Source of the DNA: Candidatus Eiseniibacteriota bacterium | GTDB taxonomy: Bacteria > Eisenbacteria > RBG-16-71-46 > DASYSL01 | Reading direction: 5' to 3' | Length of the DNA: 43,550 bases | NCBI GenBank assembly: GCA_035259005.1 | Contig: DATFWU010000181.1 | Location: 1 to 43,550 of the forward strand | Part shown: one piece after another, positions 1 to 43,550 of the stretch | Layout: every line of letters starts with the position of its first letter | Position numbering within the stretch: the first letter of the stretch is position 1 | The notes under the pieces: model-generated | What the model saw: only the letters and a program-made list of their open reading frames with translations | Databases searched by the model: none | What the model was told of the DNA's origin: nothing | Translations under genes and position numbers: made by a program

Positions 1-459
1 CGTCTCTTCCTGCCGAGCCACCGTGGTACCCGGGGAGGCAGGAGCCGGAACCGTCCTCACCAGGCGCTGGTCGCCGCGCGTGCCGAGCCAGAAGGCGGCG
101 GTGGAGAGAAGGGCGATGGCGAGGCCCGCGGCCACGAGCTGAGGCCAGGTGAAGCTCACCACGTGCAGGCGCGGGCGCTTCGCCGGTTGGGCGATCCGCG
201 CCCCGGGCCCGGCCACGGGCTCGGACTCGGGCGCGGCCACATGGCGCGCCCCCAGGCGCGCTTCGATCGCCGGCCACAGGTCGTGGGCTGGGGATTGGTC
301 GGGCAGGGTACGCGCCTGCTCCACCACGCGCTCGAGCTCAGCGAGCGTGGCCGCGCATTCGGCGCAGCCCTCGAGGTGAAGGCCCAGGTCTCGCCGGTCC
401 TCCGACGTCAGCTCGCCGTCCAGGTAATCCGACAGCGACTCGCTCCAGCGGTCCGTCAT
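1..459 (-). CDS. Anti-sigma factor, zinc-binding ZAS type (zf-HC2), 3' end runs off the window
   Basis: My own translation of the minus strand from ATG at 459-457 gives MTDRWSESLSDYLDGELTSEDRRDLGLHLEGCAECAATL... This contains the H-x3-C-x2-C motif and a later hydrophobic segment (LVAAGLAIALLSTAAFWL). There is no stop codon down to position 1. It starts 14 nt after the sigma gene stop. It is absent from the ORF track because it is open-ended. Confidence 0.75.
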   Translation of the reverse strand, partial: MTDRWSESLSDYLDGELTSEDRRDLGLHLEGCAECAATLAELERVVEQARTLPDQSPAHDLWPAIEARLGARHVAAPESEPVAGPGARIAQPAKRPRLHVVSFTWPQLVAAGLAIALLSTAAFWLGTRGDQRLVRTVPAPASPGTTVARQEET

Positions 460-472
460 GCTCGCGTTCCTC

Positions 473-1042
473 TCATCGGTCCAGGTGACGGCGCAGCAGC
501 ATGCGTGCCCGGTGCAGCTGCGCCTTCGAGGTTCCGACCGACACCTCGAGGAGCCGGCCGATCTCCTCGTGCTTGAAGCCTTCCACGTCGTGCAGCACGA
601 ACACCTGACGCGCGCCCTCGGGCAGTTTCTCCATCGCCGCCTCGAAGTCCATCGCCAGGTCGGGGCGGGCCTGCTTGGCGGGCAGCCAGGCGAGGATCTC
701 CGGGTTCTCGGTCCGCCGACGGGCCACCGCTTGCGCGGAGCGCCAGGTCAGGATCCACCGCACGGCCACCTTCGATACCCAGGTGCCGAAGCTGGCCTCG
801 CCCCGAAACGTCCATAGCTTCTCCCAGGCGCGGATGAAGATCTCTTGCGTCAGCTCCTCGGCATGGTCGCGACCGGCCAGCCGGCAGCACAGCGAGTGCA
901 CCCGCCCGACGTGCTGTCGGTAGAGCCGCTCGAAGGCACGCGTGTCCCCCGCCGCGGCGAGCGCGACCAGCGAAGGCTCGGCTGGGACGGCGGCTTCCGG
1001 CTCTCCGGTCACGAGGGCAACCCCAGGGTCGGTGTCGCGCAT
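473..1042 (-). CDS. ECF (sigma-70 family, RpoE-like) RNA polymerase sigma factor
   Basis: 189 aa. Region 2 (FERLYRQHVGRVHSLCCRL..., QEIFIRAW) and region 4 (RQVFVLHDVEGFKHEEIGRLLEVSVGTSKAQLHRAR) are recognisable. It is followed by the anti-sigma gene. Confidence 0.9.
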   Translation of the reverse strand: MRDTDPGVALVTGEPEAAVPAEPSLVALAAAGDTRAFERLYRQHVGRVHSLCCRLAGRDHAEELTQEIFIRAWEKLWTFRGEASFGTWVSKVAVRWILTWRSAQAVARRRTENPEILAWLPAKQARPDLAMDFEAAMEKLPEGARQVFVLHDVEGFKHEEIGRLLEVSVGTSKAQLHRARMLLRRHLDR

Positions 1043-1085
1043 GCGAAAGTATGGACAGCAGTTGAGGGAAAAGGGTTTAGACGGT

Positions 1086-1213
1086 GCTCCGAAGATTGCG
1101 GATGGCCTCCAGAGGGGACCGATGGGGTGTCCGTAGGCCGGGTTTTCCCTGCCCGGGACGAACCTCGAGGCCCTGAAAACGGGGGGCTGGGGTCCATCCG
1201 CAATCTTCTGAGC
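1086..1213. repeat. Long imperfect inverted repeat enclosing ~74 nt (structured RNA or MITE-like element?)
   Basis: GAAGATTGCGGATGG (1091-1105) is the exact reverse complement of CCATCCGCAATCTTC (1194-1208). Pairing extends with single mismatches to 1086-1112 / 1187-1213. The interior contains further small hairpins (CCGGG..CCCGG). It lies between the nagZ-like stop and the sigma gene start. Confidence 0.5.
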
Positions 1214-1263
1214 ACAACGTTATTGCTACGAGAACCCCAGGAAAGCGGTTGCTCCCCGGCAGC

Positions 1264-2739
1264 TTACGCCGGCGGGCCCGAGAGTTTGAGAGCCACCGCC
1301 CGGCGCATGGATTCCCCGGGGTCGCAGGCCGAGATCCGGATGGTGGCCCGGGGGTGCTGGGCGAGGAAGGCGTCCTGGCCGAAGGCCACGAGGACGCTGG
1401 TGGCGCGGGCCGTGGCTTTGGCGAGGAGGGAGGCCTCTTCTGGGGTGGGTGCCGTGCGGCGTGCGTGCGCGAGGAGCACGTGATCGAAGCGCTCGGGCGG
1501 CGGCGCTTTGTCCCAGGCCGCGCTCTCGACGCTCCAGCCACGCTCGGTCAAGAGCGTGCTCAAGGCGGGCCCGCCGTTCCACTCCGGCTCCACCACGAGC
1601 CAGCGCGTGCGCCGGCTCGCCGCTCGAAGCGCCGAGAGATCGCCCTCCACGCCCAGCGAGCGCCCGCATAGGGAGACGAGGTCGACGGGAGCCGCGCCGA
1701 GATCGCCGGCCGGGACCGCCTGGGCCGCCGCCTCGGCGCGCTCGGTGAACAAGCGATGGATCCGCCGCTCGGCTTCGCGCACGCGCGCTTCGTCGTCCTT
1801 GGCCTCGAGGTGGCCGGTCATGGCGTCGAGCGCCTGCTCGGTCTCCGGCGTCCACGCTCCATAGAGAAGGAGATCGCAGCCGGCGGCAAAGGCCGCCCAC
1901 GCCGCTTCACCCGGGGGAAAGCCGTGCGCCACGGCTTTCATCTCCATGGCGTCGGTGATGGCCACGCCCTGATAGCCGAGGTTCTCGCGAAGGAGGGTGC
2001 GCGAGAGGCGCGGCGAGAGCGTGGCCGGCGTCGGCGTCTCGTCGAACGCGGCGTAGTGCACGTGCGAGATCATGACCAGGGGCACGCGCTCGGCCACCGC
2101 GGCGCGAAAGGGCGGGAAGTCGCGGGTCTCGAGGCGCTCGCGCGGATCGCTCTCCACCGGCAGCTCGAGATGCGAGTCGCTGCGCGTGTCGCCGTGGCCG
2201 GGAAAGTGCTTGGCGCAGGGCAGCACGCCGCCGGTGGTGAGCCCGCGCGCGAACGCGAGCGCCAGGCGCGACACCGTGGCCGGATCGGCGCCGAAGGCGC
2301 GCGGACCGATGACCGGATTCGTGGGCTCGGCGTCGACGTCGAACACGGGGGCGAAGTCCACATCGACCCCGTGCGCGTGCAGAACGCGCCCCGTGTATTC
2401 GCCGAGCGCTTCCACCTGGCGCGACGTGGCGCCACGGCCCAGGACGCGTGCGCTCGGCGGCACAGGCAAGTCCGGCGCCACCTGCGAGACGAAGCCGCCC
2501 TCTTCGTCGACGCAAAGGAGAAGAGGAGAAGGGGCGGCGAGGGCGCGCAGCTTCTCGACCAGCTTGGGGAGCGCGCCCAGCTCGCGATAGTCGCGACGGA
2601 AGAGCAGCACGCCCGCCGGCGGGGATTCGCGCAGCAGGCGCTCGAATTCCGGTGTCAGACCCACGCCACCGGGCGACAAGCCGGTCACGAAGAGCCGGGC
2701 CGCTCTTTGCCTCGTCGTCATGGCCGAAAAGGGAACCAT
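1264..2739 (-). CDS. nagZ: Glycoside hydrolase family 3, beta-N-acetylhexosaminidase (NagZ-like) with a C-terminal extension
   Basis: 491 aa. It has the GH3 signatures LLLCVDEEGG, NPVIGPRAFG, KHFPGHGDT and ITDAMEM. The start could instead be the second Met at 2721. Confidence 0.85.
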   Translation of the reverse strand: MVPFSAMTTRQRAARLFVTGLSPGGVGLTPEFERLLRESPPAGVLLFRRDYRELGALPKLVEKLRALAAPSPLLLCVDEEGGFVSQVAPDLPVPPSARVLGRGATSRQVEALGEYTGRVLHAHGVDVDFAPVFDVDAEPTNPVIGPRAFGADPATVSRLALAFARGLTTGGVLPCAKHFPGHGDTRSDSHLELPVESDPRERLETRDFPPFRAAVAERVPLVMISHVHYAAFDETPTPATLSPRLSRTLLRENLGYQGVAITDAMEMKAVAHGFPPGEAAWAAFAAGCDLLLYGAWTPETEQALDAMTGHLEAKDDEARVREAERRIHRLFTERAEAAAQAVPAGDLGAAPVDLVSLCGRSLGVEGDLSALRAASRRTRWLVVEPEWNGGPALSTLLTERGWSVESAAWDKAPPPERFDHVLLAHARRTAPTPEEASLLAKATARATSVLVAFGQDAFLAQHPRATIRISACDPGESMRRAVALKLSGPPA

Positions 2740-2843
2740 CCGCGCGGTAGCCTGTCAACGCGAAGCGCGTCTCGGTATACTACGGGGTCGCTTCGCCCTC
2801 AGGGAGGAATCAGGCAAGCCCGCGCGGCCGCCGCGCCCGACCG

Positions 2844-3992
2844 ATGATCGATCTCATTCGTCTCTCTCTAACCGATTGGCTGGGTCTTCCGCAGGACACG
2901 GGCACGCCGCTCGAGCATCTGGAAGCCGCCATGCGCTGGCTCTCTCGCGCCCAGGACGCGGTCCCGGGCGGGGGCGTCTCGCGCGGTTATACGCTCAAGT
3001 GGCAGAGCACGTACAAGAAAGCGGGCTGGCTCCCGCCCTATCCCGAGACCACCGGCTACATCATCGAGACCTTCTACGATTTCGCGGCCCGCACGAATCA
3101 GGCTGCCTATCGCGAGCGCGCCGAGCGCATGGCGCGCTGGGAGTCCGAAGTCCAGATGGCAAACGGAGCCGTGCAGGGCGCCGTGCTGGGCTTCGAGCAG
3201 ACGCCGGCCATCTTCAACACCGGGCAGGTGTGCTTCGGCTGGGCGCGCGCCTACGAAGAGACCAAGGACGAGTCGTTTCGCCGCTCGGCCCAGCGTGCCG
3301 GAGACTTCCTCGTGCACGCTCTCGACCCCGATGGCGCCTGGCGCCGTCACGGCTCGCAGTACGCGCGCGAGGGCGTGAACGTCTACGACACGCGCACCGC
3401 CTACGGGCTGGCCCGCGCCGGGCAGGCGACCGGCGATCCCGCGCATCGCGAGGCGGCGAGCCGGAATCTCGCGTTCGCGATGACGCGGCTCCGCCCCAAC
3501 GGCTGGATCGAGGAGTGCTGCCTGACCGACAATGATCGTCCGCTCCTCCATACCTTGGCCTACGCCGCCGAGGGCTGGATCGGCGGCGGGGTCATCCTGG
3601 ACGACGATCGCTTCGTCGAGGCGGGCCGGCGCGTCGCCGACGCGCTCCTCGCCAAGCAGCGGGCGGACGGCTCGCTCGCCGGCCGCTTCGACGCGGCTTG
3701 GAACGAGGCGGCGAGCTGGAGCTGCCTCACCGGCGACGCGCAGACTTCGATCTGCTGGTGGCGTCTCTTCGAGATCACGGGGGAGAATCGCTACCGCGAG
3801 GCCGGCCGCGCCATGAACCGCTACCTCCGGCGCACGCAGCGGCGCGAGGATCCGAATCCCGCGGTGGTGGGCGCGATCAAGGGCTCGCATCCTCTGTGGG
3901 GCGGCTACGGGCCGTTCGAGTACCTCAACTGGGCAGCCAAGTTCTTCGCCGACGCGCTGCTCCTGGAGATTCGATTGGACGCACGCTCATGA
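2844..3992 (+). CDS. Alpha/alpha-toroid (terpene cyclase/prenyltransferase-like six-hairpin) protein, function unknown
   Basis: 382 aa. It has repeated aromatic/Gly-rich helical-hairpin motifs (YPETTGYIIETF, NTGQVCFGWARAY, DPDGAWRR, RADGSLAG). Its stop overlaps the next start (ATGA). Confidence 0.6.
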   Translation: MIDLIRLSLTDWLGLPQDTGTPLEHLEAAMRWLSRAQDAVPGGGVSRGYTLKWQSTYKKAGWLPPYPETTGYIIETFYDFAARTNQAAYRERAERMARWESEVQMANGAVQGAVLGFEQTPAIFNTGQVCFGWARAYEETKDESFRRSAQRAGDFLVHALDPDGAWRRHGSQYAREGVNVYDTRTAYGLARAGQATGDPAHREAASRNLAFAMTRLRPNGWIEECCLTDNDRPLLHTLAYAAEGWIGGGVILDDDRFVEAGRRVADALLAKQRADGSLAGRFDAAWNEAASWSCLTGDAQTSICWWRLFEITGENRYREAGRAMNRYLRRTQRREDPNPAVVGAIKGSHPLWGGYGPFEYLNWAAKFFADALLLEIRLDARS

Positions 3993-5158
3993 GCCGTACC
4001 GCCCGGCGCACGGCGGGATTCACCGAGTCGGTGATCCGCGAGATGACGCGTCTGTGCACCGCGCACCACGGCGTGAACCTGGCGCAGGGCTTTCCGGACT
4101 TCCCCGCGCCCGAGGCGATGAAGGAAGCGGCGGTGGCCGCGATCCGTGCCGACATCAATCAATACGCGATCACTTGGGGCGCGCGCTCGCTGCGCCTGGC
4201 CCTCGCCGCCAAGATGCAGCGCGACTACGGTCTCGTCTTCGACACCGAGACCGAGATGGCGGTGACCTGCGGCTCGACCGAGGCCATGATCTCGACGCTC
4301 CTGGCACTCGTGAATCCGGGCGAGGAAGTGATCGTGTTCGAGCCCTTCTACGAGAACTACGGGCCAGACGCCATCCTCTCCGGCGCCACGCCGCGCTTCG
4401 TGCGCTTGCGCGAGCCCGACTGGGCGCTCGACCCCGACGAGCTCCAAGCTGCATTCAACAGCAAGACGCGCGTCATCATCGTCAACACGCCCAACAATCC
4501 GACCGGCAAGGTGTACTCGCGCCAGGAGCTCGAGTGGATCGCCGCACTCTGTCAGAAGCACGACGTCGTGTGCGTGACCGACGAGATCTACGAGCACCTG
4601 ACGTATGACGGTGAGCAGCACGTGCCCATGGCGACTCTGCCCGGCATGCGCGAGCGCACGGTGACCATCTCGGGACTCTCCAAGACCTACGCCGCGACGG
4701 GCTGGCGCGTGGGTTGGTGCTTGGCGCCGCCCGATCTCACGGCCGCGATCCGGAAGGTTCACGATTTCCTCACCGTGGGGGCACCGGCTCCCCTGCAGGA
4801 AGCAGCGGCCGTCGCCTTACAATTCGAGCAGGGTTATTACGCGTCGTTGGCCAAGGATTACGCGGCCCGGCGCGAGCTTCTGGTCCCGGGTCTGGAACAG
4901 GCGGGCTTTCGCACGTTTCGGCCCCGCGGGGCCTACTACGTGATGACCGACATCTCGAGTTTCGGCGAATCGGACGACGTCACGTTTGCCCGCCGATTGG
5001 TCGAAAACGGTGGGGTAGCGGCGGTTCCGGGCTCGAGCTTCTATCACGATGCGGCCAGCGGACGTCAGCGATTGCGCTTCCATTTCGCGCGCCGTCCGGA
5101 GACGATTGAGGAAGCGGTGAGGCGGCTCGTCGCGTTTCGCGCATCGGCCCGCCGGTAA
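3989..5158 (+). CDS. PLP-dependent aminotransferase, class I/II (YbdL / kynurenine-type)
   Basis: From Met at 3989: MSRTARRTAGFTESVIREM...NLAQGFPDF. It has NTPNNPTGKV and the PLP-lysine motif SGLSKTYAATGWRVGW. The track ORF 3698-5158 is a run-on N-terminal extension overlapping the previous gene. Confidence 0.85.
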   Translation: MSRTARRTAGFTESVIREMTRLCTAHHGVNLAQGFPDFPAPEAMKEAAVAAIRADINQYAITWGARSLRLALAAKMQRDYGLVFDTETEMAVTCGSTEAMISTLLALVNPGEEVIVFEPFYENYGPDAILSGATPRFVRLREPDWALDPDELQAAFNSKTRVIIVNTPNNPTGKVYSRQELEWIAALCQKHDVVCVTDEIYEHLTYDGEQHVPMATLPGMRERTVTISGLSKTYAATGWRVGWCLAPPDLTAAIRKVHDFLTVGAPAPLQEAAAVALQFEQGYYASLAKDYAARRELLVPGLEQAGFRTFRPRGAYYVMTDISSFGESDDVTFARRLVENGGVAAVPGSSFYHDAASGRQRLRFHFARRPETIEEAVRRLVAFRASARR

Positions 5159-5165
5159 GCCCCGG

Positions 5166-6836
5166 GTGAGCACCGAGGAGAGGCGGCAGCCGATGCGGAG
5201 AATCGACTCGAAAGTGGTGCGCTGGGCGGCGGTGGGCGCGCTCGCCCTGGGGGCGGGCTTCGGCAGCGCCAAGCTGCTCGGCGCCCAGGACGACCTGCGG
5301 GCCCAGCTCGATCTCTTCGGCACCATCCTCTTCCACATTCAGACCGACTACGTCGATCCCGTGGACAACGGCCCTCTGGTCGAGGGCGCGATCCAGGGCA
5401 TGCTCGAAACCCTCGATCCGCACAGCGTCTACCTGCCCAAGGACCGCTACGCCAAGTTCACCGATCAGTTCCGCGACAACTATTCGGGCATCGGCATCCA
5501 GTTCGAGATCCGCCGCGGCGAGCTGATCGTGATCGCGCCCCTCGAGGGCACGCCCGCGCAAAGGCTCGGCATCCGGGCCGGCGACCGCATCGTGGCCGTG
5601 GACGGCAAGCCGATCGTGCGCACCGTGACCAACGACGATGTGTTCAAGATGCTGCGTGGGCCCGAGGGCTCGCGCGTCGCGCTTCAAATCCGCCGTCCGA
5701 CCCAGGGCGGGCTGCTCTCCTTCGACCTGGACCGCGCGCGCATTCCGCAGGAGAGCGTCCGCTACGCGCACATGATCCGCCCCGGTGTCGGCTACGTGCG
5801 CGTCGTGCGCTTCGCGCGCGCCACCGGGGAAGAGCTGGATCAGGCGCTCGAGAATCTCAAGCAGCAGGGGATGAAGGAGTGCCTGATCGACCTGCGCCTC
5901 AATTCGGGCGGGCTCCTCGCGCAGGCGGTCGAGGTGTGCAACCTGCTCGTGCCGGCAGGACAAAAGATTGTCTACACGCGCGGGCGCAACCCGCAGGCCG
6001 ACTCCGATTACTTCGCTGACAACAACGGCGACAAGTTCACCGACGTTCCCTTGATCGTTCTCGTCGATCACGGCTCGGCGTCGGCCTCGGAGATCACGGC
6101 GGGAGCCATTCAGGATCTGGATCGCGGCCTCGTGGTGGGCACGACCTCGTTCGGCAAGGGTCTGGTGCAGAACCAGATGATGCTGTCCGACGGCTCGGCC
6201 ATGCTGCTCACGGTGGCCAAGTACTACACGCCGAGCGGCCGGCTCATTCAGCGTGACTACACCAATCGCGAGACCTACCAGACCGATCCGTTCAAGGAAG
6301 ACGCGGCTCCCGAAAGCGTGCTCGCCACGCGGCCCAAGTTCACTACCGCGGGCGGGCGCACGGTGTACGGCGGCGGCGGCATCACGCCCGACGAGATCGT
6401 GCCCTCGGACAAGATCACGCCCAAGGAGGCGGAGCTCGAGCAGGCGGCCGTGTTCTTCGAGACGGCCACGCGCGTCGGCCCGCCCCTCAAGTCTCGCTGG
6501 AGCAACTTCAACGACTTCCTCGCCAAGTACCAGCCGGACGAGTCGGCGCTGGCGGCCCTCCGCCAGGAGGCGGCGCACGATTCCGTGAGCCTCACGGAAA
6601 CCGACTGGAAGACCGAGCTGCCCTACGTCTCGCGCCGTCTCAAGGCGGAGATCGCGGGCAACCTGTTCGGCGTCGACGCCCGTTATCGAGTCGACATCAC
6701 CGGCGACAAGCAGCTGCAGCGCGCCCTCGGCATGTTCCCGGAGGCGCAGAAGCTCCTCGCCCACGTGCAGCCGATCGAGAAGAACAAGACGGCCAAGAAA
6801 GCCTCGGAAGGCGACGAGAGCGCCGGGCGGCGCTAA
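5166..6836 (+). CDS. S41 family carboxy-terminal processing peptidase with PDZ domain
   Basis: 556 aa with an N-terminal hydrophobic anchor. It has a PDZ domain (GIRAGDRIVAVDG), the catalytic Ser motif GSASASEI and the Lys motif TSFGKGLVQ. It uses a GTG start; ATG at 5193 is an alternative. Confidence 0.9.
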   Translation: MSTEERRQPMRRIDSKVVRWAAVGALALGAGFGSAKLLGAQDDLRAQLDLFGTILFHIQTDYVDPVDNGPLVEGAIQGMLETLDPHSVYLPKDRYAKFTDQFRDNYSGIGIQFEIRRGELIVIAPLEGTPAQRLGIRAGDRIVAVDGKPIVRTVTNDDVFKMLRGPEGSRVALQIRRPTQGGLLSFDLDRARIPQESVRYAHMIRPGVGYVRVVRFARATGEELDQALENLKQQGMKECLIDLRLNSGGLLAQAVEVCNLLVPAGQKIVYTRGRNPQADSDYFADNNGDKFTDVPLIVLVDHGSASASEITAGAIQDLDRGLVVGTTSFGKGLVQNQMMLSDGSAMLLTVAKYYTPSGRLIQRDYTNRETYQTDPFKEDAAPESVLATRPKFTTAGGRTVYGGGGITPDEIVPSDKITPKEAELEQAAVFFETATRVGPPLKSRWSNFNDFLAKYQPDESALAALRQEAAHDSVSLTETDWKTELPYVSRRLKAEIAGNLFGVDARYRVDITGDKQLQRALGMFPEAQKLLAHVQPIEKNKTAKKASEGDESAGRR

Positions 6837-6837
6837 C

Positions 6838-7626
6838 TCACTTCTTCGACAACTCGATGGTTGTTCCCGGCGCCAGGCCGAGCCGCGTGCCGGCGTGCGC
6901 GTCGGCGACGGCGATCTCCAGGCGGCCGGTCGAGCCGATCAAGGCGAGGGCCGTGCCGGTGGGCGCGTCGCCGTAGGTGCGCGAGAGGCCTTCGATCTCG
7001 GCCGTGCCGGCCTGCACGCGAAGCTTCGCCTTGCCGAGCCACTCGCGCAGATCCCCTTCCTTGAGATCCGTGATCGCATTGCCGAAACGATCGACGTAGA
7101 CCACGTGCGCTTGAGCCCGGTCTCCGTCGAGACTCGGCTGCGAGCGCGGCAAACGAACCGCGTCTTGTGTCAGCTCGCCCACGCTCGCGAACGCCGCTCC
7201 CTCGGCGAGGGCGGCCGCCGCCGGCGCGAACAAGTCGCGTCCGTGGAACGTGGCCGAGAGCGGGCCCGCGCCGACCCGCTCGGGATCGATCTCGCGTACC
7301 TCGGCGCCCGGCTCCTCGAGGGCCGAAGTCAGAACCCCATTGTCCGGTGCCACGAACATGCGCTCGGCGGCGCGCACGGCGATGGCGCGGCGCTCCGTGC
7401 CCACGCCGGGATCCACGACCACGACGAACACGGACTCGGGCGGATACCAGCGCCAGGTCTGCTCGAGGAGAAAGTCGGCGTGGGCCACGTCGCCCGGGGG
7501 CACGGTGTGCGAGAGATCGACGAGGGTGGATTCGGGAGCGCGCGAGAGCACGCTGCCCTTCATGGCCGCCACGTACCAGTCGGTGGCGCCGAAGTCGGTC
7601 AGGAACACGACGCAGGAGATCATCAT
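6838..7626 (-). CDS. SAM hydrolase / SAM-dependent halogenase family protein (DUF62, SAM hydroxide adenosyltransferase-like)
   Basis: From MMISCVVFLTDFGATDWYVAAMKGSVL. The family is characterised by TDFG..D.YV..MKG and ATFHGRDLFAP. The track ORF 6838-8613 is a run-on. The start overlaps the GT9 stop by 4 nt. Confidence 0.8.
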   Translation of the reverse strand: MMISCVVFLTDFGATDWYVAAMKGSVLSRAPESTLVDLSHTVPPGDVAHADFLLEQTWRWYPPESVFVVVVDPGVGTERRAIAVRAAERMFVAPDNGVLTSALEEPGAEVREIDPERVGAGPLSATFHGRDLFAPAAAALAEGAAFASVGELTQDAVRLPRSQPSLDGDRAQAHVVYVDRFGNAITDLKEGDLREWLGKAKLRVQAGTAEIEGLSRTYGDAPTGTALALIGSTGRLEIAVADAHAGTRLGLAPGTTIELSKK

Positions 7627-8720
7627 ACGGGCATCGCGGCGGGCTTGGCGGTGGCGGGCCAGGGCGTGCGGCGCGCCAGGATCTCCTGGAGGGCGTGCCA
7701 CACGAAGTCGGGGCCGATGGCGCGAAGACAGGAGGTGTGCGAGCAGACGTCGAGATCGCAGGGGCTGCACCACACGCCCGCGTACACGGCGCGGTGGCCG
7801 TGGCTCGCGGGGTAGGGGAAGAAGCGCTCGGGCTGGTTGCGGCCGAAGATGCCGACCGTCGGCGTGCCCACGGCCACGCTTACGTGCACGGGGCCGCTGT
7901 CCGGTCCCACGAACGCGTCGCACGAAGCGAGGAGGGCCGCCAGCTCGCGCAGGTCGAGGCCGGTGACGGCCGTGCAGCGGTCGCTCTTTGCGTCGGCGAC
8001 GATGCGCTGGGCGAGCGCTTCTTCGCCCGGACCTCCGAGCACCAGCACGCGCGCCTCGGCCGCCGCGCGGCGTGCCACCTCGGCGTAGCGCGTCGGATCC
8101 CATTGCCGCGTCGGCCAGCGGGCGCCGGGGTGGATGGCCACGTGGCGCTCGTCGGCCAAGAGAGCGAAGCGCGCGCGCACGGCGGCGATCTCGCGGGCGT
8201 GCACGGGAAGGGAGGGCACGGCGTGAGGGTCCACCGCCCAGCCTAGAGCGGCGATCGAAGCAAGATGCCAGCGCACCGCGCTCTTGCCCTCGTGCAGCGG
8301 ATGGCGGTTGTAGACGGCGCTCCGCCAGCCCTTGCCGCGATAGCCCACGCGCACCGCCGCACCGGTCGCCGCCGTCCACACCGCGGTGCGCGGATTGCAG
8401 AAGAGATCGAGCACCAGGTCGTAGCCTCCGCGCGCGAGCCTGGCGAAGAGCCGCGCCGACTCGCTGGCCTTGGGCTTGCGCGGGACGGCGATGATTTCGG
8501 CGAGACGAGGGTCGCCGTCGAGGAGCTGCGCGTACGGCTGCTCGGCCAGGAAGTCCACCTTGAGGCCGGGGGCGAGCCGCACGAGATGCTCGAGCACGGG
8601 CAGCACGAGGCACAGATCGCCCGCGAAGCGCGGACGAATCAAGAGCGCGCGTCGGATCGAGGCAGGATCGACCGCGCGCGACGGCTCGGGACGGGGTGGT
8701 TCGCTTGACGGCTTCGCCAT
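7623..8720 (-). CDS. Glycosyltransferase family 9 (heptosyltransferase-like)
   Basis: From MAKPSSEPP at 8720. It has LLIRPRFAGDLCLVLPVLEHL and GPDSGPVHVSVAVGTPTVGIFG, typical of GT9. The track ORF 7623-9878 is a run-on extension antisense to the next gene. Confidence 0.85.
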   Translation of the reverse strand: MAKPSSEPPRPEPSRAVDPASIRRALLIRPRFAGDLCLVLPVLEHLVRLAPGLKVDFLAEQPYAQLLDGDPRLAEIIAVPRKPKASESARLFARLARGGYDLVLDLFCNPRTAVWTAATGAAVRVGYRGKGWRSAVYNRHPLHEGKSAVRWHLASIAALGWAVDPHAVPSLPVHAREIAAVRARFALLADERHVAIHPGARWPTRQWDPTRYAEVARRAAAEARVLVLGGPGEEALAQRIVADAKSDRCTAVTGLDLRELAALLASCDAFVGPDSGPVHVSVAVGTPTVGIFGRNQPERFFPYPASHGHRAVYAGVWCSPCDLDVCSHTSCLRAIGPDFVWHALQEILARRTPWPATAKPAAMPV

Positions 8721-8816
8721 AGATTTCCTATGCTTCGACACGGATTTAAGCGGAATGCGCCCACCCTGCCAAGCCGTACCCGGGTGTGAGCCCGGGCGGC
8801 GATCCCAGCGAACCGA

Positions 8817-10049
8817 ATGAGCGAGCGCCCCGACCCGTCGAGGACGAGCAGCCGAACGCGCGCCGTGCACGGCGGGCGTGCCGAAGGTCCGGGTCCGGTC
8901 GTCGCTCCCCTGGTCCAGTCGTCGACCTTCGCGTTCGCCGATCACGACGCCATGCTCGCGGCCTTCCACGCCAAGGATCAGGGCGTCGTCTACTCGCGCT
9001 ACTCGAATCCGACGCTTATGGCCTGCGAAGAGCGTCTCGCGGCCGTCGAGGGGGCGGAGGCTTCTCTGGCGTTCGCCTCGGGCATGGCCGCCATCACCTC
9101 GGCCGTGCTCTCGTTCGTGCGCGCGGGCGAGCGCGTGCTGGCCCAGCGCGAGATCTACGGCGGCTCGCACGAGTTCTTCTCGCACTGGGCGCCCCGCCTC
9201 GGCATCGAGGTCGACTGGTTCGGCGCCAACGACGAGAAGGAGCTCGCCGCCGGCCTCGCGCGCCGGCCCGCGGTGGTCTATCTCGAGACGCCGACCAACC
9301 CGACTTTGCGTTGCGTCGATCTGCGCGACGCCGCCACCCGCGCCCGCGCGGCGGGGGCGGTGAGCATCGTCGACGGCACCTTCGCCTCGCCGATGAACCA
9401 GCGTCCGCTCGATCTGGGTATCGATCTCGTGGTGCACAGCGCCACCAAGTATCTGGCCGGCCATGCCGATCTCGTCGCCGGGTGCGTGTGCGGGGCGCGC
9501 GACAAGATCAAGACTCTGTGGCGGGCCCGCAAGCTCTTCGGCGGCACGCTCGACCCGCACGGCGCCTTTCTGCTCGAGCGCTCGCTGCGCACGCTGGCCG
9601 TGCGCATGGAGGCGCACAACACGAACGGCCTCGAGGTAGCGCGCTTCCTGGCCGGCCACGCCGCCGTCGAGCGCGTGTATTATCCCGGCTTGCCCTCGCA
9701 TCCCGACCACGAGACGGCGCGCCGTCAGATGGCGGGGTTCGGCGGCATGGTGACGGTGAGCGTGCGCGGCGATGGCCAGGCCGCGATCCGTTTCGCCGAG
9801 AGCTTGCAGCTCTTCCGCCTGGCTCCGAGCCTGGGCGGCGTCGAGAGCTTGGTTTCGATTCCGGCCACCTCGTCTCATTACGCGCTGAGCGCCGCCGAGC
9901 GTGAGCGCGCGGGCGTGCCGGACAACATGGTTCGTCTGTCTTTGGGCATCGAGGACGCGGAGGATTTGATCCGCGATCTCGATCAGGCGTTGGGGAGAGC
10001 GGGTGGCCGCGCCGCGGCCACGGCAGCAGCGGAGCGAGGCTCCGCGTGA
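8817..10049 (+). CDS. Cys/Met-metabolism PLP-dependent enzyme (cystathionine gamma-synthase/beta-lyase/methionine gamma-lyase family)
   Basis: 410 aa. It has YSRYSNPT, SGMAAI and the PLP-Lys motif HSATKYLAGHADLVAG, plus LGGVESL and VRLSLGIED. Confidence 0.85.
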   Translation: MSERPDPSRTSSRTRAVHGGRAEGPGPVVAPLVQSSTFAFADHDAMLAAFHAKDQGVVYSRYSNPTLMACEERLAAVEGAEASLAFASGMAAITSAVLSFVRAGERVLAQREIYGGSHEFFSHWAPRLGIEVDWFGANDEKELAAGLARRPAVVYLETPTNPTLRCVDLRDAATRARAAGAVSIVDGTFASPMNQRPLDLGIDLVVHSATKYLAGHADLVAGCVCGARDKIKTLWRARKLFGGTLDPHGAFLLERSLRTLAVRMEAHNTNGLEVARFLAGHAAVERVYYPGLPSHPDHETARRQMAGFGGMVTVSVRGDGQAAIRFAESLQLFRLAPSLGGVESLVSIPATSSHYALSAAERERAGVPDNMVRLSLGIEDAEDLIRDLDQALGRAGGRAAATAAAERGSA

Positions 10050-10786
10050 CGAGGAGGAACGAGCGGATGGTAGAGCGCTCCATCGATGCGGAGGACCGAG
10101 GTGGCAGCAGCACGCGCCGGCGCGCGGCCGTGGCAGCGCTGGCGATGGCCGGGCTCGCCGTGATCACGGCCCTGGGCGCGGCCCAGACCAAGAGCGATAC
10201 CAAGCCGGCCCCGGCGCCGGTCAAGAAGACGACGACCACCGTGTCGTCGGCTCCCTCTTCCGCCGGGACCGACAGCTTGAAGACGCTCGAGGCCGCGGTG
10301 GCCAAGGACAGCACGAACTTCGACAAGAACTACCGCCTGGGCGTGGCCTATCTCGACCGCGACCGCGCCGTGGACGCGGTGCGCGTGTTCGAGCGCTGCA
10401 CCAAGGAGAAGCCCAAGGAGGTCAAGGCCTGGGTGAATCTCGGCGCCGCTTACGACGCCATCGGCAAGGGCGACCTGGCGCGGCAGCAGTACCGCGTCGC
10501 GCTGGCCGTGAATCCCCAGGACGAGATCGCCCTCTGCCGGCTGGGCGCTTCGCTCTACGCCGGCGGCTTCCGCCCCTCGGCCATGGACACCCTGCGCCTG
10601 GCGCTCCAGCGCCATCCCAATTCGTATTGCGCCTACTTCACGATGGGCGTGGCGTTCGCCGACGCGCAGATCTACAACGAGGCCATCAAGTGCTGGCAGA
10701 AGGTCGTGGATCTCTCGCCCGACTCGCCCGAGGCGACGTCGGCCAAGGAGAGCATCACGACGCTCAAGGAGCTGCTCAAGCAGTAG
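10046..10786 (+). CDS. TPR-repeat protein with N-terminal membrane anchor or signal sequence
   Basis: 246 aa. It has a hydrophobic stretch AAVAALAMAGLAVITALGAA, a Thr/Ser/Pro linker, then TPR-like repeats (YRLGVAYLD..., AWVNLGAAYDAIG, AYFTMGVAFADAQIYNEAIKCWQKVV). The GTG start overlaps the upstream stop. Confidence 0.7.
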   Translation: MTRRNERMVERSIDAEDRGGSSTRRRAAVAALAMAGLAVITALGAAQTKSDTKPAPAPVKKTTTTVSSAPSSAGTDSLKTLEAAVAKDSTNFDKNYRLGVAYLDRDRAVDAVRVFERCTKEKPKEVKAWVNLGAAYDAIGKGDLARQQYRVALAVNPQDEIALCRLGASLYAGGFRPSAMDTLRLALQRHPNSYCAYFTMGVAFADAQIYNEAIKCWQKVVDLSPDSPEATSAKESITTLKELLKQ

Positions 10787-10799
10787 AAGGAAGGCATCG

Positions 10800-11966
10800 T
10801 TGATCTCCCACGCACGCCGCCCGACCGTTCTCGTCGCCATGTCGGGCGGCGTCGATTCTTCGGTGGCCGCGGCCCTGCTCTGCGAGCGCGGCTACGACGT
10901 GATCGGCGCCACGCTCAAGCTCTGGTGCTACGAGGAGCGTGACCCCTCGCCGCGCGCCTGCTGCTCGCTCGAGGCCATCGCCGACGCGCGCTCGATCGCC
11001 CTGCGCCTCGGCTTCCCGCACTACGTCCTCGACTACAGCGCGCCGTTCCAGAGCCGCGTGATCGAGCCTTTCGTGCGCGGGGTTCTCGAGGGCACGACGC
11101 CCTATCCCTGCGCCGCCTGCAACGCCGACCTCAAGTTCGGGCGCCTGGTCGAGCAGGCGCGGGCGGTGGGCGCGGCATTCGTGGCCACCGGCCACTACGT
11201 GCGCGCCGGCGAGGTCGAGCGCGGTAGTGGCCTGGAGCCCGCGCTGTTTCGCGCCGCGCACGCCGAGAAAGACCAGAGCTTCGCCCTCTGGCAGGTGGCG
11301 CGCGAGATCTTGCCCTCGCTTCTCTTTCCGCTCGGCGATCTCACCAAGGACGAGGTGCGCGGGCAGGCCGAGCGCCTCGGGCTCGCGCGCGTGGCCACCA
11401 AACAGGAAAGCCAGGATCTCTGCTTCGTGGGCGCGGAAGGCTACGCCGCGTTCGTGGAGCGGCAGGGCGGAGCCGGGGCGGCGGCCTTCGCTCCCGGGCC
11501 CATTCTCGACCGCGAGGGCCACCGGGTGGGCGAGCACGCGGGGCTCGCGCGCTACACCGTGGGCCAGCGCAAAGGCCTCGGACGCTCGATCGGCCGCGCC
11601 TCGGGCGGGCGACCGCTGTACGTGACGGCGCTCGAGCCCGAAGCCAACGCGCTGCGCGTGGGCACCGCCGACCAGCTCCTGGCGCGCGAGATGGTGACCG
11701 GATCCCTGCACTGGCAGTCGGCCGATCCGCCGCGCCCGGGCGAGTCTTTCGACGTGCAGATCCGCTACCGCGGCCCGACCGTGGTGGCGCGCCTGTGGCC
11801 GCGCGCGGGAGACGACTTCGCCGCCGGCTGTCGCCTCACGCTCGAGAGTCCGCTCCGCGCCGTGACCCCCGGGCAAAGCGCCGTGTTTTATCAGGCGGAA
11901 CGCTTGCTCGGCGGCGCCACCATCGAGCGACCCGAAGGTCAAGGAACCCACGCTCGGGGCCGATGA
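10800..11966 (+). CDS. mnmA: tRNA-specific 2-thiouridylase MnmA
   Basis: It has the PP-loop VLVAMSGGVDSSVAA, then ATGHY, DQSFAL and GQSAVFY. A TTG start is preceded by a GAAGGAAGG SD-like sequence. Confidence 0.9.
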   Translation: MISHARRPTVLVAMSGGVDSSVAAALLCERGYDVIGATLKLWCYEERDPSPRACCSLEAIADARSIALRLGFPHYVLDYSAPFQSRVIEPFVRGVLEGTTPYPCAACNADLKFGRLVEQARAVGAAFVATGHYVRAGEVERGSGLEPALFRAAHAEKDQSFALWQVAREILPSLLFPLGDLTKDEVRGQAERLGLARVATKQESQDLCFVGAEGYAAFVERQGGAGAAAFAPGPILDREGHRVGEHAGLARYTVGQRKGLGRSIGRASGGRPLYVTALEPEANALRVGTADQLLAREMVTGSLHWQSADPPRPGESFDVQIRYRGPTVVARLWPRAGDDFAAGCRLTLESPLRAVTPGQSAVFYQAERLLGGATIERPEGQGTHARGR

Positions 11967-12029
11967 CCGAAGGAGCGTCCAAGCAGCCCTTTCTCGAGAC
12001 CGGGATGGGGCTTTGGAGGAGTGTTTTTC

Positions 12030-12509
12030 ATGGATTCGAAGCAGCTGGTGAGAGAGCTCGAGGAGGAGGCGGCGCGCGGCGCCGCCTTCGAAACCCTGCT
12101 CGAGACCGCGATCCGCGGCCTCCACGAGATGGATCCGCGCTTCCACTGGACGGGCATTTACGAGCTGTTCCCGGACAACGTGCTCCGGCTCGGGCCCTTC
12201 ATCGGCGCGCCCACCGAGCACGTGTTCATCGGCGTTGGCAACGGCGTGTGCGGGACCGCCGTAGCCGAGAAGCGAAACATCAACGTGCCCGACGTGAGAA
12301 ACGTCACCAACTATCTCGCGTGCAGCACCGAGACACGCTCCGAGCTCGTCATCCTCATCCGCTCGGGCGAGAAGATCCACGCTCAGATCGACATCGACAG
12401 CCACGAGGTGGCGGCGTTCGACGACCGCGCCGTGGCGCAGGTGCAGGAGATCGCCGACTGGCTGGCCAAGGCCTACGACGTGCGCGTGGCCGCGGGCCGG
12501 CGAGGCTGA
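12030..12509 (+). CDS. GAF-domain protein, free methionine-(R)-sulfoxide reductase (MsrC/YebR)-like
   Basis: It has WTGIY, GVCGTAVA, LACSTETRSELV and QIDIDS, which match the fRMsr GAF fold as I remember E. coli YebR. ATG at 12030 is preferred over GTG at 12021 because the GGAGGA SD ends at 12020. Confidence 0.8.
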   Translation: MDSKQLVRELEEEAARGAAFETLLETAIRGLHEMDPRFHWTGIYELFPDNVLRLGPFIGAPTEHVFIGVGNGVCGTAVAEKRNINVPDVRNVTNYLACSTETRSELVILIRSGEKIHAQIDIDSHEVAAFDDRAVAQVQEIADWLAKAYDVRVAAGRRG

Positions 12510-12519
12510 TCTTTCCTTC

Positions 12520-15282
12520 ATGGCCGCCGTCACCCCCGAGCCTACGGCTCCCACGCCCGACGACGCCGCCCTCTTCGGGCGCGTGCGCGCCGCCCTCGAG
12601 AAAGAAGCGCCGCGCGAAAGCGCCGCGGCGTGCCTCGAGCTGATCGCGGAGCTCACCGCCGCGGCGAGCGGCGGACTCTTTCTCGAGCGCGACGGCGAAA
12701 CGAAAGAGGAGTTCTGGTACGGCCCTCATCCCACCGAGGTCGAAGAGCGTCTGCGCGCCGCCGCGCGCGCGTGGCTGGGAACCGGCGGGAAGGAGCCGGG
12801 TGACCCCGATCTCTGCCTGATCCCGGCGAGCGCGGACGGACGCGCGATGGGCCTCTTCTGCCTGGCCCCGCCGCGCGGCACTTCGTGCGCGAGCCCGAGC
12901 GTCGACATCGCGCGAGCTATCGCCGATCTGTTCGCCGCGCGCGTGCATGCGCGACGCGAGAGCGACCACGCCTCGTCCGAGCTCGAACGCTACGAGCGCT
13001 GGTTCAAGACCCTCGACAGTCATCTCCAGGTCCTCGACCGCGAGCGCCAGAAGTTCCTCGCGGTCGTGAACCAGACCGACACCTACGTCTTCGTGGCCGG
13101 CCCCTCGGGCGAAGTGCGCTGGACGAACAAGGCCATGGCGGCGAGCACCGAGACGCGCGCGCGCGACGGCCTGTCGTGCCGCGACGCTTGCTCGCGCTTC
13201 ACCGGCGACGAGGGCGGCTGTGGCGCCTGCGCGGTGCAGCGCGCCATCAAGGGAGCCGCGGCCGCGCACCAGGAGCTGCGCAAGGAGCAGGGCGGGATCT
13301 TCCGCAACTACTATCTGACCGCGCTGCCCATCCTGGCGCCGGACGGCAAGCCGCAGGAAGCGCTCGTGCTCGTGCAGGACCTGAGCGATCTCTCGGTGCT
13401 GCGCGAGTCCGAGTCGCGCTACCGCCTGCTCTTCGACCGCAGCACCAACGCTCTCCTCATGATCGACCCGGGATCCAAGCGCATCCTGCTCGCCAACGCC
13501 ATGGCTTGCCGCTTCCTCGGCTACTCCAAGGAGGAGTTCGAGGGCTTGGCCCTCGGTCAGCTGCACGAGAGCGCCGACTGGGGCGAGTCGCTGAGCCGCT
13601 ACGCCAAAGCGCTCGCCGGCGACACGCGCGATCCCTTCGAGTGCGTGCTTCTGGCCAAAGACGGACGTCCGCGCTGGGCGCGCGCGCACGCTTCGCGTGT
13701 TGATCTGGGCGGGCGCGACGTGGGCCTGGTCGAGTTCCGCGATCTCACCGACCGAAAGCGCATGGAGACCGCGCTGCGCGTGAGCGAGGAGCGCCTGGCC
13801 ACGGTCGTTGCCAACGCGCCCATCGTTCTCTTCACGACCAACAGGGAAGGCGTGGTCACCTTGTGCCAGGGGAAGGGCCTGTCCGCCATCGGCCGCTTTC
13901 CGGGCGAGTCCGAGGGGAAGTCGGTCTACGAACTGTACGCCGACAATCCGGTCTTTCTGAGCCAGCTCCGCCGCGCGCTCGCCGGCGAATCCTTCACCGA
14001 CCGCGTGGCCATCGGGCCCGTGACCTTCGACATCCAGTACACGCCGCTCACCGACGAGACGGGCGCCGTGACCGGGACGGTCGGCGTGGCCCTGGACGTG
14101 AGCCAGCACCGCCGCTTGGAAGAGCAGTTGCGCCAGTCGCAGCGCATGGAGGCCATCGGCCGACTGGCAGGCGGCGTGGCGCACGACTTCAACAATCTGT
14201 TGACCGTGATCCTCGGCCAGAGCGACCTCATCCTCTTGCAGGCCGCGACGGGAAGCCCGTTGTCCAAGAACGCCGAGCAGATCCGCGGCGCCGCCGAGCG
14301 CGGCGGCTGGCTCGCGCGCCAGCTCCTCGCCTTCGGCCGCAAGGACGCGCCGGCCTCCGAGCCCATCGATTTGAATTCGGTGGTCGAGACCATCGAGCCC
14401 ATGCTGCGCCGTTTGATCGGCGAGGACATCGAGCTGCACACGACGCGCGCCGCCAAGCCGGCCGTGGTGCGCGCCGACCGCGGCCATCTCGACCAGGTGA
14501 TTCTCAATCTCGCGCTCAACGCGCGCGACGCCATGCCCTCGGGCGGGCGGCTGCGCGTGGAGGTCGTGCTCGGCGACGTGACGTCACCGTGGATGCAGGG
14601 GCGCGACGCGGCCGTCCACGCCGGACCTCTGGCTTTGCTGACGGTGAGCGACACGGGCTTCGGCATGGACGCGGAAACCCTGGGCCATCTCTTCGAGCCC
14701 TTCTTCACCACCAAGGAGCGCGGCAAGGGCACAGGGCTCGGGCTTTCCATCGTCTATGGCATCGTGGATCAGTGCGGCGGCAGCGTGTGGGTGGAGAGCG
14801 AGCGCAACCGCGGCACCACCGTGTTCGTGTGCTTGCCGATCGCCGGGAACGAGAGCCCGGCCGGCAGCCCGGAGTCCGAGGCCATCGCCGCGCCGGGATC
14901 GGAGTCCGTGCTTCTGGTCGAGGACGAGGATCCGGTGCGCGAGCTGGTGCAGGAGATGCTCGAGATGGCGGGCTATCGCGTGCACGCCGAGGCGAGCGGG
15001 CCCGACGCCATCGCCTGGGCCGAGGATCCGGCGCACTCGTTCGATCTCTTGGTGAGCGACGTGGTCATGCCGCGCATGAACGGTGGCGAGCTGGCCGAGC
15101 GGCTGCGCCACCTGCGGCCCCAGACGCGCGTGCTCTTCGTGTCCGGCTATCCGGACGACGCCATCGTGCGCCACGGTGTGCGCGAGAGCGGCGCCCCCTT
15201 CCTGCAGAAGCCCTTCACCTATCAGACGCTGACCGAGAAGGTCCGCGAGGTCCTGGATTCGCCGGTGCGCCGCGCCGCTTGA
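12520..15282 (+). CDS. Hybrid sensor histidine kinase (N-terminal sensory region, multiple PAS, HisKA, HATPase_c, C-terminal receiver)
   Basis: 920 aa. It has PAS-like segments, an H-box (GGVAHDFNNLLTVI), an N-box (LNLALNARDAM), a G-box (GTGLGLSIVYG), and a receiver domain (VLLVEDEDPVRE...DLLVSDVVMPRMNG...FLQKPF). Confidence 0.9.
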   Translation: MAAVTPEPTAPTPDDAALFGRVRAALEKEAPRESAAACLELIAELTAAASGGLFLERDGETKEEFWYGPHPTEVEERLRAAARAWLGTGGKEPGDPDLCLIPASADGRAMGLFCLAPPRGTSCASPSVDIARAIADLFAARVHARRESDHASSELERYERWFKTLDSHLQVLDRERQKFLAVVNQTDTYVFVAGPSGEVRWTNKAMAASTETRARDGLSCRDACSRFTGDEGGCGACAVQRAIKGAAAAHQELRKEQGGIFRNYYLTALPILAPDGKPQEALVLVQDLSDLSVLRESESRYRLLFDRSTNALLMIDPGSKRILLANAMACRFLGYSKEEFEGLALGQLHESADWGESLSRYAKALAGDTRDPFECVLLAKDGRPRWARAHASRVDLGGRDVGLVEFRDLTDRKRMETALRVSEERLATVVANAPIVLFTTNREGVVTLCQGKGLSAIGRFPGESEGKSVYELYADNPVFLSQLRRALAGESFTDRVAIGPVTFDIQYTPLTDETGAVTGTVGVALDVSQHRRLEEQLRQSQRMEAIGRLAGGVAHDFNNLLTVILGQSDLILLQAATGSPLSKNAEQIRGAAERGGWLARQLLAFGRKDAPASEPIDLNSVVETIEPMLRRLIGEDIELHTTRAAKPAVVRADRGHLDQVILNLALNARDAMPSGGRLRVEVVLGDVTSPWMQGRDAAVHAGPLALLTVSDTGFGMDAETLGHLFEPFFTTKERGKGTGLGLSIVYGIVDQCGGSVWVESERNRGTTVFVCLPIAGNESPAGSPESEAIAAPGSESVLLVEDEDPVRELVQEMLEMAGYRVHAEASGPDAIAWAEDPAHSFDLLVSDVVMPRMNGGELAERLRHLRPQTRVLFVSGYPDDAIVRHGVRESGAPFLQKPFTYQTLTEKVREVLDSPVRRAA

Positions 15283-15314
15283 AGCCTCGCCGAGTTTCCC
15301 GCTAGCTTGATTCC

Positions 15315-16646
15315 ATGGTACCGGCGTCCCCGGTTGCGTCCGCGCCGCCGCATGTCGTCATCCTCGGCGGAGGTTTCGGGGGACTCTATGCCGCCAAGGC
15401 GCTCGCGCATACTCCCGTCCGCGTCACGCTGATCGACCAGCACAACCACCACGTCTTCCAGCCGCTGCTCTACCAGGTCGCGACCGCCGGGCTCTCGGAG
15501 CCCGACATCGCCGCTCCCATTCGTCACGTCCTGCGCAAGCAAGCCAACACGACCGTGCTGCTCGCCAAGGCGACCGCGGTGGATCCCGCGCGCCGCGTGG
15601 TTCGCCTCGACGAGGGTCAGGAGGTCGGCTACGACACCCTGATCGTGGCCACCGGCGCCTCGCATGCTTATTTCGGTCACGACGAGTGGGAGCCGTTCGC
15701 TCCCGGTCTGAAAACCGTGGATGACGCGCTCACCATGCGCAGCAAGATGCTGCTCGCCTTCGAGAGCGCCGAGCGCGAGAGCGATCCCGAGCGCCGCCGC
15801 CGTGCACTCACCTTCGTCATCGTGGGCGGCGGGCCGACGGGCGTCGAGCTGGCGGGGGCGATACGCGAGATCGCGCAGCGCACGATGACCGGCGACTTCC
15901 GCCACTTCGATCCGGCGAGCACGCGCGTGGTTCTGATCGACGCGGGCCCCAGGCTCCTGCCGGCCTATCCGCCGGATCTCTCCGCGCGCGCGCGCGAGCT
16001 GCTCGGCGAGCGCGGCGTCGAGGTGTTGACGGATGCGCTGGTCACGGCGATCGACGAGCACGGCGTGACGGCGGGGGGCAAGCGCATCGAGGCGGGCACG
16101 ATCTTCTGGGCGGCGGGGGTCAAGCCCTCGCCTCTCGGTCGCACGCTGGGAGTTCCTTTGGATCGCGCCGGGCGCGTGTTGGTCGAGCCCGATCTGACGA
16201 TTCCTGGTCATCCCGAGATCTTCGTCATCGGCGACCTCGCCGCCATGCGCACGAAGAAAGGCGACTGGGTACCGGGCGTGGCCCAGGGCGCGATCCAGAG
16301 CGGACGTCATGCCGCGCGTATGGTGGAGCGCCGTCTCGAGGGCAAGCCGACCGAGCCGTTTCGCTACAAGGATCTCGGCCTTCTCGCCACCATCGGGCGC
16401 AAGGCGGCGGTGGCCGACGTGGGGGGGCGACACTTCTCCGGATTTGTCGCCTGGTTCCTCTGGCTCACCATCCACATCGTGTGGCTGATCGGACACCGCA
16501 ACCGCATCGTCGTGCTCGTCGACTGGTTCTGGGCCTACATTCGCTATCAGAGCAGCGCGCGCGTCATCTTGACCGAGCCTCCGACGCCCGTCGATGTGCT
16601 TTCCGAGCCCGCTTCCAAGCCCGTGGAGCCGGCGCTTCGTGGCTGA
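15315..16646 (+). CDS. ndh: Type II NADH:quinone oxidoreductase (NDH-2)
   Basis: 443 aa with two dinucleotide-binding motifs (VVILGGGFGGLYAA; FVIVGGGPTGVELAG). It also has QPLLYQVATAG and a C-terminal membrane-association helix. Confidence 0.9.
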   Translation: MVPASPVASAPPHVVILGGGFGGLYAAKALAHTPVRVTLIDQHNHHVFQPLLYQVATAGLSEPDIAAPIRHVLRKQANTTVLLAKATAVDPARRVVRLDEGQEVGYDTLIVATGASHAYFGHDEWEPFAPGLKTVDDALTMRSKMLLAFESAERESDPERRRRALTFVIVGGGPTGVELAGAIREIAQRTMTGDFRHFDPASTRVVLIDAGPRLLPAYPPDLSARARELLGERGVEVLTDALVTAIDEHGVTAGGKRIEAGTIFWAAGVKPSPLGRTLGVPLDRAGRVLVEPDLTIPGHPEIFVIGDLAAMRTKKGDWVPGVAQGAIQSGRHAARMVERRLEGKPTEPFRYKDLGLLATIGRKAAVADVGGRHFSGFVAWFLWLTIHIVWLIGHRNRIVVLVDWFWAYIRYQSSARVILTEPPTPVDVLSEPASKPVEPALRG

Positions 16647-17391
16647 GGGCGCGGCTCTCACCCTTCGCGATCTCTCCAAGAGCTACGACGGTCACGCCGC
16701 GATCGAGGGCATCGACCTCGATGTGGCGCCGCGAACGACGCTCGCGCTGGTCGGCCCCAGCGGCTCGGGGAAGTCGACGGTGCTCCGGCTGGTCGCCGGG
16801 CTGCTCCGCCCGGATCGCGGCGAAGTGCGGATCGGTAGCACGGCCATGGGGGAGTCGAGCAAGCGCGCGCTTCGCTTGCGCATGGGCTACGTGATCCAGG
16901 AAGGCGGACTCTTCCCGCATCTCACGGCGTTCGAAAATGTGGCGCTCATGGGACGCGAGCTGGGCTGGGCTTGGGACCGGGTTCGCGGGCGCGTGGGCGA
17001 GCTGGCCGGACTCGTGGGCTTGCCCGTCGAGTGGCTCGCGCGCTACCCGGCGCAGCTCTCGGGCGGGCAGAGACAGCGCGTCGGTCTGATGCGGGCCTTG
17101 CTGCTCGATCCCGAGATCTTGCTGCTCGACGAGCCCTTGGGCGCGCTCGATCCCTTGATCCGCGCGCGGCTGCAAGAAGATCTGCGCGACATCGTGCGGC
17201 GCTTGCGCAAGACCGCGCTCCTGGTCACGCACGACATGGCGGAAGCGGCGTATCTGGGCGACGAGATCGCTTTGCTGCGCGACGGCCACGTGGTGCAGCG
17301 CGGGAGCGCGCGCGATCTGCTCGAGCGCCCGGCCGATCCCTTCGTGACCGAATTCATCCGCGCCCAGCGCGTGCTCGAGGCGGGGCGATGA
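16639..17391 (+). CDS. ABC transporter ATP-binding protein (osmoprotectant/glycine-betaine-choline type)
   Basis: It has Walker A (GPSGSGKST), the signature LSGGQRQRV and Walker B (LLLDEP). The GTG at 16639 overlaps the ndh stop. The track start at 16594 lies inside ndh, so the exact start is uncertain. Confidence 0.85.
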   Translation: MAEGAALTLRDLSKSYDGHAAIEGIDLDVAPRTTLALVGPSGSGKSTVLRLVAGLLRPDRGEVRIGSTAMGESSKRALRLRMGYVIQEGGLFPHLTAFENVALMGRELGWAWDRVRGRVGELAGLVGLPVEWLARYPAQLSGGQRQRVGLMRALLLDPEILLLDEPLGALDPLIRARLQEDLRDIVRRLRKTALLVTHDMAEAAYLGDEIALLRDGHVVQRGSARDLLERPADPFVTEFIRAQRVLEAGR

Positions 17392-18872
17392 AGTGGCTGC
17401 TGGTCCTCGCGCTCTTCGCCTCGCCCGCTTTCGCCGAAGCGCCGCGGGTCACTGTGGGATCGAAGGCGTTTCCGGAATCGTGGGTCCTGGGCGAGGCGGC
17501 GACGACCCTGGCGCGACGGGCCGGCGCTACGGCCGAGCACCGGCGCAATCTCGGTGGCACCGAGATCGTTTACGACGCGCTGCGCTCGGGCTCGATCGAC
17601 GTGTATCCCGAATACACGGGGACCATCGCCGAGGTCATGCTGCATTCCCATGGGCGCCCGAGCCTGGCGGAGATGCGTGCCGCGCTCCGCTCCCAGGGTA
17701 TCGAGATCGGCGAGCCCCTTGGGTTCAACGATAGCTACGGCATCGCGGTGGCGCCGGGCGTGGCGCACCGGCTCGGGCTGCGAAAAGTCTCGGATCTCGC
17801 GCCGCATCCCGAGCTGCGCCTGGGGCTCACGCACGAGTTCCTGGGCCGCGCCGACGGCTGGCCGGGGCTCGCGCGCGCTTACGGCATCCCGCCCGGCCAT
17901 CCGCTCGGCATCCAGCACGAGCTTGCCTACCAGGCGATCCAGGCGGGGAAGATCGATGCCATGGACGTGTACACGACCGACGCCTGGATCGAGCGTCTGG
18001 GCCTCGTCGTGCTCGAAGACGACCGCGCGTTCTTCCCGCGCTACGACGCCGTATTTCTCTATCGGTCGGATCTGGTGACGCGCGCGCCGCAAGCGCTCGC
18101 CGCCATCCGCCGCCTCGAGGGCAAGATCGACGAGACGCGCATGATCCGCGCCAACGCCCGCGTCGTGCTCGAGAAGCGGGATGCCGCGCTGGCGGCAGAC
18201 TCTTTGTTGATCGAATCGCTAGGGACGGCCGAGAGCGCGCCCGCCCGCGCCTCGCGCACGGCCGATCTGCTGCGCTACCTCGTCCAGCACCTGCGTCTGG
18301 TGGCCATTTCTTTGCTCGCGGCGATCGTGCTCGGGGTGCCCATCGGAATTTTCTCGTCTCGTTCGCCGGCGCTGGCGCGTGTGTTGCTCTCCTTCTCGAG
18401 CGTCGTGCAGACGATTCCGTCGCTCGCGCTGCTCGCCTTTCTGATTCCGTTTCTCGGGATCGGCGCGGGCCCGGCGCTGGTCGCTCTGTTTCTCTATAGC
18501 CTGCTGCCGATCGTGCGAAACACCTACACCGGGCTCACGACCATTCCCGCCGCGTTGCTCGAATCCGCCGACGTGCTCGGCCTGACGGCGACGGCTCGCC
18601 TCTGGCGGATCGAGCTGCCGATGGCGTCGCCTGCGATTCTCGCCGGCATGCAGACGAGCGCGGTGATCAACGTCGGTACCGCGACCTTGGCGGCCTTGAT
18701 CGGGGCCGGAGGGCTGGGGGAGCCGATCCTTTCCGGGATCCAACTTCGAGACACGGCGCTGATCCTCGAAGGGGCGATCCCTGCGGCTCTGCTCGCCCTC
18801 GCCGTGCAGGGCGCGTTCGATCTCCTGGAGCGCGCGGTGGTGCCGCGAGGTCTCCGTCTGCGGGGCGACTGA
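17388..18872 (+). CDS. Fused substrate-binding (OpuAC/OpuCC family) plus permease subunit of the ABC transporter
   Basis: From MKWLLVLALFASPAFAEAP (a signal-like sequence). The binding-domain motifs are VGSKAFPESWVLGE and DVYPEYTGTI. A multi-TM BPD-type permease half follows (LLPIVRNTYTGL). It has an ATGA overlap with the ATPase gene. The track ORF 16971-18872 is a run-on. Confidence 0.85.
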   Translation: MKWLLVLALFASPAFAEAPRVTVGSKAFPESWVLGEAATTLARRAGATAEHRRNLGGTEIVYDALRSGSIDVYPEYTGTIAEVMLHSHGRPSLAEMRAALRSQGIEIGEPLGFNDSYGIAVAPGVAHRLGLRKVSDLAPHPELRLGLTHEFLGRADGWPGLARAYGIPPGHPLGIQHELAYQAIQAGKIDAMDVYTTDAWIERLGLVVLEDDRAFFPRYDAVFLYRSDLVTRAPQALAAIRRLEGKIDETRMIRANARVVLEKRDAALAADSLLIESLGTAESAPARASRTADLLRYLVQHLRLVAISLLAAIVLGVPIGIFSSRSPALARVLLSFSSVVQTIPSLALLAFLIPFLGIGAGPALVALFLYSLLPIVRNTYTGLTTIPAALLESADVLGLTATARLWRIELPMASPAILAGMQTSAVINVGTATLAALIGAGGLGEPILSGIQLRDTALILEGAIPAALLALAVQGAFDLLERAVVPRGLRLRGD

Positions 18873-18990
18873 TCGGGAGCTCGTGGGCCCTGTCGCTGAC
18901 CCGTTCGTGGTTGGAGGTCGCGCGTCAGGCGAGTACAATCGATCGCGCACCGGCCCTCGATGATGGAGATCCGCCGATACCGCCGAGCGC

Positions 18991-19179
18991 TCAAGCCATC
19001 ACGCGCCGGGACTCGATCGCCCCGCACTTCGGGCACGTGTGAATCTGCTCGACGCTGCCCGCGCCCGTCTCGGCGGCTCGTGCTTCTTCTTCGCTTTGCG
19101 GCTCGACAGGCTTCTCGGCGTGGCAGTTCATGGGCCCGTGGCCGTACGGGCACAGCATGGGTTCGATGCGATCCGCCAT
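18991..19179 (-). CDS. Small Cys/His-rich (zinc-ribbon-like) protein, function unknown
   Basis: 62 aa: CPYGHGPMNCH ... CPKC. A strong SD (GAGGAG) sits ~5 nt upstream of the ATG. It starts 10 nt after the FMN reductase stop. Confidence 0.5.
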   Translation of the reverse strand: MADRIEPMLCPYGHGPMNCHAEKPVEPQSEEEARAAETGAGSVEQIHTCPKCGAIESRRVMA

Positions 19180-19189
19180 CGTCTCCTCG

Positions 19190-19759
19190 CTAGTTCGCGA
19201 GCGCGATATTCTCGCGCCCGTAGCGCAGCGTCTTCGCCATCCAAACGAGCTCGTTCAGGAACTTGTCGATGCGCGGCCCGTAGGCGGGATCGAGTGGCAC
19301 GCCTTCGTGGAAAGTCTTGTACGAGTGCGTGAAGTTGACATCCCAGAAAATGGTCACGAGCCCCAGCTCGCGCATCACCGGGAGGAGGTTTTCGATCACG
19401 CGCGTGCCGCCCCAGGGGCCGGCGGAGACGCCGACGACGCCCACCGGCTTGTGGATATATTCCTTGAGGCAGGAATCGAGCAGGTGCTTCAGCATGCCGG
19501 GGTAGCCGCGGTTGTACTCCGGCGTCACCACGATGAGCCCGTCGGCGTGTGTCATCCGCTCGGCGAACGTGGGGTTCTTGATCTGCTCGCCGGCGTCGTC
19601 GTTCGGTAGGTGGAGAGCGGCGACGTCGATCAGCTCCGTCTCCACACCGGGCCGGGAGCGCACGCGCTCGAGCACCGCGTGAGCCGCCGGTTCGCTGCGA
19701 CGACCCTTGCGCACCGTGCCGAGGACGATAGGGATGAATAGGGGGCGGGAATCGGCCAT
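19190..19759 (-). CDS. NADPH-dependent FMN reductase family protein
   Basis: From MADSRPLFIPIVLGTVRKGR. It has the characteristic ADGLIVVTPEYNRGYPGMLKHLLD. A GGAGG SD is upstream of the ATG at 19759. The track ORF 19190-19996 is a run-on. Confidence 0.85.
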   Translation of the reverse strand: MADSRPLFIPIVLGTVRKGRRSEPAAHAVLERVRSRPGVETELIDVAALHLPNDDAGEQIKNPTFAERMTHADGLIVVTPEYNRGYPGMLKHLLDSCLKEYIHKPVGVVGVSAGPWGGTRVIENLLPVMRELGLVTIFWDVNFTHSYKTFHEGVPLDPAYGPRIDKFLNELVWMAKTLRYGRENIALAN

Positions 19760-19805
19760 GAATCCTCCACTCCTTGGCGAATTTTTCCGTGTCCTTGAGG
19801 TTAAC

Positions 19806-20510
19806 ATGCTCGAAAATAGCGCCAGGACCGAACGTGCCTTGCGGAGACATCGACGGCCCCGCCTCGCGGTGATGCTCCTCGCGGTCGCGATGGCGGGATG
19901 CGCGCGGTCCAAACAAACGACACCGAACGCATCGCACACGGTTGGCGTGGACACCACCTCGCACGCGCCGATGGGAGAAGAACGCCCCGCGTCCAAGATG
20001 GAAACGATTTCACTCGAAGGGATGGAGCAGACACTGCGCTTTCGACTCTACGATTCGCGCCCTGCGGGTCTCGACGTTCCGTTCACCACCTACGTTCCCG
20101 ACGACATGGCGATTCGTTCGGCGCCGCGTGAAAACGGGGATCGCTTCGTGGCGCGCGCCGTGTTCGGGGGCCAGGTCGAGCCGCGGGCGTTTGTCGAAGC
20201 CCGTTTTCTTTCGCCGGGCGCGGCCCAGCAAGCCGCCGTGGAGTCGCTCGCTGCCTGGGCGCCCGACGAGCGGCCGAGTCCGCTCGAGAGCGGCAAGCGC
20301 TTCGCTTGGTCGGTGCGTGAGCGCTGGGTGCATCGCGGCTCGGGCGACACGGAAGTCGATGGCGTCGCGGGCCTGGGGCGCCACGCCGGCCGCTGGTTCG
20401 TGATTCACATCGAGTATCCACAGGAATACGGAGAAGGGCTCCTGCCACGCGTCGAGCGAATGCTCGAAGAGTGGCGGTGGGAGGACATGGGAGGGGGATT
20501 GGGATCGTGA
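19806..20510 (+). CDS. Hypothetical lipoprotein
   Basis: It has a basic n-region (RRHRRPR), a hydrophobic core and a lipobox (LAVMLLAVAMAG-C). I recognised no family. The stop overlaps the ATP-grasp start (GTGA). The start is uncertain (19806 vs 19872). Confidence 0.6.
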   Translation: MLENSARTERALRRHRRPRLAVMLLAVAMAGCARSKQTTPNASHTVGVDTTSHAPMGEERPASKMETISLEGMEQTLRFRLYDSRPAGLDVPFTTYVPDDMAIRSAPRENGDRFVARAVFGGQVEPRAFVEARFLSPGAAQQAAVESLAAWAPDERPSPLESGKRFAWSVRERWVHRGSGDTEVDGVAGLGRHAGRWFVIHIEYPQEYGEGLLPRVERMLEEWRWEDMGGGLGS

Positions 20511-21772
20511 AGCGTGTGCTTCTCCTCATGACGACGACGTCCTATCGCGCACAGGCTTTTCTGGAGGCGGCCGAGAGCTTGGAGCTCGAGGTCGTGATCG
20601 GCAGCGATCGCGAACAAGCGCTTTCGTTCGCCAAGCCCTCCGGGAATCTCACGCTCGATTTCTCGGCGCCGGAGATCTCCGCCCTGCGTGCGGCCGAGTT
20701 CGCGAGCGCTCATCCGCTGGACGCGGTGGTGGCAGCCGACGACGATGGCGTCGTGCTCGCCGCCCACATCGCGCGGGCTCTTGGCCTGCGGCATAACGCG
20801 TTGGAGGCCGTCGCGGCGGCCCGCTCGAAGCGCCTGTTCCGCGATCGCCTGGCGGCGGCGGGACTTCCCGGTCCGCGCTACTTCGAGCTGGGCCTCGACG
20901 CGTATCCGGTGGAAGCCGCGGCGAACGCGCCCTATCCCTGCGTGCTCAAGCCGCTCTCGCTCTCGGCCAGCCGCGGCGTGATCCGCGCCGACGACGAAGC
21001 TTCGTTTCTTGCCGCCTTCCGGCGCATCGCGGCTTTGCTCGAGCGTGTCGAGGCGCCTGGCGCCGCGGAGCGCCGCGGCATCCTGGTCGAGGAATACCTT
21101 CCGGGAAGCGAAGTGGCGCTGGAGGGCATCCTCACGAACGGCGCCATGCGCACGCTGGCCTTGTTCGACAAGCCGGATCCGCTCGAAGGTCCGTACTTCG
21201 AGGAGACGATCTACATCACGCCCTCGCGCTTTCCGCTGCCGGTGCGCGAGGCGATCGTGGAGCAGACGGCGGCGGCGGTGCGCGCCCTGGGGCTCGAGCA
21301 CGGTCCGATCCACGCCGAGATGCGCGTGAGCGAGCAGGGGGTACGCATGCTGGAGATCGCGCCGCGCTCGATCGGCGGCCTGTGCTCGCGTGCGCTCCGC
21401 TTCGCCGACGGCGTGTCGCTCGAGAGCCTGATCTTGCGCCACGCTCTCGGTGAGAACGTGTCGTTGCTCGAGCGCGAGTCGCGCGCCTCGGGCGTCATGA
21501 TGATGCCGATTCGCCGGGGGGGTACTTTGCGCAGCGTCACGGGGCTCGATCGCGCCTTGCGAGTTCCCGGCATCGACGACATCCGCATGACGATCCCGGT
21601 GGGGCAGCGCGTCATCCCGCTTCCGGAGGGAGCGCGCTATCTGGGTTTCCTTTTCGCGCACGGGGACCGGCCCAGCGAGGTCGAGGAGTCGCTGCGGCGC
21701 GCCCACGCCCAAATCGCCATCGAGATCGATTCCACCGATGCAGGACTACCCTGCGGCGAGCGCGAGGCGTAG
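20507..21772 (+). CDS. ATP-grasp domain ligase (L-amino-acid-ligase/carboxylate-amine ligase-like), substrate unknown
   Basis: From VKRVLLLMTTTSY. It has a pre-ATP-grasp Rossmann-like N-terminus, YPCVLKPLSLSASRGV, VEEYLPGSEVALEG, and GPIHAEMRV...MLEIAPRSIGG. Confidence 0.8.
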   Translation: MKRVLLLMTTTSYRAQAFLEAAESLELEVVIGSDREQALSFAKPSGNLTLDFSAPEISALRAAEFASAHPLDAVVAADDDGVVLAAHIARALGLRHNALEAVAAARSKRLFRDRLAAAGLPGPRYFELGLDAYPVEAAANAPYPCVLKPLSLSASRGVIRADDEASFLAAFRRIAALLERVEAPGAAERRGILVEEYLPGSEVALEGILTNGAMRTLALFDKPDPLEGPYFEETIYITPSRFPLPVREAIVEQTAAAVRALGLEHGPIHAEMRVSEQGVRMLEIAPRSIGGLCSRALRFADGVSLESLILRHALGENVSLLERESRASGVMMMPIRRGGTLRSVTGLDRALRVPGIDDIRMTIPVGQRVIPLPEGARYLGFLFAHGDRPSEVEESLRRAHAQIAIEIDSTDAGLPCGEREA

Positions 21773-21781
21773 GATCGGGAC

Positions 21782-22384
21782 ATGGTTGCCATCACCGAGT
21801 CGGCGCGCGACAAGGTTCTCGAGATCCTGAAGGACGGCGACCGCCACGGCGTCGCACTCCGCGTGGCCATCACGGGACGCGGTCGCGGGCCGGGCGGCTT
21901 CGGCTACGAGCTGGAGTTGATCGAGGAGGGCGAGAAGGCGCCCGACGATCTGGAGATCGACGCCGGCGGCTTCAAGCTCATCGTGGACGCCATGAGCGTG
22001 CCCAAGCTCGAGGGCGCGGTCGTCGATTATGTCGACGACCCCATGGACAGCGGGTTCAAGATCGAGAACCCCAACTCGTTCTTCGAGGATCCTGTCGCGG
22101 TACGCGTTCAGCAGATTCTCGACGATCAGATCAACCCGGCGGTGGCCGACCACGGTGGCTTCGTCATGCTGCTCGACGTCAAAGACGACACCGCCTACAT
22201 CCAGCTCGGCGGTGGCTGCCAGGGATGCGGTATGGCCAACGTCACGCTCAAGCAAGGTGTCGAGGTCATGATTCAGCGCGCGGTACCCGAGATCAAACAC
22301 GTGGTCGATTCTACGGACCATGCCTCGGGGACGAATCCGTACTACCAGCCGGCCAAGGGCGGAGGAGCCTCGCCCCTCGCTTGA
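21782..22384 (+). CDS. nfuA: Fe-S cluster carrier NfuA-type (Cys-less A-type N-domain plus Nfu C-domain)
   Basis: 200 aa. It has a HesB/IscA-like N-terminal half without Cys. The C-terminal Nfu domain has HGGFVMLLDV...LGGGCQGCGMA. Confidence 0.85.
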   Translation: MVAITESARDKVLEILKDGDRHGVALRVAITGRGRGPGGFGYELELIEEGEKAPDDLEIDAGGFKLIVDAMSVPKLEGAVVDYVDDPMDSGFKIENPNSFFEDPVAVRVQQILDDQINPAVADHGGFVMLLDVKDDTAYIQLGGGCQGCGMANVTLKQGVEVMIQRAVPEIKHVVDSTDHASGTNPYYQPAKGGGASPLA

Positions 22385-22386
22385 GG

Positions 22387-23790
22387 ATGCGGGACGCGAC
22401 TCCTCTTCCCAGCGCGAGCCCCATGCTCGTCGTTCTTCTCTCTACCTACGATCTCGGTCGCCAGCCCTTCGGACTGGCTTCGCCTTGTGCTTGGCTTCGC
22501 GAAGCAGGCTTCGACGTGCGCACGAACGACGTCGCGGTCGAGCCGCTCGACGAGGAGGCGGTGCGCGCCGCCGGTCTCGTCGCGATCCATCTGCCCATGC
22601 ACACGGCGACGCGGCTCGCGGTGCGCCTCCTTCCGCGCGTGCGCGCCCTCAACCCGACTGCCCGGCTCGTGTGCTACGGCCTGTACGCACGGCCCAACGA
22701 GACCTACCTGAGGAGCCTGGGCGTCGACGACGTGCTGGGCGGTGAGTACGAGGCGGACCTCGTGGCCCTGGTGCGAGGCGGGGCGGCCGATGCCGCCGGC
22801 GCCACCCTCCCGCGTCTTGCCTACCGCGTGCCCGACCGCAGCGGTCTGCCGCCGCTCGAGCGCTACGCCCGGCTCGTCGACGCCGGCGGCCGCGAGCGCG
22901 TCGTGGGCTACACGGAGACGACGCGCGGCTGCAAGCACGAGTGTCGCCACTGCCCCGTGGTTCCCGTGTACGAGGGCCGCTTTCGGGCCGTGCCTCGTGA
23001 GGTCGTGCTTGCCGACATCCGCCAGCAGGTCGAAGCGGGCGCAACACACATTACCTTCGGCGATCCTGACTTCTGGAACGGTCCGACACACGCGCTGGCC
23101 ATCGTGCGCGCCCTGGCCGTCGAGCACCCGGGCGTCACCTACGACGCCACGATCAAGATCGAGCACCTGCTCCGCCACGCCGAGCATCTGACCGAGCTGG
23201 CATCGACCAGCTGCCTCTTTGTTACCAGCGCTGCCGAGTCGCTCGACGACCGGGTACTGGCGCGCCTCGACAAGGGCCATACGCGCTCCGAGTTCGAGCG
23301 CGCACTTGAGCTGTGCGGCGAGGCCGGGCTCGTCCTCCAACCCACTTTCATCGCCTTCCATCCGTGGATGAGCCGCGCGAGCTACCTCGAGTTCCTGGAG
23401 TTCCTCGAAGCGCACGATCTGGTCGAGGCCTTGCCCCCGATCCAGCTCGTCCTGCGCCTGCTCGTGCCGGCGCGCTCGAAGCTTTTGGGGGTGGAAGGGG
23501 CGCGGACTTGGGTCGAGCCGTTCGAGGCCCGGCGTCTCGTGCACCCTTGGCATCATCCGGATCCCGAGGTGGATGCTCTGCACGAATCGGTGCACGTGCT
23601 CGTGCAGGAGAGGAGCGCCGCGGGCGCTAGCCGCCGTGAGATCTTCGATGCCGTCTGGGAGGTGGCGCATGGCCGCGCTCGCGAGCTGGGCCACGGCACG
23701 CAATGGACGGAGCGCACGCCGGTCCCCTATCTCACCGAGCCCTGGTATTGCTGAGCGGAGCCCATCGAGGGGCCGGCGGCTCCTTTCTAG
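22387..23790 (+). CDS. B12-binding-like radical SAM protein with a probable selenocysteine (UGA at 23752-23754) in a C-terminal C-U-A-E-P tail
   Basis: It has a Rossmann-like N-domain (LVVLLSTYDLG...LVAIHLPMHT...LVCYGLYA) and the radical SAM motif TRGCKHECRHCPV (CX3CX2C). The track ORF ends ...TEPWYC at a TGA. Reading through in frame gives AEPIEGPAAPF then TAG at 23788-23790. The start at ATG 22387 is 3 nt after the nfuA stop. Confidence 0.75.
23757..23783 (+). promoter_or_regulatory. Candidate bacterial SECIS hairpin directly downstream of the in-frame UGA
   Basis: GGAGCC (23757-23762) pairs with GGCTCC (23778-23783). The interior can form CG/CG with a G-rich apical loop (AGGGGC). Folded by eye only, and the geometry has not been checked against a SECIS model. 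Confidence 0.4.
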
Positions 23791-23931
23791 ACAGGTATGA
23801 AAATCGACTTGTGTCAGGGCCCATGGTGAATCAACATGCGGGGGATCGATTAGGGTCCTTTGTCTCCTCCAGGCGACCCCATCCCCGTTAGCCCTCGCAA
23901 GAAGCTCCCGGCATGCCCCCGTGGAGCTGTC

Positions 23932-25005
23932 ATGACTCGCTCATACAATCTGACCCAGCTCAGCGACGGAGCCCTTCTTCAGGCTTTGACCTCTCTGTTC
24001 GATCAAGACCGCGCTACGACGGCCATGCTGCTCGCTCATATCGCCGAAGTCGATGTGCGATCTCTGTATGCAGCAGCCGGATATCCTTCGATGTTCGTCT
24101 ATTGCGTGGAGAAGTTTCACCTCTCTGAGGATGCGGCTTGCAATCGAATTCATGCGGCGCGTACGGCCCGTCAGTTTCCCCAGATCTTCGAAGCCATAGC
24201 CGAGGGACGTCTTCACCTGAGCGGCGTTCGGTTGCTGGCGCCCCATCTGACTCCCGAAAACGCCGACGAGTTGCTTCTCTTGGTCAGGTACAAGAAGAAA
24301 TCCGAAATCGAACGCATACTCACCCAACGGTTCCCGCTCGCTTCGTCACCCCGAATCATCCAAAGCATTCGTCCAATTCCTACGGCTCCAGTCGGGGTAT
24401 CCGCCCCGGGGCGGATTGATGGTGGCCTCGGACTCTTCCAGGAGTCTTCTACCGGCATGACAGCTGGACCGGCCACCCCGGAACCACCTCACCCGGTGGA
24501 TGAGAGGTACTTTCTTCAGCTTACCGTTGCGAAGAGTACGCACGACAAGCTTCGCCGAGCGCAGCTCCTTCTCAGCCACGCTATTCCGTCAGGGAATGTG
24601 GAGCAGGTGCTAGATCGAGCCCTTGATCTACTTCTTGCCCAACTCGAGAAGCGGAAATACGCAGCCTCGAATCAACCACGGCAGCGTCCTCCCACCCAAA
24701 CCAGCGCGCGGAGTCGTCACATTCCAGCCCAGGTCAAACGCGCGGTCTGGCTTCGGGATCGGGGGCAATGCACGTTCGAGAACGAAACGGGCGACCGGTG
24801 CCCGGCCCGAAAGTTCTTGGAGTTCGACCACGTCGTACCCGTCGCTCGTGGGGGGAAAGCCACAGTGGAAGGGATTCGTCTGCGTTGCCGGGCGCACAAC
24901 CAGTTCGAAGCGGAGAAGGTGTTCGGAACAGAATATGTTCGTGGCAAGCGCCGGGCAGCGCGGGCACGCAGGGAACAGCACACGCAGAAGAGAGCGAGCG
25001 GCTAG
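23932..25005 (+). CDS. DUF222-like N-domain / HNH endonuclease
   Basis: From MTRSYNLTQLSDGALL. The C-terminal HNH nuclease motif is CTFENETGDRCPARKFLEFDHVVPVARGG...LRCRAHNQFEAE. ATG at 23932 is preferred over the TTG at 23860. Confidence 0.8.
   Translation: MTRSYNLTQLSDGALLQALTSLFDQDRATTAMLLAHIAEVDVRSLYAAAGYPSMFVYCVEKFHLSEDAACNRIHAARTARQFPQIFEAIAEGRLHLSGVRLLAPHLTPENADELLLLVRYKKKSEIERILTQRFPLASSPRIIQSIRPIPTAPVGVSAPGRIDGGLGLFQESSTGMTAGPATPEPPHPVDERYFLQLTVAKSTHDKLRRAQLLLSHAIPSGNVEQVLDRALDLLLAQLEKRKYAASNQPRQRPPTQTSARSRHIPAQVKRAVWLRDRGQCTFENETGDRCPARKFLEFDHVVPVARGGKATVEGIRLRCRAHNQFEAEKVFGTEYVRGKRRAARARREQHTQKRASG
24399..24416. repeat. 18-bp perfect palindrome ATCCGCCCCGGGGCGGAT (copy 1, inside the HNH ORF)
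   Basis: Exact self-complementary 18-mer, identical to the copy at 36742-36759. Confidence 0.9.
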
Positions 25006-25118
25006 AGACACCAAGATCGAGCCCGCGGTTCTTGGCAGGGGGCAACGGAGAGCCGGGACGTGTCTAGGAGGCATTCTCGCCTTGGCGAATCCTGCTTCTG
25101 GGCGCTAATCTAGGCCGC

Positions 25119-27443
25119 ATGCCCCGCGTCCGGTCCACCGGCCGAGCCACGAAACCGGCGTCCCCAGACGGCTCGGTCGGCGTCTCCATTCCCAAGCTCG
25201 AGGCTCACGAGAAGGTCACGGGGGCAGCGCTTTACCTGGACGATCTGCGGGTCCCGGGGATGCTGCACGGCCGCACCGTCCGCTCCACAGTGGCCCGCGG
25301 GCGTATCCGCAAGATCACGCTCGATCCAGCATTCGACTGGACTGGCGTCACCGTCGCCGACCACAAGGACATTCCGGGCGACAACGTCGTGGCGCTGATC
25401 GAGGAAGATCAGCCGCTCCTCGCCGCGCACGAGATCCGCCACGCCGAGGAGCCCATCCTGCTGCTCGCGCACGAGAGCGCCGAGCGGGTGGAGAAGGCGC
25501 TTCGCGCCGTGCGCATCGAGGTCGAGCTACTCGAGCCAGTGCTCACGGTCGAGCAGGCGCTTGCCGCCAAGCAGCTACTCTACAAGGACACGAACATCTT
25601 CAAGGAGATCCGGATCGATCGCGGGGACGCGGCCTCGGCGTTGCGGTCGGCGGGCGTGGCCGGCACGGTCCTGGTCGAGGGCACGTACCGAACGGGGCAT
25701 CAGGAGCAGCTCTACATCGAGAACAACGCGATGCTGGCCGAGCGCACGGAGGACGGCGGCCTCCTCGTGCGCGGCTCGCTGCAGTGCCCGTACTACGTGC
25801 ATAAGGCCCTGATGCGCGCCTTCGGCTTGCCGGCCGAGAAGGTGCGCGTGGCGCAGACGGTCACCGGCGGCGGGTTCGGCGGCAAGGAAGAGTACCCGTC
25901 GATGATCGGCGCCCATGCCGCGCTGCTGGCGTGGAAGAGCGGCAAGCCGGTCAAGATCGTCTACGACCGGCTCGAGGACATCGCTGCCACGACCAAGCGG
26001 CATCCGTCGCAGACGCGCATTCGCTCGCTTGTCGACCGGGACGGGTCGCTGCTCGCGCTCGATATCGACATTCTGATGGACGGGGGCGCCTACGTGACGC
26101 TGTCGCCCGTGGTGCTGTCGCGCGGGGCGATTCACGCCGCCGGGCCGTACCGCTGCGCCAACACGTCGATCCGCGCTCGCGCCGTGGCCACGAGCACCCC
26201 GCCCAACGGTGCCTTCCGGGGCTTCGGCGCGCCCCAGACGCAGTTCGCGATGGAATGTCACATGGATCGCATCGCGCGGCAGTTGAAGCTTGATCCCCTC
26301 GAAGTACGGCGCAAGAACGCGGTGCGGGAGGGCGACGTCACCCCGACCGGCCAGGTGCTGACCGAGAGCGTTGGCGCGCACGAGGTGCTCGAGCGCACCG
26401 TGCGGCGCTCGCACTACGAGGCCAAGCGCAAACGATACGCCCAGGAGAACGTGGCGGCCGCCAGGGCCGAGCGGGCCGGCCGGTTCGATGGGCGGGGCCG
26501 GCGGGTGCGCCGCGGCATCGGGCTGGCGCTCGTGTACCACGGCGCCGGGTTCACCGGCGGGGGCGAAGTGAAACTTGCCTCGCTCGCCGCCATCGACATC
26601 ACGCCGCGCGGGCGGCCGCGCATCCTCTCGGCGTCGACGGAAATCGGCCAGGGGACGCGCACGATCTTCGCGCAGATGGTGGGTGACGCGCTGGGCGTGC
26701 CCGCCGAGTTCGTGGAAGTCGAAACGCCCGACACGGGACTGGTTCCCGATAGCGGGCCCACCGTCGCCTCGCGCACCTGCATGGTCGTGGGCGGCATGCT
26801 GGTGGACGCGGCGCGCGAGATGAGAGCGGAGCTCACCGCGTTCCATGGCGCCGAGTGGAGCGACGCGCCAGGCTTCGAGCGCGCGGCCCGGCGTTACCTC
26901 GCCGAGCACGGCGCGCTGCGCGCCGAGAAGCGCTATCGCCGACTGGCCGAACTCTCGTGGGACGACGACACGTACCGCGGCGACGCCTACGGCGTGTTCT
27001 CGTACGCGGCGTGCACGGTCGAAGTCGAGGTCGACCTCGACACGGGAGAGACCACGCTCTTGAGCGTCACCACGGCGCACGACATCGGCAAGGCGATCCA
27101 TCCCGTGCTGGCCACGGGACAGATCGAAGGCGGCATCGTGCAAGGGCTGGGCTGGGCCCTGCTCGAGGATGTGCGCTGGAAGGACGGGCGTGTGTGGAAC
27201 CACCAGCTCACGAACTACATCATTCCGACCGCCGTGGATGTGCCCACGCTCGACGTCGAGATCGTCGAGATCCCGTACTCGCGTGGTCCCTTTGGCGCCA
27301 AGGGCGTGGGCGAGCTGCCCATGGACGCTCCGGCCCCGGCCGTGGTCTCGGCCATCGCGCATGCCACCGGCATCCAGATCGACGAAGTCCCCGTGCTTCC
27401 CGAAAAGCTCCTGCGCGCTCATAGCCAAGCGAGTGTCGGGTGA
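25119..27443 (+). CDS. Molybdopterin-binding large subunit of a xanthine dehydrogenase/aldehyde oxidoreductase family hydroxylase
   Basis: 774 aa. It has GGGFGGKE, AFRGFGAPQ, TEIGQGTRT and GAKGVGELP. Confidence 0.9.
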   Translation: MPRVRSTGRATKPASPDGSVGVSIPKLEAHEKVTGAALYLDDLRVPGMLHGRTVRSTVARGRIRKITLDPAFDWTGVTVADHKDIPGDNVVALIEEDQPLLAAHEIRHAEEPILLLAHESAERVEKALRAVRIEVELLEPVLTVEQALAAKQLLYKDTNIFKEIRIDRGDAASALRSAGVAGTVLVEGTYRTGHQEQLYIENNAMLAERTEDGGLLVRGSLQCPYYVHKALMRAFGLPAEKVRVAQTVTGGGFGGKEEYPSMIGAHAALLAWKSGKPVKIVYDRLEDIAATTKRHPSQTRIRSLVDRDGSLLALDIDILMDGGAYVTLSPVVLSRGAIHAAGPYRCANTSIRARAVATSTPPNGAFRGFGAPQTQFAMECHMDRIARQLKLDPLEVRRKNAVREGDVTPTGQVLTESVGAHEVLERTVRRSHYEAKRKRYAQENVAAARAERAGRFDGRGRRVRRGIGLALVYHGAGFTGGGEVKLASLAAIDITPRGRPRILSASTEIGQGTRTIFAQMVGDALGVPAEFVEVETPDTGLVPDSGPTVASRTCMVVGGMLVDAAREMRAELTAFHGAEWSDAPGFERAARRYLAEHGALRAEKRYRRLAELSWDDDTYRGDAYGVFSYAACTVEVEVDLDTGETTLLSVTTAHDIGKAIHPVLATGQIEGGIVQGLGWALLEDVRWKDGRVWNHQLTNYIIPTAVDVPTLDVEIVEIPYSRGPFGAKGVGELPMDAPAPAVVSAIAHATGIQIDEVPVLPEKLLRAHSQASVG

Positions 27444-27922
27444 GCGAGGTCACGCTCCGGCTCACGGTGAACGGCAAGACGCATCGGGTACGCGTGCCGC
27501 CCATGAAGCGCCTGCTCGACGTCCTGCGCGACGAGTGCAAGCTCACCGGCACCAAGGAAGGCTGCGGGGAAGGGGAGTGTGGCGCGTGCACCGTGCTGAT
27601 CGACGGGCGTAGCGCCAACTCGTGCCTCGTTCCCGCCGTGCAGGCCGACGGCGCCAAGATCCTCACCGTCGAGGGCTTGAGCAAGGACGGCCGCCTGTCC
27701 GCGTTGCAGCGCCTGTTCGTCGAGGGCGGGGGCGCCCAATGCGGCATCTGCACGCCCGGTATGCTGGTGAGCGCGCACGAGCTGCTGGCGCGCGCCAAGG
27801 GGCGCGTGCCGAGCGAGAACGAAGTGCGCGAGGCGCTGGCCGGAAACCTCTGCCGCTGCACCGGCTATCAAAAGATCGTGGACGCGGTGCGCGCCGCGGC
27901 GCGCGGCGGGAGAGCGTGGTGA
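27440..27922 (+). CDS. [2Fe-2S]-binding small subunit of the molybdenum hydroxylase
   Basis: 160 aa. It has GCGEGECGACTV, CGICTPGM and CRCTGY. The GTGA overlaps the large subunit stop. Confidence 0.9.
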   Translation: MSEVTLRLTVNGKTHRVRVPPMKRLLDVLRDECKLTGTKEGCGEGECGACTVLIDGRSANSCLVPAVQADGAKILTVEGLSKDGRLSALQRLFVEGGGAQCGICTPGMLVSAHELLARAKGRVPSENEVREALAGNLCRCTGYQKIVDAVRAAARGGRAW

Positions 27923-28797
27923 GAGCCGCACTCGGCGAGCTCGCGATCGCCAGGCCCAAGACGTTGGCCGAAGCGCTCGCCGAAGTCGACCCGAAGGCGC
28001 ATAGCACTCCTGCCGTGCCCATCGCGGGGGGCACGGATCTCTACGTCTATCTCAACGCCGGCACGCTCGAAGCCCCGCGCTTCGTCGACCTCTGGGGTCT
28101 GCGCGAGCTGCGTGGCATTCGCGAGAGTGGCGAGGCGCTCCGACTCGGCGCGACCACCACCATGTCGCAGATCCGCGAGCATCCGCTCTTGGCGCGTCGC
28201 TACCCCGCCCTGGTCCAAGCGGCGGCCGAGGTGGGAGGCCGCCAGATCCAGAATCGCGCCACCATCGCCGGCAACATTGCCAACGCGTCGCCCGCCGGCG
28301 ACTCCCTGCCCGCGCTTCTCGCCTACGACGCCATCGTGCAGGCGAAATCGGCGCGCGGCGGACGCACGCTGCCCTTCGAGAGCTTCTACCAGGGCTATCG
28401 CAAGCTTGCGCTCGCGCCCGGCGAGCTGATCGTGGCCGTCGACCTGCCGCCGCCCGCCGCGCGTGCCACGCACTTCTTCCGCAAGGTAGGAACGCGGCGC
28501 GCGCAGAGCATCTCCAAGGTGGTGTTCGCCGGGCTCCTGCGTCTCGATCGCGCCGGGCTCGTCGAGCAGGTGCGTCTCGCCTACGGCAGCATGGCGCCGG
28601 TGCCGCTGCGCGCCCGCGCCGCCGAGGAGGCGCTGCTCGACGAGAAGCTCAACGCCCCCACCGTGGCCCGCGCCCGCGCCGCGCTCGAGCGCGATCTCTC
28701 GCCCATCGACGACATCCGCTCGGATCGCGAGTACCGACGCCAGGTGGCAGGCAATCTGCTGGAGCAATTCCTCCGCCTCGCCGCGAAGCGCAAGTAG
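27919..28797 (+). CDS. FAD-binding medium subunit of the molybdenum hydroxylase
   Basis: From VRAALGELAIARP. It has the FAD motifs PIAGGTDLYV and ATIAGNIANASPAGD, and a CO-dehydrogenase-flavoprotein-like C-terminus (DIRSDREYR). The start could be GTG at 27916 or 27919. The track ORF 27622-28797 is a run-on. Confidence 0.85.
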   Translation: MRAALGELAIARPKTLAEALAEVDPKAHSTPAVPIAGGTDLYVYLNAGTLEAPRFVDLWGLRELRGIRESGEALRLGATTTMSQIREHPLLARRYPALVQAAAEVGGRQIQNRATIAGNIANASPAGDSLPALLAYDAIVQAKSARGGRTLPFESFYQGYRKLALAPGELIVAVDLPPPAARATHFFRKVGTRRAQSISKVVFAGLLRLDRAGLVEQVRLAYGSMAPVPLRARAAEEALLDEKLNAPTVARARAALERDLSPIDDIRSDREYRRQVAGNLLEQFLRLAAKRK

Positions 28798-29095
28798 GCG
28801 AAAACACGAAAACGCACTCACCAATCCCAACGAATTCGCTGCGCTTCACCGGCACGGCGATTGCTGATCCATCTCTCCGACCGAGGCGCGCGAGCGTCCG
28901 TCGACGCGGGAAGACGCTGTCCCAGCGCTCTTTCCGTTTTTGCACGGGGGCTCGTGGTTTTTCGCGCGCGTTGCAGTCTGAGCGGCTCGGGACGGTGCCG
29001 CCATCCCGATCGCAATGCGCTTGGTTGCCCCCGCTCGCGGTGGCCCATGCCTTCGCCTCGTGGCACGCCGCGTCCCCATCGGAGAGGAGTTCGTC

Positions 29096-29593
29096 ATGCC
29101 GTTTCGTGGTCGATGCGGCTCTTTTGCGGCCGCATTGCTGATGGCGATTCTTCTGGGAAGCTGGGCCTCTGTCGCGGACGCCGCTACGGCCATGACGGCC
29201 GAGGGCGAGCCCGGCAAGGGCTTCATGGTCCCTCCGTCCCGTGCCCCCGACGTGGCGACCACGCCGGGACCATTCTCCTTGAGCGCCCCGATGCGTCTCG
29301 ACGTCACGGCCTTCCGTGCTTCGAGCACGACGGGAGCGCCCTCCGACCACAACTGGTGCACGTACCGGATCACCGCGTACTCGAGCACGAAGCGATACGT
29401 GGCGGTGATTCCGGGTGAAGAGATCTGCATGAACAGTCAGGATCTCTTTGGCAGCTCGCCCGACGTCGCCGAGTTCCATTTCCTGGATCGGAACGGCCGG
29501 GAGCTGGCCTCCGCCTACGGCGAGCTGGTCAGCGCGACCTGCGGCCCGTGCGCCGCGCAAGCACCACAACGGTTCACGATGTTCGGTCGTTAG
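29096..29593 (+). CDS. Secreted hypothetical protein (four mature-region Cys)
   Basis: From MPFRGRCGSFAAALLMAILLGSWASVADA (a signal peptide). A GGAGAGGAG SD lies upstream. I recognised no family. Confidence 0.55.
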   Translation: MPFRGRCGSFAAALLMAILLGSWASVADAATAMTAEGEPGKGFMVPPSRAPDVATTPGPFSLSAPMRLDVTAFRASSTTGAPSDHNWCTYRITAYSSTKRYVAVIPGEEICMNSQDLFGSSPDVAEFHFLDRNGRELASAYGELVSATCGPCAAQAPQRFTMFGR

Positions 29594-29714
29594 TCGTCCG
29601 TAAACGTTTCGCTCGGATCGAGCTGCGGCGCGAAGACCTGCCGCGGCTCGATTCCTTTCTCTCTTCTCCCGTCCGGTGTAAGCTCCCGGTCTCCTTCTCG
29701 ACCGGGAGTCCCCC

Positions 29715-31805
29715 ATGAAGCGTGTTCTCTGGGCGCTCGCCGCCGCGCTCTCGCTCGCCGCTCCCTCGGCGCTTTTCGCCGCTACCTTCACGGTCATCAA
29801 CACGAACGACTCCGGAATCGGGTCGCTGCGCTGGGCCATCGACCAGGTGAACCTGACCGCCGGCCCGCACCGCATCGCGTTCAACATTCCGGGTCCCGGC
29901 GTGCAGACGATCCATCTGCTGACCGCGCCGAACTCCATCGCCAACACGGTGGCCATCGACGGGTCGACGCAGCCCGGATACGAGCCCAACCAGGGCCAGC
30001 CCAAGATCGAGGTTGACGGCACCGGCAGCAACAATTCGCTTCTCATCCAGTCCAGCGCGCCGAACTCCAGCGTGAAGGCCATGACCTGGAATCGCTTTCC
30101 TGACGCCGCCCTCAACTTTCGCGCCGATGCCTGCACGCTCTCCGCCTGCTGGTTCGGCATCAACAACACCGGCAACGCGGCCCTGGCCACGGGCTACGGC
30201 GCCTATGTGTTCGGCAAGAACTGCCTCATCGGTGGCCACTCGACCCAGGCGCGCAACGTCTTCTCGGGAATGGGAATTGGAATCATGATCAACTCGCCCG
30301 CGTCGGGCGACACGGTGTGCGGGAACTTCTTCGGCACCGACGCCACCGGCAAGGTCGGAATCCCGAATTCGGTGTTTTGTCTCACGGTCTCGGACGCGCC
30401 CAACGTCGTGATCGGTGGCAAGGGGCCGTTCGACGGCAACGTCATCTCCGCGAGCAGCCAAGCCGGACTGTATTGCTCGAGCAGCACCCCGGTGCCCAAC
30501 GGTCAGGGCATCTCGATCTACGGGAACTACATCGGCACCGACGCCACCGGGCAGAACGCGATCCCCAACAAGCAGGACGGCATCCTGCTCTGGACCGCCT
30601 ACGCGACCATCGGCGACATCGGGGCGGGCAACGTGATCTCCGGCAACCAGGGCTCGGGTATCCACGTCGCGGGTCCCACCGGCTCCGGCAGCTCCCATGA
30701 CAACATCATCTCCAGCAACAAGATTGGCGTGAGCGCCGACGGCACGAAGAAGCTCGGCAACTCCATCTACGGCGTCTTTCTCGACGATTCCAACAACAAT
30801 TTCATCGGCGGCAACACGGCCGACGGCACCGGAAACCTGATCGGCGGCAACGGTAACGAAGGCATCGTCATCGACGGCGTCGACGCCACCAACAACATCA
30901 TCGAGGGCAACGCCATCGGCACCACGTTCAACGGGGCTCTGGACCTGGGGAACAATCAGCAGGGCATCGCCGTGAACGGCGATTACACGATCATCGGCGA
31001 AACCGTGGGAAACGCGGGGAACATCATCGCCTTCAACCAGAACGGCGGGATCAACGTCTTCAGCCTGCAGAACAACATTCGCGGCAATGCGATCTTCAAC
31101 AACCGCTTCGGACTCGGCATCGATTTGTCCTCGGGCGGTGGCAACCCGGTCACGCCCAACGACTCCCTCGACGTCGACAGCGGGCCGAACTATCTGCAGA
31201 ATTTCCCGGTGATCACGGCGGTGAGCCGCGTCGGCACCCAGGTGCGACTGCAGGGACGCTACTCGAGCGAGCCCAGCTCGAACTTCATCCTCGACTTCTT
31301 TTCCAATCGGCAGTGCAACTCGTGGGGCAACGGGGAAGGGGAGTCGTGGCTCGGCTCGACCAACGTGACCACGAACACCGCGGGCCTCGCTCTCTTCGAC
31401 GTCAGCTTCGTGCTCACCAACATCGTGGGCTACGTGTTCACGTGCACCGCTACCGACTTCCTCGGCGACACCTCGGAATTCTCGCCCTGCGCGCCGCTGG
31501 CCACGCAGACGGCCGCGGGTCCGGGACCGCCGGGGTTCGCCTTCGAAGCGCCGTTGCCCTCGCCGGCCCGAAGGAGCACGTCGTTCACGTTCACGCTGGC
31601 AGAGCCCTCGCGCGTCTCGCTGTGCGCCTTCGACGTCTCGGGCCAGGCGGTAGCGGATGTCCTGGAGGGAGATTTCGAGGCCGGCCCACATACCGTGGCC
31701 TGGAACGTCGAGGGCGTGCGCGCCGGCGTCTATTTCTGCCGCCTGGTCGCGGGCGGAAAAGGGGTCAGAGAGATCGCCACTCGCTCGGTGATCGTGATCC
31801 GCTAG
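29715..31805 (+). CDS. Secreted right-handed parallel beta-helix repeat protein with a CSLREA-like N-terminus and a FlgD-Ig/T9SS-type C-terminal domain
   Basis: 696 aa with a signal peptide (ALSLAAPSALFA). GSLRWAI resembles the CSLREA motif. Many G-N-x-I/V-x-G-N coils are present. The C-terminal ~80 aa (FTFTLAEPSRVSLCAFDVSGQ...GVYFCRLVAGG...SVIVIR) resembles the sorting/Ig domain of FCB-group exoproteins. Confidence 0.85.
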   Translation: MKRVLWALAAALSLAAPSALFAATFTVINTNDSGIGSLRWAIDQVNLTAGPHRIAFNIPGPGVQTIHLLTAPNSIANTVAIDGSTQPGYEPNQGQPKIEVDGTGSNNSLLIQSSAPNSSVKAMTWNRFPDAALNFRADACTLSACWFGINNTGNAALATGYGAYVFGKNCLIGGHSTQARNVFSGMGIGIMINSPASGDTVCGNFFGTDATGKVGIPNSVFCLTVSDAPNVVIGGKGPFDGNVISASSQAGLYCSSSTPVPNGQGISIYGNYIGTDATGQNAIPNKQDGILLWTAYATIGDIGAGNVISGNQGSGIHVAGPTGSGSSHDNIISSNKIGVSADGTKKLGNSIYGVFLDDSNNNFIGGNTADGTGNLIGGNGNEGIVIDGVDATNNIIEGNAIGTTFNGALDLGNNQQGIAVNGDYTIIGETVGNAGNIIAFNQNGGINVFSLQNNIRGNAIFNNRFGLGIDLSSGGGNPVTPNDSLDVDSGPNYLQNFPVITAVSRVGTQVRLQGRYSSEPSSNFILDFFSNRQCNSWGNGEGESWLGSTNVTTNTAGLALFDVSFVLTNIVGYVFTCTATDFLGDTSEFSPCAPLATQTAAGPGPPGFAFEAPLPSPARRSTSFTFTLAEPSRVSLCAFDVSGQAVADVLEGDFEAGPHTVAWNVEGVRAGVYFCRLVAGGKGVREIATRSVIVIR

Positions 31806-31819
31806 TTGTCGGCCCCTGT

Positions 31820-31839
31820 GCCCCTTGCCTCGGCGAGGG
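31820..31839 (+). terminator. GC-rich hairpin after the beta-helix gene (no U-tract)
   Basis: CCCCTTGC-CTCG-GCGAGGGG forms an 8-bp stem (one G-U pair) with a tetraloop, 15 nt after the stop. Confidence 0.3.
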
Positions 31840-32009
31840 GGGAGCCGGTAGTGTACCGCCCGTATCCGGGACGACTCGAAACGTCCTTCCCCGATTTCTC
31901 TTACGCTTCCGGAACGGAAAGCCACGTGGCGGCGCCGGACCACCCAATGGACCGGGCGCGACCGATTTTCCGGCCTTGTAATTCGCCTGATCCGCCTGGA
32001 GGAACAAGC

Positions 32010-34466
<2,457 letters not shown>

Positions 34467-34499
34467 CGCGGATCGAACGCGTCTGACGCGGCTTTGGGC

Positions 34500-34525
34500 G
34501 GGCGGCGGCCTACGGGTCGCCGCCC
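34500..34525 (+). terminator. Probable intrinsic-terminator-like hairpin after hppA
   Basis: GGGCGGCG(GCC-TACG-GGT)CGCCGCCC forms a ~11-bp stem followed by GTTCCGTTCG (a weak T-rich tail). Confidence 0.45.
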
Positions 34526-34582
34526 GTTCCGTTCGTGCTAGGATCGGATTCCGCTCCAGGCAACAGCCATGCAGGAGAGGCC

Positions 34583-34804
34583 ATGAAAGCCGAAGAATAC
34601 AAATCGCAGACCGACGAGATCGAAGGCTGGAAGGTGAATGTCGTCACCTATCGGATCGGCGAGAAGTGCTATTGCCAGATCGACAACGTGAGCCCGGGGG
34701 CCCGTATCGCCCGGGCGGAAGGGACGAGCCGGGAGGAGGCCGAGGCCTCGGCGCGTGAAGACGCGGCGCGCCGCCTGGTGCGCCACCGCCGGACGGAGGC
34801 TTGA
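34583..34804 (+). CDS. Small hypothetical protein (73 aa)
   Basis: MKAEEYKSQTDEIEGWKVNVVTYRIGEKCYCQIDNVSPG... An AGGAGAGG SD ends 3 nt before the ATG. The stop overlaps the next start (TTGA). No family recognised. Confidence 0.45.
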   Translation: MKAEEYKSQTDEIEGWKVNVVTYRIGEKCYCQIDNVSPGARIARAEGTSREEAEASAREDAARRLVRHRRTEA

Positions 34805-35343
34805 CCGTGGCCGAGAAAGCGACACCGCCGCTCGCCGGACCGCAATCGCTCCTCGAAGAAGCGCTCGAAGCCTGGCGCTTCGCGCGCGAGGGCGTGCGTG
34901 ACGAGCTCAAGAATATCCCCGCCGACCGCATGGACTTCCGCCCCACGCCCCACAGCCGAACCGTGCGCGAGCTGGTGCAGCACATCCTCGAGGTCTCGAT
35001 GATGATGACCGGCGAGCTGACGCGCCCGGACACCAACATGCAGCGCGCGCCGTGGCCCAAGCTCCTGCGCATGTACGCCATGGAAGCCTACCGCTCGAAG
35101 ACCAAGGCGCAGCTCGTGCGCCTCCTCGACTCGCAGCTCAAGCACGCGGAAAGAAAGTTCCGCGCAGCGGGCGAGCTCGCGATCCTCCAGCTCATGATGC
35201 GCTTCGACGGCAAGCAGGGGAGCAAGCTCGAGTGGCTCCATCACGGCATCGCCCAGGAGGAGTACCACCGCGGCCAGCTCGCTCTGTACGCGCGGCTCAT
35301 GGGCTTGGAGCCTCGGCTCACGCAGGTGATCAAGGGGAATTAG
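34801..35343 (+). CDS. DinB-family (four-helix-bundle, metal-binding) protein
   Basis: 180 aa with His-containing helices (VRELVQHILEV; WLHHGIAQEEYHRGQLALYARLMG) typical of DinB/YfiT-like proteins. The start is TTG at 34801 or GTG at 34807. Confidence 0.75.
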   Translation: MTVAEKATPPLAGPQSLLEEALEAWRFAREGVRDELKNIPADRMDFRPTPHSRTVRELVQHILEVSMMMTGELTRPDTNMQRAPWPKLLRMYAMEAYRSKTKAQLVRLLDSQLKHAERKFRAAGELAILQLMMRFDGKQGSKLEWLHHGIAQEEYHRGQLALYARLMGLEPRLTQVIKGN

Positions 35344-35358
35344 ATCAAGGGGAATTAG
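35329..35358 (+). repeat. Perfect 15-bp tandem duplication ATCAAGGGGAATTAG x2 spanning the DinB-family stop codon
   Basis: Copy 1 (35329-35343) encodes I-K-G-N-stop. Copy 2 (35344-35358) is identical and runs into the GGAGGAGG SD of the next gene. Confidence 0.9.
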
Positions 35359-35368
35359 GAGGAGGACG

Positions 35369-35848
35369 ATGAGTACCTCGAGACCATGGAACGCCGTTCT
35401 TCCGCTCGTGGTTCTGCTCGCGACGGCGGCGCCCTTGTCTGGCGCCCCCGAGCCGAGCGAAGAGGTCCGCCACTTCGTCGAGGGGTTTCTCAACGCCATG
35501 AACCAGCTCGACATGTCGGCGCTGGCCGACATGTGGGCGCCGGGGTCGGCGACGACCCTGGTGCGGGGCGGGACGATCACCTACGGCTATGACGCCATCC
35601 AGGCGCAGGCCAAGCGGTCCCTCCAGGGCCTCGCGTTCCGGGACTCGTTCGAGGTCTCGGCCGAAGACGTGAAAGTGACGATGATCGGCGCCCAGAACGC
35701 GTATGTGGTCACTCCCATGACACTCTTCGTGCCGTCGGCCACGGGTCCGCCGGAGAGACGCGGCGGCACGATCACGCTGGTGGTCGAGAAGCGCGGCCCC
35801 AAATGGCTGATCCTGCACGACCACACGGCGGTAAACTGCAAGCAGTAG
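35369..35848 (+). CDS. Secreted NTF2-like (SnoaL/DUF4440-type) protein
   Basis: 159 aa with a signal peptide (LPLVVLLATAAPLSGA). It has FVEGFLNAMNQLDMSALADMW and a C-terminal beta-sheet segment (ITLVVEKRGPKWLILHDH). Confidence 0.7.
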   Translation: MSTSRPWNAVLPLVVLLATAAPLSGAPEPSEEVRHFVEGFLNAMNQLDMSALADMWAPGSATTLVRGGTITYGYDAIQAQAKRSLQGLAFRDSFEVSAEDVKVTMIGAQNAYVVTPMTLFVPSATGPPERRGGTITLVVEKRGPKWLILHDHTAVNCKQ

Positions 35849-36161
35849 GGCGGCATCCGAGGACCACGGTCAGGAGATTCGAGAAAGCCTCCCGGCTTTG
35901 ATCTTGATGATCACCTTGCCCGCCTCCGCCGCGGCGGTCGCCGCCCCCGCCGAGGTACTCGCCTTCGTCATACGAGTGCCAAGCCGGCTCAACAGAGACC
36001 GGTAAGCGTTCGGTAACGAAAAGATCATTTGCGTTCGTCCGAGGGCTGCGCTAGAACGACTGCATTCGTCAGCGCCGTGCTGTCTCCGCGGGCAGGAACC
36101 AAGGCTCGCCGACGCGGCAACGAGCATCCCGGGTAGGCCGCCGGCCCGGACCTGGAGGGTT

Positions 36162-36683
36162 GTGAGTAGTCGGCAGCGGATGCCGGTGACGAAGCCGCGA
36201 CTGATGGTCGCCGCTTCCTCGATCCAGGGAGTTGGGGTCCACACGCGAGTCGCGGTGGAGCCCGGCACGTCGCTCTTCGTCGTGCGTGGCGAGCGTCAGA
36301 CCGAAGACTACGACGAGCACTTCGACAAGGGCGCCCACTGGTTCTGCGTGGGCATGCGGGCTTGGATCAAGCCCGGCCCCAAGACCCTCGCCCGCTTCCT
36401 CAATCACTCGTGCGCTCCCACCGCCGTCTGGGCCGACAACCGCTGGGTCACGGCGCGCGTCCGCATCCCGGCGGGGGGCGAGATCTCGATCGACTACGGC
36501 ACCATCGAGCTCGATCCCTACTGGCGCATGTCGTGCTCGTGCGGGGCGCCGACGTGCCGGCGCACGATCGTGCCCTTCTATCTCGAGCCGCCCCGCGTCC
36601 GCCGGCGCCTCGAGCCGCAAGCCCCCGCGTTCCTGCGCCAGTGCCTGAACGAGTGCCTGGCCTTGGTGCCGGTCGCGCGCTGA
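36162..36683 (+). CDS. SET-domain protein (putative protein lysine methyltransferase) with a post-SET Cys cluster
   Basis: 173 aa. It has IQGVGVHTRVAVEPGTSLFVVRGE, FLNHSCAPT, GEISIDYG and the post-SET CSCGAPTC (CxCx4C). It uses a GTG start. Confidence 0.8.
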   Translation: MSSRQRMPVTKPRLMVAASSIQGVGVHTRVAVEPGTSLFVVRGERQTEDYDEHFDKGAHWFCVGMRAWIKPGPKTLARFLNHSCAPTAVWADNRWVTARVRIPAGGEISIDYGTIELDPYWRMSCSCGAPTCRRTIVPFYLEPPRVRRRLEPQAPAFLRQCLNECLALVPVAR

Positions 36684-36741
36684 TCGAATCGGCTTCGAGC
36701 CGCATCTGAATCATCGGTTTTGCTGGGGAATTCTCGCTGTC

Positions 36742-36759
36742 ATCCGCCCCGGGGCGGAT
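36742..36759. repeat. 18-bp perfect palindrome ATCCGCCCCGGGGCGGAT (copy 2, intergenic)
   Basis: It lies 59 nt after the SET gene stop and 47 nt before the next ATG. It is followed by AGTCCTAGCGTTTTGATATG. It could act as a terminator hairpin or an operator. Confidence 0.9.
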
Positions 36760-36805
36760 AGTCCTAGCGTTTTGATATGAATTCTGTGCACCAAGGAGAG
36801 GGATC

Positions 36806-37447
36806 ATGCGCGTCGGCATTCTCGGTAGCGGCGAGGTGGGGCAGGCGCTAGGGACGGCGTTCGCCACACTCGGTCACGAAGTCAAGATCGGGACGCGCGA
36901 GCCGGGGAGCGACAAGCTCAAGGCCTGGCTCGGGAAGGCCGGGGCGAAGGCTTCGACCGGGATCTTTGCCGAGGCGGCCGAGTTCGGCGAGCTGCTCGTG
37001 CTCGCGACCGCGTGGTCCGGCACGCCGGCGGCGATCCAGCTCGCTGGCCCTGATCGCACCGCCGGCAAGACGGTGATCGATGCCACCAATCCGCTCGACT
37101 TCGCGGGCGGCGGGCCCGCGCTGGCCGTCGGATTCAAGGACTCGGCCGGCGAGCAGGTGCAGCGCTGGCTGCCGCGGGCGCACGTCGTCAAGGCGTTCAA
37201 CATCGTGGGCAACAAGTTCATGTTCCGGCCGCAGTTCGCGGGCGGGCCGCCGACCATGTTCTACGCCGGCAATGACGCCGGGGCGAAGCGGACGGTCAAG
37301 AAGATTCTCGACGACTTCGGCTGGGAGTCGATCGATCTCGGAGGGATCGAGAGCGCGCGCTATCTCGAGCCTCTGGCCATGGTCTGGATCGTGCACGGCT
37401 TCCAGTCGAAGACCTGGAACCACGCGTTCAAGCTACTGAAAAACTAG
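36806..37447 (+). CDS. NADP oxidoreductase, coenzyme F420-dependent family (NpdG-like)
   Basis: 213 aa. It has MRVGILGSGEVGQALGTAF (a Rossmann motif), VIDATNPL and VVKAFN. An AAGGAGAGGG SD is upstream. Confidence 0.85.
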   Translation: MRVGILGSGEVGQALGTAFATLGHEVKIGTREPGSDKLKAWLGKAGAKASTGIFAEAAEFGELLVLATAWSGTPAAIQLAGPDRTAGKTVIDATNPLDFAGGGPALAVGFKDSAGEQVQRWLPRAHVVKAFNIVGNKFMFRPQFAGGPPTMFYAGNDAGAKRTVKKILDDFGWESIDLGGIESARYLEPLAMVWIVHGFQSKTWNHAFKLLKN

Positions 37448-37484
37448 GGCAGGCGCGGATCGGCGGCCGCCCGACTGGGCCCAG

Positions 37485-37709
37485 GTGTCGCAGGCAAGCT
37501 ACGCCCGGACCATGGTCGCCTTCCTGCGCGAACGGGCCGACCGGCTGAGGGGCGCCCGCCGGGCCATGGTGGTCAACTCGTCCAAGGCCCATGGGCTAGG
37601 GCGCAAGATCGAGACGAGCATCGAGTCGGACAGGATCGAGATCCGAATGTTCGCGGACGATGAGGAAGGGCTCGCTCGCGGACGGGCCGCACGAGAGCGG
37701 CAGTCTTAG
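37485..37709 (+). CDS. Possible small hypothetical protein (74 aa; GTG start)
   Basis: Third-position GC is high, consistent with coding. However, no SD or family was recognised, and it overlaps the hemY 3' end by 4 nt. Confidence 0.25.
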   Translation: MSQASYARTMVAFLRERADRLRGARRAMVVNSSKAHGLGRKIETSIESDRIEIRMFADDEEGLARGRAARERQS

Positions 37710-39052
37710 CTTCGAGCGAGCGCCGCTTCGGCGGCGCGCTCGCCGCTGGCCACGCAATCCGGCGTGCCCACGCCGTGATAGGCGGCCCCGGCCAGGAAGA
37801 GCCCGCGATGCGCGCCCGCGCGCTCCTCGATCTGACGCACGAGCGCGCCGTGGCCCACGCGATAGCGAGGCATGGCCCGCGGATGGCGGCTCACGACCGA
37901 GAACAGCGGCCGCTCCTTGAGGCGTAGCAAGAGCGCCAGCGGATCCAACGCGCGGCGCTCGCACTCGACGTCTTCCCATCCCACTGCCGCGTCACCGAAG
38001 AAGGCGCGCAGCAAGGCCTGACCGGCCGGCGCCCGTCCTTCGAATTTCTGGTGGGCGAGCGTGCAGGCAATCAGGGGAATCTCCTCGATCGCCGGCACGA
38101 CGAAGCCCGAGCCGTCCAGGCCCACGCCCATGGCCGATTCGCGAAACGCCATCGCGACCGTGACCGAGGAGCCGTAGCGGATCTCCTCGAGGTCGCGCGC
38201 GAGGGCGGGATCGAAGGCGCGCGCGAGCCTCGCGGTCGCGTGCGCCGGCAAAGCCGAGATCACGCCGTCGAAGGAATCCGCGTCGCCGACCGTGCGCACC
38301 CGCCAGCCGGGCTCGAGGGCCGTGACGCGGGTATCGAGTCGCACCACGCCGATGCGCCCCGCGAAGGCTTCGATCCACTGCTGCATGCCTTGGCGCAAGG
38401 TGGCGAACAGGCCGTAACGCGCGCCGCTGGCGGCGCGGTGGGACGCGGCCGCCTGGAGTCCGCGGATCACGCTTCCGTGCACCCGCTCCATCTCGAGAAA
38501 GCGGGGGAACGTGGAGGCGAGCGAGAGCTCCTCGGGATGGGCGCCGTAAATGCCGCCGACCATGGGTTGCGCCACGCGGTCGAGCATTTCCTGGCCGAAG
38601 CGCCGGCGCACGAACGAGCCGAGACTTTCGTCTTCGCCCGGCCGACGTCGTCTTGGCACCAGGGGCTCGAGGCTTGCGCGCGCCTTCCCGGCCACGCTCA
38701 ACAGGGGGCTCCTCCAGAATTTCGCCAGATCGGAGGGCCCGAGCAGGTAGAACCCTTCCGGCGTGGGCACGAGCCGACGGCCGCGCACCACGTAACTCTT
38801 CCGGAATTCGGGGCGCGTGCCGATCAGCTCGTCGCCCAGGCCGAGACGCTCGAGCTGGGCGCGGGCGGCCGGCTTCTCGCTCAGGATCGAGTCGGGCCCT
38901 TCCTCGATCAGAAATCCGTCGCGATGCCGGGTCGACACGACGCCGCCGAGGCGTGAGGCAGCTTCGTAGACGACGACGTCCGCTCCCAGCTCGCGGGCGC
39001 GAAACGCGGCGGAGAGCCCGGCGAGGCCGCCGCCCAGGACGGCGATTCTCAA
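37706..39052 (-). CDS. hemY: Protoporphyrinogen/coproporphyrinogen III oxidase (HemY/CgoX family, FAD-dependent)
   Basis: 448 aa. It has IAVLGGGLAGLSAAF...YEAASRLGG. The apparent TTG start is 7 nt after the hemH stop. Confidence 0.85.
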   Translation of the reverse strand: MRIAVLGGGLAGLSAAFRARELGADVVVYEAASRLGGVVSTRHRDGFLIEEGPDSILSEKPAARAQLERLGLGDELIGTRPEFRKSYVVRGRRLVPTPEGFYLLGPSDLAKFWRSPLLSVAGKARASLEPLVPRRRRPGEDESLGSFVRRRFGQEMLDRVAQPMVGGIYGAHPEELSLASTFPRFLEMERVHGSVIRGLQAAASHRAASGARYGLFATLRQGMQQWIEAFAGRIGVVRLDTRVTALEPGWRVRTVGDADSFDGVISALPAHATARLARAFDPALARDLEEIRYGSSVTVAMAFRESAMGVGLDGSGFVVPAIEEIPLIACTLAHQKFEGRAPAGQALLRAFFGDAAVGWEDVECERRALDPLALLLRLKERPLFSVVSRHPRAMPRYRVGHGALVRQIEERAGAHRGLFLAGAAYHGVGTPDCVASGERAAEAALARS

Positions 39053-39059
39053 ATCGGAA

Positions 39060-40052
39060 TCAGGCGAAGCGGTCGCACGTGGCGAGCACTTCCTCGCCCA
39101 AGAGCGCGACGAACTCGGGATGGTCGTTCACGCAGCCAGCCCGGTGATAGCGCAAGCCCAGCTCGGTCGCCGTCTCGCGCGCCTCGATGTCGAGATCGAA
39201 CAGCACCTCGACGTGATCGCTCAGGAAGCCGATCGCCTGCACCACGACCTCGCGGGCTCCCATGCCGGCGCGGCGGCGCAGCACGTCGTTCACGTCGGGC
39301 TCGAGCCACGGCGTTCTCGGATCGCCGCTTCGGCTCTGCCAGGCGATCTCCCAATCCGGCGCGCCGAGCAGGCGCGCCACACCCTGCGCCGTGATCCACA
39401 GGTCGGCTTCGTAGGGCGAGCCGCGCGAAAGGGCCACGGGAATGGAGTGTGCGGTGAACACGATCGGCACGCCCTGGGGCCAGCGGCCGCGGCGGTATCC
39501 GCTCACTTCCTCGATGCGCTGGGCGTTGGCTTCGAGGAAGCGGGGATGGCCGTAGTACGCGTTCACGTAGCTCACGATCGGCCCGTCGCCGCGATTGGCT
39601 CTCACCGCCTCGGCCACGTCGAGCGCGTAGCGCTCCCAGCTCACCTCGGAGCGGTGCGCGGCGAGGATCACGCCGGCGGCGTGGCGGCGCCCATCGCGGG
39701 CCATGCGCGCCATCTCGTCCTTCAGGAACGGATCCCAGTTGCGCATGCCGCAATAGATGGGGAGGGCGCGCCCGCGATCCGCGAGCCAGCGCTCGACGCC
39801 CGCGCGCTGCCGCTCGGTCAGGGCGTTGTAGGGCGAGCGGCCGCCGACTTCCATGTAGTGGTGCTCGACCTCGACCAGACGCTCGTCGGGCACGCCGCGT
39901 CCGCGCGTCACGTGGCGCAGGAAGGGCATGATCTGCGACGGCTCGGTGGGGCCGCCGAAGCCCACGAACAAAACGGAATCGATGGCCGGCAGGGGAGTCG
40001 CCGGCCCGTAGCCCGCGCCCGCCGCCGACGCTGACAACCGTGTTTCGTTCAT
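39060..40052 (-). CDS. hemH: Ferrochelatase (HemH/CpfC)
   Basis: From MNETRLSAS. It has VLFVGFGGP, FTAHSIP and QAIGFLSDHVEVLFDLD. The track ORF 39060-41018 is a run-on. It overlaps the hemE stop by 4 nt. Confidence 0.9.
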   Translation of the reverse strand: MNETRLSASAAGAGYGPATPLPAIDSVLFVGFGGPTEPSQIMPFLRHVTRGRGVPDERLVEVEHHYMEVGGRSPYNALTERQRAGVERWLADRGRALPIYCGMRNWDPFLKDEMARMARDGRRHAAGVILAAHRSEVSWERYALDVAEAVRANRGDGPIVSYVNAYYGHPRFLEANAQRIEEVSGYRRGRWPQGVPIVFTAHSIPVALSRGSPYEADLWITAQGVARLLGAPDWEIAWQSRSGDPRTPWLEPDVNDVLRRRAGMGAREVVVQAIGFLSDHVEVLFDLDIEARETATELGLRYHRAGCVNDHPEFVALLGEEVLATCDRFA

Positions 40053-41061
40053 GTCTTCCGACTCATGTCGTGGACCCAGTGGACGAGCCGCGAGACGTTG
40101 TCCACCGGCGTCTCGGGCAGGATGCCGTGGCCGAGATTGAAGATGTGGCCGGGGCGTCCGGCGGCGCGCTGGAGGATGCGCCGCGTTTGATCGCGAATCA
40201 CGTCTTCGGGAGCGAAGAGTACCACGGGATCGAGATTGCCCATGACCGGCCGGTCGTAGCCGATGCGACCCCAGGCCTCGTCGAGATCGACGCGCCAATC
40301 GAGGCCGATCACGTCGCCACCCGCCTGGCGCATGTCGCTGAGCAGAGTCGCTGTGCCGGTGCCGAAGTGAATGACCGGCACGTAGGGAACCACGCCCGCG
40401 ATCACCTGCGCCGTGTACGGCTTCACGTACTGGCGGTAGTCGGCGGGGGAAAGACAGCCCACCCAGCTGTCGAAGAGCTGCACCACCGAGCAGCCAGCCC
40501 GGACCTGTCCGTTCAGCACGTCGATCAAGGCGGGCACCAGCTTGCCCATGAGCGCGCGCCACGCGCCGCCGTCGGCGTACAGGAAACGCTTGGTCTTCTC
40601 GAACGTGCGCGTCGAGCCGCCCTCGATGAGATACGAGGCGACGGTGAAAGGCGCGCCGGCGAAGCCGATGAGCGGCAGGTGGCTCGGGAGCGCCGCACGC
40701 GTGGCGCGCGCGGCCTCGAAGACATACGACAAAGCGCCGGGCTCGGCGGCGCGCACCCGGTCCACGTCGGCGGCCGTGTCGACCGTGGGTGTGATCACGG
40801 GGCCTTCGCCGCGTGCGAACTCGAGCGTGAAGCCGAGCGGCTCGACGACGAGCAGGAGATCCGCGAACAGGATGGCGGCGTCGACGCCGAGCTTCGCCGC
40901 CGCCTGTGTGGTCACCTGGGCGACCAGCTCGGGCGACTTGCACAGCTCCAGCATCGAGACCTTCTCGCGCAGGTCCCGGTACTCCTTCATGTAGCGGCCG
41001 GCTTGACGAAGAAGCCACACCGGCGTGAACGCCGTCGCCTCGCGGCGGCAGGCGCGCAGCA
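40049..41061 (-). CDS. hemE: Uroporphyrinogen decarboxylase
   Basis: From MLRACRREATAFTPVWLLRQAGRYMKEYR. It has FDSW and NLGHGI motifs. The longer 41167 GTG start adds a Pro-rich 35 aa that looks non-native. Confidence 0.9.
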
Positions 41062-41224
41062 TGGTCGAGTTCCAGGAAGGGTGGGACGAGGGCTGGAAGG
41101 CACCGTTCACGGGGCGGAAGGGCTCCGGTTGTTGACCCCGCTCGGGGTTCGATGGTGAGATGACCACGTCATCCGCGAGTCGAATCGCCCCGCCACTCTA
41201 GCAAGCTTTTGTCCGAGGCGCAGC

Positions 41225-43006
41225 GTGTCCAAGGTTCGTCCCATCGTCGCGATCACCCTCGTCTCTTTGACGCTCGCCTCTGCCTCCTTCGCCGCCGCGG
41301 CCCGCAAGACGACCGCCAAGCCCGCAGAAAAGCGCGCGCCCAGCGTGCCCACGGGCGACGCCGCCGTGGCCCAGGAGATCGAGAAGCTCGTCGTGCCCAG
41401 GAAGGGGGCTCCCGCCGATACCGACACGGTGCGCCTGTTCGTGCGCGAGGCGTACCGCAAGATGAGCTACCGGCCGGTGTGGACGAGCGAGGGGACGCTC
41501 CGCGCCACGGCCGACGAGCTCTTCACCGTGCTCTCCTCGGCCGGCTCGTACGGGCTCGACAAGACGGACTATCCCCTGCCGGAGCTCAAGGACGAAGCCG
41601 ACGCGATCCGCGACGGCTCGGAAGGCAGCGTCGGCCGCTCCCCGGAGTCGGTCGCGCGCTGGGACGTCCGCATGTCGGAGACCTTCGTGCGCTTGGCCTC
41701 GCAGGTCGCGGGCGGACGCGTCAAGCCGCGCGACATGTACGCCGACTGGTACACGATCCCGCGCGGCGTCGACGGCGTCACCCTGCTCACGCGCGCCGCC
41801 GGCGAGGGCAACGTGCGCGATCTCTTGAGCGGGATCGAGCCGCAGAGTCCGGGTTACGTCCACCTCAAGAACGCCTACGCGCGCTACCTGGAGGTGGCCG
41901 CCCACGGCGGCTGGGGCGAGGTGGCGTACGGCGACTCGTTCGCGTGGAACAAGAAGGATGCGCGCGTGGCGGCCCTGCGCAAGCGGCTCGTCGCCTCTTC
42001 CGACTTGGCCAAGAGCAAGGCCGGGGGCACCAAGTACGACGCTTCCGTGCGCGACGCGGTCAGGCGCTTTCAGGCGCGCCACGGCCTGCCCGCCACCGGC
42101 CAGGTCGACTCGAACACGGTGGACGTGCTCAACGTGCCGGTGACCGAGCGCTTGCGCGAGATCCAGCTCAACCTCGAGCGCTGGCGCTGGCTGCCCGACG
42201 ACTTCGGCCCCTTCTACGTGACCGTGAACATTCCCGAGTTCAAGCTCCGCGTCATCAATCAGGGCAAGATGGTGGACTCGATGCGCGTGGTCGTGGGCCG
42301 CTATTACCATCCCACGCCCGTGTTCTCGGATTCGATCAGCGCCATCGTGATCAATCCCGACTGGGCGGTCCCGGGCTCCATCGCGCGCGACGAGCTCTTG
42401 CCCATGATCCAGCGCGACTCGACGTACTTCCTGAAGCGCGGCATCCACGTCTACCGGGGGACGGGAGCGCGCATGGTCGAGATCGCCTCGGACACCGTGC
42501 AGTGGGCGAACATCGAGAAGTCCTCGTTTCCGTATTCGCTGCGCCAGGCGCCGGGGCCGGAGAATCCGCTGGGCAGGATCAAGTTCCTGCTGCCCAATCA
42601 GTTCGACGTCTATCTGCACGACACCCCGGCGACCGAGCTGTTCCTTCAGGATCAGCGCGACTTCAGTTACGGCTGCGTGCGCCTGCAAGCGCCCGTGCGC
42701 TTCGCCGAGGACTTGCTTGATCCACAGCAGTGGCCGCAATCACGCCTCGAGGAAAGGATCGCAACCGGCGAGCCGGACACGCTGCGCATCGAGCCGGCGG
42801 TCCCCATCTCCCTTCAATATTGGACGGCGTGGGTCGACGACGAGGGCCAGGTGCAGTTCCGAGACGACGTGTACCGCATGGATTACCGCCAGAACTGGGC
42901 CTGGAAGCAGCGCGACAAGGCGCTGGGCAAGGTGGCGACGGCGACGCCGGAAGATCAGTCCGCACCCGCCGGCGCCGCGAACCCGACGGGCGACATCGGG
43001 CCTTGA
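41225..43006 (+). CDS. L,D-transpeptidase (YcbB/LdtD-like: PG-binding domain plus YkuD domain)
   Basis: 593 aa with a signal peptide. The PG_binding_1 domain has VRRFQARHGLPATGQVD. The YkuD catalytic region has YLHDTP...FSYGCVRL. Confidence 0.85.
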   Translation: MSKVRPIVAITLVSLTLASASFAAAARKTTAKPAEKRAPSVPTGDAAVAQEIEKLVVPRKGAPADTDTVRLFVREAYRKMSYRPVWTSEGTLRATADELFTVLSSAGSYGLDKTDYPLPELKDEADAIRDGSEGSVGRSPESVARWDVRMSETFVRLASQVAGGRVKPRDMYADWYTIPRGVDGVTLLTRAAGEGNVRDLLSGIEPQSPGYVHLKNAYARYLEVAAHGGWGEVAYGDSFAWNKKDARVAALRKRLVASSDLAKSKAGGTKYDASVRDAVRRFQARHGLPATGQVDSNTVDVLNVPVTERLREIQLNLERWRWLPDDFGPFYVTVNIPEFKLRVINQGKMVDSMRVVVGRYYHPTPVFSDSISAIVINPDWAVPGSIARDELLPMIQRDSTYFLKRGIHVYRGTGARMVEIASDTVQWANIEKSSFPYSLRQAPGPENPLGRIKFLLPNQFDVYLHDTPATELFLQDQRDFSYGCVRLQAPVRFAEDLLDPQQWPQSRLEERIATGEPDTLRIEPAVPISLQYWTAWVDDEGQVQFRDDVYRMDYRQNWAWKQRDKALGKVATATPEDQSAPAGAANPTGDIGP

Positions 43007-43013
43007 ACCCGCT

Positions 43014-43550
43014 CTAGGGCAGGAGCAGCACCGGGCAGGGCAGGCCCTGTGTGATCTCGTCCACGGCGCTGGCCGTGAGACCGGCGTCCTGCGAGGGGAT
43101 GATCAAGAAGCCCGCGTTGAGCTCGAGCAGGGCGCGGCGGATCACCGAGAACTCGCCGGACGTGAAGCGATGGATGCGGATGGGCGTGCCGTGGCCCGCG
43201 GCCCGCTCGCGCAGCCACTGCGTGAGCTTGGCGGCCCGCTCGGCGCTCTCGCCGATCAGGAACACTTCCAGCGCCGCGTCGATGCCCACGAGAAGCTTCA
43301 ACGCGACGTCCACTGCCTCGTCGGCGGCCGGCGAGCCGTCGTAGATCATGACGATCGGGCCCTCGGCCTTCACGCCGGGGCGAAGCAGCAAGAGCGTGCG
43401 TCCGGCCTCACGGATCGCGTCGCGAATCGTACGGCTCGCGCTGGCGCGCAAGATCGATCGCGGCGCCGTCTCGGCCACGGCCACGAGGTCGGTGTCGAGC
43501 GCCGCCGCCGCCACCTCGCGCGAGGCGACGCCGCGCACCACCCGGAAGCT
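43014..43550 (-). CDS. Universal stress protein (USP)-like protein, 5' end probably beyond the window
   Basis: It has USP-like alpha/beta segments (PIVMIYDGSPAADEAVDVALKL; FLIIPSQDAG...PCPVLLLP). The frame stays open to the window edge. Confidence 0.55.
   Translation of the reverse strand, partial: SFRVVRGVASREVAAAALDTDLVAVAETAPRSILRASASRTIRDAIREAGRTLLLLRPGVKAEGPIVMIYDGSPAADEAVDVALKLLVGIDAALEVFLIGESAERAAKLTQWLRERAAGHGTPIRIHRFTSGEFSVIRRALLELNAGFLIIPSQDAGLTASAVDEITQGLPCPVLLLP

Follow-up and report, generated by a model that had tools for sequence, protein, structure and literature searches.

A UGA codon almost certainly read as selenocysteine near the C terminus of a radical SAM protein related by sequence to ArsL in Candidatus Eiseniibacteriota

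The DNA analyzed here, referred to as the window, is an entire contig of 43,550 nucleotides from a Candidatus Eiseniibacteriota bacterium. Four forward-strand genes between 19806 and 23790 form an apparent operon (Table 1). The product of the first showed no match in Pfam and is 78% identical to the product of the same-position gene in a related locus, L081. The second encodes an ATP-grasp protein whose best solved relative is the L-amino acid ligase BL00235 (3vot, E = 5.7e-34); its start is probably GTG 20507, a codon that overlaps the upstream stop. The third encodes an NfuA-like iron-sulfur carrier, and its TGA stop lies 2 nt before ATG 22387, an arrangement also found in L081. The fourth gene encodes a radical SAM protein and carries an in-frame TGA followed by a short conserved tail.

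Table 1. Coordinates of the genes, codons, and RNA elements in the radical SAM operon
Feature	Position	Strand	Remarks
First gene, conserved protein of unknown function	19806..20510	+	N-terminus signal-peptide/lipobox-like (...LLAVAMAGC); start uncertain (19707-19998)
ATP-grasp gene, L-amino-acid-ligase type	20507..21772	+	Pfam ATP-grasp_4, LAL_C2; listed ORF start 20471
NfuA-like Fe-S carrier gene (IscA/HesB + NifU domains)	21782..22384	+	PF01521, PF01106; TIGR03341 E = 1e-40, below cutoff
Alternative ATG	22387	+	Upstream of ATG 22423
Full-length gene of the predicted radical SAM selenoprotein	22423..23790	+	455 aa, predicted Sec at residue 444 (translation)
Radical SAM [4Fe-4S] motif CX3CX2C, CKHECRHC	22930..22953	+	Residues 170-177; PF04055 E = 1.2e-11
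Cys264 (TGC)	23212..23214	+	Nearly invariant in CUAEP family; Val in ArsL (alignments)
Cys443 (TGC) and predicted Sec444 (TGA)	23749-23751 and 23752-23754	+	Vicinal C-U pair; TGA alternates with Cys codons in orthologues
Tail of 11 codons, A-E-P-I-E-G-P-A-A-P-F, then true stop TAG (23788-23790)	23755..23790	+	In-frame translation
GGAGCC, alternative 5' arm	23757..23762	+	Able to pair with 23778-23783; not a conserved structure
Predicted SECIS-type hairpin	23767..23785	+	+16..+34 from U of UGA; covariation, UGA specificity, fdhF-like loop position
Parts of the hairpin	23767-23773(74); about 23774-23778; 23778(79)-23785	+	5' arm GAGGGGC(C); loop (C)GGC(G); 3' arm (G)GCTCCTT

An earlier reading of the DNA, made from the sequence only, had given the span of the radical SAM gene as 22387-23790. 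The end at 23790 stands, but the start is better placed at ATG 22423. This start is favored by the N termini of homologues, by the family profile NF040546, whose match to the longer version sets in at residue 15, and by the database protein P0001 (443 aa as called), which starts at 22423 and not at 22387. Re-translation of the listed ORF ended in ...PYLTEPWYC, in agreement with the ...YLTEPWYC at TGA 23752-23754 reported before, and translation past the TGA reproduced the codons GCG GAG CCC ATC GAG GGG CCG GCG GCT CCT TTC TAG, which lengthen the call by 12 codons (U + 11). The CX3CX2C motif was likewise located as described, and its cysteines C170, C174, and C177 are invariant in homologue alignments. 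Among genuine stops in the window TGA is the most frequent, and 16 of the 28 confidently called genes end in it, the gene just upstream being one of them; since it is an ordinary stop in these genes, the genome is not globally recoded.

A profile search, in which U was modelled as C, assigned the protein to the NCBIfam family NF040546, "CUAEP/CCAEP-tail radical SAM (seleno)protein," with 623.9 bits against a cutoff of 500 (E = 1.6e-187). The match covers profile positions 1-466 of 468, tail included, and the family name is the one that the sequence-only reading had given. All features that define membership are present: the HMM score, the C-U/C-A-E-P motif with a short tail, and the CX3CX2C core. 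Close homologues at NCBI carry the same name. At least 592 species-level genomes, spread across many phyla, were matched in one scan. That reading had also described the family as one without an experimentally defined substrate, which agrees with Haft's preprint, where NF040546 has neither a known substrate or structure nor proof of its Sec by experiment. A 2026 review leaves the family out of its table of prokaryotic selenoproteins, and a search of the literature found no report of selenium incorporation for any of its members. The gene is a further member of a known, curated, and functionally unstudied family, and its recoding, almost certainly real, is not a new discovery.

The codon column of TGA 23752-23754 was then compared across 80 orthologous genome loci from many phyla. 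It holds TGA in 64 loci and TGC or TGT in the other 16, and the motif AEP follows in frame in 78; the two exceptions are TGA loci that read VEP (L007) and TEP (L049). Beyond AEP the frame remains open for 3 to about 30 further codons, with the conserved pattern AEP(T)xxQ... after the TGA. Among the best 120 database homologues, 112 end at ...PWYC and 7 read on as CCAEP plus about 9 residues. The entry of the cultured Thermomicrobium roseum DSM 5159 is likewise cut short; its frame would continue as ...LTESWFC-U-AEPLEDPSGPV.... Natural CC-type orthologues include P0010 and copies from Burkholderiales and Rhodospirillales. The homologues therefore do not end uniformly at ...YC, an outcome that had been named beforehand as one that would speak against recoding, and the alignment shows the Cys/UGA alternation and the retained AEP that had been named in its favor.

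A hairpin lies directly downstream of the TGA. Its stem joins +16..+22 to +28..+34 (23767-23773 to 23779-23785), and the window sequence forms all 7 of its 7 pairs. By itself the fold is no better than chance: of 200 shuffled sequences, 114 folded as well as the real one, whose minimum free energy was -14.7 kcal/mol (z = 0.36). The hairpin is regarded as going beyond chance because of the comparative evidence, not because of single-sequence folding. First, the stem covaries, with 50 double-change cells compared to 20.5 +/- 4.3 in shuffles (0 of 500). A good example is pair 23-39 of the family alignment, which is AU in 25, GC in 19, and CG in 10 cases. Second, the stem is specific to UGA. TGA loci form 6.34 of the 7 pairs, compared to 3.47 of 7 for Cys loci (p = 2.8e-8), and the latter largely lack the hairpin while keeping the same peptide motif. 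Third, a covariance model found the hairpin at this site only in 1.3 Mb; this model (R1) failed to re-register the GACC-type subgroup, and a separate script was used to count registers 49 and 50. The conserved, covarying hairpin that the sequence-only reading had asked for after the TGA was thus found. Rfam scans of 23650-23900 returned no family at the gathering threshold or at E <= 10. The loop is GGC in the window and in its two closest relatives (L001 and L081) and GGU or GUU in the other loci. The hairpin is a predicted SECIS and, measured from the UGA, is placed just as the SelB-binding SECIS is in E. coli fdhF.

The stem that is conserved differs from the one first proposed. An inverted repeat of GGAGCC (23757-23762) and GGCTCC (23778-23783), beginning 2 nt past the TGA, had been noted at the place expected for a bacterial SECIS; the repeat is present, and a hairpin does occur after the TGA, but the pairing of these two arms shows no covariation. 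It is quite improbable that this repeat, with its G-rich loop, is the functional SECIS and the +16..+34 stem is not. Although the repeat gives the minimum-free-energy fold in the window and can pair in 78.9% of cells in the family, the paired fraction is 78.8% in shuffles, and the double changes and covariation score also equal those of the shuffled controls. The two pairings share a 3' arm and are nearly isoenergetic, with a difference of only 0.2 kcal/mol in favor of the repeat (-14.7 versus -14.5 kcal/mol), and the 5' arm of the repeat is fixed by the conserved Ala-Glu-Pro codons. By contrast, the +16..+34 stem covaries, tracks UGA versus Cys, and places its loop as fdhF does. The GGAGCC/GGCTCC pairing was rejected as a conserved SECIS.

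Searches for the Sec machinery gave negative results within the sequence at hand. ARAGORN, run on the window and on 60 related loci (L001-L060), detected no tRNA-Sec, and tblastn with E. coli SelA, SelB, and SelD returned nothing meaningful in any of the related loci. Altogether, selA, selB, selD, and tRNA-Sec were absent from the 43.5-kb window (the whole contig) and from related loci totalling about 1.3 Mb. Linkage of such genes to a selenoprotein gene would not be expected.

It is extremely improbable that the UGA is a genuine stop, with the protein ending at ...WYC and the conserved sequence beyond it acting, for example, as a small ORF of its own or as a terminator or attenuator: the automated call and the RefSeq annotation do terminate there (e.g., T. 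roseum TRD_RS12835), and the window and related loci show no Sec machinery, yet 16 orthologues with a Cys codon in this column continue in the same frame through AEP..., the conservation past the UGA is in that frame and at the amino acid level, the NF040546 profile includes the tail, and the hairpin disappears when a Cys codon occupies the column. The UGA at 23752-23754 is almost certainly decoded as selenocysteine, giving a protein 12 residues longer than the call. This is what the sequence-only reading had proposed, and the full NF040546 match with its tail, the alternation of UGA and Cys, and the UGA-specific covarying hairpin bear it out. Its remark that a Cys adjacent to Sec is common fared less well: according to Haft's preprint, CU is a relatively rare motif with a link to the binding of heavy metals.

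The protein consists of three parts: an N-terminal Rossmann domain of the B12-binding-like type, a radical SAM core with the CKHECRHC motif, and a C-terminal domain ending in the Cys-Sec pair. The AlphaFold2 model (mean pLDDT 94.7) has as its nearest solved folds AprD4 (TM 0.71, E = 2e-19), TsrM, and OxsB, of which AprD4 works without cobalamin. The match to PF02310 is weak (25.1 bits, below the gathering threshold of 32.1). Neither the PF02310 search nor the fold comparison gave evidence for cobalamin use by the CUAEP protein.

After NF040546, the second-best family was ArsL (NF040542), with 266.2 bits against a cutoff of 450 and a match limited to residues 16-404; the third family scored 44 bits. 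The protein falls outside ArsL, as its score is below the cutoff and its tail reads YCUAEP... instead of RCCLKC. Alignments of about 410 residues with ArsL-like proteins (RCCLKC tail, NF040542) show 33-35% identity (E about 1e-76). [quoted passage not shown] A search of the PDB found no ArsL structure, either by sequence or by fold. According to the ArsL literature, the enzyme makes an ACP radical or organometallic species by C-gamma-S cleavage of SAM, not 5'-dA; its C-terminal cysteines bind the substrate, RCCLKC being an arsenite-binding motif; and removal of the Cys tail leaves its iron and sulfur content unchanged. Cys264 is a candidate third ligand beside Cys443 and Sec444. Around the CUAEP loci (80 loci, L081, and the window), no match was found for ArsN1, ACR3, ArsC, ArsR, the MIP channel, or the GTP-binding protein, and ArsM gave one weak match, in L004. 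Because arsenic genes do not accompany these loci, arsenic is disfavored as the substrate.

Some trends were apparent in the gene neighborhoods, which were counted at 56 well-flanked loci. A gene for an ATP-grasp enzyme of the L-amino-acid-ligase type is adjacent and on the same strand in 40 of them, and NfuA or YggX adjoins in 36. The ATP-grasp gene is absent from the remaining 16, which are mostly from Chloroflexota and include T. roseum, and these 16 loci showed no other conserved neighbor.

Given the sister relationship with ArsL, we hypothesize that the CUAEP enzyme uses ArsL-like chemistry and that its Cys-Sec tail holds the substrate, a scheme that we regard as possible and put forward tentatively. 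The frequent ATP-grasp and NfuA or YggX neighbors count in its favor. The [4Fe-4S] cluster would cleave SAM reductively, probably at the C-gamma-S bond, to release an ACP fragment. This fragment would then pass to a soft heteroatom substrate other than arsenic, held by Cys443-Sec444 and possibly also by Cys264, and the resulting amino acid would be ligated by the co-operonic ATP-grasp enzyme. The iron-sulfur cluster would be kept loaded by NfuA here and by YggX in most relatives. The present data fit C-gamma-S and C5'-S cleavage of SAM alike. Counting against this chemistry are the sub-cutoff ArsL score, the lack of an RCCLKC tail and of ars genes, the absence of the ATP-grasp gene from 16 of the 56 loci, and the presence of only two or three chalcogen ligands. 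Apart from this chemistry, the explanation, comprising the family, the recoding, and the architecture, is considered highly probable.

Two other functions of the same residues were considered. In the first, the selenoprotein is the same and its chemistry differs: the Cys-Sec pair would act as a swinging redox arm, comparable to the GCUG tail of thioredoxin reductase in mammals, and would move electrons or hydrogen atoms or form a selenenylsulfide and hold no substrate. Such a role is conceivable, if short of probable. Most PF04055 members make a 5'-dA radical (ArsL literature), and the nearest solved fold, AprD4, is an enzyme of the canonical 5'-dA type whose Rossmann domain lacks cobalamin. 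The tail has only two adjacent chalcogens, and 16 of 80 loci have Cys in place of Sec, a replacement typical of redox selenoproteins. However, by a wide margin the closest characterized relative in sequence is ArsL, which makes no 5'-dA; Haft ties CU motifs to metal binding and not to thiol-disulfide redox; and the conserved ATP-grasp partner suggests an amino acid product.

The second alternative, which appears unlikely, is that Cys264, Cys443, and Sec444 ligate an auxiliary Fe-S cluster, possibly a sacrificial one that would donate S or Se as in LipA or MiaB and be rebuilt by NfuA or YggX. The auxiliary cluster of LipA is regenerated by NfuA. The three extra conserved Cys/Sec residues, the adjoining NfuA-like or YggX Fe-trafficking gene at 36 of 56 loci, and the presence of MiaB, MtaB, and lipoyl synthase among the structural neighbors are consistent with this idea. 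Yet the unchanged Fe/S content of tail-less ArsL means that the ArsL tail binds no cluster, a Sec-ligated Fe-S cluster would be unusual, and the role of NfuA or YggX may simply be to supply the radical SAM cluster where the host is aerobic.

The shortened ORF call matters because it drops a Sec that is predicted to be catalytic, and the same truncation affects most database entries of the family. ArsL sisterhood without arsenic neighbors, the pairing with an ATP-grasp enzyme and an Fe-S helper, and a UGA-type copy in a cultured organism, T. roseum DSM 5159, turn the chemistry into a testable question, namely, whether the CUAEP enzyme makes an ACP radical and, if so, onto which substrate it is transferred. 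One speculative and on balance rather doubtful extension of the ArsL-like hypothesis is that the CUAEP enzyme, the ATP-grasp ligase, and the Fe-S helper make up a widespread, unrecognized pathway of soil and sediment phyla that transfers ACP to Se, S, Te, or Sb. If so, the element bound on Cys-Sec, perhaps with Cys264, would be converted to a new heteroatom amino acid and then to a dipeptide, and this would be a second and much commoner case of non-canonical radical SAM ACP chemistry.

Comparison with known systems shows where the gene belongs and where it departs. It shows no sequence difference that would set it apart from NF040546, of which it is a member with the same Sec/Cys alternation and the same database truncation at the CU site. 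With ArsL the family shares the N-domain, core, and C-terminal domain, with common motifs throughout, and an aligned vicinal dichalcogen (CC or CU) near the C terminus, the rest of the tail being unalignable; the CUAEP side differs in having Sec, about 45 inserted residues ahead of the tail, and the extra conserved Cys264. Some gene clusters of ArsL-like (RCCLKC-tail) proteins, located on Bacillota plasmids, likewise contain an ATP-grasp gene. The hosts of the CUAEP family are mostly Acidobacteriota, Methylomirabilota, Chloroflexota, and Eisenbacteria, and, unlike ArsL, its genes are not in ars islands. AprD4, TsrM, and OxsB, the best structural matches, are radical SAM enzymes with an N-terminal cobalamin-type Rossmann domain, but identity to them is only 14-20%, and none has a Cys-Sec tail. 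Finally, the predicted SECIS resembles that of E. coli fdhF in being a hairpin directly past the UGA and within the coding frame, with a family apical loop of AGGUC/AGUU at +23..+27 compared to GGUC at +22..+25 in fdhF. It differs in its short stem (6-8 bp), which overlaps with the final codons and the stop codon, in matching no Rfam model, and in the GGC instead of GGU in the loop of the window clade.

Scored with Cys in place of U, the radical SAM protein matched the NCBIfam family NF040546, "CUAEP/CCAEP-tail radical SAM (seleno)protein," at 623.9 bits (E = 1.6e-187; curated cutoff, 500 bits), over profile positions 1 to 466 of 468, tail included. The family name given in the sequence-only reading is thus real and applies here. 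That reading's description of the DNA was also accurate: the open reading frame ends ...PYLTEPWYC, with the Cys codon TGC at 23749-23751 and TGA at 23752-23754, and the frame continues GCG GAG CCC ATC GAG GGG CCG GCG GCT CCT TTC to TAG at 23788-23790, so that the C terminus with read-through is WY-C-U-A-E-P-I-E-G-P-A-A-P-F. Both arms of an inverted repeat lie where that reading had placed them, and the CKHECRHC motif is present. However, it had put the start at 22387, whereas the database protein P0001 (443 aa) begins at ATG 22423; because the NF040546 profile and homologue N termini agree with 22423, this start was adopted, giving a full product of 455 aa with Sec as residue 444. Pfam found Radical_SAM (PF04055), and the B12-binding match was subthreshold (25.1 bits versus a gathering score of 32.1). 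The searchable literature on the family consists of one sentence in a preprint (Haft 2022; 10.1101/2022.07.06.499078), which calls it uncharacterized, in line with the earlier statement that it has no experimentally defined substrate; it is absent from a 2026 review of prokaryotic selenoproteins. Curation already covers both the family and its selenoprotein nature, and the 12 missed codons are a known annotation artifact for NF040546.

Among the best 120 database homologues, 112 stop at ...PWYC, 7 run on through CCAEP for about 9 more residues, and 1 is a fragment. From a scan with at least 592 confirmed matches, 80 orthologous loci of species-representative genomes were taken, covering Eisenbacteria, Methylomirabilota, Acidobacteriota, Chloroflexota, Latescibacterota, Calditrichia, Verrucomicrobiota, and Proteobacteria. 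The codon after the tail Cys was TGA in 64 loci (UGA type) and TGC or TGT in 16 (Cys type). A-E-P followed in the same frame in 78 of the 80, and then 3 to about 30 further codons; the two deviating loci, both with TGA, have V-E-P (L007) and T-E-P (L049). Cys/UGA alternation combined with in-frame downstream conservation, the homologue pattern that the sequence-only reading had named as support, is not explicable by a genuine stop, which makes it very unlikely that the UGA at 23752 is one. Of the 28 confident genes in the window, 16 use TGA as their normal stop, among them the immediate upstream neighbor, so UGA is not a general sense codon in this organism. On this comparative evidence, the radical SAM gene is an NF040546 member in which the UGA encodes Sec, with a predicted hairpin at 23767-23785 serving this codon.

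The hairpin was defined by aligning the 64 UGA-type sequences without gaps; it has a 5′ arm at +16 to +22 and a 3′ arm at +28 to +34 (counted from the U of UGA) and an AGGUN, AGUU, or GGU loop. Its stem covaries: 50 cells changed on both sides, compared to 20.5 ± 4.3 in shuffled alignments (0 of 500 shuffles as high), and the covariation score was 0.318 versus 0.194. This register was better than all slid registers. One pair occurs as AU 25, GC 19, and CG 10 times, and sequences carrying Asp-Gln codons (GGGACC AGUU GGUCCC) form a subgroup that preserves the stem one base out of register. In the 15 Cys-type loci tested, the peptide motif (AEPTxxQ...) is retained and the stem is lost, with 3.47 of 7 pairs formed and a contiguous stem of 1.9, compared to 6.34 and 6.0 at UGA-type loci (Mann-Whitney P = 2.8e-8 for pairing). 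Two Bryobacteraceae loci (L048, 4327-4374; L061, 11321-11368) are Cys type (TGC) yet retain 6 and 4 contiguous pairs, respectively, compared to 0 to 3 in the others; these look like remnants of a recent Sec-to-Cys replacement. A covariance model built from the alignment found the element only at the UGA site across 1.3 Mb, with far lower scores for Cys-type loci. In the window, the loop is GGC, a variant common to its two closest relatives (L001 and L081). The apical loop spans +23 to +27; the GGUC loop of Escherichia coli fdhF, taken directly from the genome, lies at +22 to +25, nearly the same distance from the UGA.

The covarying hairpin that the sequence-only reading had asked for therefore exists, but in the +16 to +34 stem. 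The GGAGCC/GGCTCC repeat that it noted where a SECIS would sit is present and shares its 3′ arm with the conserved stem; its 5′ arm consists of the conserved Ala-Glu-Pro codons, and it was dropped as a conserved element since its covariation was no higher than in shuffles (78.9% paired versus 78.8%). Folding energies of the two in the window are almost equal (−14.7 kcal/mol for the repeat versus −14.5 kcal/mol for the +16 to +34 stem), neither beats shuffles of this single sequence (z = 0.36), and no match to an Rfam family was found.

The window, one complete contig, encodes no tRNA, SelA, SelB, or SelD, tblastn found no sel gene in any fetched locus, and ARAGORN found no tRNA-Sec in 60 loci scanned. 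Linkage of sel genes and tRNA-Sec to client genes is not expected. A flavoprotein resembling NDH-2/sulfide:quinone reductase (15315-16646, +) has TIGR03169, "Nterm_to_SelD," as its top NCBIfam match; at 119.6 bits versus a cutoff of 310, the score is far below threshold and therefore no evidence for selenium metabolism.

The radical SAM gene is the last of four tightly packed same-strand genes (see table), an arrangement also found in L081 (GCA_036003365.1), a metagenome-assembled Eisenbacteria genome. The first ORF has no Pfam match, is 78% identical in L081, has an N terminus like a signal peptide with a lipobox, and seems confined to an Eisenbacteria-like clade; because its stop overlaps the probable ATP-grasp start, it may be the operon's first gene. 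In the 56 loci flanked by 2.5 kb or more on each side, an ATP-grasp gene adjoins the radical SAM gene on the same strand in 40 (downstream in 37, upstream in 3); NfuA or YggX, a protein of Fe(2+) trafficking (PF04362), is a neighbor in 36, and DUF169 is one in 7. Of solved structures, the L-amino acid ligase BL00235 (3vot; E = 5.7e-34) is closest to the ATP-grasp protein, with BacD next. The 16 loci lacking this gene, mostly Chloroflexota, have no other common neighbor.

Features in and around the radical SAM operon
Feature	Position	Strand	Remark
Conserved unknown protein, first of four genes	about 19806-20510 (ORF 19707-20510)	+	Lipobox-like N terminus (LLAVAMAGC)
ATP-grasp, L-amino-acid-ligase type	20507-21772	+	Probable GTG start overlapping upstream stop (GTGA 20507-20510)
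NfuA-like Fe-S carrier	21782-22384	+	
CKHECRHC	22930-22953		In radical SAM gene
Inverted repeat arms	GGAGCC 23757-23762, GGCTCC 23778-23783		Downstream of TGA
Window stem	GAGGGGC(C) 23767-23774 paired with (G)GCTCCTT 23778-23785		7/7 pairs formed
Molybdoenzyme large subunit	25119-27443	+	
Molybdoenzyme 2Fe-2S subunit	27440-27922	+	
Molybdoenzyme FAD subunit	ending 28797	+	

Downstream, 23791-25118 holds no confident gene (ORF 23860-25005, 381 aa, matches nothing in Pfam or NCBIfam); L081 has at this position an opposite-strand gene for a 754-aa DUF2339 protein, with no tblastn match in the window. A three-subunit xanthine dehydrogenase/CO dehydrogenase-family molybdoenzyme (25119-28797, +) follows, syntenic with L081; its FAD subunit probably starts near 27919, as in L081, the listed start at 27622 overlapping the preceding gene. 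About 12 kb upstream of the operon lies a small SAM and sulfur metabolism cluster (6838-11966): a 591-aa ORF (6838-8613, −) in which only the last ~260 residues form a SAM hydroxide adenosyltransferase (DUF62) domain and the first ~330 have no Pfam match, an adjoining Cys/Met-metabolism PLP enzyme gene (8817-10049, +), and, about 750 bp beyond, an MnmA-type tRNA 2-thiouridylase gene (10800-11966, +).

A UGA-type member also occurs in a cultured type strain, Thermomicrobium roseum DSM 5159 (TRD_RS12835; megaplasmid NC_011961.1, 7935-9440), which offers a direct experimental route. The RefSeq protein ends ...LTESWFC, and the sequence runs on TGA GCG GAG CCG (U-A-E-P-L-E-D-P-S-G-P-V...); a GGACCC-GTC-GGGTCC hairpin occupies the family position. 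It has no ATP-grasp neighbor; a PLP aminotransferase gene and an MFS transporter gene flank it, and a GNAT N-acetyltransferase gene lies about 2 kb downstream. This copy, annotated as truncated, was not found in the searchable literature, nor were the exact SECIS stem with its UGA-specific conservation, the conserved pairing with ATP-grasp and Fe-S helper genes, or a sister relationship to ArsL outside an arsenic context.

An AlphaFold2 model of P0010, a natural CC-type orthologue with 73% identity, had a mean pLDDT of 94.7 (about 80 to 83 in the tail) and a pTM of 0.92. Its nearest solved folds were AprD4 (TM 0.71), TsrM, OxsB, and MgmA, and MiaB and MtaB. The cobalamin-type Rossmann domain of AprD4 is not known to bind cobalamin. 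As to chemistry, the selenoprotein might, quite tentatively, work like ArsL: it would move a 3-amino-3-carboxypropyl group from SAM onto a soft, non-arsenic heteroatom, with Cys443-Sec444, perhaps together with Cys264, holding the substrate; the ATP-grasp enzyme would then ligate the product, and NfuA or YggX would maintain the cluster. Canonical 5′-deoxyadenosyl chemistry, with the C-U pair as a redox arm, is likewise possible though doubtful, and it is improbable that the three extra Cys/Sec residues carry an auxiliary or sacrificial Fe-S cluster.

ArsL (NF040542) was the second NCBIfam match, at 266 bits over residues 16 to 404 (cutoff, 450); the third-ranked family reached only 44 bits. 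Across about 410 residues, CUAEP proteins share 33 to 35% identity with the ArsL-like comparison set, RCCLKC-tail (NF040542) proteins of Bacillota plasmids (E about 1e-76), with common motifs along the whole length. As a radical SAM enzyme, ArsL is noncanonical, and it binds As(III) with three C-terminal cysteines (10.1101/2024.02.01.577332; 10.64898/2026.04.29.721666). On Bacillus, Priestia, and Alicyclobacillus plasmids, the RCCLKC-tail clusters are located in ars islands; near the CUAEP loci, no ArsN1, ACR3, ArsC, or ArsR match was found, and ArsM gave one weak match (L004). The plasmid clusters also have an ATP-grasp gene (26% identical to that of the window; E = 4e-20). In those of Alicyclobacillus (L083, 1118-6272), Bacillus cereus (L086, 1133-7269), and Priestia (L087, 2430-7275), it follows a small AhpD-like (carboxymuconolactone decarboxylase family) gene, and an ArsN1 or GNAT N-acetyltransferase gene is present as well; the published description of the arsQML cluster includes no ATP-grasp step. 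Compared with ArsL, CUAEP proteins carry about 45 extra residues before the tail, and their nearly invariant Cys264 is Val in ArsL; the vicinal CC of RCCLKC is aligned by MAFFT with the CC/CU of the CUAEP tail.
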